Assembly (NCBI RefSeq): GCF_000143415.4
Contig: NW_003314294.1
Coordinates: 1,044,416 to 1,108,415 of the forward strand
DNA from: Selaginella moellendorffii
Lineage: Eukaryota > Plantae > Lycopodiophyta
DNA: 64,000 nt
Reading direction: 5' to 3'
Part shown: positions 1 to 64,000 of the stretch, piece after piece
How positions within the stretch are numbered: position 1 is the stretch's first letter
How the letters are laid out: every line of letters begins with the position of its first letter
Made by a program: the position numbers and the translations under genes
The notes under the pieces: model-generated
Databases searched by the model: none
Seen by the model: only the letters and a program-made list of their open reading frames with translations
Told to the model about the DNA's origin: nothing

Positions 1-82
1 TTTTAGGAGCATTTATTACATTTTTTTAATTTGTTTTTTCATAATTCGAAGCCTCGTAGAGTCTTAGGTATTGAGTGTGACA

Positions 83-216
83 GGAAAAAACAAATAAAAA
101 CAATGTAATAAATACTCCTAAAAAAATTGAAACATTTAGCACATGTATCGACATTTAATTTTAAAAAAGTTCTCATACATACCCACGTTGTGTGTGATGA
201 TAAGGTTTGTGCAAAT
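83..216. repeat. Left arm of an imperfect AT-rich inverted repeat that brackets the 734-1415 gene
   Basis: Reverse complement matches 1570-1740 (e.g. TGTAATAAATACTCCTAAAAAAATTGAAACATTTAG vs CTAAATGTTTCAATTTTTTTAGGAGTATTTATTACA). Bases 1-70 are also a direct copy of ~1701-1780. Confidence 0.8.
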
Positions 217-733
217 GCAAGTTAAAAGATGCAATCACCACACACCAAATAGACCATTTGCAAGGTTTTGGCTCCTGTACCTTGTGCTGGTACAATGTCA
301 GTATCAATAATCAAACAAGCTTGGGCGCCTTTTCATACCAAACTCTCAAGTTAAGCAGGCCGCTTCACTTGGCCGGCAAATAGTTTCTACAAGACAAAAG
401 CCATACTGTTTGAATAGCGGTGCATGTGCATTGATGAACCAAGACTGATTCACAATTCTGGAGTGTAATTTGGCCTGCAAATAGTTGCTGAGCTGCATCA
501 CTTGTTGGATTTAAATTTGATCTAAATAATACATTGCATGTGCATTTTATTCTGCTGTGTTATACATAGAGGCTCGCATCCACATCTTGCCCACGATGCA
601 AGTTACGCGCTTAATTGTTGTTACATTTCATTCCTGGAGTTTCCACGTTCGTTTGGCCCCTTAAGTATCAGGATGAGGATTCCTCGAGCAACATTGCCAG
701 CATTACCTGCCTGCTGGGGTGCAAAATTTTGCA

Positions 734-1415
734 ATGGGCTCCTACATTTCCATCTACAACAACACTCCCGACCCTTACCTTGTGAAGGTAGGCCCTGATA
801 CTGCAGCCATTGGTATTGCCACCACTGTTGTCACTGTATTTGCGGCCGTTGCCACTGTCGTTGCAACCGCTGGAGCCGCTGCACCATTCAGCGCGGCTCT
901 GGTTGCTAATGGAGTCATCGATGTGTTCTTTGTTTCTACTGAGGCCTTGGCGGCCTTCACAGCTGCTGCTGCAAGCATCTCAGGTATATCAATTGCATCC
1001 ACCGCAACAGGTTGGGCAGCCAGCACCGTGCTCTTCATTACTCAAAAGCTTCAGTCCGAAGGGGGTTTTGTAGAAATCTTACCTGGTACGTATATTCTGT
1101 CAGCCTCATCCACTTATATCGATCCTCTTGATCAATGTCGGAATGTCCATACGCATGCTTGCTGCAGGCGAGAGGAAAACATTTGGAAAGTACAGCCTCT
1201 CATTGTGGAGGCAAGCTCAGTGCGTCAGAGTTCGACCCCACCCGGCCAACAGTGAGGAGGTCATAATGGATACCTTGTACATGAGACCAATCTTCAGCGG
1301 ACCAACAGATGAATCGACCAATGAGCACGGCTTGCAGTACTGGATTGGCAAATGGGGCCATGAAGATGTGCATACTATACGCCTCAGCAAGCAGACCGGA
1401 CGCGCAATTGGTTAG
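734..1415 (+). CDS. Unknown 199-aa protein with a long Ala/Thr/Val/Gly-rich hydrophobic core; exons 734-1085 and 1168-1415
   Basis: ATG at 734. A GT..AG intron (1086-1167) joins ORF 719 (MGSYISIYNNTPDPYLVKVGPD...EILPG) in frame to ORF 1128 (ERKTFGKYSLSLWRQ...RAIG*). The second copy at 22082-22755 has the same structure. Confidence 0.75.
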
Positions 1416-1569
1416 CAAGAGTCCACGGATTGCATACATATAATAAGATTCTGCTTTGTGGTTTAAAATAAGAAACAAGTTAATGCATTGTCTTTCATTT
1501 TCTATTTCTTATTGTATTTGTCAACACTGTTGTCAATAGTCGGGGGTCTATAGTGCAAATAAATAGTCT

Positions 1570-1740
1570 ATTTGCAGAAGCCTTATCATCACACAAAACG
1601 TGGGTATTGTACAAGAACTTTTTTAAAATTAAATGTGCATAATAATGAAGCAAATGTATATATATATATATATGTTAGCATGTACTAAATGTTTCAATTT
1701 TTTTAGGAGTATTTATTACATTTTTTTATTTGTTTTTTCC
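1570..1740. repeat. Right arm of the inverted repeat (pairs with 83-216)
   Basis: Reverse-complement similarity seen directly; a related copy lies at ~28033-28180. Confidence 0.8.
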
Positions 1741-2099
1741 TAATTACTAACACTGGGAGCCTTGTAGTGTCTCAGGTATCTACAATGCATTTCCTTGTAA
1801 GCCGGTTCTGATCTGGATGAATTTATTTAAAACATCTCAAGTTAAATGATACAACGGGGCACATAACTGGGATAGGTGAATGAGGCCAGGTGCAAAGGAT
1901 CTGAGGGATAATGTTTGGGCCAAGAGTTACACCTTTAGTCACTAAATTTCACTAATATAACAATCTACTAGAAAGTTGACAATTTAAGCATGACAAGGAA
2001 GTCATATTAATGAATGTCAAAGTCATGTGGAGCAGGTTAGATATAGCTCTCTAGTGTGAAACTGTTGACCCGATCCATGCTGATTCCTAAAACACAAAC

Positions 2100-3950
2100 T
2101 GAAACATTATAAATGTAGGTATATTTGGTGTTGATGTCAAGAAGTTTGAATGCATCTTTATCAATCATCACCATTGAATAGAGCTCCAAGAATCTAAATT
2201 TTCAACTTGAATCCATGGTTGCTTTGTTATCACACTCAATGAGAGCATCTATTTGTTAATCTAAACTAGAACTCTACCTTTGTTGTAGAAGCAGTTTCAT
2301 ACTTCAGTTTACTATTAAAAATGAATTACAAATACTGCAGGTTTAAAATCCTGCTACCACAAAATTCACTGTTATGAAGATATGAACACTTGCTTCAAAT
2401 TCTCCTTGTCACATAACTTTTTCCAAGTTGAAGGCCTGGATTTTACAGAGAGGAGTAAATTTCTGCTTGAAGATCCATTTGGTGGAGACCACTCTTCTAT
2501 CTTCTAGCAAATCTGCCAAACTCCAAGCATTGTTCTTCATAAGGGTATAATACTCTTCTTTCATTGCTCAGCACCATTGGGTAGCCTCCCGACTATACAT
2601 TGCTTCAGGAATTGTGAGAGGTTCTGGAGTCATCCATCGCTCAACTCCTGCAAAGTAGAAATCAGCTACACTGTTGGCAGGCATTCTTCCTCAAAGTTGA
2701 GGTGCTGGCAGACTCCAAAGCCAGATAACTTATGTGCCCAGATTTGGTTGAGTGAGAATGAGAAGGAGAGGAGTGAGAAGGTTCAGGAACCAAAGTGGAG
2801 GCTAGAGGAGAAGGAGGAGGATCCGTTGAAGACATTGTTCAGTACCACTGGTGAATCTGGAATAGGATCTGGTACTAGAGGCAATGGTAAACCTGGAGCT
2901 TGATTCACTTGAGTGTTTTCTGGAATAGAGAGAGGCTCCCCGTCAAGTAGCAGCAGCCAAGATGAGTTAGTAGAGGAATCACAAGAGATGATACCTCTAG
3001 AATGTGAAGTGAGAAGATGCTTGTACAACTTTTGCTCATCAAACAAACCATCTATGTTGTGCTTGATGGTGTGGGATTCCCAATAGGCTTTCATTTGCTC
3101 ACTGTAGCCAATGAGAACACAACAAGAGCTCTTGGGGTCCAATTTCTGTCACAGATCGTCAGGAACATGGGTGATGGAGATGGCTCGCTGCATGCTGGCA
3201 TGCCTCGATCTTTCTGATGCAAAGCAGTAGCCTATATACCTTACGAGCTGTGGATTGGGAAGAAACCTAGCATTGCTCACTTGCGCATCTTTGGTTGCGC
3301 TGCCTATGAGGTCCTATTTATACGCTTTGCAACTCCATTCTGTTGCGGGGTGTACCTGAAACAAAACTAGCACTGGATCCCTTCCCGTTCATAATAACAA
3401 AAGAATTCATTAGACAAGTACTTGCCACCACTGTCGTAGTGAAGAACTTGAAGCCATAAACCTATTGCCACCTCAACCTTTGCTTTGAAAAGCTAGAACA
3501 GCTGCATGACTTCAGATTTATGACGCATCAGCTTCACTACCACATTCCTTGTATATATGTTTCTGTGTGAAGGTGCATGGGTACACAATCATCCAAATGA
3601 ACCAGTGCTAACGCCTGTGTACAACAAATCTTGAGAAAGATTGCCGAGAAAGAACCACTTCTGGTTAACTCTTGAGCAAGCTCCTTGATTGATGCCATAG
3701 TTGAAGAGAAACAGCCTCCTTGGCTACTAAAGTGGCACTTGTTGGGATCACTGTGACGTTTAGCTTATATAGCCCACCACATCTACTGCCACTGGCAACC
3801 TCCTCCTATTGCTGGTCCAGTAACTAACAGCTGCTGCGACTGAAGATCACCCGATAGCCCTTGTCTATGATATCACTGGCAGACAACAGAATTTGGCTTG
3901 TTATTGGCACAAATACCTTCAGAGCTCTCTTGTAGGTAGTTGAACGATTA
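2100..3950 (-). mobile_element. Degenerate Ty1/copia remnant (integrase/RT fragments), duplicated at ~29700-31420
   Basis: Fragments 'MDPKSSCCVLIGYSEQMKAY', 'RRVVSTKWIFK' and QQNGVA-type integrase sequence, with many stops; near-identical to ~29700-31420. Confidence 0.8.
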
Positions 3951-3959
3951 GGGAACCTC

Positions 3960-6900
3960 GGGCAGCCGGATGGACATAACACTGATGAGTCGACTCATGA
4001 CCACGTGGACATGCCACGTCAGCTGATCGAGACTGACATCTCGACACTCCCACTCTGGCTCGATCAGCTGAGAGGATGGACTACCCCTCCCACTCAGCCG
4101 AAACAGATGGAGAGCAGACTCGCAGTGCAGTGCGATGGCGTTCAAAGGAATCTCGAGCCAAAGCCTTCGTGAGTATATCAGCCACCATTGCCTCCATTTT
4201 GGACTTGTTCCCCGATGTGTTTCGTCCGAGAATGGAAGCGAGGATTGGCGGCCAGTGCAAGAGCACTTTGGTTGTCCGGGAACATGGAATCCGGGGCAGG
4301 TCACGGCAGAACGGTCAACCGAATCGCTTCTTTGCTGGCAGCGGTTAGGACAATGTACTCTGCCTCTGTCGAGAACAGAGCCACCAGCGGCTGGCGCATA
4401 CTGCTCCAGGACACAGCAGCCCCATGGAGCAAGAAGGGAGAGCGCCTTGAGTCCTGGTCGCCCGCCCAGTCCGCATCCGAGTACCCATGAAGTTCCTGTG
4501 ACACAGCAGCGCCATAGTGAAGCTGCAAATGCAAGGTACCTCGAACGTAGTGGAAAATCCGCTTCACAGCTTGCCAATGTGTAGGTCCGGGGTTCTCGAG
4601 GAACTGGGAGACCATCCCAACAGCATAGGCGAGATCTGGTCGCGTCCCCAGCATCAAATAAACGAGACTCCCCACAGCTTGACGATAAGGCACCGTGGCC
4701 ATGTACTCTCGTTCTTCCTCTGTGACAGGGGCCATGTCACGGCTGAGTTTGTGATTGACGTCAAGAGGTGTGGCCACGGGAGAACAGTCCAGCATATTGA
4801 AGCGTTCGAAGATCTCCCTTGCATAGTGAGCTTGTGTCAAGCTCAAAGTGCGTGCTCCTCGATTGCGTATAATTTGGATGCCAAGGAAATGGCGAAGCTC
4901 GCCCAGGTCAGACATCTCAAATTCTTCACTCATCTTCTTTTTCATCTCGTCCAGCAGGTGGCGGGTTTTTGCACCGAGAATGCAGTCATCAACGTACACA
5001 GCAACCAGGAGAAAATCGTCACCACACTTGTACAGGTACACGTTTCCTTCCACTGCAAGAGGAACACACCCCAGGCTCTTGAGAAACGCATCAATGCGTT
5101 CAAACCAAACCCTCGGGGATTGTTTAAGCCCATACAGGGTGCGATTCAGCTTGCAAACAAGATGTTTCTCACCAGGTTTGACGAATCCAGGTGGTTGCGT
5201 GATGTAGACCTCGTTCAACTTGCCGTGCAGGAAAGCAGTGCGAACGTCCAACTGGTGCAGTTCCAAGTCGTACTTGGCAGCCAGTGCAAGGATCACTCGC
5301 ACAGAGGTCAACTTCAACCTGGCCTTGAACTTTGCTACAGTTCCATCAGGTTTGTACTTGACTGTGTAAATCCATTTCGAGCTCACAAGGTGAGCACCTT
5401 CAGGTAAGGTCTTTGTCATTGTATTGTGTCACTCATGCGGATGCATTTCAGCATTCATGGCTTCTCGCCACTGGGCAGCATGAGGTCCAGCTAATGCCTC
5501 GTCAACATTCGCTGGAATGGGGATTTGCCCTGGATTAGCAGCCATGAAGTTAGCCTGGTGCGTTCCTTTCTTTTTAATTTTTCCAAAACTAAAGAAGGGA
5601 CGAGATTGCTCAGCTTTCAGTTGCAGCCTCGATGGTACTGGAACTCTAGCAGAGCGCTGAGGTTCAGGACGTGCTGGAGGGTGGATCACTGGTGGTGGAA
5701 CAAGTGGAGAATCTGGGAGAGCTCCCACTGAAGTTGGCGACTGCTTCCAGCTCCCACTGAAGGTGATGATCCACGTCCAGCTCCCACTGAAGATGAGCTG
5801 AGGAAGAACTCAGGAGCAGCTTGAAATTCCTCGTCGCCCTCGAAGTAAGTGTTCATCAGCTTTTCAGAGGTTCTCACTGGAGGAGCTTCTGGCAGAGGCA
5901 TAGCTGGAGGGCGTGGTGGCAGTGTTGGAGGAACCACCACGTTACCACCAGCAGAAGCAAGAGGCAGCAACGGGACTTGAGAAAGAGCTGTAGTCACGTG
6001 AACTGTGTCTACCAGCTGGAGTTCCACGAAAGTAGGAGCAGGAACTTCAGCTCGATCCTTGTACAGCTTGCTCTCATCAAAGAGCACATCCCGTCTTTCC
6101 AGCAAAGTCTTGCGCTTGAGAGAATAAAGGCGATATCCTTCCATGCCTTCCAAATATCCCAGGAAAATGGACGGCTCAGCCTTTGACTCCAGCTTCTGGC
6201 GTTGCTTGTGTGGAAAGTGTGCGTAGGCAAAACAGCCAGAAATGCGGAGACGATCGTAACCAGGTGCGTGACCAGTCCAAAGCTCATTAAGGAGTGGTCT
6301 TCCCAGGCAGGTGACGTGTTGGCAACCGGTTTCGAACATAAACAGCCATGTTAACTGCCTCACCCCAGAAAGCAGCTGCCATTCCCGCATGAATCTATAA
6401 TGGTGCGATTCACCCTCTCGGCAGCACCATTCTGGGCATGTGCATCAGGGATAGCAAACTGGTGCTGGATCCCAGCTTCTGCACAAAACGTCTCGAATTC
6501 TCCAGAGACGAATTCTCCTCCACAATCGCAATGATTGCAGCGGAGCACATGAGCTAAACAGCCGTGTAGATTTTTTACCAAAGCCTTGTATTGGGAGAAG
6601 CAGGAGAACACCTCTGACTTGTGAGCCAGCAGGTACACGATCAGGTACCGCGTGTAATCATCCAGGAAGGTGACTACATAACGTTTGCCTCCCAAAGATT
6701 CAACCATAATCGAACAAACGTCCGAGTGTACCAACTCAAGAACGAGAATGAAAAATCTGTGGAAAAGGAAAAACGTGGTGTTTTCCACAAACACAAGCTT
6801 TGCAGATGGGCAGCGTGCTCCCAGGCTCTCCCAGGCACTAGTCAATTCATTAGCCCTCAAATCCGTCCCACGCACACAGCAATGGTTTCACCCGTTTCCA
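3960..6900 (-). mobile_element. Degenerate Ty1/copia pol (integrase-RT-RNaseH) with PPT
   Basis: ORF 6360-6875 (LELVHSDVC, FLDDYTRY, QNGAAERVNRT), ORF 5686-6390, ORF 4301-5419 (QLDVRTAFLHG, LYGLKQSPR, VYVDD, GYSDADWAG); PPT TGAGTGGGAGGGG on the - strand at ~4084-4096. Confidence 0.9.
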
Positions 6901-7599
6901 TGTGAAGCGCCAAGAATTGTTGATTCAGCAACATGGAAGAATTTGTGGCTTGGGCCACGAAGATCATGCGAAGCGACGTCCCGATTTCAGCAGCGGTGAG
7001 ATCAATCAGCGGCAAGAATTCATCGCTCAATCCTGAAGAGGTGTGGATACTTCTCTTCGCTGGAAATCTATTGTTAGTAAGAAAACAAAAGAGAAAAGGG
7101 CTCAATCTCCAAGGGCTGAGAAAAAGAATGATGCTATGTATTGATAAAAAAAATAATGAATGGAGATAAGGATTCACAATTTGGATTCCCCCCTTTGAAA
7201 GGCTGTTGTGAAGAGCCTGCCAGCATATGCTATATGCTGTGCATGATCTAATCTATGGCTTCGATGCAGCCTTAGGTTCAAGGTCGGAGTCCCCTAAGCT
7301 TGGGTTTTTGGTTGATACACTCTGCTCCCCTGACAGAATTAGACACTATCCTCAGTTAGTCTCCATTGCTTAATCCAACGATAGCTTGGGACTTAGAGAT
7401 TTTTGCTACTGTTTGTTGCTGAAGTTGGTGGAAGAGTTCGTGTTGAGTCAAGCTAAGTTGTGTCAAACTGAGTTGAGTTAAAGTTTGTCTGCCGGGGTGA
7501 TTGTCAATTGTTGGTTTCGGGGTGTTTGTCGGTTTGGGTTGGAAATTTGCTGAGGTGCTGATGCTGACCATGTCAATGTGATATGGTCAAAGCTTGTTG

Positions 7600-9455
7600 A
7601 GGTTGACGATCTCAGTGAAGTCTTCAGCAAGTGTGCTGACTTTGGCAGTGCTATGGGTAGAGTGTAATGATTTTGAAAGGTCCTTGCTAGTTGGTGTCGA
7701 GTTTTCAGCCCAGTTTGCTGATGGGTCCTCGGTACCAGAGAACATGATCATCGACACTGTATTTTGGAATGTTGTGCCGGGATGCTTGTCAGTCGTGCTG
7801 AGCTTTACTCTGTTTTTGGATGGTGTGAAGTGTCCAGAGGGTGTTGAGTCGAAGTTTGTCGAGACGTTCGAGTTGCTGAAGCCTTTCTCAAATTGCGTGT
7901 CATGTGTCGAGATTATACTTGATGATGACTCGCATGCTCAGGACGATGAATTCGATTGGCATGATGGCTTCTGTTCTGAAGGCGAGTTTGAATGGCATCA
8001 TGTCAGTAGTGACTTTATACGCAGTTCGATAGGCCTAGAGTACGTTAAGAAGTTTGTCGTCCCAGTCTTTGCCAGAATCGTTGATGACATTTTTGAGGAT
8101 GGTCTTCAGTGTTTTGTTCATTGCTTCTACTTGACCGTTGCCTTGAGGATAGTATGGTGTCGAGTTTTGTGTTGGATTTTGAACTCGGTGGCAAGATGTT
8201 GGATTGTTTCGTTGATGAAGTGGGTGCCTTTGTCGGTGATGAGTTCAAGTGGTGTGCCAAACCGAGTGATGATATTTTTGTAGATGAAGGTTGCTGTTGC
8301 TTTCGCTGTGGCATGTCAAAGAGGTATTGCTTCAGCCCACTTGGTAGCGTAATCTGTGGCGACAACAATGTACTGATTTCATCGATGGGTGCTGACTTGG
8401 GGTCTGACGAAGTCGAGTCCCCATTTTTGAAATGGTGCCATCGGGAATGTTGGGTTGAGTTGTTGAGTCTGAGTTTTCGGCAGTAACCAGTGTTGTTGAC
8501 ATGTGTCACAGCGTTTGCAGAATTCTTCAGTGTCGTGACAGAGTGTCGGCCACTAGAGGCCAGCTTGAAGAATCTTCTAAGTTGTGGTGTCGGCAGCAAA
8601 GTATCCACCGGAAGGTCCATCCTAAGCTTCCTTGATGATTTGAGTTGTGCTTGGCGGCTTGATGCATCAGCGAAGAATGTTGTCAATGCCAAGTTTATAG
8701 AGAGTGCCTCCGATGATTGAGTATCGGCGGGTTTTAGCGACAAAAGTCTTCTTTTGGTTAGACGTGGTGTCCTGCTCTGGAACTTTTGCTGAGTTCAGGT
8801 AATTGAAGACACTGTCAAGCCAGGTTGCCGGTATGGAAACTCGGAATAGGTTTGAGTCAGGTAAGTCGTCAGTGAGTCTTTCGGGTTTGTCGCCAGTGGT
8901 GATCCGGCTGAGATAGTCTGCTTGCTCATGATTTTTGCTGGGTTTGTGGACAATCTCAAAGTTGTATTCTTGTAGTAAAAGGAACCATCTTGATATTCAA
9001 CCAGATAGTATCGGCTTGTTGATGAGGTAAAGGAGTGCCTTGTGGTCGATGAAAAGGACAACTTTGGTTGACAGTATGTAGTGTCAAAACTTCTAAAGTG
9101 AGTAGATCATGCTGAGAGCTTCTTTCTTGGTGGTGGTGTAATTTCGTTCAGCTGGGTTGAGTAGTTGGCTGGCGTAGTAGATCGGTTAATCTCGGTTGTC
9201 GTGTTGAGTTTGGCTGAGAATTGCACCAGTGGTGACGTCGGAAGTGTCAACATGAATGTGGAACTCTTGTGTCCAATCGGGCTTGGCAAGGATTGGTGCT
9301 GTTGTGAGTTTGAGTCGGAGAGTGTCAAATGCTTGTTGCTATTCAGACGTCCATGTCTATTGGGCATCTTGCTTCAGTCTGTCAGTGAGTGGTTTGGCAA
9401 TGTGAGTGTACTTGTGGATGAAGCGTTGGTGATATCCGAGAGGATGACATCTTGA
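7600..9455 (-). mobile_element. Degenerate Ty3/gypsy pol remnant (RT connection, RNaseH, integrase)
   Basis: Frameshifted - strand segments such as RFIHKYTHIAKPLT, AFDTLRLKLTTAP, PFQKWGLDFV and DQGTHF. Confidence 0.75.
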
Positions 9456-9459
9456 GTTT

Positions 9460-11244
9460 GCCCATTGAAGTGTTGGAAAAGGTTATAGCATTAATTTGCT
9501 ATAGTTTGTTGGTTTATTCATTAACGCTTGGAGTAAATTGTTGGATGGAGAAAGTGTGTAGTTAAGGCATTAACATCGCTAGCATTTGTGTTAGTGGAAT
9601 TAGCATTATTATTTCAAGTGATGAAGAATTTGCTTAAAACTTGATTTTCTATATTGTTAGTGTTTTAGGCTTCACATTAGATCTTGAAGGTGATTGAAGA
9701 AGAATGTTAGTGCAATGTGGATATCCGAAGATATAGTTTTCGTGATTAAGTTTTAGATGTTCATTTTGCATTTTGCGGATGTCAGTGTTGGATATCAAAA
9801 TATAGGCATGATGTTCAATGCTTAGACATACTGTGGTTCATTTGTTAGAAGTTGTTGAGGAAAGCATTTTGGCTCATAGCTTTGATGTTGAAGTTAGTAT
9901 TTGCATCTTGCAATCATTGGTGATGATTGAATATCATTTAGGATAATTGATTATCCTTGTCAAAAAGTTTTGCTTGATTGTTGTTGATATAAAATGATTT
10001 GTTATTCTTCGGGATGGTGCATTCTTTTTCCAACAATAATTATACATTTCTCTATTGATAAAATGATTGATGATCTTTTATGGTGGTTAGTTGTTCTCTT
10101 TGATGGCTTATGGCTTCTCGCAATACCACATGTTCTTTATGGTTTGCTCTAAATTAGTCTCTTGGGTTTGAGACATTAGTAGGATATTGCTAACACTTGC
10201 TTGAGCAACTCTGGTTCCTTGGTATTGTTGACTGAAATCTATTTAAATTGACTAATGTGATAGTTGACATGAATGAGTGTTTGTTGGTCTTACTACATTC
10301 ATTTTGTTCTGTTGATTGTTGCTCAAGTTAGTTTTGATAGATTGAGATGTTATTTCCTTCAAATGACACATTCGTAAGCATCTTGCTTATTAATCAATAA
10401 TACTTTGTGTTCTTTGAGTTATCTTTGGTAAGTTGTTTGACATATTGTCTACCATCTTCAATAGTTAAATTTCATTATTGAGTTCCTTGATGATATATTT
10501 GCTATTGAATTTTGTTGGATGGTGATTCCTATGTTTACCAATTATGGTGTTCTTGGTGGTTCCTATACTATAATACTGGTTTATCGGATGATAACTTATT
10601 TGGAATACTTTTGTGTTCTAATCTAAGATTTAATCACTGATATTTCAGTCTCTAAGATATCATTGTTTCTGACTTTAATATTGGCCATCTATTGATCTTT
10701 AAGTTTGGGCCAGTATAAGCAAACTGGCTTCGGCACTTCGTATGCATAGTGAAATCTCTAGTCATGGGGTAGTTACTATTGATTGATCACATAACCTACC
10801 TCTCTGTCGATGTTCCTTATTCTGTTAAAAGGGCGTGACCGTGTAAACAACTCTAACTGTCTGTTTACAGTAGTCTATCTAAACCTTACCAATGGGTTTG
10901 GTTTTTTTGCTCATGAGGGTTGGGGCCTCTGGCTTCTTTCTCTATATCCCTACACATCCAGAGCAGCAAGGGTGGTTAACTCCGTTGGTCATTTCCTTGT
11001 CAGCGATGGCCAAAAGGTGTTTGAGTTGGTAGCACATCCGCGTTAAACAAAGAGGTTGCCTTCTAACTCATTTAAGTTGGTGCATTTCTCACATAGTGTG
11101 AATACCGTGAACTTTTTTTAGAGTTGTTTCCTTGGCGGTATTCTAGACTCGAGTATGCATTGACGAGGACGTCGATCTTCCCTAGAGGGGGAGAGTGTTG
11201 CAAATGTGATTTCGGGTATCGAAAGTTACCTATTGGCCAGTCCT
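9460..11244 (+). mobile_element. 3' internal region, PPT and LTR start of an LTR element family also present inverted at ~47350-48355 and 55936-56250
   Basis: PPT AGAGGGGGAGAG at ~11183-11194 followed by TGTTG; long reverse-complement similarity to the 47.4-48.3 kb and 55.9-56.2 kb segments. Confidence 0.7.
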
Positions 11245-11631
11245 TGTCAGGAATCCCCCAATTCTTGCCACATTCCTGACTCTTGCCAGATTCCTGACCT
11301 GCAGACCACATTCCTGATTCTCGGGACACTTCCCTATTCTTGACTCTCAAGACACTTCCCTATTCCTGACTCTCTGATTTCCTGTACGATTCCTGAGTCT
11401 CAAGCCACATTCCTAATATTGATGTGGCGCCTCCTCAACCTCAACTATATTTAAGCCGTCCTCGATCCAAGAGTGGTGAAGCTTCATCAACCTATAGTAT
11501 ATATAGGTTAGCCTTGTTCCATTTCTCCACAATCTGAATCAACGCCAGTCTAAAGCTTCTTCTTTGTTTCCACTAGCTTTTCTCTTTATCTTTTGCATTT
11601 TCCAGTCTTGATCTTGTTGGGGGTCTTGACA
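11245..11631 (+). repeat. 5' LTR (TGTCA...TGACA, 387 bp) of a Tf1/Tcn1-like gypsy element
   Basis: TG..CA inverted termini, TATATATA at 11498-11505, internal TTCCTGACTCTC-type repeats; the 3' part recurs at 14091-14301. Confidence 0.8.
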
Positions 11632-14094
11632 GTTTGATTCAGATTGTGCTTTTTGCTTTTGCTTTAACTCATTTTGATTATTTGATTGCCTTTGTCTTTT
11701 TTCCCTTTTTTTTTTCTTTCTTCTTGCCGATGGAGTCTCCAAGCCATCCTGATTTCTTTGCCGAAGTCCTTGCAAAAATCCAGTCTAAGAATACCGAGCT
11801 GAAGGTGACCCTTCTTCGCATGCAGCAGAAGCTTGCTTCACTTTCGGCTCAAGGATTTAGCAACGTTCCTGAGCTGAAGGTGAGTTTCCTGGCGAAATTT
11901 TTAGGCAAGCGTTCGGAGCTTCGCGGATTTCTGAACCAAATGGAGCTGATCTTTGCACTTCAACATCAGCGGTACCCCACTCCCGAGTCTCAAATCGGCG
12001 CAATTGGGACGTTGCTCAAAGGTGCAGCTTTGTCATGGTTTTCTCCTCTTCTGGAGAAGAGCATGAAAGGGGTCGTGGTTCCGGAGCTGATGGATCTTCA
12101 ATTGTTCAAAGAGAAGCTCGAAGCATGTTTTGGCGAGACGGATCGGGTTCGGGCTGCTACCACAAAGATGAGACGTCTCTCTCAAGGGTCTTGTCCTGCC
12201 TCGATCTACGCTGCAGAGTTCCAACTCCTTGCCTTGGACACTCAGTGGGATGAGTGGGCTTTGATTGACCAATTTCGTTTCGGCCTCAACAACGGTGTCA
12301 AGGATTTGTTGCTCACCATGGAGGATCCCAAGGACTTGTCAGACGCCATCAACAAAGCTATTTGATGTAACAATCGTCTCTTTGAACGTCGTCAGGAAAG
12401 TCGCCGTGCTGCTGTTTTTCTGTCCCAGACTCAGGAATCCCAGCTTGAGTCTCAGGGCATACTCTTGAACCTACTGCTCCGGTCCCGATGGATATTTTTG
12501 GTACTCCCCGACTCATTAGAGGGAAGTTGAGTCCTGCTGAGAAGCAACGTCAAATATCTCATAATCTTTGCCTCTACTGTGCTGATCCTAATCACAAAGC
12601 AGTTGTGTGTCCCAAGAAGCCTCCCCCACTGCTCGAGTTCACTCTGCCTCAAAGTTCACCTCTATTGCAGTCGGGAAACGACCTTGTCTAAATAGAGTAG
12701 GAGCTGTCTGTTTGGACTCCCTGAATAAAAAACACTTTTCTTCTTTATCAAGCTCCTCACCACCTTTCATCAAAGCCACCACCAATTCCCGCAACTTCTG
12801 CGTCCCATGCCTCCTTTCTTTCACCAGACAATCAGGACTCAAGGCTTTGACGCTACTGGACTCGGGTGCAACTTCCTACTTCATGGACATGGACTTTGCT
12901 GCCCGACATCACGTTCCTCTTTCTCCTACCATACAGGATCTGAGGGTTGAAGGCATCGGTGGGCATTTTGTGTCTCCATCTTCTGGACTTAGGGAAACGT
13001 TGCCCGTTCGAGTACACATCGAGTCCATTGTCACCGATATCGCATTCAACATCATTAACAGCAAGTCCTCCTCTGTGGTGCTTGGTCTTCCTTGGTTCCA
13101 ACTACATCAGCCTCAGATTTGTTGGAAGGAATTACAGCTCATCTCTCCCACATCACCATCTCCCACGGCTTCCCCTGTTGTTCATCGAGTCCGAATCAGG
13201 AAAAGTTCCCTAAACTCAAATCGGGGTTCTGTTCCTAACTCTACGAAGTTTTCACCCTCTTCTTTTTCCTCTCATCCATCTTACACTGGACAGTATCCTC
13301 ATTTTATCATTCCATTTAGTCGTACACCTCCTCCTATCTCCATAATCACTATGAAAGAACTCCTTCATAAAGAACCTATTTTTCTTTTTGCTTTGCATGT
13401 TTTTCCTGTCAGTCTTCCTGAGAAGTATCATGATTTTGGGGATGTGTTTGACAAGAAAAAAGCTAGTGTACTGCCTGTTTATCAGCCTTATGACTATCCC
13501 ATTGATTTACAGGAAGGAGCGTCACCTCCATGGGGGCCTATCTACGGGTTATCCCCGTCCGAGCTTAAGGCCCTCAAAGAGTACGTGGATAAAAACTTTG
13601 CCTCGGGGTACATTCAGCATTTGCAGTCCCCGGCTGGAGCGCCTGTCTTCTTTGTCAAGAAGAAGGATGGGAGTTTGCGGCTAGTCATCGATTACCGAGG
13701 TTTGAACAAGGTGACTATTCAAAACTGTTATCCGCTGCCCCTGATCTCAAACCTGTTGGAACGCCTCGGCGGTGCCCACTTCTTCACCAAGATTGACCTC
13801 CGTGGCGCATACAACCTGATCCGGATCCGGCTTGGTGATGAATGGAAGACTGCGTTCTTAACTCGCTATGGCCACTTCGAGTACACTATCATGCCATTTG
13901 GCTTGACAAATGCTCCAGCAGTTTTCCAACACATGGCGAACGATGTCTTTCGAGAGTTTCTTGATCAGATGGTGATCGTCTACCTTGATGACATCCTCAT
14001 CTACTCAAAAACTCAGGAGGAGCATGACAAACATGTACGCAAGGTGCTGGCAAAGCTGCGAGAACACGGCCTATACGCGAAGCTTGAGAAATGT
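11245..14094 (+). mobile_element. Ty3/gypsy copy 1 (gag with premature stops, protease, RT truncated)
   Basis: gag ORF 11634-12365; pol 12607-14094 with LLDSGA protease, [17 protein letters not shown] and VYLDD RT motifs. Confidence 0.92.
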
Positions 14095-17000
14095 GGCGCC
14101 TCGTCGACCTCAGCTATATTTAGGCTATCCTCGATCCAAGAGTGGTGGAGCTTCATCAACCTATAGTATATATAGGTTAGCCTTGTTCCATTTCTCCACA
14201 ATCTGAATCAATGCCAGTCTAAGGCCTTTTCTTTGTTTCCACTAGCTTTTCTCTTTGTCTTTTTGCATTTTCCAGTCTTGATCTTGTTAGGGGTCTTGAC
14301 AGTTTGATTCAGATTGTGTTTTTTCGTTTTTTGATTTTCGTTTTGATTGTTTGATTACCTTTGCCTTTTTTTCCCCCTTTTTTCTTTCTTCTTGCCAATG
14401 GAGTCTCCAAGCCATCCTAATTTCTTTGCTGAAGTCCTTGCAAAAATCCAGTCTGAGAATACCGAGCTGAAGGCGACCCTTCTTCGCATGCAGCAGGAGC
14501 TTGCTTCACTTTCGGCTCAAGGATCCAGCAAAGTTCCTGAACCGAAGGTGAGCTTCCCAACGAAATTTTCAGGCAAGCGTTCGGAGCTTCGTGGATTCCT
14601 GAACCAGATGGAGTTGATCTTCGCACTTCAACATCGGCGGTACCCTACTCCCGAGTCTCAAATCGGCGCGATTGGGACGTTGCTTGAAGGTGCAGCTTTG
14701 TCATGGTTTTCTCCTCTTCTGGAGAAGAGCATGAAAGGGGTCGTGGTTCCAGAGCTGATGGATCTTCAATTGTTCAAAGAGAAGCTCGAAGCATGTTTTG
14801 GCGAGACAGATCGAGTTCGGGCTGCTATCACAAAGATGAGACGTCTCTCTCAGGGGTCTCGTCCTGCCTCGATCTACACTGCAGAGTTCCAACTCCTTGC
14901 TTTGGACACTCAGTGGGATGAGCGGGCCCTGATTGACCAATTTCGTTTTGGCCTCAACAACAGTGTCAAGGATTTGTTGCTCACCATGGAGGATCCCAAG
15001 GACCTGTCGGATGCCATCAACAAAGCTGTTCGATGTGACAATCGTCTCTTTGAACGTCGTCAGGAAAGTCACCGCGCCGCTATTTTTCCGTCCCAGACTC
15101 AGGAATCCCAGCTTGAGTCTTTGGGGCATACTCCTGAACCTATTGCTCCGGTTCCGATGGATATTTCTGGTACTCCCCGACTCATTAAAGGGAAGTTGAG
15201 TCCTGCTGAGAAGCAACGTCGAATATCTCATAATCTTTACCTCTATTGTGCTTATCCTAATCACAAAGCAGCTGTATGTCCCAAGAAGCCTCCTCGACTG
15301 CTCGAGTTCACTCTGCCTCAAAGTCCACCTCTATTGCAGTCGGGAAACGACCCTGTCCAAACAGAGTAGGAGCTGTCTGTTTGGACTCCCCGAATAAAAA
15401 TCACTTTTCTTCTTTATCAAGCTCCTCACCACCTTTCATCAAAGCCACCACCAATTCCCGCAACTTCCGCGTCCCATGTCTCCTTTCTTTCACCGGACAA
15501 TCAGGACTCAAGGCTCTGGCGTTACTGGACTCGGGTGCAACTTCCTGCTTCATGGACACGGACTTTGCTGCCCGACATCACGTTCCTCTTTCTCCTACCA
15601 TACGGGATTTGAGGGTTGAAGGCATCGGCGGGCATTTTGTGTCTCCATCTTCTGGACTTAGGGAAACGTTGCCCGTTCGAGTACACATCGAGTCCACCGT
15701 CACCGATATCGCCTTCAACATCATCAACAGCAAGTCCTCCTCTGTGGTGCTCAGTCTTCCTTGGTTCCAACTACATCAGCCTCAGATCTGTTGGAAGGAA
15801 TTACAGCTCATCTCTCCCACGGCTTCCCCTACTGTTCATCGAGTCCGAATCAGGAAAAGTTCCCTAAACTCAAATCGGGGTTCTGTTCCTGACTTTATAA
15901 AGTTTTCACCCTCTTTTTTTTCCTCTCTTCCATCTTACACTGGACCGTATCCTCGTCTCATCATTCCATTTAGTCGTCCGCCTCCTCCTATCTCCACAAT
16001 CACTATGAAAGAACTCCTTCATGAAGAACCTCTTTTTCTTTTTGCTTTGCATGTTTCTCCTGTCAGTCTTCCTGAGAAGTATCATGATTTTGGGGATGTG
16101 TTTGACAAGAAAAAAGCTAGTGTACTGCCTGTTCATCGGCCTTATGATTGTCCCATTGATTTACAGGAAGGAGCGTCACCTCCATGGGGGCCTATCTACA
16201 GGTTATCCCCGTCCGAGCTTAAGGCCCTCAAAAAGTACGTGGATGAGAACCTTGCCTCGGGCTACATTCAGCATTCGCAGTCCCCGGCTGGAGCACCTGT
16301 CTTCTTTGTCAAGAAGAAGGATGGGAGCTTGCGGCTAGTCATCGACTACCGAGGTTTGAACAAGGTGACTGTTCGGAACCGTTATCCGCTGCCCCTGATC
16401 TCGGACCTGTTGGAACGCCTCGGCGGTGCCCGCTTCTTCACCAAGATCGACCTCCGTGGAGCATACAACCTGATCCGGATCCGGCCTGGTGATGAATGGA
16501 AGACTGCGTTCTGAAGCCGCTATGGCCACTTCGAATACACTGTCATGCCATTTGGCTTGACAAATGCTCCAGCAGTTTTCCAACACATGGCGAACGACGT
16601 CTTTCGGGAGTTTCTTGATCGGATGGTGATCATCTACCTCGATGACATCCTCATCTACTCAAAAACTCAGGAGGAGCATGACGAACATGTACGCAAGGTG
16701 CTAGCGAAGCTGCGAGAACACGGCCTATATGTGAAGCTTGAGAAATGTTCCTTTGATCAGCAGTCTGTGGAGTTCCTTGGGTACTTTGTCACTCCTGAGG
16801 GTATCACGATGGATCCTGCCAAAGTCAAGACTATTCTCGAATGGGAGCCTCCACAATCAATGTCGGACGTTCAGGTTTTCCTTGGCTTCGCCAACTTCTA
16901 CCGCAAATTCATTGATCTTTACTTTGACATTGTCCTTCCTCTCACACATCTCACTCGCAAGGATGTTCCCTTCTCTTGGTCTGCTGCTGCCCAGCAGGCC

Positions 17001-17755
17001 TTCGACACACTCAAGGCGGCTTTCAGTTCTGCTCCTGTCTTGATCCATGCTGATTCCTCACAACCTTTCTTCATCGAGGCTGACGCCTCCAACTTTGCCA
17101 TTGGTGCTGTGCTGTCTCAACTCGGAGCAGATCACGAACTTCATCCGGTCGCTTTCCATTCTCGGAAATTCCAGCCTACGGAGATCAATTACGAAATCCA
17201 CGACAAGGAGCTCCTTGCCATCGTGGATTCCTTTGGAGAGTGGCGCCGTTTCTTGGAGGGGGCGAGCCATCAAATAACAGTCTGGACGGATCACAAAAAT
17301 CTCGAATACTTTGCCACTTCCCGAGTTTTAAGCTGTCGTCAAGCAAGGTGGGCACAATTCTTGAGTTGGTTTGACTTTGTTATCAAGTACAGACCTGGAA
17401 AGCTTCAAGGCCTTCCTGATGCTCTTTCAAGGCGCTCCTATCTCAATCTCAGGCCTGGTAATCCTGCCTTCAATCAACAAGATCAAGTTATCCTCGGTCT
17501 TGATCGGCTTCAAGTTATGGCAATTTCCCTGGCCCCTCAGGACTCCTCCTTGATGGATGCAATCAGAAACGATCTTCAATCCGATGATCTCGCTAGCTAC
17601 ATTTTCCCCCATCTTCAGGCTGGACACCCAGTGACTCCCGACTACCGGCGATTTGACGAGTTCGAGTTCTTAGATGGCTTATTATACCGTGGGGAGCAGC
17701 TTTATGTTCCTAAAGGTGATGCTTGAAGGTTGGTTCTGATGGCGTGCCACGATAA
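14091..17755 (+). mobile_element. Ty3/gypsy copy 2 (partial LTR, gag, protease-RT-RNaseH, start of integrase; TGA stops at 16512 and 17724)
   Basis: gag 14398-15369 with degenerate CCHC; pol 15276-17726 with LLDSGA, IYLDD, EADAS, DKELLAI, TDHKNL; breaks off at the 'ACHD' zinc-finger start. Confidence 0.93.
15342..15426 (+). promoter_or_regulatory. -1 programmed ribosomal frameshift signal (G GGA AAC slippery site plus predicted H-type pseudoknot)
   Basis: Heptamer at 15342-15348 is in gag phase and pol is in the -1 frame; 6-nt spacer; 11-bp stem 15355-15365/15376-15386; loop AGGAGCT (15368-15374) is complementary to AGCTCCT (15420-15426). Confidence 0.8.
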
Positions 17756-18710
17756 CCAGAGCCAGGGCGGGAGGATCGACATCAAGAGAATGCCGGCGGA
17801 GATGGACGAGGTGAGCAAGAGGAGGATGAGCAAGCTCCTTCGCAAGCACGCCGCGGTGTTTAAGCTCACGTACAAGCACCACAGGGCCCAGGAGTGGATC
17901 GAGCTCAGGGATTTCATGCAAGAGATCATGGAGGCCGAGAGGCAGGCGATCCGTGACAGGGATGAGAAGCTCTCGGTGTCCATCGTGAAGAAAATCTTGA
18001 TGATGTGCAAGGATCGCAGGGCGCCAGTGACTCCGCTCAAGAACTTGAGCAAGAGTGTGCCTTCCCTGTGGATTTTGATGGGTTTCTCCGGAGGTATCCG
18101 GAGGATTTCCGGCTAGCCGGGGGATCCAGAATGGTGGAGCTCGTTTCGTGGGATCAGTCGCTAGCCGTGACTGACAGAGAAAGGGCTGTGGAGGCAGGAA
18201 GAACGCAAAGAATTCTCGGCCCTTGGGCGTTCGTGAGTACGTTTCCAAAGAAGTTCGAGGCGGACAGGATTTTCTGGGAGGAATTCGACAAGTTCCAAAC
18301 ACTTCCAATGCCGTCACCTTACGAAGACCCCGGCAACTCGGCAGATCCAAGCAGTCTGTCTGGAGAGAAGAGACTCCTGGCAGTCTTTCACGAGCTACTC
18401 AGCCTCACGATCGAGAAGAGAGCATCTCTTGCAAAGTTCAAAGGATTCAAGCAGGAGTTGCGGCTGCCAGAGTACTCAGACGCTCTGCTTGCGAGCCACC
18501 CGCGGTTTTTCTACGTCTCAGAGAGCAACTCACGCCAGATGGCGTTTCTCCGCGAAGCTTACCGGGAGAACGATCGGGTGTCCGTGACACGAGTAAAGGA
18601 TCCGCTGGTTACTATAAGGAATCGATACATGGGCCTGCTAAGGGTGGAGTTCAGGGAGCCGCGGGTGAAAAGGCCTTGTGTATTTAGCACAGATGAAAGC
18701 GATAATGAGG
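17756..18710 (+). pseudogene. PORR (plant organelle RNA recognition) domain gene, 5'-truncated by the gypsy element and frameshifted
   Basis: FLRRYP, VELVSWD, FQTLPMPSPYED, EKRLLAVFHELLSLTIEKR, HPRFFYVS, FLREAY and KDPL motifs typical of PORR proteins; split over ORFs 17730 and 18005. Confidence 0.8.
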
Positions 18711-19272
18711 TAAGTTGTTGCTCTATATGTTTTCTATCTCATCTTGGTTTGTTTGGCCATTTGCAGGATTGTGACACAGACGCCGCAGATATACCATGAA
18801 TCGTGAAAGGAGAAAGCGCTCACAAGAGACAGACACTGATCGTTTGAGAGGTATGTTGCTTATTTCTCTTTTTCCTTTGCGGGCAGTGATGACGAGGTCT
18901 CTAGATGTTTTCTATCTCACCTTTTCGTTTCTTTGGCCTTTGCAGGAATGCGACAAGACGCCGCAGATATACGATGAATCGTGGAAGCAGGCATGCGCTC
19001 ACACGTTGATCGTTTTTCCGGTCATGGGAAGGTATGTTGCTCTTCCTTTGCTGCGAGCAGTGATTGACGTTTGTTGGTTATAGAAAGCCAAAGCCGCGAG
19101 CTCCAAACCTGTTCTTGGAGTGACATCTCTTCGTTACCAAATGACCATTTCAATGCCGCTCGGCGGGAAACTGAGGTTAGTCGCAACCGGTTTCTAATCT
19201 TTTAATTTGGAGATTGATTGTGACAGATTCAAGACCACTTGAAAGCATACAACTTCACAGGATAGGATCGAA

Positions 19273-20442
19273 TCAACGTATATAGCGATAAGATCTACAT
19301 AGCGAAAGAAGAACACAGTCCCAGCTACATCGTGACACCAGGTAGTCGCAAACATCCTTGTGCCAAAACTCCATCACCGATTCCCAGAGGCTGGGAACTC
19401 GCTTGGGCAGTGCCACCCTCAGCAAGCCATCGCCAGTCAAGTTGTAGCTCGCCCTGTCCTCCACATACCTGAGAGGGAAGTAAAGCCTGCGAGCAAACAC
19501 TTTGGTGCTCGCTCCTCCGCGCTCCAGCCTCACTGCGTGGCCGCCATCCTCGTCCCGAGCAACGCCGGCTATGGACGCGATGCAGCCAGTCCCTTGCGCC
19601 TCTCCCATGAGCTTCAAGAACCAGTCGCGCTCCATCATGCCCCGGATCTCCCGAGCTGCTGCTGCTTCTTCGCCATCCTTTCCTCCTCCCCCGGACGAGC
19701 AAGTGACTTCCACCTGAGCCGACTGCGCGCCAGGCATCTCCGCGACGATCACGTACGAATCCGGGAGCTCCAAGATGTCCACCAGTGGCGACACTGTGAT
19801 CACGCTCGGGTCATGGACGCAAGCACCAACTTTGGTGGCAACGAGAGCTTCCGGTCGGACGAGTCGATCAGCGTTTTCGATGGTGTGGTCCATGGGCGGA
19901 GCTCGCAGCCCACGAGCCGTGGAATGATCCTCATCACTCCGAGGCTCCAGCTCCACCAAGTCTTGTACTAGCTCGGATCCTGGAACAAGCGGCACCGTCA
20001 CCCGCAAGAGACCATTCTCAATCCGGTGGCTGATCCTGGCCGCGTCGGCGTGCCCGGGGAGGATGAACTTGCGAGCAAACAGCTTGGTGAAAGCACCGCG
20101 ATCACGGACGGAGAACTCGGCTGGCTCCTGGTCGTGGGAGACGCCAGCGATGGAGAAAAGATGAGAGCCCTCTACTGCTTGCACCTTGATTGATACGTCG
20201 CTGCTCGCCACTCCTGGCATCTCCACCAGGATGAGATACGCGCCTTGGAGGCGCACCACGTCGGTGGGAGGAGTCGTCACCACCGTGTCGCCGATGGCGC
20301 AAAGGAACGACATCATTGCGTCCTCTACCTCGACTGTGGCGTTGGAGGAGCTCCCGCAGCCCCGCGCGTGGACGGAAAGGCCATGCTTGCACGCCGCCAC
20401 CGCTGCCGTGAAGAGCGCCAACAGCAATAGCGCCCTTTTCAT
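19273..20442 (-). CDS. Small heat-shock-like protein with predicted signal peptide and two tandem alpha-crystallin (Hsp20) domains
   Basis: Hydrophobic N-terminus MKRALLLLALFTAAVAA. ACD1: PTDVV..VEMPGV..FARKFILPGHAD..ENGLLRVTVP. ACD2: PLVDILELPDSYVIVAEMPG..FARRLYFP..DGLLRVALPK. Confidence 0.82.
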   Translation of the reverse strand: MKRALLLLALFTAAVAACKHGLSVHARGCGSSSNATVEVEDAMMSFLCAIGDTVVTTPPTDVVRLQGAYLILVEMPGVASSDVSIKVQAVEGSHLFSIAGVSHDQEPAEFSVRDRGAFTKLFARKFILPGHADAARISHRIENGLLRVTVPLVPGSELVQDLVELEPRSDEDHSTARGLRAPPMDHTIENADRLVRPEALVATKVGACVHDPSVITVSPLVDILELPDSYVIVAEMPGAQSAQVEVTCSSGGGGKDGEEAAAAREIRGMMERDWFLKLMGEAQGTGCIASIAGVARDEDGGHAVRLERGGASTKVFARRLYFPLRYVEDRASYNLTGDGLLRVALPKRVPSLWESVMEFWHKDVCDYLVSRCSWDCVLLSLCRSYRYIR

Positions 20443-21539
20443 CTTACCCTACATCAAGAGCTTAGCAATTAGGATTATTATAGAAAATGATCGATCAAAC
20501 CTTTTACAAAAAGGATTCCAAGCTTTCAGGAAAGGCAGTACTGTCAAAACACAAGAGCGTTAAGTTGGTGTAAGAAAACAAGCGTTCCGGGCGGTTTTCG
20601 ATCCTCTACAGCCAGCTGTGATACCTGTAAACTTGCGAACTAGATCAGTGGTCGCTTCGCCACCATAAACTCCCTCTTAGGACTCCTGCATGACAAGAAA
20701 GGTAACACTTTGCACAGCCATTTTGCTCCCGCCTCGTCCATGAATCTTGTGCACCATTTTGACACTGTCAATTAAGAGAAAAGCGAAAGAGAACTCGCCC
20801 AACCAAAAACTCACCTCTACTGTGTAATGCCATCCTTTAACAATTCTGCTGCACAGGAGCACCACTTGGTCTTACTCGTCTTGGAAGGGCTTGTTGCACA
20901 CCCCCGAGCAAATCCTTTTGCTCTAACCACGACGGTCCTCGTCGACAAACCAGACGTGTTCCAGGAACCATGGTCTGTGTGGCTGCATATACAACCAAAG
21001 AGTGTCCGCCTAAGGCAGCACGCTTGTCAAGGATAGGGGACCTAATCTGGGATATTGGGACGGGCATAGGGTCGCCTTGCTTGGCGGCATGGGAACTGAG
21101 AAGAAGGAGCAACTAGCACGGATAGCAATGAACAAGCTGGCAGAGAATGTTCAAACCTCTACTGACGGTCATGTGTCTCGAATAGCTGCAATATTGCGGC
21201 GAAAGAGAAGTGTGGAATGATAAGTTGATTTCTATTTTGTCTCTTCAATGCTCTTCTTCCAGTCGGCACTTTTAGAGTTACTCAATGTTATGCTCTCTGC
21301 CAATGGAGGACAAGGCTCAGTCGGCAGAAACATTGCTTGCAATACACTACTGCTAACTAACTGAGCCGTTTCGGAATTTTAGATGTCGAGCCTGGAGCCC
21401 TAAATTTTGAATGGATGCACTTTCTTTTTTTTTTCCTGTGAGATGCAGCCATTCTGTGCACACCCAGCACGCACACCGTGAATCAGCATGGCAGCAAGAT
21501 CTCACATTGGGATTCAATCGAGGCCAGAAGAGCAGTCCA

Positions 21540-21890
21540 GTCCAGGAAACCACATCCTTATCATCGAACAAGAACTTCGCTTCCTCCAAATGCCAAATTT
21601 GGGCATATGCTACGAGCATGCTTGTCCACGTAACCGGGATTCTCTGGGGCACCCAGTTTAACAATCGCCTGGCTTCTTCGGTCAGGCCCATCTGATTCTA
21701 AGCTTAACCCATGGGCCCCCATCTTGCATCGGCATTTTCTGGAACACAATCGCAGCCTCATCCAGGTGCCTCTTCTGGGCATATGCTGCAAGAAGCGCGT
21801 TCCAAGTGAGGCAGTCGATCGAACGTCTTTTTGGCTTCCTCCATGCATCCCTTGCGCGCAAAGGTGATGCGACTGCAGGAGATCCTCCAT
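21540..21890 (-). pseudogene. PLS-class PPR gene fragment
   Basis: TWNALLAAYAQKRHLDEAAIVFQKMP and VTWTSMLVAYAQIWHLEEAKFLFD in broken frames. Confidence 0.75.
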
Positions 21891-22081
21891 TGCGATGCAG
21901 GTTAGCTCTTTCAATTCGCATTCTTCGGTTTCTGAGCTCCAACAACTCCAAATTCTTTGGAAACTTTCTGTGTTGACAAAATACAATAAGAAATAGAAAA
22001 TGAAAGACAATGCATTAACTTGTTTTTATTTTTAAACCACAAAGCAGAATCTTATTATCTGTATACAATCCGTGGGCTCTG

Positions 22082-22755
22082 CTAACCAATTGCGCGTCTG
22101 GTCTGCTCGCTGAGGCGTATAGTGTGCCCATCTTCATGGCCCCATTTGCCAATCCAGTACTGCAAGCCGTGCTCATTGGTCGATTCAGCTGTTGGTCCGC
22201 TGAAGATTGGTCTCATGTACAAGGTATCCATTACGACCTCCTCACTGTTGGCCGGGTTGGGTCGAACTCTGACGCACTGAGCTTGCCTCCACAATGAGAG
22301 ACTGTACTTTCCAAATGTTTTCCTCTCACCTGCAGCAAGCATGCATACGGACATTGATCAAGAGGATCGATATAAGCGGATGAGGCTGATTGAATATACG
22401 TACCAGGTAAGATTTCCACAAAACCCCCTTCAGACTGAAGCTTTTGAGTAATGAAGAGCACGGTGCTGGTTGCCCAACCTGTTGCGGTGGATGCAATTGA
22501 TATACCTGAGATGCTTGCAGCAGCAGCTGTGAAGGCCGCCAAGGCCTCAGTAGAAACAAAGAACACATCGATGACTCCATTAGCAACCAGAGCCGCGCTG
22601 AATGGTGCAGCGGCTCCAGCGGTTGCAACGACAGTGGCAACCGCCGCAAATACAGTGACAACAGTGGTGGCAATACCAATGGCTGCAGTATCAGGGCCTA
22701 CCTTCACAAGGTAAGGGTCGCGAGTGTTGTTGTAGATGGAAATGTAGGAGCCCAT
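22082..22755 (-). CDS. Inverted paralog of the 734-1415 unknown hydrophobic protein; exons 22755-22404 and 22329-22082
   Basis: Near-identical protein; same exon lengths (352 and 248 nt); GT..AG intron conserved. Confidence 0.75.
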
Positions 22756-22984
22756 TGCAAAATTTTGCACCCCAGCAGGCAGGCAATGCTGGCAATGTTG
22801 CTCGAGGAATCCTCATCCTGATATTTAGGGGTGCAAGCGGCATACAAGTTGCTAGTGTAAACAGAACGTGGAAACTCTAGGACATTGACAGGAATGAAAT
22901 GTAACAACAATTGAGAGCGTTGCAGCGTGGGGAAGACGTGGATGCGAGCCTCCAATTCAACATAGCACCACACACCAAATAGAC

Positions 22985-25900
22985 TGTAGATAGCCAGCCT
23001 GGAGTCTAATCCAAGGTGGCAAGAGATTTATGTGGACGCTGAAATGAGCGGACACAAGACTTGTATATATTTACATGGAGAAAATGAAAAGGCAGTAGGT
23101 TAGGGGAAACAGAGTGTGTCGTTTAACTAGAAAACTATCATGGTATCGGAGCAGTCGATGATCTCATGGGCAAAACAAGACCACGCAACGAGCAGCAAGG
23201 CTACGCGACTCTAGATCGCGTGACTGCTCGACTGCAGCAAAAGAAGAGGAAGGGAAAAATCCGTGCTGTAGAGAAGTTTATTCAAGATCAGGGTTGGAGC
23301 GTGCTGGAAATTGTAGAAGAAATGACCACAAGTAAGGCAATACCGATCCCTCTATTCACAGGCACAGATTTTGAGAATTGGGCGAAAGAAATTTCGTTCC
23401 TCTTTCTCCGGGACAACTGTCTCAGAATTGTCCAAGGGACAGAGCCGAAGTCAGCGGCAAGCGACGAAGACGAGTGGCAGGTCAGAAACGATAAGGCAGT
23501 CTCCACCATGGGGATTGGCTTGGGCAAATTGCACCACCACCACCTGGATATCACGAAGACCGCAGAAGAGAACTGGACAGCCTTGAAGAACGTATTCGGG
23601 AACCAAGCTAGTGCAGAGATTTCAAAGGTTGAGTTAAAGTCTAAACTTTTTGGCTTAAAAATGGCAGCGGACGAGACTCCAGCAGCTTTTCTAGGAAGGC
23701 TGAAGTCGGTGCTCTCCCAGCTGTCAAGTCTAGGTGAAGCAGTCACCGAGAATGATAAGCGAGCAGTTCTTCTCAATGCTTTGGTTCGCCCAGAATTCAA
23801 ATCACTGAAGACTATGCTCAAGAACTCAACAAAAACCTTCATTGAAATGCAAGCAGCTCTTATCAATGAAGAAGAACCAGCCGAAGACCAAACACCCGCA
23901 GATACAAACACAACCACAGCTTTGTTTGTCAATTCAAAGCAAACAAAGAATTCTCCAGGTAAAGGAGGCAGCGCTAGCAGTTTCAAGGCTGGTGCGAGCA
24001 ACACTGCGAGCAGTTTCAGGGCTAGCAATGTTGGAGACAGCAACTCACGCGAGCGTAAAGGTGAGTGCAATTATTGTAAGCGGGTTGGACACTACGCCAG
24101 AGAATGCCGAGACAGGTTAGCAGGGCGTCCTCGAGGATTGGGGAGAAAGAACGCCAGGACTGGTTATACAAACCAGTCAAGAGCTCTCATGGTAAGAGCT
24201 ATTCCAGAACCTGTGTTTGTTCAGCAGCAGGATCAAGACGTGATCTGGCTGGACACAGCAGCAAATATGCACATGACAGGCAGGCGAGAAGCATTTCTGA
24301 ACCTCAGGAAAATTTCAACAGGCAGGCAGGTTGGTTTAGGAGACAAGAGTCTTCTTTCAGTTGTAGCAGTGGGCACAGTTCAAGTACAGCTGGCCTCAGG
24401 AGAGCTACGAGATATCAGGAACATGTATTTTGTTCCAGGCTTGGCGTATCATCTTTTCTCAATCGGTGCAGCTTCTGACAACGGTTTCTATTTTATTTTT
24501 AATGCCAAGCAGGCTATTATGCGAGACGAGAAGACAGATCAAGCAGTGGCTTATGGACAACGCTATTCTGGACTTTATAAACTTGACGCCACTATGGTTG
24601 TTCCAGATAAGCAGCCAGATCGAGCGCTCTCAACTCGAGCGAGTAATCTCCAGTTGTGGCATGAGCGTCTAGGCCATGTGCATGAAGACGCCCTCAAAGC
24701 AGTGTCCAGAGATCAAGCACATGCACAAGAATTCGAGTTTACAGGCAAGCTTGAATTTTGTGAGGCTTGTGTGCTAGGAAAACAAGCACGCACATCATTT
24801 CCAAAGTTTTCAGAATCCAAGAGCAGTCAGCCTCTTGAGCTCGTTCACACAGACGTGTGTGGGCCTCTCCATGTCCAAAGTCATCGTGGAATGAGGTATT
24901 TTTTGACATTCATCGATGACTACTCACGCTACACAGTCGTGAGACTTTTGGCCAAGAAATCTGAAGTTCTTGATCACTTTAAAGTTTACAAGGCTTCTGC
25001 TGAAAATCTTCTTGGCAAGCAGCTCAAGACCTTACGCAGTGACAGAGGTGGCGAGTACAAGTCACGAAATTTTATGAAGCTGTGCAATGAGAGTGGTATC
25101 CAGCAGCAGTTTACAGCTCCAGATAGTCCTGCTCAAAATGGAGTTGCTGAAAGGATGAACCGGACTCTTATGGAGAGTGCACGTAGCATGCTTATTCACG
25201 CAGGAATGCCACTATCGTTCTGGGCCGAGGCGATTAATACAGCCACATATATTCGCAATCGAGTGCCTACCCAGCCTCTTGCAGATATTCCTTATCGTCT
25301 TTGGACCGGGAAGCAAGCCAGCTTGAGACATCTACGAGTTTTTGGATGCATAGCTTATGCGAAAGTTTCTAACAGTCATCGCAGAAAATTGGAGCCGAAG
25401 AGCATTCCTTGCATCATGGTTGGCTATTGTCTCGAGACTAAAGCTTATCGTCTTTACAACATGGCCACCAGATCAATTCTTATCAGCAGAGATGTCAAGT
25501 TTGATGAGAATTCTCTTTACAAGCATCGTTATAAAAATCCTGAGACTCCATCCTATGTTTTGTTTTATGAAGAGGACGTTTCTAGGGCATCTGGGCCGCA
25601 GCCGCAAGTGCACGGCCAGCAGCAGCCGCGAGTTCAGCAGCTTCAGCCTCAGCAGCAGGTCGAAGCAGAGCAGCAGCCTCCACTTGAGCCCAGTCCTGTC
25701 ACACCGGAGCAAGAAGATGAAGCAGTTACGCCATTTGATGACGGCTTCATTTTTTCAGGTTTGTTTGATGACCCAGAGGAGGAGGAGTCTCCACCAGGGC
25801 AGCCGCAAGCACAGCCTAGTACTCCCGGGGCTGCAAGATCCCAGCAAGAAGCAGATCCAATTATTCCCGGCAAACCGTTTCGGACTATCACACGCAGTGG

Positions 25901-27747
25901 GAGAGTCAGCTACTTATCGCAAGCAGCTCAGGATGCTCAAGACTCCGGCCTTAAATTGCTGTCGGTGATGGAGCAGTTTTCTCGTGAACCACGCACAGTC
26001 TGTGCAGCTCTTCAATCACCAGAAGCAGGACAGTGGAAGGCCGCTATGCAGGAGGAGTACAACTCCTTGATCCGTAACAACGTTTGGGAGCTTGTTTCTC
26101 TTCCACCAGGCAGGAAAATCGTCAGTACCAAGTGGATATTCAAGCGTAAATTGGATGCCACTGGAGCAGTGACTAGATATCGAGCTCGCTTTGTAGCGAG
26201 AGGATTTAGTCAAGTACCTGGCGTGGATTATTCTGAGACTTTTTCGCCAGTGGCAAAAATGTCTTCTATACGAATTATTCTACGTCTTGCAGCATATTGG
26301 GATCTGGAAGTGCATCAGCTTGATATCAAGACAGCGTTCTTATATGGCGAGCTTAAGGAGGAAGTCTATATTTCTCAGCCAGATGGATTTATTGTTCCAG
26401 GACAGGAGCAGAAAGTATGTCGACTTAAGCGCGCACTATATGGCTTAAAGCAGTCTCCTAGAGCATGGTACGAGCACATGGACAGGTTTCTTTCTTCCAT
26501 TGGCTTTAAGAAGATTTTTGCGGATAGCAACGTGTATATTTTTCGCTCTGGAAACGCATTTTCTATTTTAGCGCTATATGTCGATGATAATATTATGGCA
26601 GCACGTCCGCCAACAATCGTCAGCTATTTTGAGCGACAGTTTTTATCTCAGTTTGAGATTTCCGCGACTGGACGTCTTTCTTATTGCCTTGGGATCCAGG
26701 TGCTTCGGGACAGAGAAGCAGCAGTCATCGAGCTCTCTCAAGCACATTATGTTGAAGAAATTTTGCAGAAGTTCAACATGCAAGATTGCAAGCCCGTGGC
26801 AACGCCAATGGATCCAGGTCTTGTGCTGTCTATTGAGCAAAGTCCCAACTCTGAGGAGGAGAAAGCAGTGATGGCGAGAGTTCCATATCGACAAGCAGTT
26901 GGATGCCTTATTTATCTAGCCATCAGTACCAGACCAGACTTGGGATTTGCAGTTGGAGCAGTCTCAAGATTTCTTGAGAATCCAGGAGAAGTGCATTGGA
27001 GCGCTGTTAAACGAATTTTCAGGTATTTGCGAGGAACAGCAGGATATCGACTGAGCTACAGAAGCAGTAGCAGTGTGTCTAGCAGCAGTGGGAGCTCCAG
27101 GAGTATGCAACTTGTCGGCTTTACAGACTCAGATTGGGCTGGCGACAAGGATACCAGAAGATCAACCTCAGGATATCTTTTCTTCCTGGAAGGTGGACTT
27201 GTCAGCTGGAGCAGCAAGCGACAAGCAATCACAGCACTTTCATCCACCGAAGCTGAATATATTGGTGCAACAACAGCAGCTCAAGAAGCGAGGTGGCTTA
27301 CAGATTTTCTGGAGCAGATTGGTGTTCCAGTGCAGCAGCCAGTGACTTTGTTTTGTGACAATCGAAGCGCGATCGAGTTGTCGAAAAATCCGAAGTTCCA
27401 TGGCCGCACCAAACACTTCGAGATAAAGGTACATTTTATTCGAGAGCAGGTTCTAGCGAACAGAGTGCAGCTGAGCTATGTTTCGACGAAGCAGATGACA
27501 GCAGACATTATGACAAAAGCTTTGAGCAAAGATAAGTTTCAACAACATCGTGAAGGTATGAGCGTTATAGACTCTCACGGCTGAGTGGGAGTGTAGATAG
27601 CCAGCCTGGAGTCTAATCCAAGGTGGCAAGAGATTTATGTGGACGCTGAAATGAGCGGACACAAGACTTGTATATATTTACATGGAGAAAATGAAAAGGC
27701 AGTAGGTTAGGGGAAACAGAGTGTGTCGTTTAACTAGAAAACTATCA
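22985..27747 (+). mobile_element. Intact full-length Ty1/copia LTR retrotransposon
   Basis: Identical 156-bp LTRs (22985-23140, 27592-27747; TG..CA), TAGAC target-site duplication, PBS TGGTATCGGAGC (tRNA-iMet type) at 23141, PPT GAGTGGGAG at 27583-27591, single uninterrupted ORF. Confidence 0.97.
23166..27584 (+). CDS. Copia gag-pol polyprotein, 1472 aa
   Basis: CNYCKRVGHYAREC zinc knuckle, WLDTAA protease, HERLGH/CEAC and D,D,E integrase, LYVDD RT, TDSDWAG RNaseH. Confidence 0.97.
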   Translation: MGKTRPRNEQQGYATLDRVTARLQQKKRKGKIRAVEKFIQDQGWSVLEIVEEMTTSKAIPIPLFTGTDFENWAKEISFLFLRDNCLRIVQGTEPKSAASDEDEWQVRNDKAVSTMGIGLGKLHHHHLDITKTAEENWTALKNVFGNQASAEISKVELKSKLFGLKMAADETPAAFLGRLKSVLSQLSSLGEAVTENDKRAVLLNALVRPEFKSLKTMLKNSTKTFIEMQAALINEEEPAEDQTPADTNTTTALFVNSKQTKNSPGKGGSASSFKAGASNTASSFRASNVGDSNSRERKGECNYCKRVGHYARECRDRLAGRPRGLGRKNARTGYTNQSRALMVRAIPEPVFVQQQDQDVIWLDTAANMHMTGRREAFLNLRKISTGRQVGLGDKSLLSVVAVGTVQVQLASGELRDIRNMYFVPGLAYHLFSIGAASDNGFYFIFNAKQAIMRDEKTDQAVAYGQRYSGLYKLDATMVVPDKQPDRALSTRASNLQLWHERLGHVHEDALKAVSRDQAHAQEFEFTGKLEFCEACVLGKQARTSFPKFSESKSSQPLELVHTDVCGPLHVQSHRGMRYFLTFIDDYSRYTVVRLLAKKSEVLDHFKVYKASAENLLGKQLKTLRSDRGGEYKSRNFMKLCNESGIQQQFTAPDSPAQNGVAERMNRTLMESARSMLIHAGMPLSFWAEAINTATYIRNRVPTQPLADIPYRLWTGKQASLRHLRVFGCIAYAKVSNSHRRKLEPKSIPCIMVGYCLETKAYRLYNMATRSILISRDVKFDENSLYKHRYKNPETPSYVLFYEEDVSRASGPQPQVHGQQQPRVQQLQPQQQVEAEQQPPLEPSPVTPEQEDEAVTPFDDGFIFSGLFDDPEEEESPPGQPQAQPSTPGAARSQQEADPIIPGKPFRTITRSGRVSYLSQAAQDAQDSGLKLLSVMEQFSREPRTVCAALQSPEAGQWKAAMQEEYNSLIRNNVWELVSLPPGRKIVSTKWIFKRKLDATGAVTRYRARFVARGFSQVPGVDYSETFSPVAKMSSIRIILRLAAYWDLEVHQLDIKTAFLYGELKEEVYISQPDGFIVPGQEQKVCRLKRALYGLKQSPRAWYEHMDRFLSSIGFKKIFADSNVYIFRSGNAFSILALYVDDNIMAARPPTIVSYFERQFLSQFEISATGRLSYCLGIQVLRDREAAVIELSQAHYVEEILQKFNMQDCKPVATPMDPGLVLSIEQSPNSEEEKAVMARVPYRQAVGCLIYLAISTRPDLGFAVGAVSRFLENPGEVHWSAVKRIFRYLRGTAGYRLSYRSSSSVSSSSGSSRSMQLVGFTDSDWAGDKDTRRSTSGYLFFLEGGLVSWSSKRQAITALSSTEAEYIGATTAAQEARWLTDFLEQIGVPVQQPVTLFCDNRSAIELSKNPKFHGRTKHFEIKVHFIREQVLANRVQLSYVSTKQMTADIMTKALSKDKFQQHREGMSVIDSHG

Positions 27748-29699
27748 TAGACCATTTGCAAGGTTGTGGCTCCTGTACCTTGTGCTGGTACAATGTCAGT
27801 ATCAATAATCAAACGCCTTTTCTTACCAGCCTGACCTGAACTCTCAAGTCAAGTAGGCCGCTTCACGTGGCCGGCAAATAGTTGCTCAAAGACAAAAGCC
27901 ATACTGTTTGAATAGCGGTGCACGTGCATTGAATTTGGCCTGCAAATAGTTGCTGAGCAGCATCACTTGTTGGAATTAATATGATCTAAATAATACATTG
28001 CGTGTGCATTTTATTCTGATATGTTATACATACATCTTTTAACTTGCATTTGCACAAGCCTTATCATCACACATAACGTGGGCATTGTATGAGAACCTTT
28101 TTAAAATTAAAAGTGCATAATAATTAAAAAATGTATATATAGTTTGTCTAAATGTTTCAAATCTTTTAGGAGTATTTATTATAAAAATATTTGTTCATAA
28201 AAAATAAAAATATTTGTTCACATATTTGTTTATTTGTTCTATGTATTCAGTAAAGAACTTTAGTTTTTTTAAATCAATTTAAATAAGTTACCCATTTATA
28301 GCAAATAAAAAAGTTGACACTCATTATCTCAAACTCTAGGCATATTAGACACATTCACAACAATTGATATTAGACTTGAGGGAAGCGATACAATTATGAA
28401 ACAGCAGGATTATGAAAACTATTACAAGTAAAACAAGGTATACCTGTAAAAATTACAACTAATAATTAATGATAATTGAACAGGACAAAGACACCATGTG
28501 CAAGCCTGATTCTGTTGAGAACGAGGAGTTGGAAGCATGCATCTAAACCAGGTTCCATAGTCTCTCTCTGTTTGAATTTATCTTATGTACAACCCACAAA
28601 AAGAAGGGGGATTGTTGTCATTTTTCACTGTTGTTTCTTGTTCAACTTGCTCCACCTGCACAGGGACCTTGCTATGATTCCCTACCCTAAACTAAGTCAA
28701 AATGATTTGTTAATTGTGTTGATTCATTTGTTTTTCTTAGCTTTGCATATTGTAAACTGCGTGCACTCACCCTTGATAACTCAGCACAGATTCAATGCCA
28801 ATCAGAACTAGTTTTCACAATGGATTGCCGGTCAATATGGTCAACATAACAGTCGAAATTCAAAGGTGATACTGATTCTTGAAAATTCTTTCCCCTTAGA
28901 TAATCTTTCAACTAACAAACTTGTCTAAATCAAAATACATTGAAGCTACCATACATCCATTGATAATTACATTTTTCCATGTTTCCTTGATTTGAAGACA
29001 GCTATATAACTGTTTGGTTTGCCTAAGCAAACGTGTACACCTCTGAGCGATCATTTGTGAAGCAGCACACCACCAAGTGTCCTTGCAAAACCAAGCAAGG
29101 GCCTTATAAAATAAGTAATTGCCCCTTTGTTGGATCCGGATAACGTCACTCAAAAGAATCCCAAGTTAAGTGTTATAACGATGAGTGAACGAGGCCGGGT
29201 GCGAAGGTCTACGAGATAGTGGTTGGGTCAAATGTTAAGCTAGACCCTAGTCCACAAAGGACTGTGGACCAATGGGTCTTTTCTGGGACATGTCTACTTG
29301 GAGAATCACCAAAGGACTGATAAAAGAATAATCTTGGAGGGGTTATATAAAAAGTAGCAGGGTCGCTACCTACAGCAGAATCATGCATGTTTTTTGGTGG
29401 ATAAAACACAAAACCCAAGCAAAGCCGAAACATGGATAAAGTTATTTAAAAACATCTCAAGTTAAATGCTACAACAGGGTGCAAAGGGTTTGAGGGATAA
29501 TGTTTGGGCCAAGTGTTACACCTTTAGTCACTAAATTTCACTAATAACTAGAAAATTGACAATTTTTTGTGCCTTAAACACGACAAAGAAGTTAATGAAT
29601 GTCAAAGTCATGTGGAGCAGGCTACATATAGCTTTCTAGTGTGAAACTGCCGGTCGATGCCAATTCCTAAAACATGAGCTAGAACATTAGCAAGCCAAT

Positions 29700-32650
29700 G
29701 ATAAATGTCGGTATATTTGGTGTTGATGTCAAGATTTAAATTTTCAACTTGAATCCATGGTTGCTTTGTTGTTGAGAGCATCTATTTGTTAACCTAAACT
29801 ATTTGTTGTAGACTATGAAGATATGAGCACCTGCTTCAGATTCTCCTTGTCACGCTTTTTCCAAGTTGAAGGCGTGGATTTTACGGAGAGGAGTAAATTT
29901 CTACTTGAAGATCCATTTGGTGGAGACCACTCTTCTATCTTCTAGCAAATCTGCCAAACTCCAAGCATTGTTCTTCATAAGAGTATAATACTTTTCTTTC
30001 ATTGATCCGCGCCATTGGGTAGCCTTCCGACTATACATTGCTTCAAGTATTGTGCGAGGTTCTGGAGTCATCCATCGCTCACCTCCTGCAAAGTAGAAAT
30101 CAGCTCCACTGTTGGCAGGCATTCTTCCTCAAAGTCGAGGTGCTGGCAGACTCCAAAGCCTTGCGAGAGAGATAACTTATGTTGGTTGAGTGAGAATGAG
30201 AAGGAGAGGAGTGAGAAGGTTCAGGAACCAATTGGAGGCTAGGAGGAGCTGATCCGTTGAAGACATTGTTCAGTACCACTGGTGAATCTGGAATAGGATC
30301 TGGTACTAGAGGCAATGGTGAACCTCACTTGAGTGTTTTCTGGAATAGAGAGAGGCTCCCCGTCAAGTAGCAGCAGCCAAGATGAGTTAGTAGAGGAATC
30401 ACAAGAGATGATACCTCTAGAATGTGAAGCGAGAAGATGCTTGTACAACTTTTGCTCATCAAACAAACCATCTATGTTGTGCTTGATGGTGCGGGATTCC
30501 CAATAGGCTTTCATTTGCTCACTGTAGCCAATGAGGACACAAAAAGAGCTCTTCGGGTCCAATTTCTGTCACAAATCATCAGGAACATGGGTGATGGAGA
30601 TGGCTCGCTGCATGCTCATGCATGCTAGCATGCCTGGATCTTTCTGAGGCAAAGCAGTAGCCTATATTCAGAATCAGTTACCGAGTAAGAGCTTCTCCTA
30701 TAATATACCTTACGATATGAGGACTGGGAAGAAACCCAGCATTGCTCACTTACGCATCTTTGGTTGCGCTGCCTATGAGGTCCTATTCATACGCTTTGCA
30801 ACTCCATTCTGTTGCGGGGTGTACCAACAAAACTAGCACTGGATCCCTTCCCGTTCATAATAACAAAAGAATTTGTTAGACAAGTACTTGTCACCACTGT
30901 CGTAGTGAAGAACTTGAAGCCATAGACCTGTTGCCACCTCAACCTTTGCTTTGAAAAGCTAGAACAGCTGCATGAGTTCAGATTTATGACGCATCAGCTT
31001 CACTACCACCTTCCTTGTATATATAGGTAGCAACATGCATGGGTACGCAAACATCCAAATGAACCAATGGTAACGCCTGTGTACAACAAATCTTGAGAAA
31101 GATTGCCGAGAAAGAACCACTTCTGGTAACACTTGAGCAAGCTCCTTGATTGATGCCATAGTTGAAGAGAAACTGCCTCCTTGGCTGCTAAAGTGGCACT
31201 TGTTGGGATCACTGTGACGTTTAGCTTATATACCCACATCTACTGCCACTGGCAACCTCCTCCTATCGCTGGTCCAGTAACTAACAGCTGCTGCGACTGA
31301 AGATCACCTGATAGCCCTTGTCTATGATGTCACTGACAGACAACAGAATCTGGCTTATTCTTGGCACAAAATAGACCTCTGCAATCCTTCAGAGCTCTTC
31401 TGTATGAACGATTAGGGAACCTTCAGCCACTGGTATGGCTGCTTTGTTCACTGTTCAACCTGGAGATAGAAAGTGAGGCATATCCAGCACTTCAATTTGA
31501 GGTGTCATGTGTAGTGTGGCTCTAGAATCGAGCCATACTTCTGTTGCTCTGCCTTGGAGATTTCTTGCGCCCCCGCCCCATAAGCAATTGTTGCGCTAAC
31601 TGTTGCTGCATTGATTGTCTCGAGCAAAATGTCCACAATGGTTGCAAATACCTTTCTACGTCCATAGCCGGTCATGCTAGAAGGTGAGGCGCTGCCTGCG
31701 CGATTTTGTTGCTGCCTATTATCTCTTCTTGAACAAGGAGGACGAGTTGATGGTTTCCTTTTCTCACCACTAGGGCTGTCGCTTGAGAACTCGAGGCCTT
31801 CCCATGATCGGAAAACTTTTCCTTTAAGATTGCAGCCTGCATCTTCTGACAATCAAGGCCATCGATGTTATTGAGATAGTCCATAATGAATCAAACTTTG
31901 CATGCCCTCGCATAGCATTCAGGAGTAATGCTTGCAGATCCACATCTGCTACAGTGTCACCCAGACTGGTGATTTGTGATCGCAAAGTTTTCATCCTGCC
32001 CAAGAATGTGGAGATAGGCTGTTCTGGAGAAAGCTTTAGGCCGAAGAACTCAATCTTCAAATCCACCTTCATCACTGAGCACTAGCACGACTGCCCAACG
32101 TGTTGTGTAGTAGTGCCCAATTATCTGTTGCAGGCTTCTCGATATCTAGATGATGGTGAAAATCACGACCTAGCCCCATCCCCATTGATGACAAGGCTTT
32201 GCCATTTCGGAGTCCCCACTTCAACGCTGCGTCAGGATCTTATGGTTGTGGCTCTTTTCAATGTCACACAAGAAAATAAACTCCATCTCCTTGCTCCAAT
32301 TGAAGAAGTCTCGCCCATCATAGATGGGGATTAGAATTGTTTTCATGGTGTTTAGGGACGAAGCTGCAGGTTTCTAGATGCTCAAAGACACCCTTATGAT
32401 CTTGTGACTAACATCTTTTGCATTTCTTTTCCTGCAATCTTAAGTTGATGCTGGCTATTGCTAGCTTGATCCTCTCTTGAAGATCAATCTTCTTCTTCTT
32501 CTTGGCCATCCCTGGCCAAACCTGCTCCGATACCATGACAGAGAATGCGGAGAGATTTTCATTGCTGGATATGTAAAAGCTAAAAGTGACCCTAGACCTA
32601 GGGTGACTTGGATGATGAGTAGATGATGATGAGGCTCCCACCTAAGCAAC
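29700..32650 (-). mobile_element. Degenerate Ty1/copia with gag remnant and PBS, related to the intact copia family
   Basis: PBS TGGTATCGGAGC on the - strand at ~32524-32535; gag fragment 'KVDLKIEFFGLKLSPEQPISTFLGRMK' resembles the gag of 23166; degenerate IN/RT. Confidence 0.8.
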
Positions 32651-32959
32651 CCGCCAATGCCTAATCATTATGTCATGAAGTATATCATCTTAATTGAAAG
32701 GAACAAATCAAAATTTAAAAGCAAAAGACTTACTCCATGACAAATCTTTCATCGAAGTTATCCATTTCATCGTGACTAAAATCAGTACCATAAAAAATAA
32801 ATCACCAAAAGGGCATAAAACGAAAGTTTATCTCCAGGACCCATAAGCTGTCGTATTGTTTTCAACGATTCACTCCTACTTTAACAAAGTATAATCTTAG
32901 AACTAGTTAGAAACAAAATAGCAAATCTTGAAGGATATATTCCATCCATATGAGACGAC

Positions 32960-33990
32960 TAGATCTACATCCAATGCACAACCTGGAAACCCGGCAGCCT
33001 TTTTCGACCCCTTCTCGTTCATCAAGGTTGGTGGAAAAGCTAAGTCGGTGCCAGTTTTGCAGTTGAAATGTCAAATGTGCTTCTCTGGGATTGAAAGCCA
33101 CTGTTAGAGCAATCAGTAAGATTATCCCTGATACCAAACAATTGGTTTACACACCGAATGTTAATACCTTTCAATTCTCCTCTGACATCCAAGATTGAGG
33201 TCGGGAGCCCCTGCAGCCCCGATTAGTCGTCACACAAATTCTTCAAAATAAGAAAAGCTTACAAACCTTACACCGTTTATGCCAGCTCCAAGAACAGGCA
33301 TAATCCGATGGACTTTTGCTGGAAAGCTTATTGTTGATGATTAATTGTCGGTGTTGCAGGAGAACTCATACAATGTTTCAAGAGCTCCTCCATCTCGAAA
33401 CAGGCTTTTACCTTGCACCGAGTCCAAGAACAAGCAAGAGAAGTTGAAATATCAAAGAAATTCTCCTGCAACACCTATTAAGCAAGCCTTCCAGCACAAG
33501 AAACAAGCTTACCTTGCACCGCAGCTGCTGAAAGAAGGATCGGCTGGGCCAGACCGAGCAGATCGCGGAAAATCACGTAAGTTCTCCTGCATCAACGATT
33601 CATCGTCAACAATATCCTTCCAAGAAATAAGCTTACCTTGCGAGTCCAGTAACAGGCGGGATCGGGACCAGATCCTGACAGATCGGGCAGCTTCTCCTGC
33701 AATCATCAACAATATCGGTATGAAATGCGATTTCGACTTGAAATCTCCCGGAAACACCATGGAAGAAGAACGACGCTCTACCGCTACCGTAATATGCAAG
33801 GAAATGCGGCGATCCGAGAAAGAAAGAAGCGCTAGCGAGAGGCCAGCGATGCGCGGGAGGGAAATGAGTCAAGAGAAGGAAATCGATCGATTACCTTGCC
33901 GGGAACTTCTGCCACTGGCTGCTGCCGCTGCTGCCGCCGCTGCTTTCCATCCCGCATCATGTCCACAAGCTCGATGCTCGTCATCGCCGC
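32960..33990 (-). other. Multi-exon gene or pseudogene of unknown function with tandemly repeated micro-exons
   Basis: Repeated units TGCAG|GAGAA...GCAAG|GTAA define exons 33696-33637, 33586-33513 and 33465-33412, plus one ending at 33267; 47-50-nt introns between the first three. Confidence 0.5.
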
Positions 33991-34049
33991 TCGATCGCCA
34001 CCGCCGCGCTGAGAAGAAGTTCCTAGCTTTCGGCCCGCCACTTCCCTCT

Positions 34050-34560
34050 ATTTAGACGGGCGAGGCCTCTGGTACGGCATGGGCCACATCTTCGTACGAA
34101 CAGGTCGAAGTCCATTATGGGCATTTGCTGGAACAACACCCGTCCACGACACTCTATCTTTTCTCTGCATTGACTCCAGCACGAATTAATATTTAGGCAT
34201 CTGGCTATGGCCCAAATTCCCCCCAAAGGGTGTGTCAACCAAGGAGATCGCCTACCGGCATTGTATCAAAAGCATTCTCATCTTTATCAAAATGACATTC
34301 TTGGGCATATGCTGCCTGTGGCACTTTGTCAAGCAGCAGTTCCACGGCATCCAGCATGCTGCTAGATCCGAATGGTGCCAGCATTGCTCAGAGAGCACTA
34401 CGTTCCAGGTGACCGCTGACAAAAGGAACCCGGGCACTGCTGCTGGAGTCGAGAAGCTGGATACCTCCGGTGGCGCCTGCCGCATTTGCCATAGCTCAGG
34501 AGCAGCGAGATTGGTATCGTCACGCTGTCGATGATCTTGGCGGCGTTCTGCCATGCTCTT
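34050..34560 (-). pseudogene. Degenerate PPR fragment (a related fragment lies at ~35300-35480)
   Basis: AYAQECHFDKDENAFDTMP-like and VTWNVVLS motifs in broken frames. Confidence 0.55.
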
Positions 34561-34599
34561 GGGTGATCACTCTTCGATCCAATCTTTGACAATGCAGCG

Positions 34600-35060
34600 A
34601 ATGGAGAGAACTCGAAAGGCGCTACAGGTAGTCTCTAGTGGTGCGATAGGACGCCCAAGGCCATGGAATTCGGCCAGCCAGATAGGGGACGTTGTTGTGT
34701 TTAAGCTCACTTTACGGGTTTCATGCAAGAGATCATGCAGGATTCCGGGACACACGGCTCTGTCGTAAATCCTGGTCATGTGCAAGGACTCGAGCAGCTT
34801 TTTTTCTACGGCCTTCTTTCCAAGTCCAAGATGGTGGAGCTTGTTTCGTGGGATGATCAGTTGCTGGTCGTGACTGTGAGAAAAAAGGGGGAAGAACGCC
34901 CTTGGGTTTTTCGCGAGGACGAAGTTCGCCAAAAAGACTTCCAATGCTGCCACCTTTACGAAGATCCAAGCTCTGTCTGCCGAGAAGAGGCTACTGGCAA
35001 TCTTTCACGAGCTTCTTAGCCTCACGATCGAAAAGAGAGCTGCTTCTACAAGGTTCAGAG
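34600..35060 (+). pseudogene. Degenerate PORR-domain gene copy
   Basis: DNA and peptide similarity to 17850-18450 (MVELVSWDD, PYEDPS, FHELLSLTIEKRA). Confidence 0.7.
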
Positions 35061-35499
35061 AATTGTTGCATGCTCAAATGATGACCGATGACGGGGTTGA
35101 AGCTCAGAATCTGCTATACTTTGAGCCTACTTCACAAGCTGTGGCTTTTAAGCCAATGAACATAGCATCACTAGAACCAGGAAACACACAAGGCTTAAGG
35201 ATCTACGATCAAACATGAAGCACTCGCCTTGCCGGTTGTGTCTCTTCCAAGTATCTGAGAATTTCAGAAACCTTAGTCCACATTAAAACTCAAGCTAAAC
35301 GTTGGATTCTCTGGGCATGGTGTAGAAAGCATTTCCTGAAAGGTTTCACGACTCGGCATTGCATCAAAAACATTCTTAGCTTGTTCCAAATGACCTTGGG
35401 CATCTGGTGCACGCATCGCATCTATATTTCCAGGTGCCTATGTGGCACTTGCATATCCACGGCATCCAGCATGCGGCTTGGCTCATCTGGCCTCTCTGC

Positions 35500-36140
35500 C
35501 AAAACTCTCATGACGTGAGAAAGATGACCGAAGAGAGCATATGCTGCAAGAGATCGAGTTAAGAAGCTGGGTTCTTGATCAAACCCAGGGTTTCAGCGAC
35601 GAGAGACGATTCATGCTGCGACACACGGCTCTGGAATCGGTGGATTGGAGACTTCACGGGAATGCTGATCTTGCAGCTTTCCCTGGGTCCCAAATGGTTG
35701 GAGCCTGTTTCGTGGGATCAGTGACTGAGCTGTGGATGTGGTTTAGTGATCGTGTTCCATACGAAATTCTCGGTTCGAGCGTTTCCAAAGAAGCTGGAAG
35801 TCGACAACTTCCAATGCCGTCATCTTTAGGAATACCCTGGAAGATCCAAGCAGTGCGACTGGCTGGCGAGAGGCGATCTTTGACGAGTTTCTCAGCCTCA
35901 CGATTGATCGAAAAGAGAGCAAAACAGCTGATGTGTCTGCCGGCGAGCAACTTACAGCAAGGTGGCGTTTCTCCGCGAGAAACGGTTGCGTTCTTGTGAC
36001 AAGAGTCAAGGCTCTTCTTGTCACAATTAAGAAATCCATCCATGGGCCTGCTACTTCAAGAGTGGAGCCCCGAGGATAAGAATGCCTGGTGTACAACTTA
36101 GCACACACGAAAACGACAACGAAGCTAGCGAGGTAAGTTC
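35500..36140 (+). pseudogene. Third degenerate PORR-domain gene copy
   Basis: Similar to 17900-18710, including the terminal 'ENDNEASE|GTAAG' exon end. Confidence 0.65.
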
Positions 36141-37738
36141 TCGTTATAGATCAGTACGCTTTGATTCCGGTTCTCGTTTTCTCTTTGGGGCCCGTTTACA
36201 GAGCTCGTGGACGACTTGTGGAAGAAGAAGGAGATGCCAAATGCAAAGAGGGCCATACTCTCTCGCTCGCCAGGGCCCAAAGATGGATTCTTTGAGACTT
36301 TCCATACATGGAGGTATGGTTGCTTTCTCTTTCTCTTTTTTTGTTTTCTTTTTCTCCTGTCTGTTCCACTGTTCACTGTGAGCAGCAGTGATTGACGCTT
36401 GCTACTCGTAGATGGCCAAACGCCGCGCTAGGCACGAAGCTCCAAATCGATCCTTTGGAGTGACGCGGCGAATCAATCAATCTTTTTTTCTCTCCAGTGG
36501 CATGAGCTTTCGCGATTGACTGGACGTGTAGATGAGCAGTGCCCGACCACTGTGAGCAATGCATTGTCTATGATACTGCACGAGCAGTGGCAGGCAGCGT
36601 GGTCTGCTCAGCTGTTTAGCTCCACGACGTTTACTACGAAAGAGATTCGCGGCTGCGAGTGACGCAAAGCTGGTACTATTACTTTCCTCTCGTCTTTGTT
36701 ACCGGCAACCACGTTTTTTGTGCTGGTTTCCTTCTGACGCACTTGGTTTTTTCAAATGTTTTCCCAGATGCTCGTCTCTCTCCTCGATAGTTGCGACGAG
36801 TCATTTGTTTTGTTCCCGGAAGGCGGTGCCTGCGACTAAAACAAATCGATCAGCGTCACGAACAGACCTCCAGGACCGAGGCGAGCGAAGCAACAAGTTG
36901 GCGGCCATCGCAATCAGGTCCTGGAGCACGGATGATTTGGCCCCTGACGCGGACGATTGACGAGCTGAGGTGGTGCAGTATATATTGTGTTTGTGGAAAG
37001 ATAAAGAGGTACGTGGTTTTGCTTTCCTCTCTGCTTCTTTCGCCATAGCCTGGGAAAGCAGACAAAGTGGTGTCTCTCGCTTGGCAGGGAAGAGGGTCCT
37101 TTGTTTGCTGCTGACGCTTCCATATGAGTCAAATATCAGCAGTAAATCGTCAGCACAGTGCGAACTCCACATGGCAAAGGTGCAGCCGCAGCAATCCTTG
37201 CAGCTTTATTCCAATGACTCCCATCGAGTCCTCAGAAGAAAAAAAACCAGTCAATTTCCTCGAGAGCAGGCTAAGCTCCAAGGTACCTTTTGTTTTATAG
37301 ATCGATCGCTCTCTTCTCCCATGGTTTATAGATCGATCGCTCTCTTTACAAGTGGTGGCTTTGATTCCAGATCCAGATCGAGGGCGATTGCCATCGGAAA
37401 ACAATGCCCTGGCGGAGATTTTTTCCATGGATAATCGATCAAATGATATAGAATTTACAGGCACCGATGGAGCGATCGGGCGATATCTACAGCGAGCGAT
37501 CGATGGAGCTGGAGAGCGTCTCATCGTCGCCAGTGAAAATAATGGCACCTAACAGGGGCTCATGGGTTCCTTTCGTGGCGGCCGTTCGTAGCATGTGATT
37601 CAAATGGGTGACGTTATTCCCGCGAATATGCGCTTTGACCCTTGGGTTGGAGGGAATCGAACCGGCGGTTGTGGTGTTAACCGGGGTTAGGGTCCCTTTC
37701 CAACGCTGCTACGGTGCTACAGTGCGCGGTTGCCCCTT

Positions 37739-37745
37739 TTTATAA
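37739..37745 (+). promoter_or_regulatory. Candidate TATA box of the SAMDC-ODC gene
   Basis: TTTATAA upstream of a purine-rich leader; plausible leader intron 37832 (GT) to 38118 (AG) ends 10 nt before the tiny uORF. Confidence 0.45.
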
Positions 37746-38127
37746 CGCGGGCACCAAAAGCATTCCAAGAAGAAGAGAGAGCGTTCTTGACGGAAGCGGC
37801 GTAGGCGACGGCGGCAGCGTCTTGGCGCAAGGTTTGATTCTTTGGTTTCTCTCATCGGCGCCGGCGCGCGATCTTAGATCGCCGCCTCGCAATCGGCGAA
37901 TTCGCCTCTTTTCTCTCTGTTGCATGCGCCGATTCATCGATTGATCGCTGGTTTCGTGGCTCCTGTGCTGCGCAGGCTTGGATTCGTGCGATATTTCGTC
38001 CTGGGGAAAGGCGAGGATCCGGTTTTCTTCACATTCGAGTAGGAAATTTTTTGGCGTGGTTTGGATTGGAATGGGACTCATCCCTTGCTCTTGTGTGGTG
38101 TGCTTCTTCTTCTTCCAGGCGGATTGA

Positions 38128-38136
38128 ATGTTTTAA
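38128..38136 (+). promoter_or_regulatory. SAMDC 'tiny' uORF (ATG TTT TAA) overlapping the small uORF start by 1 nt
   Basis: ATGTTTTAATG: the last A of the stop is the A of the small uORF ATG, the hallmark plant SAMDC arrangement. Confidence 0.9.
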
Positions 38137-38353
38137 TGGCGTCGACGCGTGATTCTAGTAAATCTAAACGCGACTCTGTCCAATACGAGTCTCCTCTCGG
38201 CTACAAGATTGAGGACATCAGGCCTGACGGTGATATTGAAAAGTTCCGCTGCGCTGCCTACTCAAACGTAAGCTCCTTTGTTTTCTTTGCGAGAAATGCG
38301 TCGCGAGCTAATTCGTCTCTTCTTCTTTGCAGTTCGTCCGAAAACCATCCTGA
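38136..38353 (+). CDS. SAMDC 'small' conserved-peptide uORF, 50 aa; exons 38136-38267 and 38333-38353
   Basis: MASTRDSSKSKRDSVQYESPLGYKIEDIRPDGDIEKFRCAAYSN|FVRKPS* matches the plant YEAPLGYxIEDxRPxGGIxKFxSAAYSN..KPS consensus; 65-nt GTAAG..TGCAG intron after YSN. Confidence 0.93.
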
Positions 38354-38575
38354 TACCCCCCAGAAAGAAGAGCCAGTAGAGTAGGCTAGGGCCTTCCCCT
38401 CGTCAAATCCTTTGCTTGGAGTCTCCTTTACCTCTTGGAGCTGGTCTGCGGCATGCTGCACGGTGGCAGATCAGCTCCCTGCTCTCGGGAGCAGCATTCT
38501 TCCCGCTAGCTAGCTAGCTCTTTAGCCGGTCTCTCCTCTCTTTTTTCTCCCCTCCGTCTCCTCTCACAAGCCAAG

Positions 38576-41047
38576 ATGGGTGTCTCTTTCATTCCCGCTG
38601 ATGAAGTCATGGAGCCTGTTGTTGCCAGTCCTGGGTTTGAGGGGTTTGAGAAGAGGCTTGAGGTGGAATTCTGGGATCCTCTTGGTTTTGCCAATCCGAG
38701 TGGTCTGCGAGCAATCCCCCGCAATGAGATTGACACCATGCTGTCAGCGGCCGAGTGCACTATTGTCTCTGCTTTGAGCAACAGTCAGTTTGATTCCTAC
38801 GTGCTGTCTGAGTCAAGCCTCTTCGTCTATCCTTCCAAAATCGTCATCAAAACCTGTGGAACCACGCAGCTCTTGAAGGCCATCCCCCTGCTTCTCAAGT
38901 CGGCCTCGTTTATCTCCCTGGAAGCCTGCCGCTGCAAGTATAGCCGAGGAACTTTTATCTTTCCCAGTGCCCAGCCTTCGCCTTATGGAAACTTTAACGA
39001 GGAGGTGGTGATCCTGGAGAAGTACTTTGGTCACCTTGGAAACGGAGGCAAGGCTTGCGTCATGAGTGACGCCTCTAAGATGCACAACTGGCACGTTTAT
39101 GTTGCTGCGTCGGAAGTGGCCCCCTTGAGCTCTGAGACATACACAATGGAGATGTGCATGACGCAGCTTGATCGCTCTTCGGCAGCTCTCTTCTACAAGT
39201 CGCCGTTCTACCGGTCAGCTGCTGACATGACTCTCCTGTCCGGCATCCGGAACCTCCTGCCTCACTCGGAGATATGCGACTTTGCCTTTGATCCCTGCGG
39301 CTACTCAATGAACAGCGTCGAAGGCAACGCCCACTCGACCATACACATAACTCCGGAGGATGGTTTCAGCTACGCAAGTTTCGAGACCATGGGTTACAGC
39401 CCGAGCATGCTCGACTTGGGAAGCTTGGTGGACAGAGTGCTCGGCTGTTTCAAACCGGCAGTTTTCAGCATCTCGCTCTCGACGGCTGGACTCTGCCACT
39501 CACAGGACGCTGGGTCCTGGGGGGTGCCGGTTTGTCCACGAGGCTACGTGTGCAGTGGGACTACTCGCCATGAAATGCCCGGGGGGAGCTTCGTGGTGTA
39601 CCACACTTATACGAGGATCTTAGGTGGCGACTCGACAGTGATGCCGCTTGCTCTGTTCCCGGCACTGGAGAAGGTGGCGAGCAATGGTTACAAGAGCAAG
39701 AACAGCGAAGCATCTTTGAAGCCGTTTCTGTACGGTGTGCAGCCCTTACGTGAAAGTGGTGGGGCGGAGGTCATCGGTCCTACTGCCAGGGACATGGATT
39801 CATTCATCAGGAAGAAGATCCAGTCCACGGGCCGAGAGGATGCGTTCTATGTTCTTGACTTGGCAACTGTTACTAGGCTGTGGAAGATTTGGAAGTCGGC
39901 CATGCCGAGAGTTCACCCCTTCTACGCGGTCAAGTGCAACCCCGACCCGCAGCTCCTGTCCATGCTGGCGGCACTGGGAGCCGGTTTCGACGTTGCGAGC
40001 AAGGCAGAGCTGGAAGCTGTGACACAACTCGGGGTGGCGCCACGAAACATTATATTTGCGAATCCCTGCAAGCTTCCTTCGCATATCACTGAAGCTGCTA
40101 AGGCGGGGGTGGTGTACACGACGTTTGATTCCGAGGGAGAGCTCTACAAGCTTAAGAAGTACCATCCACAGGCGGAGGTTCTCCTGAGGTTCCGTGCCGA
40201 CGACACCGGTGCTCGCTGCCCGCTGGGCGTCAAGTATGGTGCCGAGTGGGACGAGTGCTATCATCTGCTGGAGGTGGCCAAGACGCTGGGCATCAAAGTC
40301 GCAGGTGTGGCCTTCCACGTCGGGAGCGGTGCCTCGGACGTGAATGCCTTTGCGGAGGGCATCAAAGCCGCGAGGAAGCTGTTCGACATGGCCGAGAGCT
40401 TGGGTCTCCCGAGGATGACAATGCTGGACATCGGTGGCGGGTTCGTGTCGGATGGAGGAGCCGGGGTCAAGTTCGCGGCCGCGGCGTACGAGATTGGCAA
40501 CGCGCTGGAGGAGCACTTCCCGCGGGAGACGATGGCGGACGTGAGGATCATCGGCGAGCCGGGCAGGTTCTTCGCGGAGGAGGCCTTCAGCCTGGCGGTG
40601 CTCGTGTTTGGCTGCCGGGTCCGGAGGCGCGAGGAAGGCAACAAGACGGTGGTTGAGTACTGGATCAACGATGGCATCTACGGCTCCATGAATTGCTTGC
40701 TGTACGACCACGCAACGCTCTCGGTACGGGCGCTTCCAGTGGCGAGCAGTGGCGGTGGCAGCAGTGGTAGCAGCAGCGGCAGTGATTGCGAAAGCTCGTC
40801 CGAGGATGAGGAGGACGATGCGCCGCTGCTGGACGTGGAGCTCCATCCCTCCATCATCTTTGGGCCGACATGCGATGGACTGGACACGGTGCTGAGCGAT
40901 GTGTGGCTTCCGCGGCTCCAGTGTGGGGACTGGCTCGTGTTCCCTCGCATGGGGGCTTACACCAAGAGCGCTGGATCCAGCTTCAATGGCTTCGCGGTTC
41001 CAGACGCTACGTTCTACGTTCACTGTGGAGCAGCGCCAGAGATGTGA
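38576..41047 (+). CDS. SAMDC-ODC: Bifunctional S-adenosylmethionine decarboxylase - ornithine decarboxylase fusion, 823 aa, no introns
   Basis: SAMDC (~aa 1-347): GFEGFEKRLE, YVLSE|SSLFV (E79/S80 autocleavage), IKTCGTT, FDPCGYSMN, TIHITPEDGFSYASFE. ODC (~aa 400-820): PFYAVKCNP (PLP Lys453), FDVAS, IFANPCK, FHVGSG, LDIGGGF, EPGRFF, NDGIYGSMNCLLYDHA, GPTCDGLD (Cys766), GAYT, FNGF. Confidence 0.95.
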   Translation: MGVSFIPADEVMEPVVASPGFEGFEKRLEVEFWDPLGFANPSGLRAIPRNEIDTMLSAAECTIVSALSNSQFDSYVLSESSLFVYPSKIVIKTCGTTQLLKAIPLLLKSASFISLEACRCKYSRGTFIFPSAQPSPYGNFNEEVVILEKYFGHLGNGGKACVMSDASKMHNWHVYVAASEVAPLSSETYTMEMCMTQLDRSSAALFYKSPFYRSAADMTLLSGIRNLLPHSEICDFAFDPCGYSMNSVEGNAHSTIHITPEDGFSYASFETMGYSPSMLDLGSLVDRVLGCFKPAVFSISLSTAGLCHSQDAGSWGVPVCPRGYVCSGTTRHEMPGGSFVVYHTYTRILGGDSTVMPLALFPALEKVASNGYKSKNSEASLKPFLYGVQPLRESGGAEVIGPTARDMDSFIRKKIQSTGREDAFYVLDLATVTRLWKIWKSAMPRVHPFYAVKCNPDPQLLSMLAALGAGFDVASKAELEAVTQLGVAPRNIIFANPCKLPSHITEAAKAGVVYTTFDSEGELYKLKKYHPQAEVLLRFRADDTGARCPLGVKYGAEWDECYHLLEVAKTLGIKVAGVAFHVGSGASDVNAFAEGIKAARKLFDMAESLGLPRMTMLDIGGGFVSDGGAGVKFAAAAYEIGNALEEHFPRETMADVRIIGEPGRFFAEEAFSLAVLVFGCRVRRREEGNKTVVEYWINDGIYGSMNCLLYDHATLSVRALPVASSGGGSSGSSSGSDCESSSEDEEDDAPLLDVELHPSIIFGPTCDGLDTVLSDVWLPRLQCGDWLVFPRMGAYTKSAGSSFNGFAVPDATFYVHCGAAPEM

Positions 41048-41295
41048 TCGTTCGTCCGAGTTTTTCTTGTGTGTTTCTTTTTTCCGGGGAGCGTTTGATC
41101 GGTTTTGAGGCGCTCCTCGCGTTTTCGTTTCTTTTCCTTGTTTGCTTCTTTCTTTGAAAAATAAAATTTGTAGTTTAGGATATCCGTTTGCTGCCACGTC
41201 AGAAGATTGACAGCCACGTCAGAAGTGAAGATGATGACCAGGAACGTCGTTGACTATGACAAGGACCAGATGAGTCAGCCCTAATATTTGAAAGG

Positions 41296-42975
41296 TCAAA
41301 CGACTCCAGCCGCGACTGAGACATACGACGGAGGATCTTGGGGCTTGAGCGCCAGTAGCTCTTTTGCTGCTTGTTCCGCAAGGTCTCGGTTGCTGTAACG
41401 TTTGCATGCCGCGAGCAGCGAAGCCCACTCCACGTCGTTTGGAAGGAATGGCATGGTTTGGATGAGATCCATGGCGTCGTCGAGCTTTCCGGCCCGTCCC
41501 AGCAGATCGACCATGCAGCAAAAGTGCTCCCTCAGCGGCTCCACCTCGTGGTCCGATTGCATCGCCACGATATGGTGGCGGGCGTCGTCCACGCTTCCCT
41601 TGTGGGTGCACGCCACGAGAATGGCCGCGAAGGAGACCGCGTTGGGTCTCACCCCGGTCTGCATCATCTCCCGGAAGAGATGGCCGGCCACGTCGCTGAA
41701 TTCGCCGCTGTGGGCGAGCGCTCCCACCATCGCGTTCCACGACACGAGATTCCTCTCGGGCATTTGCTCGAACGTGAGCTTGGCGTCGCTCGTGGCTCCG
41801 TTTCGAGCGTAGCCAGCGAGGAGGGTGTTCCAGGAGACTGTGCTCCACTCGGGCATCCGATCGAACGCGAGCTTGGAATCCAAGACCCGTCCCGCCAGAG
41901 CATAGGCTCCCAGCAGCGTCGTCCATGTCACGACACTCTTGGGCTCGGAAACTCTATCAAACAGTGCCTTTGCTTGCGAGAGTTTTCCACTCACGGCACA
42001 CGCCTGAATCATCGCGTTCCACGAGCAGATGTTCTTGTCGGGGATGGAGTCGAAGGTGGCTTTGGCTCGATCGTAGTCTCCTGCATTTGCATACACCGCC
42101 AGCAGCGTCGTCCACGACACAACGCTCTTTTCCGGGATGGATTCGAACAAGATTCTCACTTCGTCGTGGGCTTCCGCGTCCGTGCATGCCTGCAGCATCG
42201 AATTCCAAGACACCACGCTTCTGCAGGGCATTCTCTCAAACACTGCTTTCGAGAGATCCAAATCTCCGGTTGCGGCACTCGCTGCGAGCATTGCGTTCCA
42301 GCACACAGAATCCCTTGAAGGCATTTCAACCAGACAATTCCAAGCATCGCCCATCTTGCCGTTTTGTGCATAGCCAGTCAACATAGCCGTCCATGAAACA
42401 ACATTCTTCTCAGGCATACTGTCAAAAATGGCTTTTGCCGCTTGCAAATGCCCTTTTCCGGCAAATGCAGTAACAATGATCGTCGACGACACTGCACACC
42501 ACCTTGGCATTCTATAGTACACTAAATTTGCATGAAAGAGTTCATCATTCTGTGTGAAACCTCGTATTAGTGCGTTCCACGACACGTTGTCTCGCTTTTT
42601 TAGGCCCCTAAAGAGCTGCTCTGCCTTGTAAATTTGCCCACCTTGGGCATATGCTGTTATCATCGCGTTTGAGGCCACCACGCTGCGATCCGGCATTGTG
42701 TCGTAAACCTCCTTGGCCTTGTCCATGTCGCCGTTGCTTGTGTAGGCACCGAGCATGATACTCCACGAGAAATCGTTCTTCGGATCGATGGCATCGAACA
42801 CCTGCCTTGCCTCGCTTGGGCTCCCACACTTGCCATACATTTGCACCAGGAGATTTGCCAGGAAGCGATTGAGGCATTGGCGGCTCTGGATTCGATCGTG
42901 AACACGCCGCAGCTCGTCCAGGTTCTTGATGTTCTTGAGAATCCCTGCAAAGAATGCCTGCCCTGAGGTTCCCAT
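41296..42975 (-). CDS. PLS-class pentatricopeptide repeat protein, 559 aa, ending in a partial E domain
   Basis: About 14 tandem PPR motifs (VVSWTAMLTGYAQNG etc.), HFCCMVDLLGRAGKL, MPFLPNDVEWASLLAAC. Confidence 0.93.
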   Translation of the reverse strand: MGTSGQAFFAGILKNIKNLDELRRVHDRIQSRQCLNRFLANLLVQMYGKCGSPSEARQVFDAIDPKNDFSWSIMLGAYTSNGDMDKAKEVYDTMPDRSVVASNAMITAYAQGGQIYKAEQLFRGLKKRDNVSWNALIRGFTQNDELFHANLVYYRMPRWCAVSSTIIVTAFAGKGHLQAAKAIFDSMPEKNVVSWTAMLTGYAQNGKMGDAWNCLVEMPSRDSVCWNAMLAASAATGDLDLSKAVFERMPCRSVVSWNSMLQACTDAEAHDEVRILFESIPEKSVVSWTTLLAVYANAGDYDRAKATFDSIPDKNICSWNAMIQACAVSGKLSQAKALFDRVSEPKSVVTWTTLLGAYALAGRVLDSKLAFDRMPEWSTVSWNTLLAGYARNGATSDAKLTFEQMPERNLVSWNAMVGALAHSGEFSDVAGHLFREMMQTGVRPNAVSFAAILVACTHKGSVDDARHHIVAMQSDHEVEPLREHFCCMVDLLGRAGKLDDAMDLIQTMPFLPNDVEWASLLAACKRYSNRDLAEQAAKELLALKPQDPPSYVSVAAGVV

Positions 42976-43269
42976 CCATAGTCCAAACTAATACAATGCT
43001 CAGCAATAACCCAATAATTTTTATTGTTTTTTGCGAACCACTTTGCAAGAAATGGGCATGCATGATACTGGCTGTCTTGATTTATAAGTTAAACCACAAA
43101 ATATTTTGAAGATACTTTCGTCATGAAGGGTGGCCTTGTGTTCTTTTGCTTCTCTTGTGGACTAGTTTCCAGGTTCTTTGAGTAAGAGCTCTTGTCTTTG
43201 GATGGTTCCAGCGGCAATATTAGCGATTCACCAGTGCTGAATTCCACTCTTGCCTATGAATCTCCCAGA

Positions 43270-44300
43270 GAGAAGATGGATTCGTATGGGGACGAGGAAG
43301 ATGCTCACAAGAGGGATCATGGTGATGGTTCCAGGAGGAAGAGGATCAACATCATTAATATGAATATCAATATTTGCCTGGGTGAATCTGAAAAGAAGAA
43401 CAAGGACGACAGCGACCGTGTGGAATCATTCCCTTTCAAAGGAACGCATTTTATAAAATTTGTAAAGATTTGCGGCAATAAGAAAACAATGCAAAATGCT
43501 CTGTTGCTAATACTTGAATTTTTTAATGCAAAAGAAAAGCATCCGGACCAGAGTTTTGTGGAATTCGAATTGAGAAGAGTTCCTCAGACACCCTGATGGG
43601 CTGGAGATGGGACTCAACTGGTTCGAAAGGAAGTTTGGTGACCGATTCTTAGGTTTAGACAGCCGGAGGCTGACTTAAAAGGAGAGTGAGATAGTGAGAT
43701 CTTTTGCTGGTGTATTAAGTCGGTTGACGGTACAGCTTGGGCCCTCTTTGGTCATAGACTGGCAGCTCAAAGAATATTTCTTGCGTTGCAGCAGTGAATG
43801 TCCAACCAGTTGCCCAATTCCTAGAAGCAGTTACCTAGGCAGTGGTGAGTAAGATTTTTAGGGACATTCCAATGTTTCTGGTGTGAAGGGGATGACCACT
43901 GGGCACGTGATTGTCCATTGCTACCTAGGGGCACTGCAGTAAACCACTAAGGATGCTTCTGAGGAAGAAAGTGGGGAGAATCAGAGGATGCAAAATGTTG
44001 ACTCAGAAGAAGAGGATGCTCATCTGTATGTCGTGTATAACAGGAAGCAGCAGTGGAAATAGGATGATTGGGCTAAAGAAAAAAGCTAAGACGCCCAGAG
44101 TTGAAGGGAGTCGACCTACAACTAGAGAACCATATACAGTTCCAGCTACAGAATATCCTTACCACGGGATAGACATGGAAACGAGGTCAAATAGAGAAAA
44201 ATGGAGTCTTCGCTGTGCAACCCCACGCGACAATAGAAACATTGATCAGTGGCAAGAGGGTAGAGGCATTACTGGATTCAGATGCAAATCAATCAGTGCA
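43270..44300 (+). mobile_element. Degenerate retrotransposon gag-like remnant
   Basis: CX2CX4HX4C knuckle CFWCEGDDHWARDCP at ~43873-43917; surrounding frames are broken. Confidence 0.5.
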
Positions 44301-44759
44301 GAGGTGGTAAAGTGGAACACTTGGTTAAGCTAGATCCAGCAGTGGTGGTAGGAGTAGGTGGAGAGCAAATGCAGATGCTCATGTTCATCTGGGATATACT
44401 TATGCAGATAGGGCTGGTGGAGATCTTTGTTAGTGTTGTCATCAACCACCAGAATTGTTATTTCTTGTTGTTTGGCCTAGAGGTTCACATGCTCTTGAAC
44501 AGGTATGTAAGGCCACTTAGTTCCTATGGAGAAAAGCTGACAATATTTGGGGTTGTTTTGATGGAAAGAATGAACAAGAAAATTCTTTTGTGGGGAATGT
44601 TATACATGGACTTATATATGCATTCCTCCCCTGGATTCCTACTGCTAATCCTAGTTGTGTGCTCCTGCCATCCTGTTACCTTGATTCCAACTGCTCCAAC
44701 ACTCCCCCTCAATCTGACAATCTTTCTCAGATTGCAATTCACCAGCTCCCTAGAAACAA

Positions 44760-46150
44760 AAGGACAAGTTGATGTTGCAAAAGTTTGAATTGTGGAATTG
44801 CAATCATTGTCTTTATCAAAAGATCTACTACCATGTTGGCTGTAGAAATGCACTTAAGTTTGATCTCTCCTTGTTCCACGTGTTCTTGAACGAAGTAATG
44901 GAACATCTCAAAATGCTTGTTCCTCTTGTGGTGTATTGGATTTATGATGGATTGAAGACATGCTATGTTGTTGTTGTATACATTCATCAGTGCTTGCATT
45001 TTGAATCCTATATCTCACAGCAAACGGTAAATCCACAATGCTTCTCTGTCACCACATTGTACTCGGCTTCACAAGTTGATAATGCTACCATTTGTTGTTT
45101 GTAATTGTGCCATGACACAACAATATTGGAGAATTTAAATACATACCCGGTTGTTGGATCTGTGATCATCAAGATCCCAAGCTACATTAGAATTTACCAT
45201 TCCATGTGATCATCAAGATCCCGAGCTAAATTAGCATCTACCATTCCATATGGAACCAACATATATGCTCCAATTTCTCCTCCTATCATATCTTTAAACT
45301 TGAGATGGAGTGATGAGGTCTGTGCAACATAGTTGAAAATATGTTCCACTGCATATTAATGTCTCCTCCCCAAGTTTTGCATGAATTGGCATACATGAGA
45401 GACCACTACTGCAATATGTTATATCTGGATGACTTGCTGTTGCGAGGTACATCAATGCTCCAACCACATTTTGATATGGTAGTTGCTCATGGTTTATTAG
45501 CTCTGGAAAGCTTTTGAAATTGTAGTGTGAGGTTGAAGTTATACATGTCATGAAAAATTTGTCATATTCTTTGACAAGGTTAGAAATATACTTGTGTTGG
45601 TGAATCCTCCACCCTGTCACATGAAATTTCAAGACCAAGAAAAAAAGGGAATTTCATCATTTTAAGTCGTTTGATGAGTTGCTCTTTTAGCAATTGTAAA
45701 TTCCATGCCTTCCTGATGATGATGAGATTGTCTATATAGACACAAATAAGTATGATTGATAATTCTTGAACACAATACTAAAGGTTCTAATTAGCTTTTG
45801 CACAGAAAATCCAGAATTTGTTTAAAGTGTTGTACCATATCTTTGAATTGTTGAATTGTTTAAATCCATAAATAGATTGCTGAAGTTTACAAATAAAATG
45901 TTCTTTTCTACGTACTGTAAAACCAGGCTAATGCATATAAATTGGTTGTTCCAATTCTTTGTTCAGAAAAGTATTTTTGACATCTATTTGTAAGATCCAA
46001 ATGACTATAGCAATGATTAGACAAATTGAAACCATTTTAATTACAAGGGAGAAAATGTCGCTATAATCAATCCCTAACTCGCTATTTGTAACCTTTTGCC
46101 ACTTTGTAGCTACTAACTCTTAGCTTTTTCTTGTATACTCTATTATGGAT
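44760..46150 (-). mobile_element. Degenerate Ty1/copia RT-RNaseH remnant
   Basis: PYQNVVGALMYLATASHPDI, HKRNKHFEMFHYFVQEHVE and ISTANMVVDLL fragments; ~45-bp internal duplication at ~45161-45250. Confidence 0.8.
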
Positions 46151-46245
46151 GCCTCTTTTAGAACTCCCAAGGTCTAGGAATTATTTTCCAGTTGAGTATT
46201 GTTTGTATCACTAGTTTCTAGTGAAAACACTATACTCCTAGAAGT

Positions 46246-48355
46246 GTGTAGCGCACGTGGTTTTGACCTTTTATCCTATGGTGATTTACCATAGGATAAC
46301 ACCACGAAGTGGAACCTAAACCCTCTTTGTGCCACGTGACAGATGCCATGTGTCAATGCCACGTGTCCATGCCACGTGTCCACAGGAACCCGAGGTTCAA
46401 GGCCTTGGGCCACTGAACGAAGGAACGGTGCCAAACTCCCAAGCATGAAGTCAAAGAGTGACGGAACCGAACCACGGAGCAACTCCCGAGCATACAGCCC
46501 AAGGAGTGAAGGGACAGGAGCCCGGAGTGACTTGGAACAGTCCTAGAGCAACCAGCATCCCAATGCCAGGACCAGCATGTAAAACGGAGCCAAACGGAGT
46601 CTAGCGCTATTTCGGCATACCGGTGGCCTAACGCGAGGATATGGGTACTCCACCAACTAGCATGGAATGGAACTTGGGCTTAGACCCAAGCTGGACATAG
46701 AACAAGGACAGGCACGCAAGCGGGAGCTAGACTATGCCTCAGGTTGGTCAGCCATGCCCGACCTACCCATTATCCCTACTACAATTTTGGGAACCCCCCA
46801 AAGCCCCCCCCCCCCCCCCCCCCCCTTGAGGAACACACGCTTTGGGCTTTCACCCCAAGCCTCCCTTAGTATCAGGAGTTAGTCTCTGGGACAAGCTCGA
46901 AACTTACTAAATATGGAATGTCCCTAGATTGCGAATTTGGACACGGGACGAACACCATTGTGTTCAGGACGATCTCTACATTCCGTAGATATGCCAAATG
47001 AGCAAATCTGGACACTTTCCATAAATAGCATTTGGGACCGAAATAAGACTAACACAAAGGGCATGATAGCGAGGGTGTTTGGCAGGCCCGGGAAGCTATC
47101 ATGTAGCGATATTGAGGGACTAATCTCAATACCCGAGGGTTCTTGTCCCTAGCAAGGGCAAGACAAAACGAGACGGGAACTCCTTACCGAGCTAAGTATG
47201 CTTAGCTAAAAACCCGTAGGAATTCCGCCCTTATGCCCCCCCGGGCTAAGTACATTCGAAATGCCCAGTTAACTCCACTAGCACAAGAGGGACTGATAAA
47301 GGGTCCAGCAATACCGACCTCCTGCCATCGTGGCAGTAAGGTAAGAGTGTTCGTAAGGACTGGTCGACAGGTAACTTTCGATACCCGAAGTCACATGCGC
47401 GACACTCTCCCCCCCTAGGGAAGATCGACGTCCTTGTCGATGCATACTCGAGTCTAGAATACCGCCAAGGAAACAACTCTAGAAAAAGTTCACGGTACTC
47501 ACACTATGTGAGAAATGCACCAATTTAAATGAGTTAGGGGGCAACCTCTTTGTCTAACGCGGATGCGCTACCAGCTCAGACACCTTCCGGCCGTCGCTGA
47601 CAAAGAAATGACCAACGGAGTTAGCCACCCTTGCTGCTCTGGGAGTCACCCAGCTTACAAAAGTGTGATATGCCCCTGCCCGCAGGAACATAGAGAGAGA
47701 AGCCAAAGGCCCCAACCCTCCTGAGCAAAGAAACCAAACCCGTCGGCACGAAGTGCCGAAGCTAGTCTGCCTATACTGGCCCAAACTCAAAGATCAATAG
47801 ATGGACAATATCAAAGTCATAGACAATGATATCTTATAAGCTTAATTATCAGTGATTATATCTTAGAGTAGAACACAAAAGTATTCCAAGTAAGTTATCA
47901 TCCGATAAACCAGTATTATAGTAGATAGGAACCACCAACATCATCATAATTGGTAAACATAGGAATCACCATCCAACAAAACTCAATAGCAAGTGTATCA
48001 TCGAGAAAACTCAATGATAAAACTTAACTACTGAAGATGGCATACAGTATGCTAAACAACTTACGAAAAATAACTCAAAGAACACAAGGTATCATTGACT
48101 AGCAAGCACAATGCTTGCGAATGTATCACCCGAAAGTAATAACATCCCAACCTATCAGAACTAACTTGAGCAATAATCAACAGAACAAAATGAATGTTGC
48201 AAGACCAACAAACACTCGTTCATGCCAACTATCACAAAAGCCAATCTGAACAGATCTCGGTCAACAATACCAAGGAATTAGAGTTGCTCAAGCAAGTGTT
48301 AGCAACATCCTACCAATGTCTCAAACCCAAGAGACCAATCCAAAGCAAACCACAA
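46246..48355 (-). mobile_element. LTR and 3' internal part of a degenerate LTR element that continues at 55936-~58100
   Basis: PPT GGGGGGGAGAG followed by TGTCG on the - strand at ~47400-47415; contiguous in the inverted paralog at 10.0-11.2 kb, but here split by the 48356-55935 insertion; outer boundaries approximate. Confidence 0.6.
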
Positions 48356-49119
48356 ACAACACCGTGGCCTTACGCGAGCCACCTGGGTACTTTCTGCCCC
48401 TGGCCGTGTTTGCCAACACTGCCACTGGATCGAGACCCACAGGCCCGACCACTAAGTCCCACGGTCCTCTGGGACTTCCTCACCACACGACTGTGTCCTT
48501 GGTCACTACCCCAGAGGACTGCTCCTCTTCCTTTCCACAGTCTGGGCCTTTGGGACAACATTTCGGAACGCCTAAGTTCATGTTTTCCCTTTGTAAGGAT
48601 CAACCTGGCTCATTCTTGACCTCTGCGTGGGTTTTCTTGTCAGGCAAAATGCTGCTGCGTGGACCATTGCTTGGATCTCGTAAAGCTGTGAGGTAAGGTT
48701 ATTTATTTTTATATTACAGGCTCGTCCAAAACTCGATGTAAGAGATACCGATTCTTTATTGGATCAACGACTGGGAGCATCGGGTATGAGCGGGTTCCGT
48801 TGAGCCACACCAGGTATCCAAGTAGGTAGTGCCACCCACACTTGGACTGGGAGCATCGGCCAGTCGATCTCCCGGGGGAACTAGAGCCGGCTCTTGAACA
48901 CTTCACCAAGCTACCCCGCTTGTCGGTCTGTGTTCACTCTAGTCTTGGACTTCCCAGTGGGCAGCTCATCACCCAACACTGGGTCCGGCCTTCCTGGGCC
49001 AAACTGGCCTTTCCTGGCCAAACTGGCTCCACTGCAGTCCTCCCCCTACTATACTTTTGGAGCTCACCAAACCCCCCAGGGTCTGGGAGACGAACGCTTT
49101 GGGCTTTCACCCTCTCAGG

Positions 49120-49740
49120 CTCCGGACTCGGACTCGGACTCGGACTCGGACTCGGACTCGGATTCGGACTCGGACTCGGGCTCGGGCTCGGTCTTGGCCT
49201 CAGCCTCGGTCTCGGTCTCGGTCCCGATCTCGGTCTCGGTCTCGGTCCTAGTCTCGGTCCCGGTCTCGGTCTCGACTTCGGACTCCATCTCGGACTCCAT
49301 CTCAGACTCCATCTCGGGTCCATCTCGGACTCCATTTCGGGTCCATCTCGGACTCCATCTCGGACTCCATCTCGGGTCCATCTCGGACTCCATCTCAGAC
49401 TCCATTTCGGGTCCATCTCGGGTCCACCTCGGACTCCATCTCGGACTCCATCTCGGACTCCATCTCGGGTCCATCTCGGGCTCCATCTCGGACTCCATCT
49501 CGGGTCCATCTCGGGTCCATCTCGGACTCCACTTCGGACTCCAACTCGGGTCCATCTCGGACTCCACTTCGGACTCCAACTCGGGTCCATCTCGGACTCC
49601 ACTTCGGACTCCAACTCGAGTCCATCTCGGACTCCACTTCGGACTCCAACTCGAGTCCATCTCGGACACTACTTCGGACTCCAACTCGAGTCCATCTCGG
49701 ATACTACTTCGGACTCCAACTCGAGTCCATCTCGGACACT
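49120..49740. repeat. GGACTC hexamer and derived 12-mer (GGACTCCATCTC-type) tandem array inside the LTR
   Basis: Directly visible; produces stop-free ORFs in most frames. Confidence 0.95.
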
Positions 49741-52700
49741 TCCACGTGTCATGTGTTGGTCCTTTTGGGTCCCTTTTTGGAGCCTCGCTTTTTGCTCGCT
49801 TCGTGCTCGTTCCTCTTGCAGTTCGTTGGGAGTTCCACTCCCGCTCTTGACTTTTCAAGTCGGAGCTTTTGGTCCAAACGTGTTACGCTCGTTTGGCTCT
49901 CGCTTCAGCCACTACCACGTGGCACCCTTTCCGGCTCCACTTTGGGGCCTAGGGATTTTGTGTCTCACAACTCCACCACCTATAGACGAAGTTCGATGTC
50001 CTCATCGAACGGTAAACCATTTTGTAAAGTAACACTCGCATGTGTTACCATTTCCATCTTTGGCACCTAGCCAATATTTATCAATGGTTTGACATTGAAG
50101 GCTCACCATGCCTTTTGCATATGCCTCAATGGTTTGACACCAAAGGCTCACCATGCCTTGCCTATCCTCTAAGGAGGGTGGTCTCTCCAACTTAGAGACT
50201 GATTGGACCACATATAGTGGTTCTCTCCTTTTATTGGTTTAGTTCTTGCTAAACCTCTTAGAGACCCTTATCTAAGTCAATCCCACTACTCCTTCTCGAG
50301 TAGTCTCAATTTCCATCGATATAACCTTTGCACTTTGGAACTTTGAATTTTGACTTCTTGGAGTCAATTTCCTAGGTGTCTTCGACACCTTGCCTTGCAC
50401 CTTTTGTGCAACTCCACTTCCCATCCTAGGAAGTTCTCTACTCGAGGGCACCATCATCCTCTCTTCTATTTCGTGCCAAAGTTCCAGTTATCATACTTTG
50501 TGCTAGGGCTGTTCATGGCCCTATCATTTGGCTACCTTACCGCTCCCTCCCTTGGAGCTTCCACTTTCGCCAAATCGGAGCATTTCGGAATCCTTCCTTG
50601 GAAACACACTTCCTTTCCCGCAACTTGTTAGCGTCCAACACATTAGTGTTCCTCGCCTAACTTTGTCACTTGGATTCCTTCCAAGGGATTCCACGGCCCT
50701 ATCTTGGCCACTCATCTTTTGCTCCTATCCGTTGATTGTTGCACCAAGCAACATTGAATCCCTACCTCCCTCCTTGAGGTATTGTTTCGGTTCCATAGCA
50801 AAGACTCTTCTTTGCCAAGTCCGGAGGATGTTCACCCCTAGTACGTCTCTTTAGCATCTTCTGCTATGGGCTCTATCCACGGCCCAACTTCATGACCCTC
50901 CCATGGGTCTTTTATAGAGACTATTTTCCTCGGACTCACTATGCCATCGCACGGACATAGTTTATTTCCCTTAGGTGCTCTTCCCACTTGGTTATCACGA
51001 CCAAGCCACACCACCTTAAACAGTTCAATTTCAACATTTTGAACCAGGAACTTCATTCCTTAGCCAACCAAGGACCTTGTCCTTATCTGGCCATAAGATC
51101 ACCTAGTGATTTCACCTTGGCACCTTAACAGAGTTGCTAAGAGGTACTTGGTTTTCTAGACCTTCAAGTTGTTGACTATAACCCCAGGGGCATCCCCCAC
51201 ACTTGGCGGTGCACCCAAGCCAGCCCTTACGGCCAAGGGTTCATAGCAACTGAGATTAGGTGTCCCCATCTCACTCACCACGACCTTGGTGCCACTTGCA
51301 CCAAAGCGTTCAAGTTAGATATGCTGAGCTTTCACACTAAGCAATCTAACCGTGCATCACGACTCCGAGGCATCCCTCGCTTGGCGGTGTGCCCAAACCA
51401 ATCTCCCCACTGAGAGTCCATGACCACCGAAATATGAGTGTCCTCATATTCCAAACCATCACCACGCCCTAGTGATTTGGGACTCGAACCCAAGCACTAG
51501 AGGGTCGGGACTCGAACCCAACCTCCGTATATGCATCTACGGACGGCATCACACAAGATGCCTGGCGTGACTCCCCACGCCGGTGCACCAACTTATTTTT
51601 ATTTTTAAAGCGCGCTACAGATCACAGCTTAGGAACCTAGTTCCTCCACACTGCCAAGTCCTCTCACTTGACATGTCCATGATCATGCATGGGCTCCTCC
51701 ATGCTTGGCCCCATGGCCCACCCTTTTTGAAGTTATCACCTTCAACTAGGGTATTTGTTCCCCCGACGTGCCAATCTCGCTTGGCAAGTCCTCTGACCAC
51801 TGTAACATGGTTCCTGCATAAGCGTGAAAGTCCTTGACCATCGACTTTCGTTCAAAGCCCTCTCCTTGAACACTCGGGAACTACTTCCCTAACCTTGATA
51901 GCCTTGCCTCATGGCAAGCTTCAAAACCACGCTTCTGCTGCGCCACTCTGATTTCGCGCGTTCCATGAACCATTTACACTTGGCCTTTCTAGGTACTAAG
52001 CTACCTAGAATCGTCTTTGGGAACCTTGAAGGAACTCTGTCCCTCAGCTTGCTAAGGCTTCCCTTTTTGCAAGCCTTCCAAATGCCACATAGTCTAACAT
52101 GGACAATTCCATATTTTAGACTTTCCATGGCATCACGGTTGCTAGTGGCAACACCCTCGAGCCCCCACTTGATTCTCCACTCCCAGCTGGCATAACCAAC
52201 CTTGGTTATGCCCTTTGATTCCTACGGTTCGGTTCTATCCCCTTACTTCTTGCTTTTTGGCTTCACACCTTTCCTTTGGTCATTCTCCTCCAGACCAGAA
52301 GGATAGCTTTGCACTTTCTATCATGCTTTAGCAAGTATTCTTAGGGATGAACCTACCCAATAGCCTAGGGAGTGGTTCTTCAATCCGGGTATGCTCACCT
52401 TATAATCCCACACACTGGGATTACATTGTTGCTTATGGGCCTTTACATGCCCATCACTAGCCTTGCCAAAATTCCATTTTTGGCTTTGTCCAACTCGGGT
52501 AGACAGTCCTCTCCTGTCTCCGCAACCTTGAACATTTGGATAGCACCTTCTATCCATCATTCGCTAGGGACTTAGTCCCTTGGGCTTTATCCATTGCCCT
52601 CGCGACATCAAACACCACCTTCTGGTGTTCTAGAGTGTTCGGGTGTCCCAATGATGGCTTTCTTGACAATGAGTATTTCCTTTTATGACATTGACTTACT

Positions 52701-55073
52701 ATATCGCAACACAAGCAACTTATCCCCCGTAAGGGTATATCCAACTTCCCTATGCTATTAAGAAGTCTTGGGTAGCTACCTTCTACCCGTTTAACCAGTT
52801 ATTTTGCATCTCTTGCTTAGTTGCCTCATAATTGTCAAGTCCTACAACTCATTGCTTGGTGCTTTCACACCTCCATCATTATCTGGGTCACCACACTCCA
52901 ACTGCATGCTCTGCAACTTAGGCTATGCTATTCCCATTTCCATTGGGATTCCTTTGGCAAGGGGTTCTCATGAACCCACCAATATAGCCTCAAGGTATCA
53001 CACCTTGGCATATTTGGTGTCTCCACACCATCGGCTCCACGAGCCTACCTCTATGACATTTCCCCTTCGTGTCTAAGTCTTTGCCAAGACCAACACCGCT
53101 CTTTCTCATGCCAACCATCCGTTAGCACTGCACTATAGAGGTCACACACAACTTTATGTCAAAGTTGTTTTCTTCTGGGAACACCTTTCCCATAACTTTA
53201 GCATGGCACATTTTGCCATCGAGGAGATACCCTCTGTTCTCATCCTTGGATCCTATGATCCCCCCCCATCCTTTGTGGGGTACAACACACCTCAGTCCAA
53301 ATGCTTCCATCAGTCCTTTTAGGACCATCCGTTGACTCTACTTGAGTCATCCAGCAGTTTTGGACTTGGTTAATCCACAGACCCGTAAGGTTCTACTTGT
53401 GAGGCACTAGCTCACTGGAATACACTTCTTGCATTCCTGTCCTACTCAAAAGGACTATTTTCACAAGTGTTACTCCGACACTTGATTTTGTTCTCTGGGG
53501 GCCACCTTTGCCCCTGAGGACTACTTGTCCATGTGATGAGAACACCAACTCATCCACTTAATACACCCCCAACTCCTTGGGTTGTTCCAGCATTTATTAG
53601 AGGTAGCCCCGGCTACCTTTTCAAGGACTTGAGTCCTCTTCCGTATTTGACCTCCCACGGTCATTACTTCTTGTCTCACATTCATGAGCACCAACATCAA
53701 CTATATGAGGAAAATCTTGTGACTCCTTTATTGCTTTGGAGTTTTTATCTTTCCCGTGATCCCAACTGTAGTTGTTTACCACAACTACATTAGCCAGTTT
53801 GCTAAGTCAAACGCTCATCTGGATCACATCCTCAACTCTTTGAGGAAAACCATATACTGTTCCCAAGATCCCAAAGTCGTTCCATTATTGGCCCTTTTCT
53901 ATCCACCACCTTGTCTACAAGTTCACACATGAACTGTAATGGAGAGCCATATCTTCCCGACCTGCTACTCCTCAAGGATAGGCCCACTTCTCGGACCTTC
54001 CGTTGCCAACACCAGTGGTGATATACTTGAGCACCAATAAAAGTCGGACTAAGGAACAGCTCCGATACCAAATTGTAAGCGACTAAATTTTCCATTCTAC
54101 TTTAGTCACTTAACCACACCTCTGACCACTTGGAGAAGTCTCATTCACAACCTCCATAAGTCCAATCTAGGACTTGGGACTTGCTAGCCCCGAGAATGGC
54201 ATCCATGCCACTCAACATTTGCACTTGGTCCAAGTGCTCCACATGTCCGATCCCATGACCGACACTCAAAGGTACCACCGACATAACAGCCCGTTACGCT
54301 AAGGCCATGCCCAATCACCTTTGCCACACTGGTAGTCCAATACCACTTGCATCACCGTCTTGGCTCTCCAAGACTAGGCAAACCATCCGTGAGTGGTCAT
54401 CTCAGATCCACTCCTTAGCATCCTTAGGATGCCCACCGACAAGGGGAATAGCCTTCCCCAATATCCCTCTGTCAGTCCCCACTAAGTCCCTTTCTGCCCC
54501 TGGCCGTGTTTGCCAACACTGCCACTGGATCGAGACCCACAGGCCCGACCACTAAGTCCCACGGTCCTCTGGGACTTCCTCACCACACGACTGTGTCCTT
54601 GGTCACTACCCCAGAGGACTGCTCCTCTTCCTTTCCATAGTCTGGGCCTTTGGGACAATATTTCGGAACACCGTGGCCTTACGCGAGCCACCTGGGTACT
54701 CTCCTCGCCTTCTGCCCTTGGGTGCTCTAGCCATGGGCTTAGAGCGGGTTCCGTTGAGCCACACCAGGTATCCAAGTAGGTAGTGCCACCCACACTTGGA
54801 CTGGGAGCATCGGCTAGTCGATCTCCCGGGGGAACTAGAGCCGGCTCTTGAACACTTCACCAAGCTACCCCGCTTGTTGGTCTGTGTTCACTCTAGTCTT
54901 GGACTTCCCAGTGGGCAGCTCATCACCCAACACTGGGTCCGGCCTTCCTGGGCCAAACTGGCCTTTCCTGGCCAAACTGGCTCCACTGCAGTCCTCCCCC
55001 TACTATACTTTTGGAGCTCACCAAACCCCCCAGGGTCTGGGAGACGAACGCTTTGGGCTTTCACCCTCTCAGG

Positions 55074-55706
55074 CTCCGGACTCGGACTCGGACTCGGACT
55101 CGGACTCGGACTCGGATTCGGACTCGGACTCGGGCTCGGGCTCGGTCTTGGCCTCAGCCTCGGTCTCGGTCTCGGTCCCGATCTCGGTCTCGGTCTCGGT
55201 CCCAGTCTCGGTCCCGGTCTCGGTCTCGACTTCGGACTCCATCTCGGACTCCATCTCAGACTCCATCTCGGGTCCATCTCGGACTCCATTTCGGGTCCAT
55301 CTCGGACTCCATCTCGGACTCCATCTCGGACTCCATCTCGGGTCCATCTCGGACTCCATCTCAGACTCCATTTCGGGTCCATCTCGGGTCCACCTCGGAC
55401 TCCATCTCGGACTCCATCTCGGACTCCATCTCGGGTCCATCTCGGGCTCCATCTCGGACTCCATCTCGGGTCCATCTCGGGTCCATCTCGGACTCCACTT
55501 CGGACTCCAACTCGGGTCCATCTCGGACTCCACTTCGGACTCCAACTCGGGTCCATCTCGGACTCCACTTCGGACTCCAACTCGAGTCCATCTCGGACTC
55601 CACTTCGGACTCCAACTCGAGTCCATCTCGGACACTACTTCGGACTCCAACTCGAGTCCATCTCGGATACTACTTCGGACTCCAACTCGAGTCCATCTCG
55701 GACACT
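55074..55706. repeat. Second copy of the LTR tandem array, one 12-bp unit longer
   Basis: Directly visible; the equivalent ORFs are 4 aa longer (322 vs 318; 251 vs 247). Confidence 0.95.
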
Positions 55707-58689
55707 TCCACGTGTCATGTGTTGGTCCTTTTGGGTCCCTTTTTGGAGCCTCGCTTTTTGCTCGCTTCGTGCTCGTTCCTCTTGCAGTTCGTTGGGAGTT
55801 CCACTCCCGCTCTTGACTTTTCAAGTCGGAGCTTTTGGTCCAAACGTGTTACGCTCGTTTGGCTCTCACTTCAGCCACTACCACGTGGCACCCTTTCCGG
55901 CTCCACTTTGGGGCCTAGGGATTTTGTGTCTCACAATGTGGTATTGCAAAAAGCCATAAGCTATCAAAGAAAACAACTAACCATCATGAAAGAGCATCAA
56001 CCATCCTATCAATAGAAAAATGCATAATCATCATCGAAGAAAGAATCTACTATTCCGAAGAATAGCAAATCATTCTATACCAACAATAATCAAGCAAAAC
56101 CCTTGACAAGGATAATCAACTATCTTAGATGATAGTCAATCATCACCAATGATTGCTAGATGCAAAGACTAACATCAACATTGAAGCTAATGAGCCAAAA
56201 TGCCTTCCCCCAACAACTCCTAACAAATGAAACAATGAGCATGAAAACTCAAATAACCAAAAGCTCGAAGAAGTCTATAGCCAAGTCTTGCCTAATAATG
56301 ATCACAAGTCTCGCATGGACTAACGTCAATGCTAAAGAAGAAATCATGGTACAACCCACAATATCCTCCTCAACACATCTATAAGCTAAACTTCATAATG
56401 CAAAGCTAATGAAGAGCATATCTGCATCAATCCAAAAGCTAAGCATAACAAAGCTATGCTCAACAAGTGATCATCAAACGATCCGCCATGAATCCATCTA
56501 TAGCAAGACGTAACTCACATCATAACAAGCACAAGAAGAATCATCAAATGATCGATATATTCCAACTCAAATCCAATAAGGATTCAAATATTCCAATATC
56601 AATCACTAACTCTTCCACTTGTAGAGTTAGCATAGTCCATGACTAAACCACTTTTCAAGGAAAAGCTCAAAGCTCAACCCCTACTAAATAATCTCGTCTA
56701 GGACATAACTAACTCAAACTTGCCATTCAGTTCATTTGAACGTCAACATAGTTGCTAACTAGCAAATGCACGAATGCTAATAACACAAAGCTATAGCCAA
56801 ATCATCGACACTATCTTCATCAAAACTAATGAAACTCGACATCAATCTTGTGGAGAGACATCTCATTTCACTAAAATCTCAACATCAACAATGTCAACGA
56901 CAAGGCATCACTTCAATGCCATCAACACTAGAACAAAGCTAGAAGAAAGCACAAGTGTATCACCACTCAAAACTCTCTAGCAACCAAGCTAACCAAAGTC
57001 GGAGATACTTTACTTAGTATCCGAGACCAATCTCTCAACAATACTCAGATACAGATAACACTTCCTCAAGGAGTGAATCACCACGTCCATGACTCAATGA
57101 AATCCAACACTATGAACTAAATGCAACCAAATGATATCAACAGAGGTAGAGTCGACATGCCAACATGGAAAACCCATGTAAGTCTAACGACACAATCCTC
57201 CGCAACCCTATCCGGTAAAGCAAACCCATCACTGATAAATCTTCATCGAGTGAAGCAAGTGTCAACAATCCTTGACAAAGTCTACAAGCAATCACTAGTC
57301 GCAAAGCAACTAACAATCACCCCTCAACTTGCCTTCACAAGACTCAAACACTAAACTCATGCCATCGAGTCATATACTTGTCCAACATGAACGTGATACC
57401 CCAGGTCGAGATAAACGTTCATGGACAAGCATAAACTAAATGACCACTCGACTTCAACTCAACCGCAATAAGCTCACTAATGCATTTAGCCAACAGCTCC
57501 GAGTATGCCTTGAAGAGGCTAGCTACACATGATCAACACTAAGTCGAAACTCAAGTGAAGACCATGAGATGGACTCATGTTGGTACACAACCTCCTCATA
57601 GACAAAGCTATAGTACAGGTACTAACATCTCAAACTTAAACAACTAAGTTGAACATCACCATCCTTAGCCAAGGCGCAGGGTCACCAAGACCAAGTCAAG
57701 ATTAGTGAGAGCTCACTACTCTCATAGAGTCTAACGAAATGCAAAGTGCAACCTGCCACCAAGCATAACGCTACAAAAGAAAGGCACGAGGGTCACCTTT
57801 CTAGAAAAGTGCAACAGCCACTTTTCTACATTAACTCCAGACTCTATCCAACTCAATTGCCTTAGCCCCAAAAGTTAGCATCCCTTTCGGGCCGCATCAT
57901 ACAAACTATCTACTAAGGTCTAAGCCAACCAAAGTCAATTCCAACCCTTTCACTAGTTTATACTGGCTTACGAAAACGGAATGGTTTTCGGCAAAGTGAT
58001 AACAGATCAGCCATTGGAAAAGTCTAAGAAAATTTGTGGAAAATTTTCCATCCTAGAGAAAGATGGCTCTTAGTCCAGGAATGCAAACTTTCAAGACTCA
58101 ACCAACTTCCTCCTACTTAACAACTTCACATAGGCTCACCTCAACACAAATTCTCATGACCCATAGTATGCTCTATTTCGTTAAAGTGGGATTTATTCAG
58201 TAAAATGGGACTAGGTACAAATTTTCAAGTATTTGAAAATGACGTGAAATTATATGTTTTTTGTCCAGGGGCTAGACATATCTGGGGCATGGTGACTAGC
58301 GCGGTGACTTTATGTCCAGACTGAGTCCATTTGGTTGTATAATAAATCTCATTGTCAAGGTGAACAAGCCGAATCTGAAACTAAAGAAGAGCGATAGCAT
58401 GCGCGCACACACTATTTGTTTGTTCATTGAGCGTGTGGTGAGCTTTCCAAGATGAACGTCATTCCTATTAGCCAGACATATAACTTAATGGTGAGAACAT
58501 TTAGATATTATTCAATGTTATCTTTTTCTAACGAATCTAATTGTGAAGGTGTAGCAAGAGGCATTGCTAGTCTAGAGAAGTCATTTAACTCATTTGACCC
58601 TTAGTGTATTTTCATGAAACTAAATAACATTCATATTATTAAGGAATTTCTCTAGTACCTTTTTTTTACGACATAGAGGCTTGCATTTC

Positions 58690-61600
58690 TTTCAAAGGTG
58701 ATTTAGTAAAAGGCCTGAGGGCACATGCCATTCTATTTCTCAAACCGGTATTAAGATATACTAGTGCAAAGGGAAAAAGGTATTTGGTGATCAAGTAAAT
58801 GGCATGAGGGCACACGCCATTATAAGCCTAAGCGCTAGTGGACACCTCCTTTTTGGTACTCTCAGCGGTACTATCATCCTTCTCCGGGTCAGTTGTTTTG
58901 CTTTGGATTGTTGTCTCTGACGTTACTGGGGCGTTCTCGATAGTTGTTAATGTTGCCGTTTGTTCAGAAAAATGATCACCTGGAGTATAGTACAGGGAGT
59001 TTGGAAGACTTATATATTCTACATCTTCACCTATCTCCTTCTCCGTCTCCTTTTCTGCCTCACTTACAGATTTTGTGCTTGCCATGAGAACGCTCTTCAC
59101 CCTAAAATATGGAGTTCGTTGTGTTATAAAAGGAAACCAACACACTCGCTGCAAGGGAATGATGGTACATAAAGCACGTAAGCCCACAATATGGGTTTAT
59201 GTGCCATTAATATGGGCCACACGCCATATTATTAGATTTATGCACGTGTGATTGGTAAATGCATATGTCACATCATCTTTGTTTTACCTCACACACTATA
59301 TCAGGCCTAATGAACCATATCACATGTGCGCACATGCTATATATATGGAGAAGTATTATGCAAGGATAGAAATTCAATGCATGATTGTGGAGAGCAATGG
59401 CATGAAGCCACATGCTAAATAACATTTTAGAGAAAGAATTAAAATAAAAACATGCAAACAGTACTAAGTGGACCAAGACTTAGAAGTGCACAATTGAATG
59501 AGGTATTTCTAATAAATACTTCACTCACCTCATATAGGAATGGCTACCACTCTCAAATGGCGTATCGCCTCATGCCATCATCTCGCAATTTGTTATAACA
59601 ATCTGATGAATTCATATTCGGCTTGTTCACCTTGAACTTTAAGTAAGATTTGCTAGAACAACTAAGAATTTATACTTGTTATTTGTATCATCTCACCTAG
59701 GAATGGCGTAAGGCCACATGCCATCACGCCTCCTCTGATTCAGATTCGGATTGTTCACCTTGAAATAAAATACATTAAAAACTTAGTAAAGGAATATTCA
59801 TGAATCTCACCTTGAACCCGGGTTATGAATGCTCTTGCTGCATCTCTTGCATGGTCTGGCAAGGTGATGGTGGCACTCTGCTTCCGCATCCAACCATGCA
59901 CAACATTATCCACCGATATGCTCATGCTGGGATCCCTTGGATTCAGCACCCATCTCTTTTCTAGGCAATCGTTCGTATATCCGAAACTTGGCTTGAACCA
60001 CTCCACAGTTACATTGAAGGAGTTAGTTTCCGCGTCCTCCTCTGCATCAGTGATGCAGCGCCCCACCCATATCATTTGTTTTTTATTACTGGGTCTGACA
60101 AGCACGACCATTCCTTTGCAGACCTGTACTGGATTGAATGCTGAATCCGGCTTTTTGTTTCTCGGCCCACAATAGTGATCCTCAACATCGTTATCTGTCA
60201 CTGCATTTCCAGAGGACATTGTTCTGCTACTATCTGGTGCTCTGGGTTCTGGCCAAAAGGACTCTTCCAATTCTTCATATACAACCGGCCCATTTTGGAT
60301 AGCAGATATAATCTTCTCCCAGTATTCGAGCAAAGGCTTGCACCTCTGAAAATAGGATTCTCCACCAAACACCAACCCCCTCTTCCAGAAGGCAATATGC
60401 TGTCTAATCCCGGCCACTATACTTTCCTGGTCTTTGAGTCCATCCGGGTGCATCGGCCGTGGGGAACCCTGAGGAATCATAGGTTCCCCAGTTATGGGAT
60501 CTTTCTTGAAGAGTTCAATGCCGTCCACTGGCAGCCACACTGTGTCCCATTCTCTCATCTTGTACCTCATCACTGGAGCACCGTCACACATGCTGAAATG
60601 AAACTGAAGAGGCTTGGAGTGGCCAATCAGCGTTTCGGATCCGTCCCTGATGTAACCTCTTACAAACCCCTTAAAGTCTGGAACCTCTGTCAGAAGTGCA
60701 GCTTCAACAGTGCCTTTGATGCAATTTTGGAATTCATCGTAGAGTTGTGGGAGGGTGAGGACATTGGATCGCCGGAGGGACTCTGCCAGGTGACTGAACA
60801 TGGCATCGACGTCTTCATGAGTGTGCCCAACCATGAGAAAGCCAAGTGTAACCGTTTCAAATATGCCTTTGGCAACAAGCATCGCTAAGTACGCGAAGAC
60901 GTACATGTTTTTGTTCTCACTGCCAGCATTGTCTGTTTGGAGCAAAAGATGGGGTGGAAGGCCACATCGGCCGCAAGAACTTCCTTGAGATTCTGCTTCG
61001 TTTGGATGAGGCTGTGCATTCACCGGGCGACCAGCCTCGTCGGAATGGCATGAGGCCTCACGTGATAACCCTACAATCTGACGGCCAACATATTCACTGG
61101 GATGGCATGGGGCCCCACGCGATACTGCAAGCCTTTGCTCCTCCTCCAGCTGAACCCTGTATGGGGTTCGATCGACAAGGGCCTTATGCAAGGGTTGGCC
61201 GTTCAGCTCAGTCTGCACACTTTGCAGAGACCTTAAGTGTTTTGCTAGGGACGCAATCATCATGTTTGCACCCCCGCCACCCCATAGAGGTACAAAGAAG
61301 TTCCCATAGTTCTGGGCACCATGCCCATGAGCGATTATGCCAAACAGAGACACAGGCAGCTGCATGGATGAAGAGATTGCCTTGGGGGCAGGATTGAGTC
61401 GAGGTAAGCACGTCTTTTTCTGGTCCATTTTGTCGTGGATGATGCAGAGGTAAGAGTCAGGTCTCTCCATGGAGAGAATCCTGTTATGATAATATGCAGT
61501 CCTGCAGCTTCTCTGCTCGATGTTGTGGTCGAGCCGCCTTCTAACCAACGTCTCTCGCTCTTGAGCGCTGCAAGAATTCTTCGACAAAGCCATTTTGATA

Positions 61601-63870
61601 GCAGTGCACTCGTCACACTTTGAAAAGCTGGAGTACTTTCCTATACTCACATCCCTGAACCTGTTGCTCCACAATCTACTAAATCTAGATTGGCTCAGCT
61701 TCCTGTAGCCATTACTCTGGAGTTCCCGATTCACATCTTCCAATATGGCCCCCTTGGTATACATGGAAGGGAGAACTCGTTGGGTGTCTCGTGTTCCATC
61801 TTCCAAGAGGCGGGTTTTATGTGGTTGCTGCTCGCTACATGTCTCAACAAACCTCTTGAAGATTGCCTCTCCATATACAACATGACCCTTGGTTTTGTGC
61901 GTACCGTCGTTCCCATGGACTGCCTGTTGAACCCTTTGTTCCTCGAACTTAGTTTTGATTCTGTAGAATGTGGTTCGAGGGACTCCATAAATGATTCTCC
62001 ATGCCTTCATGCAGACCAAACCCCTCTGGAAGACCATGCCCCCCACCTGATGTTCTGAAGCATCAACAGATGACCGTAATGCCTCATACACAAAATTGCG
62101 AGCTGCCTTCCAGGACAATGTCTTGTATCTTGCTCTCTCCTCTTCAATAGCATCCCAATCAGCATGTTGACAGCACCTCCTCTTGCAACAAGCAACTGTC
62201 GAGACCATTCGAACCTCCATCGCCATTTTCTGCCTTTTCGGTTCGTTGCTCAGATCCCTTTGGCTGCGCTTTAGGAAGGTGTACTTTCTTTTCCTATGAA
62301 GAGATGTTCTGTCATCAGTTGTAGTGGTGTTTGATTGTGAATCCTTCACATTCTCAAACACTAAGTGCCTCAATTTCCACCGCACAATGCTTCCAATAGT
62401 CAGACTGTTTTCTTCTGTGTCAACAACCTCTAAAATCGCAACTCCAATATCATCCCAGCCCAATTCTTGATTAGCAACCGCATCTCTTGGATCGACAACT
62501 GTGGCTAAGCCCTCAGCTACCACCTCCCCCTCGGGGTTGTTTAGAAACACCTTTGCCTGAATCCATGTAGCACGGTTCTTAAGATCCACGGAGGGAACAT
62601 GCGTCGCACTTGCGCTGTCCCCAACATCTGTTTTCTTCTGAAGATTTTTCAAGGCAACAACAACATTTACCCCGACGACCATCTCTCCTCGTTCAATAGC
62701 GACCACATTCCCATCGAAGACAGTCTCTACTGATACAGCAGCATTGCCTTCCCCAAGCCTTTGACAGTGTATAACAAAGTTCCGATCCATAGACACAAGG
62801 GTCCCTTTTGCAACTCTCTTCCCACCATTCAAAATGTAAACCTTTTCCCCAACTCTGAAGGCCATTCTGGAAGTGCAGAAAAGAAGTTAAGACCATACAA
62901 AAAATGATTGGAGAATGGCCTAAATCATAACATACCAAACAACCTCAATAGCATGAGGCCATATGCTATTATTCAAACATGCTATTGACACCCACGTGAA
63001 ATTTTGCATTCACAAAATTGGCATGAGGCCTCATGCCATCTTGATATACACACAGCTGCAGGCAAGTAAAAACATACATGACAATACGCTAGCCATGAAA
63101 TTGCAAAGGCCCAAGATGGCATGTGGCCTCATGCCATTTCTAAATGTGGTCCTAAGCCATTCCATGGTGAACATACCAGGAAGCACAAGTGCCGAATATC
63201 AAGAGGAAGCGGTAGCCACACCAAAGACAGTGCCGCTCGCAACACCGCAACTCCTCGTAGCGCCGCTCGCAACACCGCAACTGCTCGTAGCGCCACTCGC
63301 ACAAACTGCCACTCGCATAAACTGCCGCTCGCAATGGCGCTCGCAATGCTGCAACCGCTCGTAGACGCATAAACCACAACCCACAACGCCGCTTACACAA
63401 GCAGCGCTCACTGCGCTCAGCGGAACCAAGAACATGGCGCACAAAAATGATAGACCTAGGAATGAGTTCGAGAATTCAAAAATAACACACGCTTGAACGT
63501 CACATCAAATCCTCTGACAAACCAGATTTTATGATTCCTCTGACAAATTTCAAACTGAGTAGCTTCTAGACTTTGCTGTCGGAGGTTGAACTTTGTCACA
63601 TCATGTCCTTGCCTCGATCCAGCTGTGCCATGTCAGTGATTCGAACTTTGCCATGCCATGTCAGCGATCCGCGCCAAGATTATTCGCTGTGTAAAGGAAT
63701 AATTATGCTGTGTGTGTACGTCCATTTATGGCAATATAAGGCCACACGCCATTCAAAGAATAATGCTCGACATAAGGCCACACGCCATTCAAAGAATAAT
63801 GCTAGTCGAGCATTTTTTGGTGCATTTTTGGGTTCAAAATTGCATGAGCCCACACGCTATAAAGTTTATC
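58690..63870. repeat. Dispersed palindromic motif ATGGCRTRRGGCCWCAYGCCAT around and inside the transposase
   Basis: Full or half copies at ~58710, 58800, 59213, 59556, 59703, 61045, 61102, 62950, 63019, 63116, 63738, 63775, 63841. Confidence 0.75.
59755..62865 (-). CDS. Putative DDD-type cut-and-paste transposase (Sola-superfamily-like), ~1036 aa
   Basis: IIHDKMDQKKT, LLLQTDNAGSENKN and FLMVGHTHEDVDAMFS motifs; Cys clusters CCKRRCC and FSKCDEC; the true start and end are probably spliced (acceptor at ~62870, donor at ~59810). Confidence 0.7.
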   Translation of the reverse strand: MAFRVGEKVYILNGGKRVAKGTLVSMDRNFVIHCQRLGEGNAAVSVETVFDGNVVAIERGEMVVGVNVVVALKNLQKKTDVGDSASATHVPSVDLKNRATWIQAKVFLNNPEGEVVAEGLATVVDPRDAVANQELGWDDIGVAILEVVDTEENSLTIGSIVRWKLRHLVFENVKDSQSNTTTTDDRTSLHRKRKYTFLKRSQRDLSNEPKRQKMAMEVRMVSTVACCKRRCCQHADWDAIEEERARYKTLSWKAARNFVYEALRSSVDASEHQVGGMVFQRGLVCMKAWRIIYGVPRTTFYRIKTKFEEQRVQQAVHGNDGTHKTKGHVVYGEAIFKRFVETCSEQQPHKTRLLEDGTRDTQRVLPSMYTKGAILEDVNRELQSNGYRKLSQSRFSRLWSNRFRDVSIGKYSSFSKCDECTAIKMALSKNSCSAQERETLVRRRLDHNIEQRSCRTAYYHNRILSMERPDSYLCIIHDKMDQKKTCLPRLNPAPKAISSSMQLPVSLFGIIAHGHGAQNYGNFFVPLWGGGGANMMIASLAKHLRSLQSVQTELNGQPLHKALVDRTPYRVQLEEEQRLAVSRGAPCHPSEYVGRQIVGLSREASCHSDEAGRPVNAQPHPNEAESQGSSCGRCGLPPHLLLQTDNAGSENKNMYVFAYLAMLVAKGIFETVTLGFLMVGHTHEDVDAMFSHLAESLRRSNVLTLPQLYDEFQNCIKGTVEAALLTEVPDFKGFVRGYIRDGSETLIGHSKPLQFHFSMCDGAPVMRYKMREWDTVWLPVDGIELFKKDPITGEPMIPQGSPRPMHPDGLKDQESIVAGIRQHIAFWKRGLVFGGESYFQRCKPLLEYWEKIISAIQNGPVVYEELEESFWPEPRAPDSSRTMSSGNAVTDNDVEDHYCGPRNKKPDSAFNPVQVCKGMVVLVRPSNKKQMIWVGRCITDAEEDAETNSFNVTVEWFKPSFGYTNDCLEKRWVLNPRDPSMSISVDNVVHGWMRKQSATITLPDHARDAARAFITRVQGEIHEYSFTKFLMYFISR

Positions 63871-64000
63871 TGTACCAAAAATAGAAACAGCTTTATTTAC
63901 TTGGGAATTTAAGTGGTTGAGGCATTTTTAAACTTACAAACACATGCCCTACTTACATTCCTTTGGTTGCTTAAAATTCAAAAATATTATAAACCTTTCT

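What the first reader, a model, noticed from the sequence alone, without database searches (positions are those of the whole stretch)
38128..38353. ODC placed under the plant SAMDC tiny/small uORF polyamine switch
Seen in sequence: the tiny uORF ATG-TTT-TAA overlaps by one base the ATG of a spliced 50-aa conserved-peptide uORF, ending 222 nt upstream of the fusion ATG. Established knowledge: in angiosperms this cassette represses SAMDC translation when polyamines are high, and plants have no known antizyme to control ODC. Inference: the fusion gives ODC a polyamine-responsive translational feedback loop, so one sensor would throttle both putrescine and dcSAM supply. The peptide departs from consensus at normally conserved sites (GDIEKFRC for GGIKKFxS; N-FVRKPS for N-CxxKPS), which may retune its sensitivity.
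Basis: partly seen in the sequence, partly recalled or inferred. Interest (0 to 1): 0.8.

Follow-up and report, generated by a model that had tools for sequence, protein, structure and literature searches.

The report
SAMDC uORF switch on SAMDC-ODC fusion
In the spikemoss Selaginella, one messenger RNA carries the classic plant polyamine-sensing pair of tiny upstream reading frames in front of a single gene that makes two polyamine enzymes (SAMDC and ODC) as one protein, and the same layout turns out to be old and widespread in green algae, liverworts and ferns.

Summary
The tiny uORF ATG-TTT-TAA (38128-38136) shares one base with the ATG of a small uORF (38136-38267 plus 38333-38353).

- **Intron:** the 65-nt GT..AG intron is spliced in all four RNA runs laid.
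- **Peptide:** the spliced 50-aa peptide matches Pfam PF08132 (AdoMetDC_leader) at E=2e-21.
- **Transcript:** one 3.1-kb RNA contig joins both uORFs to the whole intron-less 823-aa SAMDC+ODC ORF (38576-41047).
- **Genome:** Selaginella moellendorffii.

It rests on homology and was not tested.

This is not a Selaginella innovation. A leader-peptide uORF precedes SAMDC-ODC fusion genes in every other species examined: Marchantia, Adiantum, Klebsormidium, Chlorokybus, Closterium, Trebouxia, three transcript contigs of unnamed species, and more weakly Micractinium. Wherever the DNA could be read, the intron sits at the same place.

The peptide's departures from consensus are real. GG→GD is unique among 149 representatives, and S→C and C→F are rare.

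Two extra uORFs and an alternatively retained leader intron complicate the switch. I found no paper in the held library describing this arrangement.

The parts
38010..38038 (+). First leader exon; apparent 5' end of the transcript
   Evidence: RNA contigs of runs X1 and X2 both begin at 38010. Depth is 0 over 37711-37984 in all four runs.
38039..38118 (+). Alternative leader intron (GT..AG, 80 nt) ending 9 nt before the tiny uORF
   Evidence: The joint 38038->38119 is seen in X7, with matching loose ends in X12. The intron is retained in the X1 and X2 contigs. A 3' splice site sits at the same place in Marchantia and in unfused Selaginella paralog L003.
38071..38127 (+). uORF0: 18 codons, present only in the intron-retaining isoform; its stop abuts the tiny uORF ATG
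   Evidence: AUG context attggaATGg (G at -3, G at +4).
38128..38136 (+). Tiny uORF ATG TTT TAA (Met-Phe-stop), weak AUG context (U at -3, U at +4)
   Evidence: The core ATGTTnTrATGG is conserved in Marchantia, L005 and Selaginella L003.
38136..38267 (+). Small uORF exon 1 (44 codons); its ATG overlaps the tiny uORF stop by one base
38268..38332 (+). 65-nt GT..AG intron inside the small uORF, phase 0, six codons before its stop
   Evidence: Spliced in 4 of 4 RNA runs. Same position in Marchantia, Klebsormidium, Trebouxia, Micractinium and both unfused Selaginella paralogs.
38333..38353 (+). Small uORF exon 2: FVRKPS plus TGA, with the penultimate proline kept
   Evidence: No sequence variants here in any RNA run.
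38453..38509 (+). uORF3: 18 codons between the small uORF and the main ATG, ending 66 nt before it
   Evidence: Absent from the orthologous mRNA leaders L005, L006 and L010.
38576..41047 (+). Main ORF: intron-less 823-aa SAMDC-ODC fusion; strong AUG context gccaagATGg
   Evidence: A single RNA contig spans 38010-41182.
38633..39610 (+). SAMDC (AdoMetDC) domain, residues 20-345, with the LSES/SLF self-processing site
   Evidence: Pfam PF01536, E=1e-103. The potato SAMDC alpha chain 1MHM aligns from the processing serine, E=2e-83.
39857..40954 (+). ODC domain, residues 428-793, with the PFYAVKCN lysine, DIGGGF and GPTCDGLD motifs
   Evidence: Pfam PF02784 and PF00278. Aligned to T. brucei and human ODC, E=1e-103 and 1e-96.
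41048..41182 (+). 3' UTR (minimum extent)
   Evidence: The X2 contig ends at 41182. The X1 and X7 contigs run on past 41400.

Best explanation
This is the 5' leader of the Selaginella moellendorffii SAMDC-ODC fusion mRNA, and it carries a genuine plant SAMDC-type dual-uORF translational sensor.

**Expected working, by homology with Arabidopsis-type SAMDC leaders.** Scanning 43S complexes meet the weak-context tiny uORF AUG first.
- At low polyamine many ribosomes initiate there. They terminate after two codons, which hides the overlapping small-uORF AUG, resume scanning, and reinitiate downstream at the strong main AUG.
- At high polyamine the tiny AUG is skipped and the small uORF is translated. 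Its conserved nascent peptide (...YESPLGYKIEDIRP.G..KF..AAYSN..RKPS) arrests the ribosome at its stop codon, blocks downstream initiation, and probably destabilises the mRNA.

The main ORF encodes SAMDC and ODC in one polypeptide, so the makers of both spermidine-synthase substrates (dcSAM and putrescine) would be repressed together, in fixed 1:1 stoichiometry.

**Shown:** the anatomy, the splicing, co-linearity on one mRNA, family membership, and conservation of the layout across green plants.
**Inferred:** the polyamine response, the arrest, and enzymatic activity of both domains.
For: - **Family membership.** Pfam PF08132 at 75.9 bits, E=2e-21. An own profile built from 59 leader peptides scores the window at E=4e-20.
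- **Anatomy.** One-base tiny/small overlap, 50 codons, penultimate proline. This matches the description in Ivanov, Atkins & Michael 2010, PMC2811004.
- **RNA.** The intron is spliced in 4 of 4 runs. A 3108-nt contig covers 38010-38267 plus 38333-41182 with no other intron. Depth over the uORFs is at least that over the ORF.
- **AUG order and context**. In the fully spliced leader the tiny and small AUGs are the first two AUGs. Contexts are weak for tiny (U-3/U+4), better for small (G+4), and strong for main (A-3/G+4).
- **Conservation in front of fusion genes.**
  - Marchantia: ATGTTATAATGG and a 51-aa peptide.
  - mRNA contigs L005/L006, L009 and L010: ML* or MI* tiny uORFs. L005, L006 and L010 have only these two uAUGs in leaders of 507-714 nt.
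  - Adiantum and Klebsormidium: separately called PF08132 genes just upstream.
  - Chlorokybus and Closterium: gene models with the leader peptide spliced on.
  - Trebouxia, E=8e-10, and Micractinium, weak but ending CVKKPS*, both with the same intron position.
- **Catalytic motifs.** Both domains keep their hallmark motifs against solved structures.
- **Mechanism in relatives.** Polyamine-dependent ribosomal arrest by plant SAMDC uORF peptides is summarised in PMC5587730.
Against: - No functional data exist for this gene.
- The peptide carries D where 146 of 149 representatives have G. It has F where spliced relatives have C, and C where S or T is usual. Its N-terminus lacks the usual KGG(K)n-S run. 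Any of these could weaken or abolish arrest.
- The small-uORF AUG has U at -3, where Marchantia, L005, L009 and L010 have A. The contrast between tiny and small AUG strength is therefore smaller here.
- uORF3 (38453-38509) lies in the reinitiation path and is not conserved.
- The intron-retaining isoform puts a strong-context uORF0 directly in front of the tiny AUG. Part of the mRNA pool may therefore bypass the sensor or load it differently.
- Contigs do not map a cap site, so minor downstream transcription starts are not excluded.
Confidence: 0.75

Rival explanations
1. Degenerating or constitutive uORF. The cassette is inherited, but in Selaginella it no longer senses polyamines. The unique G->D and rare C->F changes have disabled peptide-dependent arrest. 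The leader then acts only as a fixed, sequence-independent damper through its uORFs, or polyamine control has moved to the unfused SAMDC paralogs.
For: - Unique or rare substitutions at near-invariant columns.
- Weaker small-uORF AUG context and an extra non-conserved uORF3.
- Two other SAMDC genes with their own uORFs exist in the genome.
Against: - The reading frame, one-base overlap, splice sites, penultimate proline and the invariant YE.PLGY.IEDIRP / KF..AAYSN core are all intact. The peptide scores three times the Pfam cut-off.
- Exon 1 of the peptide is identical in the second haplotype model P0241, and no variants occur in exon 2 in four RNA runs.
- The uORFs of the unfused Selaginella paralogs are more diverged than this one (GGFEKLRRAGFTV; HGLTDVF).
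Confidence: 0.17
2. Bypassed switch. Most functional mRNA avoids the sensor, either through a downstream transcription start or through the intron-retaining isoform. In that isoform uORF0 captures ribosomes and releases them too close to the tiny and small AUGs to reinitiate there. Isoform choice, rather than polyamine level, would then set output.
For: - Both isoforms are assembled in different RNA libraries: retained in X1 and X2, spliced in X7 and X12.
- uORF0 has a strong context and ends at 38127, immediately before the tiny AUG.
- In the X1 allele a 2-nt deletion puts uORF0 in frame with the small uORF.
Against: - The uORF region is covered at least as deeply as the ORF in all four runs, and no contig starts between the uORFs and the main ATG.
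- The leader intron and its acceptor just upstream of the tiny uORF are conserved, which suggests that the spliced form is the norm.
- Contig data cannot quantify isoforms.
Confidence: 0.06
3. Artefact. The fusion ORF, or its link to the uORFs, comes from mis-assembly or from read-through between two adjacent genes.
For: None found. Considered only because SAMDC-ODC fusions are usually described as a Plasmodium peculiarity.
Against: - A single RNA contig spans the uORFs and the whole 2.47-kb ORF.
- A 99%-identical 820-aa protein is annotated on another scaffold of the same species.
- All 120 listed full-length matches in other green plants carry both SAMDC and ODC domains.
Confidence: 0.01

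Closest known systems
Arabidopsis/angiosperm SAMDC (AdoMetDC1) tiny + small uORF pair (CPuORF homology group of SAMDC; Pfam PF08132)
   Same: - A 2-3 codon tiny uORF overlaps a 48-55 codon small uORF by one nucleotide.
- Conserved peptide core and a C-terminal ..KPS-stop with penultimate proline.
- An intron inside the small uORF near its 3' end.
- A SAMDC domain encoded downstream.
   Different: - The main ORF also encodes ODC.
- The peptide has D33, C40 and F45 at near-invariant columns and a non-canonical N-terminus.
- There are extra uORFs and an alternative leader intron.
- Function is untested here.
Plasmodium falciparum bifunctional AdoMetDC/ODC
   Same: One polypeptide with SAMDC at the N-terminus and ODC at the C-terminus, joined by a linker. 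The domain order is from my own knowledge; the reviews listed call the Plasmodium enzyme bifunctional AdoMetDC.
   Different: - The green-plant protein is about 800-950 aa, without the large parasite-specific inserts.
- It is preceded by the plant-type leader peptide uORF.
- Common ancestry with the Plasmodium fusion was not tested.
ODC antizyme (+1 frameshift) feedback of animals and fungi
   Same: A polyamine-sensing translational event that lowers ODC activity when polyamines are high. This is an analogy of logic only.
   Different: - Antizyme is a separate protein that targets ODC for degradation.
- Here control would act on synthesis of ODC itself, through uORFs.
- No antizyme is known in plants (own knowledge).
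Mammalian AdoMetDC MAGDIS uORF and the non-AUG upstream conserved coding region of ODC/AZIN1 mRNAs
   Same: Polyamine-dependent ribosome stalling at or near termination of a uORF in the leader of a polyamine-pathway mRNA (PMC2811004).
   Different: The peptides are unrelated, each is a single uORF rather than an overlapping pair, and their evolutionary origins are separate.

Membership tests
Plant SAMDC dual uORF cassette (tiny + small uORF; PF08132 AdoMetDC_leader) | Small-uORF peptide matches the AdoMetDC_leader profile above the curated cut-off | tested here: met
   75.9 bits against a cut-off of 25, E=2.1e-21, profile positions 10-51 of 51.
Plant SAMDC dual uORF cassette (tiny + small uORF; PF08132 AdoMetDC_leader) | Small uORF of 48-55 codons with a penultimate proline | tested here: met
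   50 codons, ending K-P-S-stop. Criterion taken from PMC2811004.
Plant SAMDC dual uORF cassette (tiny + small uORF; PF08132 AdoMetDC_leader) | Tiny uORF of 2-3 codons whose stop overlaps the small-uORF AUG by one nucleotide | tested here: met
   ATG TTT TAA at 38128-38136, small-uORF ATG at 38136. The core is conserved in orthologs.
Plant SAMDC dual uORF cassette (tiny + small uORF; PF08132 AdoMetDC_leader) | Both uORFs lie in the 5' leader of a mature mRNA that encodes SAMDC | tested here: met
   An RNA contig runs from 38010 to 41182 with the 65-nt intron removed. The SAM_decarbox domain scores E=1e-103.
Plant SAMDC dual uORF cassette (tiny + small uORF; PF08132 AdoMetDC_leader) | Tiny AUG in weaker initiation context than the small-uORF AUG | tested here: inconclusive
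   Tiny has U-3/U+4 and small has U-3/G+4, so the difference rests on +4 only. Orthologs have A-3/G+4 at the small AUG.
Plant SAMDC dual uORF cassette (tiny + small uORF; PF08132 AdoMetDC_leader) | Polyamine-responsive, peptide-sequence-dependent repression of the main ORF | not testable with these tools
   Needs reporter assays, toeprinting or Ribo-seq.
Bifunctional SAMDC-ODC fusion enzymes | SAMDC and eukaryotic-type ODC domains in one uninterrupted ORF, SAMDC first | tested here: met
   823-aa ORF with PF01536 at residues 20-345 and PF02784/PF00278 at 428-793. Transcribed as one unit.
Bifunctional SAMDC-ODC fusion enzymes | Catalytic signatures of both enzymes retained | tested here: met
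   ES|S processing site aligned to the start of the 1MHM alpha chain. PLP-lysine motif PFYAVKCN, DIGGGF and GPTCDGLD aligned to 1F3T. Activity itself was not assayed.
Bifunctional SAMDC-ODC fusion enzymes | Common descent with the Plasmodium fusion | not tested

The most novel reading that the evidence does not exclude
The uORF-guarded SAMDC-ODC fusion is the ancestral polyamine gene of green plants (Viridiplantae). The leader-peptide sensor would then have controlled both decarboxylases together from the start. The familiar unfused, uORF-bearing SAMDC genes of land plants, including angiosperms, would descend from it by duplication and loss of the ODC half. Seed plants and mosses would have lost the fusion itself.

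In a SAMDC-domain tree rooted on chlorophyte fusions, all sampled land-plant unfused SAMDCs nest inside the streptophyte fusion clade. The uORF intron position and the C..PS-stop tail are shared by chlorophyte and streptophyte fusion genes.

**Caveats.** No unfused algal SAMDC was sampled. Some 'unfused' rows may be truncated gene models. The group for the AU test was named after the tree had been seen.
Probability: 0.4. Interest if true: 0.75.

Novelty: new variant of a known kind. Interest (0 to 1): 0.6.

Why it matters
How plants regulate ODC without an antizyme is an open question. Here, in non-seed plants and green algae, ODC is physically tied to SAMDC and sits behind the best-understood polyamine-sensing leader in plants.

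If the leader works as it does in Arabidopsis, it would deliver co-ordinated 1:1 feedback on both substrates of spermidine synthase. Marchantia, where genetic tools exist, has the same layout and could be used to test this.

The finding also recasts the SAMDC uORF pair as a regulator that may have evolved on a bifunctional gene. It shows as well that SAMDC-ODC fusions are not a Plasmodium oddity.

The natural D33 and F45 variants give ready-made probes for which residues of the arrest peptide matter.

Tried and rejected
- **Word-index search with the 50-aa peptide.** It returned only two proteins: the unspliced Selaginella model SELMODRAFT_134748 and a Diphasiastrum 50-mer. The exhaustive profile search was needed to get 279 relatives.
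- **Literature.** Ten full-text searches and several paper look-ups found no description of a green-plant SAMDC-ODC fusion or of the uORFs in front of one. Green et al. 2011 (PMC3196669) is not held. Fuell et al. 2010 was never looked up. The supplements of PMC2811004 are not held. Prior description elsewhere therefore cannot be excluded.
- **Simple regex scan.** It missed the chlorophyte uORFs. A profile built from 59 peptides found Trebouxia (E=8e-10) and only weakly Micractinium (E=0.2-0.3).
- **Failed look-ups.** Ceratopteris P0025 and Diphasiastrum P0134 returned no record. Adiantum DNA was too large to fetch, so only its gene table was used.
- **Artefact hypothesis.** Mis-assembly or read-through was rejected on the RNA contig and the orthologs.
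- **Hidden ODC next to the unfused Selaginella SAMDC genes.** Rejected: tblastn finds none within 4 kb.
- **Earlier scan notes.** They contain nothing further on polyamine genes in this genome.

Full report
**1. What is in the sequence**

Reading window 37600-39400 shows ATG-TTT-TAA at 38128-38136. The last A of that stop is the first base of an ATG at 38136.

That frame reads 44 codons, MASTRDSSKSKRDSVQYESPLGYKIEDIRPDGDIEKFRCAAYSN, up to 38267. A GTAAGC donor follows. After the acceptor ...TTTGCAG, which ends at 38332, the frame continues FVRKPS-stop through 38353.

The stop ends 222 nt before the ATG at 38576. That ATG opens an uninterrupted 823-codon ORF running to 41047.

Pfam finds three domains in the ORF:
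- SAM_decarbox at residues 20-345, E=1e-103.
- Orn_Arg_deC_N at residues 430-667, E=1e-72.
- Orn_DAP_Arg_deC, extending to residue 793, E=1e-15.

Against solved structures:
- The N-terminal half aligns with potato SAMDC (1MHM, E=2e-83), starting at the serine of the ES|S self-processing site.
- The C-terminal half aligns with T. brucei and human ODC (E=1e-103 and 1e-96). It keeps the PFYAVKCN lysine motif, DIGGGF and GPTCDGLD.

**2. Is it more than chance, and is it expressed as proposed?**

The spliced 50-aa peptide scores 75.9 bits (cut-off 25, E=2.1e-21) against Pfam PF08132, the S-adenosylmethionine decarboxylase leader peptide. The match includes the six residues that exist only after splicing.

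The best protein match to the main ORF is a 99%-identical 820-aa protein of Selaginella moellendorffii. This identifies the genome.

I laid Logan contigs of four RNA libraries from four studies on 37300-41400.
- All four show the joint 38267->38333 (65 nt, GT..AG).
- One 3108-nt contig (run X2) covers 38010-38267 plus 38333-41182. It therefore holds both uORFs, the 222-nt spacer, the whole fusion ORF and at least 135 nt of 3' UTR on one molecule, with no further intron.
- The contigs of X1 and X2 both start at 38010, and depth is zero over 37711-37984 in all runs.
- The uORF region is covered at least as deeply as the ORF.

These data do not meet it, although contigs do not map cap sites.

**3.

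*An alternative leader intron.* A second leader intron, 38039-38118 (GT..AG), ends 9 nt before the tiny uORF. It is spliced in X7 and, judging by loose ends, in X12. It is retained in the X1 and X2 contigs.

*uORF0 in the retained form.* The retained form adds an 18-codon uORF0 (38071-38127) in strong AUG context. Its stop directly abuts the tiny AUG.

*An allele that fuses uORF0 to the small uORF.* The allele seen in X1 carries a 2-nt deletion at 38092. This shifts uORF0 into the small-uORF frame and would give an N-terminally extended leader peptide that bypasses the tiny uORF.

*uORF3.* Another 18-codon uORF (38453-38509) lies between the small uORF and the main ATG.

*AUG order and context.* In the fully spliced leader the order of AUGs is tiny, small, uORF3, main.

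| AUG | -3 | +4 |
|---|---|---|
| Tiny uORF | U | U |
| Small uORF | U | G |
| Main ORF | A | G |

**4. Relatives**

The fusion is not peculiar to Selaginella. The 120 best full-length matches all carry SAMDC plus ODC domains. The named species among them are:
- Liverworts: Marchantia, Riccia, Calypogeia.
- Ferns: Adiantum, Ceratopteris.
- Streptophyte algae: Mesotaenium, Spirogloea, Klebsormidium, Closterium, Chlorokybus, Mesostigma.
- Chlorophytes: Trebouxia, Micractinium, Coccomyxa, Bryopsis, Tetraselmis, Cymbomonas.

No seed plant or moss appears among the named entries.

I then examined what lies upstream of the fusion genes.

| Species / locus | What precedes the fusion ORF |
|---|---|
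| Marchantia (L001) | ATGTTATAATGG; 51-aa peptide ending AAYSN\|CVRKPS*; intron at the same codon boundary |
| mRNA contigs L005/L006, L009, L010 (unnamed species) | ML* or MI* tiny uORFs overlapping 47-69-codon small uORFs by one base. In L005, L006 and L010 these are the only two upstream AUGs in leaders of 507-714 nt |
| Adiantum | A separate PF08132 gene called just upstream |
| Klebsormidium | A separate PF08132 gene called just upstream; a 12-codon first uORF overlaps by one base; the peptide ends CLKAPS* |
| Chlorokybus, Closterium | Gene models have the leader peptide wrongly spliced onto the enzyme |
| Trebouxia | ...AYGD\|CCKEPS*, profile E=8e-10; same intron position, no one-base tiny uORF |
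| Micractinium | ...GFCD\|CVKKPS*, weak match; same intron position, no one-base tiny uORF |

The absence of a one-base tiny uORF in the two chlorophytes agrees with the published statement that the tiny uORF is missing in Chlorella and prasinophytes (PMC2811004).

Selaginella also has two truly unfused SAMDC paralogs. No ODC-like sequence lies within 4 kb of either. Each has its own small uORF, and both are more diverged than the one studied here.

**5. The departures from consensus**

An exhaustive profile search found 279 leader peptides. The columns in question, counted on 149 of the best 150:

| Column | Residues seen | This gene |
|---|---|---|
| Second G of GG | G 146, E 2, D 1 | D (the only one) |
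| S of KF.S | S 130, T 16, C 2, F 1 | C |
| First residue after the intron (spliced entries) | C 66 | F |

The other cysteine at the KF.S column belongs to the lycophyte Diphasiastrum (FRCAAYSNCVRKPS), so C looks like a lycophyte trait. One other F after the intron was seen, in P0380.

The N-terminus also lacks the usual ME.KGGKK-Ser-run. The invariant core and the KPS-stop tail are kept.

Exon 1 of the peptide is identical in the second haplotype's model P0241. No variant occurs in exon 2 in the RNA runs. Whether these changes retune, weaken or do nothing is unknown.

**6. How it most likely works**

The model comes from established work on angiosperm SAMDC, summarised in PMC2811004 and PMC5587730.
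- At low polyamine, ribosomes use the tiny uORF. This occludes the small-uORF AUG, and they reinitiate at the main ORF.
- At high polyamine, they skip the weak tiny AUG and translate the small uORF. Its nascent peptide arrests the ribosome at termination and shuts off downstream initiation. In Arabidopsis this also triggers mRNA decay (Uchiyama-Kadokura et al. 2014, cited).

Every structural requirement is present here, and the main ORF makes SAMDC and ODC as one chain. The most probable function is therefore joint, stoichiometric feedback on the dcSAM and putrescine supply from this gene.

I put this at about 0.75. The remaining probability goes to three alternatives:
- A degenerate or constitutive uORF.
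- Bypass through isoform or start-site choice.
- An assembly or read-through artefact, which is essentially excluded.

The claim that one sensor throttles both supplies needs qualifying. Two unfused SAMDC genes exist. An arginine route to putrescine is expected in land plants from general knowledge, though I did not check it here.

**7. Evolutionary reading (tentative)**

I built a SAMDC-domain tree of 21 fused and 17 unfused sequences, rooted on chlorophyte fusions.
- All land-plant unfused SAMDCs fall inside the streptophyte fusion clade (quick tree, embryophyte node SH-aLRT 95).
- The careful tree agrees in outline, but its deep nodes have low bootstrap support.
- An AU test rejects monophyly of the unfused set (p=9e-6).

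Together with the shared uORF intron position, this suggests that the uORF-guarded fusion is ancestral in green plants. Unfused SAMDC genes would then have arisen from it.

Caveats: some short 'unfused' models may be truncated annotations, no algal unfused SAMDC was sampled, and the test group was named after seeing the tree.

**8. Comparison with what is known, and novelty**

The cassette is a member of the known plant SAMDC dual-uORF family; the membership table gives the details. The enzyme resembles the Plasmodium bifunctional AdoMetDC/ODC in domain order.

What appears undescribed, at least in the held library, is the combination: the SAMDC leader sensor governing a bifunctional SAMDC-ODC ORF, and its conservation from chlorophytes to ferns. 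Ten full-text searches found nothing on it. Green et al. 2011 is not held, and Fuell et al. 2010 was not looked up.

I class it as a new variant of a known kind, with interest 0.6. This report confirms it.

Noticed in passing
window 38039-38127: An alternatively retained 80-nt leader intron carries a strong-context 18-codon uORF0 whose stop abuts the tiny uORF AUG. In the allele seen in run X1 (C>T at 38088, 2-nt deletion at 38092), uORF0 shifts into the small-uORF frame. This would give a 71-aa N-terminally extended leader peptide that bypasses the tiny uORF.
   Followed up: partly
window 38453-38509: A non-conserved 18-codon uORF (MLHGGRSAPCSREQHSSR) lies between the small uORF and the main ATG. 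It is absent from the orthologous mRNA leaders L005, L006 and L010.
   Followed up: partly
L001, L002, L003, L004, L007, L008 and window 38268-38332: The intron inside the small uORF sits at the same phase-0 position in all these loci, six codons before the stop, and the residue after it is Cys. The loci run from chlorophytes (Trebouxia, Micractinium) through Klebsormidium and Marchantia to Selaginella, and include both fused and unfused genes. The one exception to the Cys is the Phe of the Selaginella fusion gene.
   Followed up: yes
proteins P0001-P0120; tree: SAMDC-ODC fusion proteins are widespread in Viridiplantae, and no seed plant or moss appears among the named entries of the 120 best hits. 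Land-plant unfused SAMDCs nest within the fusion clade, which hints that they derive from the fusion.
   Followed up: partly
L004 3680-3940 (Selaginella unfused SAMDC, 'proenzyme 3'): The leader differs from the canonical layout. A longer first uORF ends one base before the small-uORF ATG at 3731 instead of overlapping it. There is also an in-frame upstream ATG at 3692, and the peptide core is diverged (HGLTDVF).
   Followed up: partly
P0134 / P0242 (Diphasiastrum complanatum O6H91_06G066100 and 06G066000): The SAMDC closest to the Selaginella fusion's SAMDC half is annotated as only 343 aa, with no ODC domain. It lies beside a 50-aa leader-peptide gene. This is either a truncated model of a fusion gene or a recent fission. 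The DNA could not be fetched.
   Followed up: partly
window 41296-42975 (- strand): A convergent 559-aa PPR-repeat gene (PF01535, E=6e-80) ends about 250 nt from the fusion ORF's stop. Some RNA contigs run from the fusion 3' UTR on past 41400, so the 3' ends of the two transcripts may overlap.
   Followed up: no
window 11498-11648: An earlier scan note (s1-333002) flags a gypsy LTR self-priming signal here.
   Followed up: no

Follow-up and report, generated by a model that had tools for sequence, protein, structure and literature searches.

In textbook accounts of plant polyamine biosynthesis, ornithine decarboxylase (ODC) and S-adenosylmethionine decarboxylase (SAMDC or AdoMetDC) are separate enzymes. 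The closest described system in which the two are joined is the AdoMetDC/ODC of Plasmodium falciparum, where an N-terminal AdoMetDC, a hinge and a C-terminal ODC are encoded in one ORF (PMC3253432). The Plasmodium chain is about 170 kDa and carries long parasite-specific inserts and a long hinge. The benefit suggested for it is a coordinated, equimolar output of putrescine and decarboxylated AdoMet, not substrate channelling, and the enzyme is called unique in the malaria literature (PMC3253432). Bacterial and diatom AdoMetDC-aminopropyltransferase fusions also join two polyamine-pathway enzymes with AdoMetDC at the N-terminus (PMC6356823; PMC11107197). They differ from the gene described here in that the partner is a spermidine/spermine synthase acting at the next pathway step and the AdoMetDC is of the bacterial class; the two kinds of fusion are non-homologous.

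The window (the whole 64,000-nt stretch of Selaginella moellendorffii DNA analysed here) lies on scaffold GL377598.1, where GenBank/RefSeq already annotates a model of the fusion gene. The main CDS (38576..41047, + strand; 823 codons plus stop) is a single-exon ORF without an internal stop, as read in an earlier note made from the sequence alone, and it specifies an 823-aa SAMDC-ODC proenzyme. The Selaginella protein resembles the Plasmodium enzyme in domain order, in its single ORF and in having both catalytic sets intact; a small beta chain, a large alpha-ODC chain and an ODC dimer joining two chains are likewise expected. Unlike the Plasmodium enzyme, it has a short spacer and one low-complexity insert of about 30 aa with no large inserts, and the gene is preceded by the tiny and small uORFs of plant SAMDC genes. 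We consider it highly likely that this gene is the S. moellendorffii orthologue of an ancient, vertically inherited bifunctional SAMDC/ODC of the green lineage, with the mechanism and evolution proposed below.

The SAMDC domain (aa 20-345; 38633..39610, +) matches SAM_decarbox (PF01536) over profile positions 3 to 342 of 343 with an E value of 1e-103 and potato SAMDC (1MHM) with 1.6e-83, and its pLDDT is mostly above 85. Like monofunctional plant SAMDCs (potato 1MHM; Arabidopsis SAMDC1), to which it shows 50-60% identity over the whole domain, it has the processing site and catalytic residues, and the gene has overlapping uORFs, a leader intron and an intronless main ORF. Monofunctional SAMDCs stop at about 350-420 aa, but the Selaginella protein runs on into a complete ODC. 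This ODC domain (aa 401-823; 39776..41044, +) was identified by Orn_Arg_deC_N (PF02784; aa 430-667, E 1e-72), Orn_DAP_Arg_deC (PF00278; E 1e-15), Trypanosoma brucei ODC (1F3T; E 1.5e-103) and Foldseek, with target TM-scores of 0.87-0.95 against human and T. brucei ODC. It shares the alanine-racemase-type fold and all active-site residues with stand-alone PLP-dependent ODCs (T. brucei 1F3T, human 1D7K, seed-plant ODC and the Lycopodiaceae lysine/ornithine decarboxylase); its identity is about 50% with seed-plant ODCs and 40-44% with the human and T. brucei enzymes. It differs from them in lacking its own start, in its position behind SAMDC and in the insert of about 30 aa. The profile matches are too strong to arise by chance. 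The 823-codon gene is real and very probably encodes a bifunctional polyamine enzyme.

Catalytic residues were assigned by alignment to human (1JL0/1MSV) and potato (1MHM) SAMDC and to T. brucei ODC (1F3T). The SAMDC half keeps F21/E22/E25, the processing site YVLSE79-S80S, C94 (KTCGTT), S244 (CGYSMN) and H257/E261 (TIHITPE); human E8, E11, S68, C82, S229 and H243 correspond to E22, E25, S80, C94, S244 and H257. The ODC half keeps K453 (PFYAVKCN), D472/E478, R538, H581 (FHVGSG), GGGF at 620-623, E661/R664 (EPGR), D711 (YDHA), C766-D767 (GPTCDG) and Y795. The T. brucei counterparts are K69, D88, E94, R154, H197 and the G235-237 loop for K453, D472, E478, R538, H581 and G620-G622, and E274, R277, D332, C360, D361 and Y389 for E661, R664, D711, C766, D767 and Y795. 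Every motif listed in the earlier note thus falls at the residue given there and aligns with a catalytic residue of a solved enzyme; its reading of two complete domains with no damaged catalytic motif agrees with the full Pfam matches and the structure-based alignments. Across 42 fused homologues drawn from Viridiplantae, Cyanophora and Diphylleia, the residues of both active sites show complete invariance or at least 90% conservation. E22, E25, E79-S80, C94, S244, H257 and K453 are invariant; C766 is at least 90% conserved and the adjoining D767 is invariant. Folds related to the ODC half include a Chlorella-virus arginine decarboxylase. The Asp and His of the YDHA motif, typical of ornithine-specific decarboxylases, are retained.

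An AlphaFold model (mean pLDDT 85.5) shows two folded domains and a disordered linker. The linker (aa 351-400; 39626..39775, +) is weakly conserved and partly disordered, with 12% mean identity among homologues and pLDDT below 50 at aa 366-387 alone. The inter-domain spacing is about 55-66 aa in the Selaginella protein, and homologue linkers are 56-175 aa long. The Ser/Gly/Asp/Glu-rich insert in the ODC domain (aa 721-750; 40736..40825, +) is lineage-specific, with 1% conservation and pLDDT below 50 at aa 728-746, and is the longest insert among the 42 homologues.

One half of a real fusion could be a catalytically dead regulator, like the trypanosomatid AdoMetDC prozyme or the animal antizyme inhibitor. 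Selaginella has two stand-alone SAMDC paralogues (P0297 and P0311) that could supply decarboxylated SAM, so the SAMDC half of the fusion could be redundant. Decay of one domain has also occurred in relatives. Psilotum has a "stand-alone" SAMDC with an ODC remnant (E 2e-24), and remnants at E 1e-6 to 2e-7 occur in such proteins of Marchantia paleacea and a relative. In M. paleacea the remnant keeps the reading frame and lines up collinearly with the ODC domain, yet its catalytic motifs are gone; a decayed remnant is also seen in P0306. We nevertheless regard a dead half as unlikely in Selaginella. These decayed relatives visibly lose their motifs whereas the Selaginella fusion keeps them, with all catalytic and cofactor-binding residues present and invariant or nearly so across the 42 homologues. 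In addition, dN/dS between the two Selaginella haplotypes is 0.19, with changes distributed across both halves.

The fusion is not confined to lycophytes; orthologues or the same architecture were found in liverworts, ferns, algae and some protists. Full-length SAMDC-ODC relatives are present in the land plants Marchantia, Riccia, Calypogeia, Adiantum and Ceratopteris, in the streptophyte algae Klebsormidium, Chlorokybus, Mesostigma, Mesotaenium, Spirogloea and Closterium (Zygnematophyceae included), and in many chlorophytes. The earlier note had named Plasmodium as the known fusion elsewhere; the architecture is also held by the glaucophyte Cyanophora, by Diphylleia, by Chromera and by the apicomplexans Selenidium and Cardiosporidium. 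The order SAMDC then ODC is found in all 161 two-domain proteins retrieved. In other lycophytes (Huperzia, Diphasiastrum and Phlegmariurus), ODC and SAMDC are stand-alone enzymes. Marchantia, ferns and Selaginella have the fused form, and no stand-alone ODC was observed in them. Some "stand-alone" algal entries sit beside a fused gene from their own species and could be incomplete gene models.

Separate trees of the two halves were constructed, with Chromera, Selenidium and Cardiosporidium as proxies for the Plasmodium fusion (no Plasmodium sequence was among the matches listed in the homologue searches). In the ODC tree, a green clade is supported at 99/94. Within land plants, an embryophyte fused clade that includes the window gene (98/95) is separate from a clade of stand-alone ODCs (99/90); the Selaginella ODC half thus belongs to the "fused" paralogue clade and not to the source clade of seed-plant ODC. 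In the SAMDC tree, the land-plant sequences, 26 of them stand-alone and 10 fused, group together in a single clade (94/96) that is nested among fused sequences from algae (98/95). A single clade of stand-alone SAMDCs was rejected by the AU test (p 0.0009), a grouping defined after the tree had been seen. Some deep supports in the domain trees are moderate (80-90), and stand-alone algal SAMDCs are barely sampled.

On this sequence evidence, both Selaginella halves are vertically inherited within the green clade. The trees show that the fusion is older than land plants, and it is probably older than all Viridiplantae. They also show that seed plants, Sphagnum and clubmosses have a paralogous stand-alone ODC, which diverged from the fused-gene ODC early in streptophytes. 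The uORF-regulated stand-alone SAMDCs of land plants appear to derive from the fused form, repeatedly, by loss or decay of ODC; the C-terminal tails of stand-alone SAMDCs from seed plants and Selaginella show no detectable ODC vestiges. Because the land-plant SAMDCs nest among fused sequences, decayed ODC remnants persist and the ODC paralogue arose early, the evidence indicates that the green lineage had the fused enzyme ancestrally; by this reading liverworts, Selaginella and ferns kept it, and seed plants, mosses and clubmosses lost or split it. The AU test rejected a tree in which every fused ODC half belongs to one clade (p 5e-8). Fissions within the green clade would lead one to expect this rejection, which is compatible with one or several fusion events and does not decide between them.

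In neither domain tree do the fusions of Chromera, Selenidium and Cardiosporidium belong to the green clade; their branches are long, and they group only weakly with those of Cyanophora and Diphylleia (92/53, with few named non-green stand-alone enzymes and no Plasmodium among the sequences). Of the comparison with Plasmodium proposed in the earlier note, the tree of each half was obtained and its green clade excludes the myzozoan sequences, with Plasmodium represented by these proxies. A transfer between the green and the apicomplexan/chromerid fusions, endosymbiotic or horizontal and in either direction, would account for their identical domain order, and myzozoans have an algal endosymbiotic past. 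Such a transfer is very unlikely, given that the myzozoan fusions are nested in no green subgroup and lie outside a well-supported green clade in both trees (ODC, 99/94), though their long branches leave the placement uncertain. A bolder scheme takes vertical descent of the green enzyme further back. There would have been a single, very early fusion, no later than the root of Archaeplastida and possibly close to the base of eukaryotes, and the enzymes of Plasmodium, Chromera, the gregarine, Cardiosporidium, Cyanophora and Diphylleia would be relics of the same event. uORF control would already have been in place in the green lineage, all canonical plant SAMDCs and perhaps the stand-alone plant ODC would be fission products, and the uORFs would provide feedback on ODC without antizyme. 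We put this scheme forward tentatively and think it rather less probable than its negation.

That the ORF is an assembly or annotation artefact, or that two adjacent in-frame genes give separate mRNAs (e.g., from an internal ODC promoter), is highly improbable. The weak conservation of the linker would fit such an arrangement. The frame is open, however, in two independently assembled haplotypes: a second S. moellendorffii haplotype scaffold has the same intact fusion, uORF and PPR neighbour. The two main CDSs differ by 13 synonymous and 8 non-synonymous changes and by one in-frame 9-bp indel at aa 728-730, within the low-complexity insert; this sole indel is a multiple of three. Complete fused ORFs were found in de novo transcriptomes of Psilotum, Pteridium, Coleochaete, Netrium and Neomeris, and the fused ORF also lies on single Logan RNA contigs from four runs, so that single contigs carry it in transcriptomes of at least five other species and in the four Logan runs; the collinearity of all 161 proteins argues the same way. 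In an exact full-length protein look-up for Selaginella RNA contigs, the two genome scaffolds were the sole matches; a fused Selaginella transcript, like both activities and self-cleavage, is inferred.

The idea of the earlier note, an independent, convergent fusion in a land-plant lineage, taken here as a recent joining of adjacent SAMDC and ODC genes in Selaginella or the lycophytes that parallels Plasmodium, is scarcely credible: characterised seed plants and the lycophytes Huperzia, Diphasiastrum and Phlegmariurus do encode the two enzymes separately, but orthologues of the fusion are present in liverworts, ferns, chlorophytes and every major grade of streptophyte algae, both Selaginella halves are placed vertically within fused clades, and the uORF, its intron position and the single-exon CDS are common to Marchantia.

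Upstream of the main CDS, the classic tiny and small uORF pair of plant SAMDC is present, as the earlier note had stated. The tiny uORF ATGTTTTAA (ATG TTT TAA, encoding MF and a stop; 38128..38136, +) overlaps the small uORF by one base: its final A is also the first base of the small-uORF start codon. Marchantia and the spliced transcript contigs L003-L005 have the same ATGTTATAATG arrangement, and each of these contigs joins both uORFs and the fused ORF in a single molecule. Exon 1 of the small uORF (MASTRDSSKSKRDSVQYESPLGYKIEDIRPDGDIEKFRCAAYSN; 38136..38267, +) was called as AdoMetDC_leader (PF08132) by public gene callers, and PF08132 was called on the small uORF in both Selaginella haplotypes. 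It is followed by a predicted 65-nt GT..AG intron in the 5' leader (38268..38332, +) and by exon 2 (FVRKPS and a stop; 38333..38353, +). By homology to the spliced uORF ending in AAYSNCVRKPS and a stop in L003-L005, the splice would give a small uORF of 50 codons with a penultimate proline. The earlier description of the gene as intron-less thus holds for the main CDS and fails for the leader. Marchantia has the uORF pair, the position of the small-uORF intron and the single-exon fused CDS in common with Selaginella, and in Adiantum and Klebsormidium the fusion is preceded by an AdoMetDC leader uORF. A penultimate Pro is the rule for the small uORF peptide in plant SAMDC genes, whose uORF biology has been described (PMC2811004).

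From the conserved sequence and from plant SAMDC biology, the overlapping uORF pair would sense polyamines and gate translation of the single mRNA; one sensor would then control both decarboxylases. No antizyme is known to regulate ODC in plants, and the arrangement suggests a route for feedback regulation of ODC without it. The proenzyme is predicted to cleave itself between E79 and S80 (codons at 38810..38815, +; aligned to human E67-S68), converting S80 to the pyruvoyl cofactor, so that a beta chain of 79 aa and an alpha-SAMDC-linker-ODC chain of 744 aa would result, as the earlier note also predicted. As in known ODC structures, the ODC domains would form an obligate head-to-tail dimer in which each active site combines K453, the predicted Schiff-base lysine (39932..39934, +), and PLP from one chain with C766 (40871..40873, +) from the partner subunit. 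The ODC dimer would tether two SAMDC units through flexible linkers, and the complex may produce the two spermidine synthase substrates, putrescine and decarboxylated SAM, in coupled amounts. Because the crystal structure of the potato enzyme shows plant SAMDC as a monomer, the quaternary model is borrowed from ODC and Plasmodium.

The earlier note could not check whether the fusion had been reported. The gene is already a public database model, and our literature search found no paper with an account of a plant or algal SAMDC-ODC fusion, an absence that is no proof of its being unreported. Since the gene is public and perhaps known to specialists, the value of this analysis lies in the evolutionary framing and not in a new kind of molecule. 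The Plasmodium enzyme is recast as one member of a wide family, and Marchantia, Selaginella and algae become tractable, non-pathogenic systems for asking why two decarboxylases are tethered.

Two minor observations concern the homologue set. Candidates for ODC-first fusions (P0366, from a frog, and P0370) were tandem ODC-ODC models with no SAMDC domain and were rejected. The nearest sequence to the SAMDC half of the window gene is P0253, a Diphasiastrum SAMDC.

The main coding sequence at 38576-41047 (+) is a single uninterrupted ORF of 823 codons. A Pfam search of the 823-aa protein placed a full-length SAM_decarbox match at aa 20-345 (E 1e-103) and, C-terminal to it, the ODC domains Orn_Arg_deC_N (aa 430-667, E 1e-72) and Orn_DAP_Arg_deC (E 1e-15). 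In a search of solved structures, the SAMDC half matched potato SAMDC (1MHM, E 1.6e-83) and human AdoMetDC, and the ODC half matched T. brucei ODC (E 1.5e-103) and human ODC. Residues E22/E25, the processing site between E79 and S80, C94, S244 and H257/E261 of the SAMDC half align to catalytic counterparts, as do K453, D472, E478, R538, H581, GGGF (620-623), E661/R664, D711, C766/D767 and Y795 of the ODC half. Since every residue named in the earlier note faces its catalytic counterpart, the fusion and its motifs are confirmed, at the coordinates given there, by ORF, Pfam and structure alignments. Across 42 aligned fused homologues, both sets of catalytic residues are either invariant or conserved to at least 90%. 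Conservation in the linker segment aa 351-400 is 12%, and spacer length varies from 56 to 175 residues; a Ser/Gly/Asp/Glu-rich insert (aa 721-750) in the Selaginella protein is the longest among the 42 and essentially unconserved. In the AlphaFold2 model (mean pLDDT 85.5) both domains are folded confidently, and low confidence is confined to aa 1-18, 366-387, 728-746 and two very short stretches close to the C-terminus. The relative orientation of the two modeled domains seems not to be fixed (pTM 0.56). Foldseek comparison of the ODC domain with human and T. brucei ODC gave target TM-scores of 0.87-0.95.

The exact 823-aa protein is encoded on scaffold GL377598.1 (GCA_000143415.2), where a gene model already exists. 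A second copy (820 aa, 99% identical; NCBI "uncharacterized protein LOC9650684") is found on scaffold GL377694.1 with the uORF and a downstream PPR (pentatricopeptide-repeat) gene as at GL377598.1, and evidently represents the assembly's second haplotype. Between the two coding sequences there are 13 synonymous and 8 non-synonymous codon differences and one in-frame 9-bp indel in the low-complexity insert; the surrounding 8.4-kb region is 97.3% identical. The dN/dS is 0.19, and the fusion is under purifying selection between haplotypes. An assembly misjoin or a decaying read-through is argued against by two independent assemblies and by a frame kept open under purifying selection.

The earlier note had described the gene as intron-less and preceded by plant SAMDC uORFs. 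The uORFs are indeed present. The tiny uORF (ATG TTT TAA, 38128-38136, +) shares its final base with the A of the small-uORF ATG, and the small uORF, called PF08132 (AdoMetDC_leader) by public gene callers, would encode, after splicing, 50 residues ending in ...AAYSNFVRKPS before the stop codon. This leader of tiny and small uORF is the signature of plant SAMDC genes. The term intron-less holds for the main CDS (single exon) but not for the whole gene, as the small uORF contains a 65-nt GT..AG intron (38268-38332, +). The leader has a third ATG-initiated ORF, 18 codons long (38453-38509, +), downstream of the small uORF and upstream of the main ATG. The Marchantia and Adiantum fusion coding sequences are also single exons (2580 nt, 860 codons and 2436 nt, 812 codons, respectively). 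The Klebsormidium fusion gene is 4279 nt long for an 864-aa protein, so it contains introns. Marchantia has the identical tiny/small uORF overlap, with an intron directly after ...AAYSN (followed by gt) that matches the Selaginella position. AdoMetDC_leader uORFs were called upstream of the Adiantum and Klebsormidium fusions, and PF08132 uORFs are merged into the Chlorokybus and Closterium fusion gene models; thus the uORF arrangement reaches streptophyte algae. Transcript evidence from relatives came from four Logan contigs of ~3 kb (L003-L006, four sequencing runs), which encode an 810-aa fused protein 58% identical to that of the window and grouping with ferns in both SAMDC and ODC trees. 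In three of the four, a tiny uORF (ATGTTATAATG) lies upstream together with a small uORF whose intron has already been removed (...AAYSNCVRKPS, then stop). Because the spliced uORF and the fusion are on one contig, these are mature mRNAs that run from the leader through both domains.

A whole-protein search found more than 100 full-length proteins with the identical three Pfam domains, and in an exhaustive search of representatives the fused proteins fell into ~45-50 clusters at 50% identity. Fusions were found in liverworts (Marchantia, Riccia, Calypogeia), ferns (Adiantum, Ceratopteris), streptophyte algae (Klebsormidium, Chlorokybus, Mesostigma, Mesotaenium, Spirogloea, Closterium) and chlorophytes (including Trebouxia, Micractinium, Coccomyxa, Bryopsis, Tetraselmis, Cymbomonas and Nephroselmis), but mosses and clubmosses, like seed plants, gave none among the fused matches, while their stand-alone SAMDC and ODC were readily found. 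Named EukProt entries add fused de novo transcripts from Psilotum, Pteridium, Coleochaete, Netrium and Neomeris. Another EukProt protein (P0033), from the transcriptome of the alga-eating vampyrellid amoeba Leptophrys vorax, is a green-type fused protein with 46% identity to that of the window; it is probably prey contamination and not a rhizarian gene. Cluster look-ups found non-green fusions in Cyanophora paradoxa (glaucophyte), Diphylleia rotans (CRuMs protist), Chromera velia, Selenidium serpulae (gregarine) and Cardiosporidium cionae (apicomplexan). All five show a SAMDC match and then an ODC match, and both domains were confirmed by Pfam in Chromera and Cardiosporidium. SAMDC comes first in 161 of 161 two-domain proteins; two apparent ODC-first fusions turned out to be tandem ODCs.

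In the careful ODC tree (50 rows), the ODCs of the green lineage, whether fused or stand-alone, are united in one clade (branch supports 99/94). The streptophyte ODCs (99/89) split into two sister groups. The stand-alone group consists of Klebsormidium, then Sphagnum, Lycopodiaceae and seed plants (land-plant part 99/90). The fused group consists of Klebsormidium, then Zygnematophyceae, then an embryophyte clade (98/95) holding the window's protein, liverworts and ferns. A quick tree of 163 rows agrees. It follows that the seed-plant ODC is a paralogue that separated from the ODC of the fused gene early in streptophytes; Selaginella retained the fused copy. The fusion may be the only ODC of Selaginella, because no stand-alone Selaginella ODC was found among the 120 best ODC matches in a database that includes its proteome. 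A 761-aa Logan protein (P0378) places its SAMDC half with chlorophyte fusions and its ODC half outside the green clade, which could reflect a chimeric history, a secondary-plastid host or a long-branch artefact.

The careful SAMDC tree (54 rows, rooted on Cyanophora and Diphylleia) hardly samples stand-alone algal SAMDCs. The 26 stand-alone and 10 fused SAMDCs of land plants fall into one clade (94/96), nested in a 98/95 clade whose remaining members are the fused Klebsormidium and Zygnematophyceae proteins; outside it lie the chlorophytes and the fused proteins of Mesostigma and Chlorokybus. Within the land-plant clade, fused and stand-alone genes are interleaved by lineage, and a single stand-alone clade was rejected by the AU test (p 0.0009, for a grouping chosen post hoc from the tree). 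Read most simply, this tree implies a fused gene in the land-plant ancestor, from which stand-alone SAMDCs were derived more than once. ODC remnants in three nominally stand-alone SAMDCs support this direction. Two Psilotum nudum transcripts (P0305 and P0494, 526 and 536 aa) keep ~100 residues of the ODC N-terminus (E 2e-24), and internal ODC fragments are found in a 551-aa SAMDC (P0306, E 2e-7) and in Marchantia paleacea (P0313, 562 aa, contig L010 4001-5689, E 1e-6). The M. paleacea remnant keeps the reading frame and is collinear with Calypogeia fusion residues 634-788 (30% identical), and its HVGSG, GGGF and EPGR motifs are destroyed. These proteins look like domain-loss intermediates. It was concluded from the distribution and domain trees that the convergent fusion specific to a land-plant lineage, proposed in the earlier note, is refuted and is replaced by an ancestral fusion followed by loss.

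In the trees, Plasmodium was represented by its relatives Chromera, Selenidium and Cardiosporidium. The ODC halves of these three form their own clade (100/98) outside the green clade, with a weak link (92/53) to Cyanophora and Diphylleia; in the SAMDC tree the three have long branches. The fusions may go back to one ancient event that was followed by many splits, or to several independent events constrained to the same order. The plasmodial AdoMetDC/ODC has been called a unique bifunctional protein in the parasitology literature; it has two chains of ~170 kDa, each with an N-terminal AdoMetDC, a hinge and a C-terminal ODC (PMC3253432). The plant protein would operate on the same general plan, at half the size and without the long hinge and inserts. 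Predicted proteins for the fusion gene and many of its orthologues are already in public databases. Apart from key subscription papers, the full-text literature searched, including the most relevant papers on polyamine evolution, yielded no account of such a fusion from plants or algae. The Selaginella gene is a candidate, uncharacterised bifunctional AdoMetDC/ODC.

Judged from sequence, two complete active sites have been conserved over very long evolutionary distances, and the polyamine-sensing leader is conserved as well. By family precedent, autoprocessing between E79 and S80 would generate the pyruvoyl enzyme, giving a beta chain (79 aa) and an alpha-ODC chain (744 aa). The ODC would form a head-to-tail dimer with K453 and C766 contributed by opposite chains. 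At high polyamine levels the uORF pair would repress translation of the fusion, as polyamine-dependent uORF repression is known for plant AdoMetDC mRNAs (PMC2811004). Channelling is unlikely since the SAMDC and ODC reactions are not consecutive. What the fusion probably offers is a coordinated supply of putrescine and dcSAM, as proposed for the Plasmodium enzyme (PMC3253432). In plants the fusion would also bring ODC under the SAMDC uORF feedback. Plants are not known to have antizyme.

The PPR gene (intronless, 559 aa, 41296-42975, -) is convergent with the fusion, its stop ~250 bp from the fusion stop; the second-haplotype PPR gene is modelled as 520 aa. The DNA around the fusion gene is rich in transposable elements. 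An apparently intact Ty1/copia LTR retrotransposon (22982-27748, +) encodes an uninterrupted 1472-aa gag-integrase-RT polyprotein (23166-27584); its direct repeats (22982-23141 and 27589-27748) are 99% identical, which suggests recent insertion. Gypsy-type RT/RNase H ORFs (11400-17730, +) lie inside a degraded retroelement in two tandem copies (spacing ~2.67 kb, 92-94% identical). Repeat blocks at 2417-3558 and 29855-31024 (direct orientation, 27.4 kb apart, 95-98% identical) could be the LTRs of one very large nested element, or a dispersed repeat present twice. A direct duplication (48390-50030 and 54490-56015, ~6 kb apart, 98-100% identical) carries 6-, 12- and 35-nt minisatellite arrays in each copy, with units such as CGGACTCGGTCT; its long ORFs have no Pfam match. 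GC skew is strongly negative at 48-58 kb. Other ORFs encode 389 aa with an HSP20/alpha-crystallin domain (19276-20442, -) and 1036 aa with DUF7869 (59758-62865, -). At 8001-10000 the GC skew is unusually high (+0.33) and the AT skew is negative.
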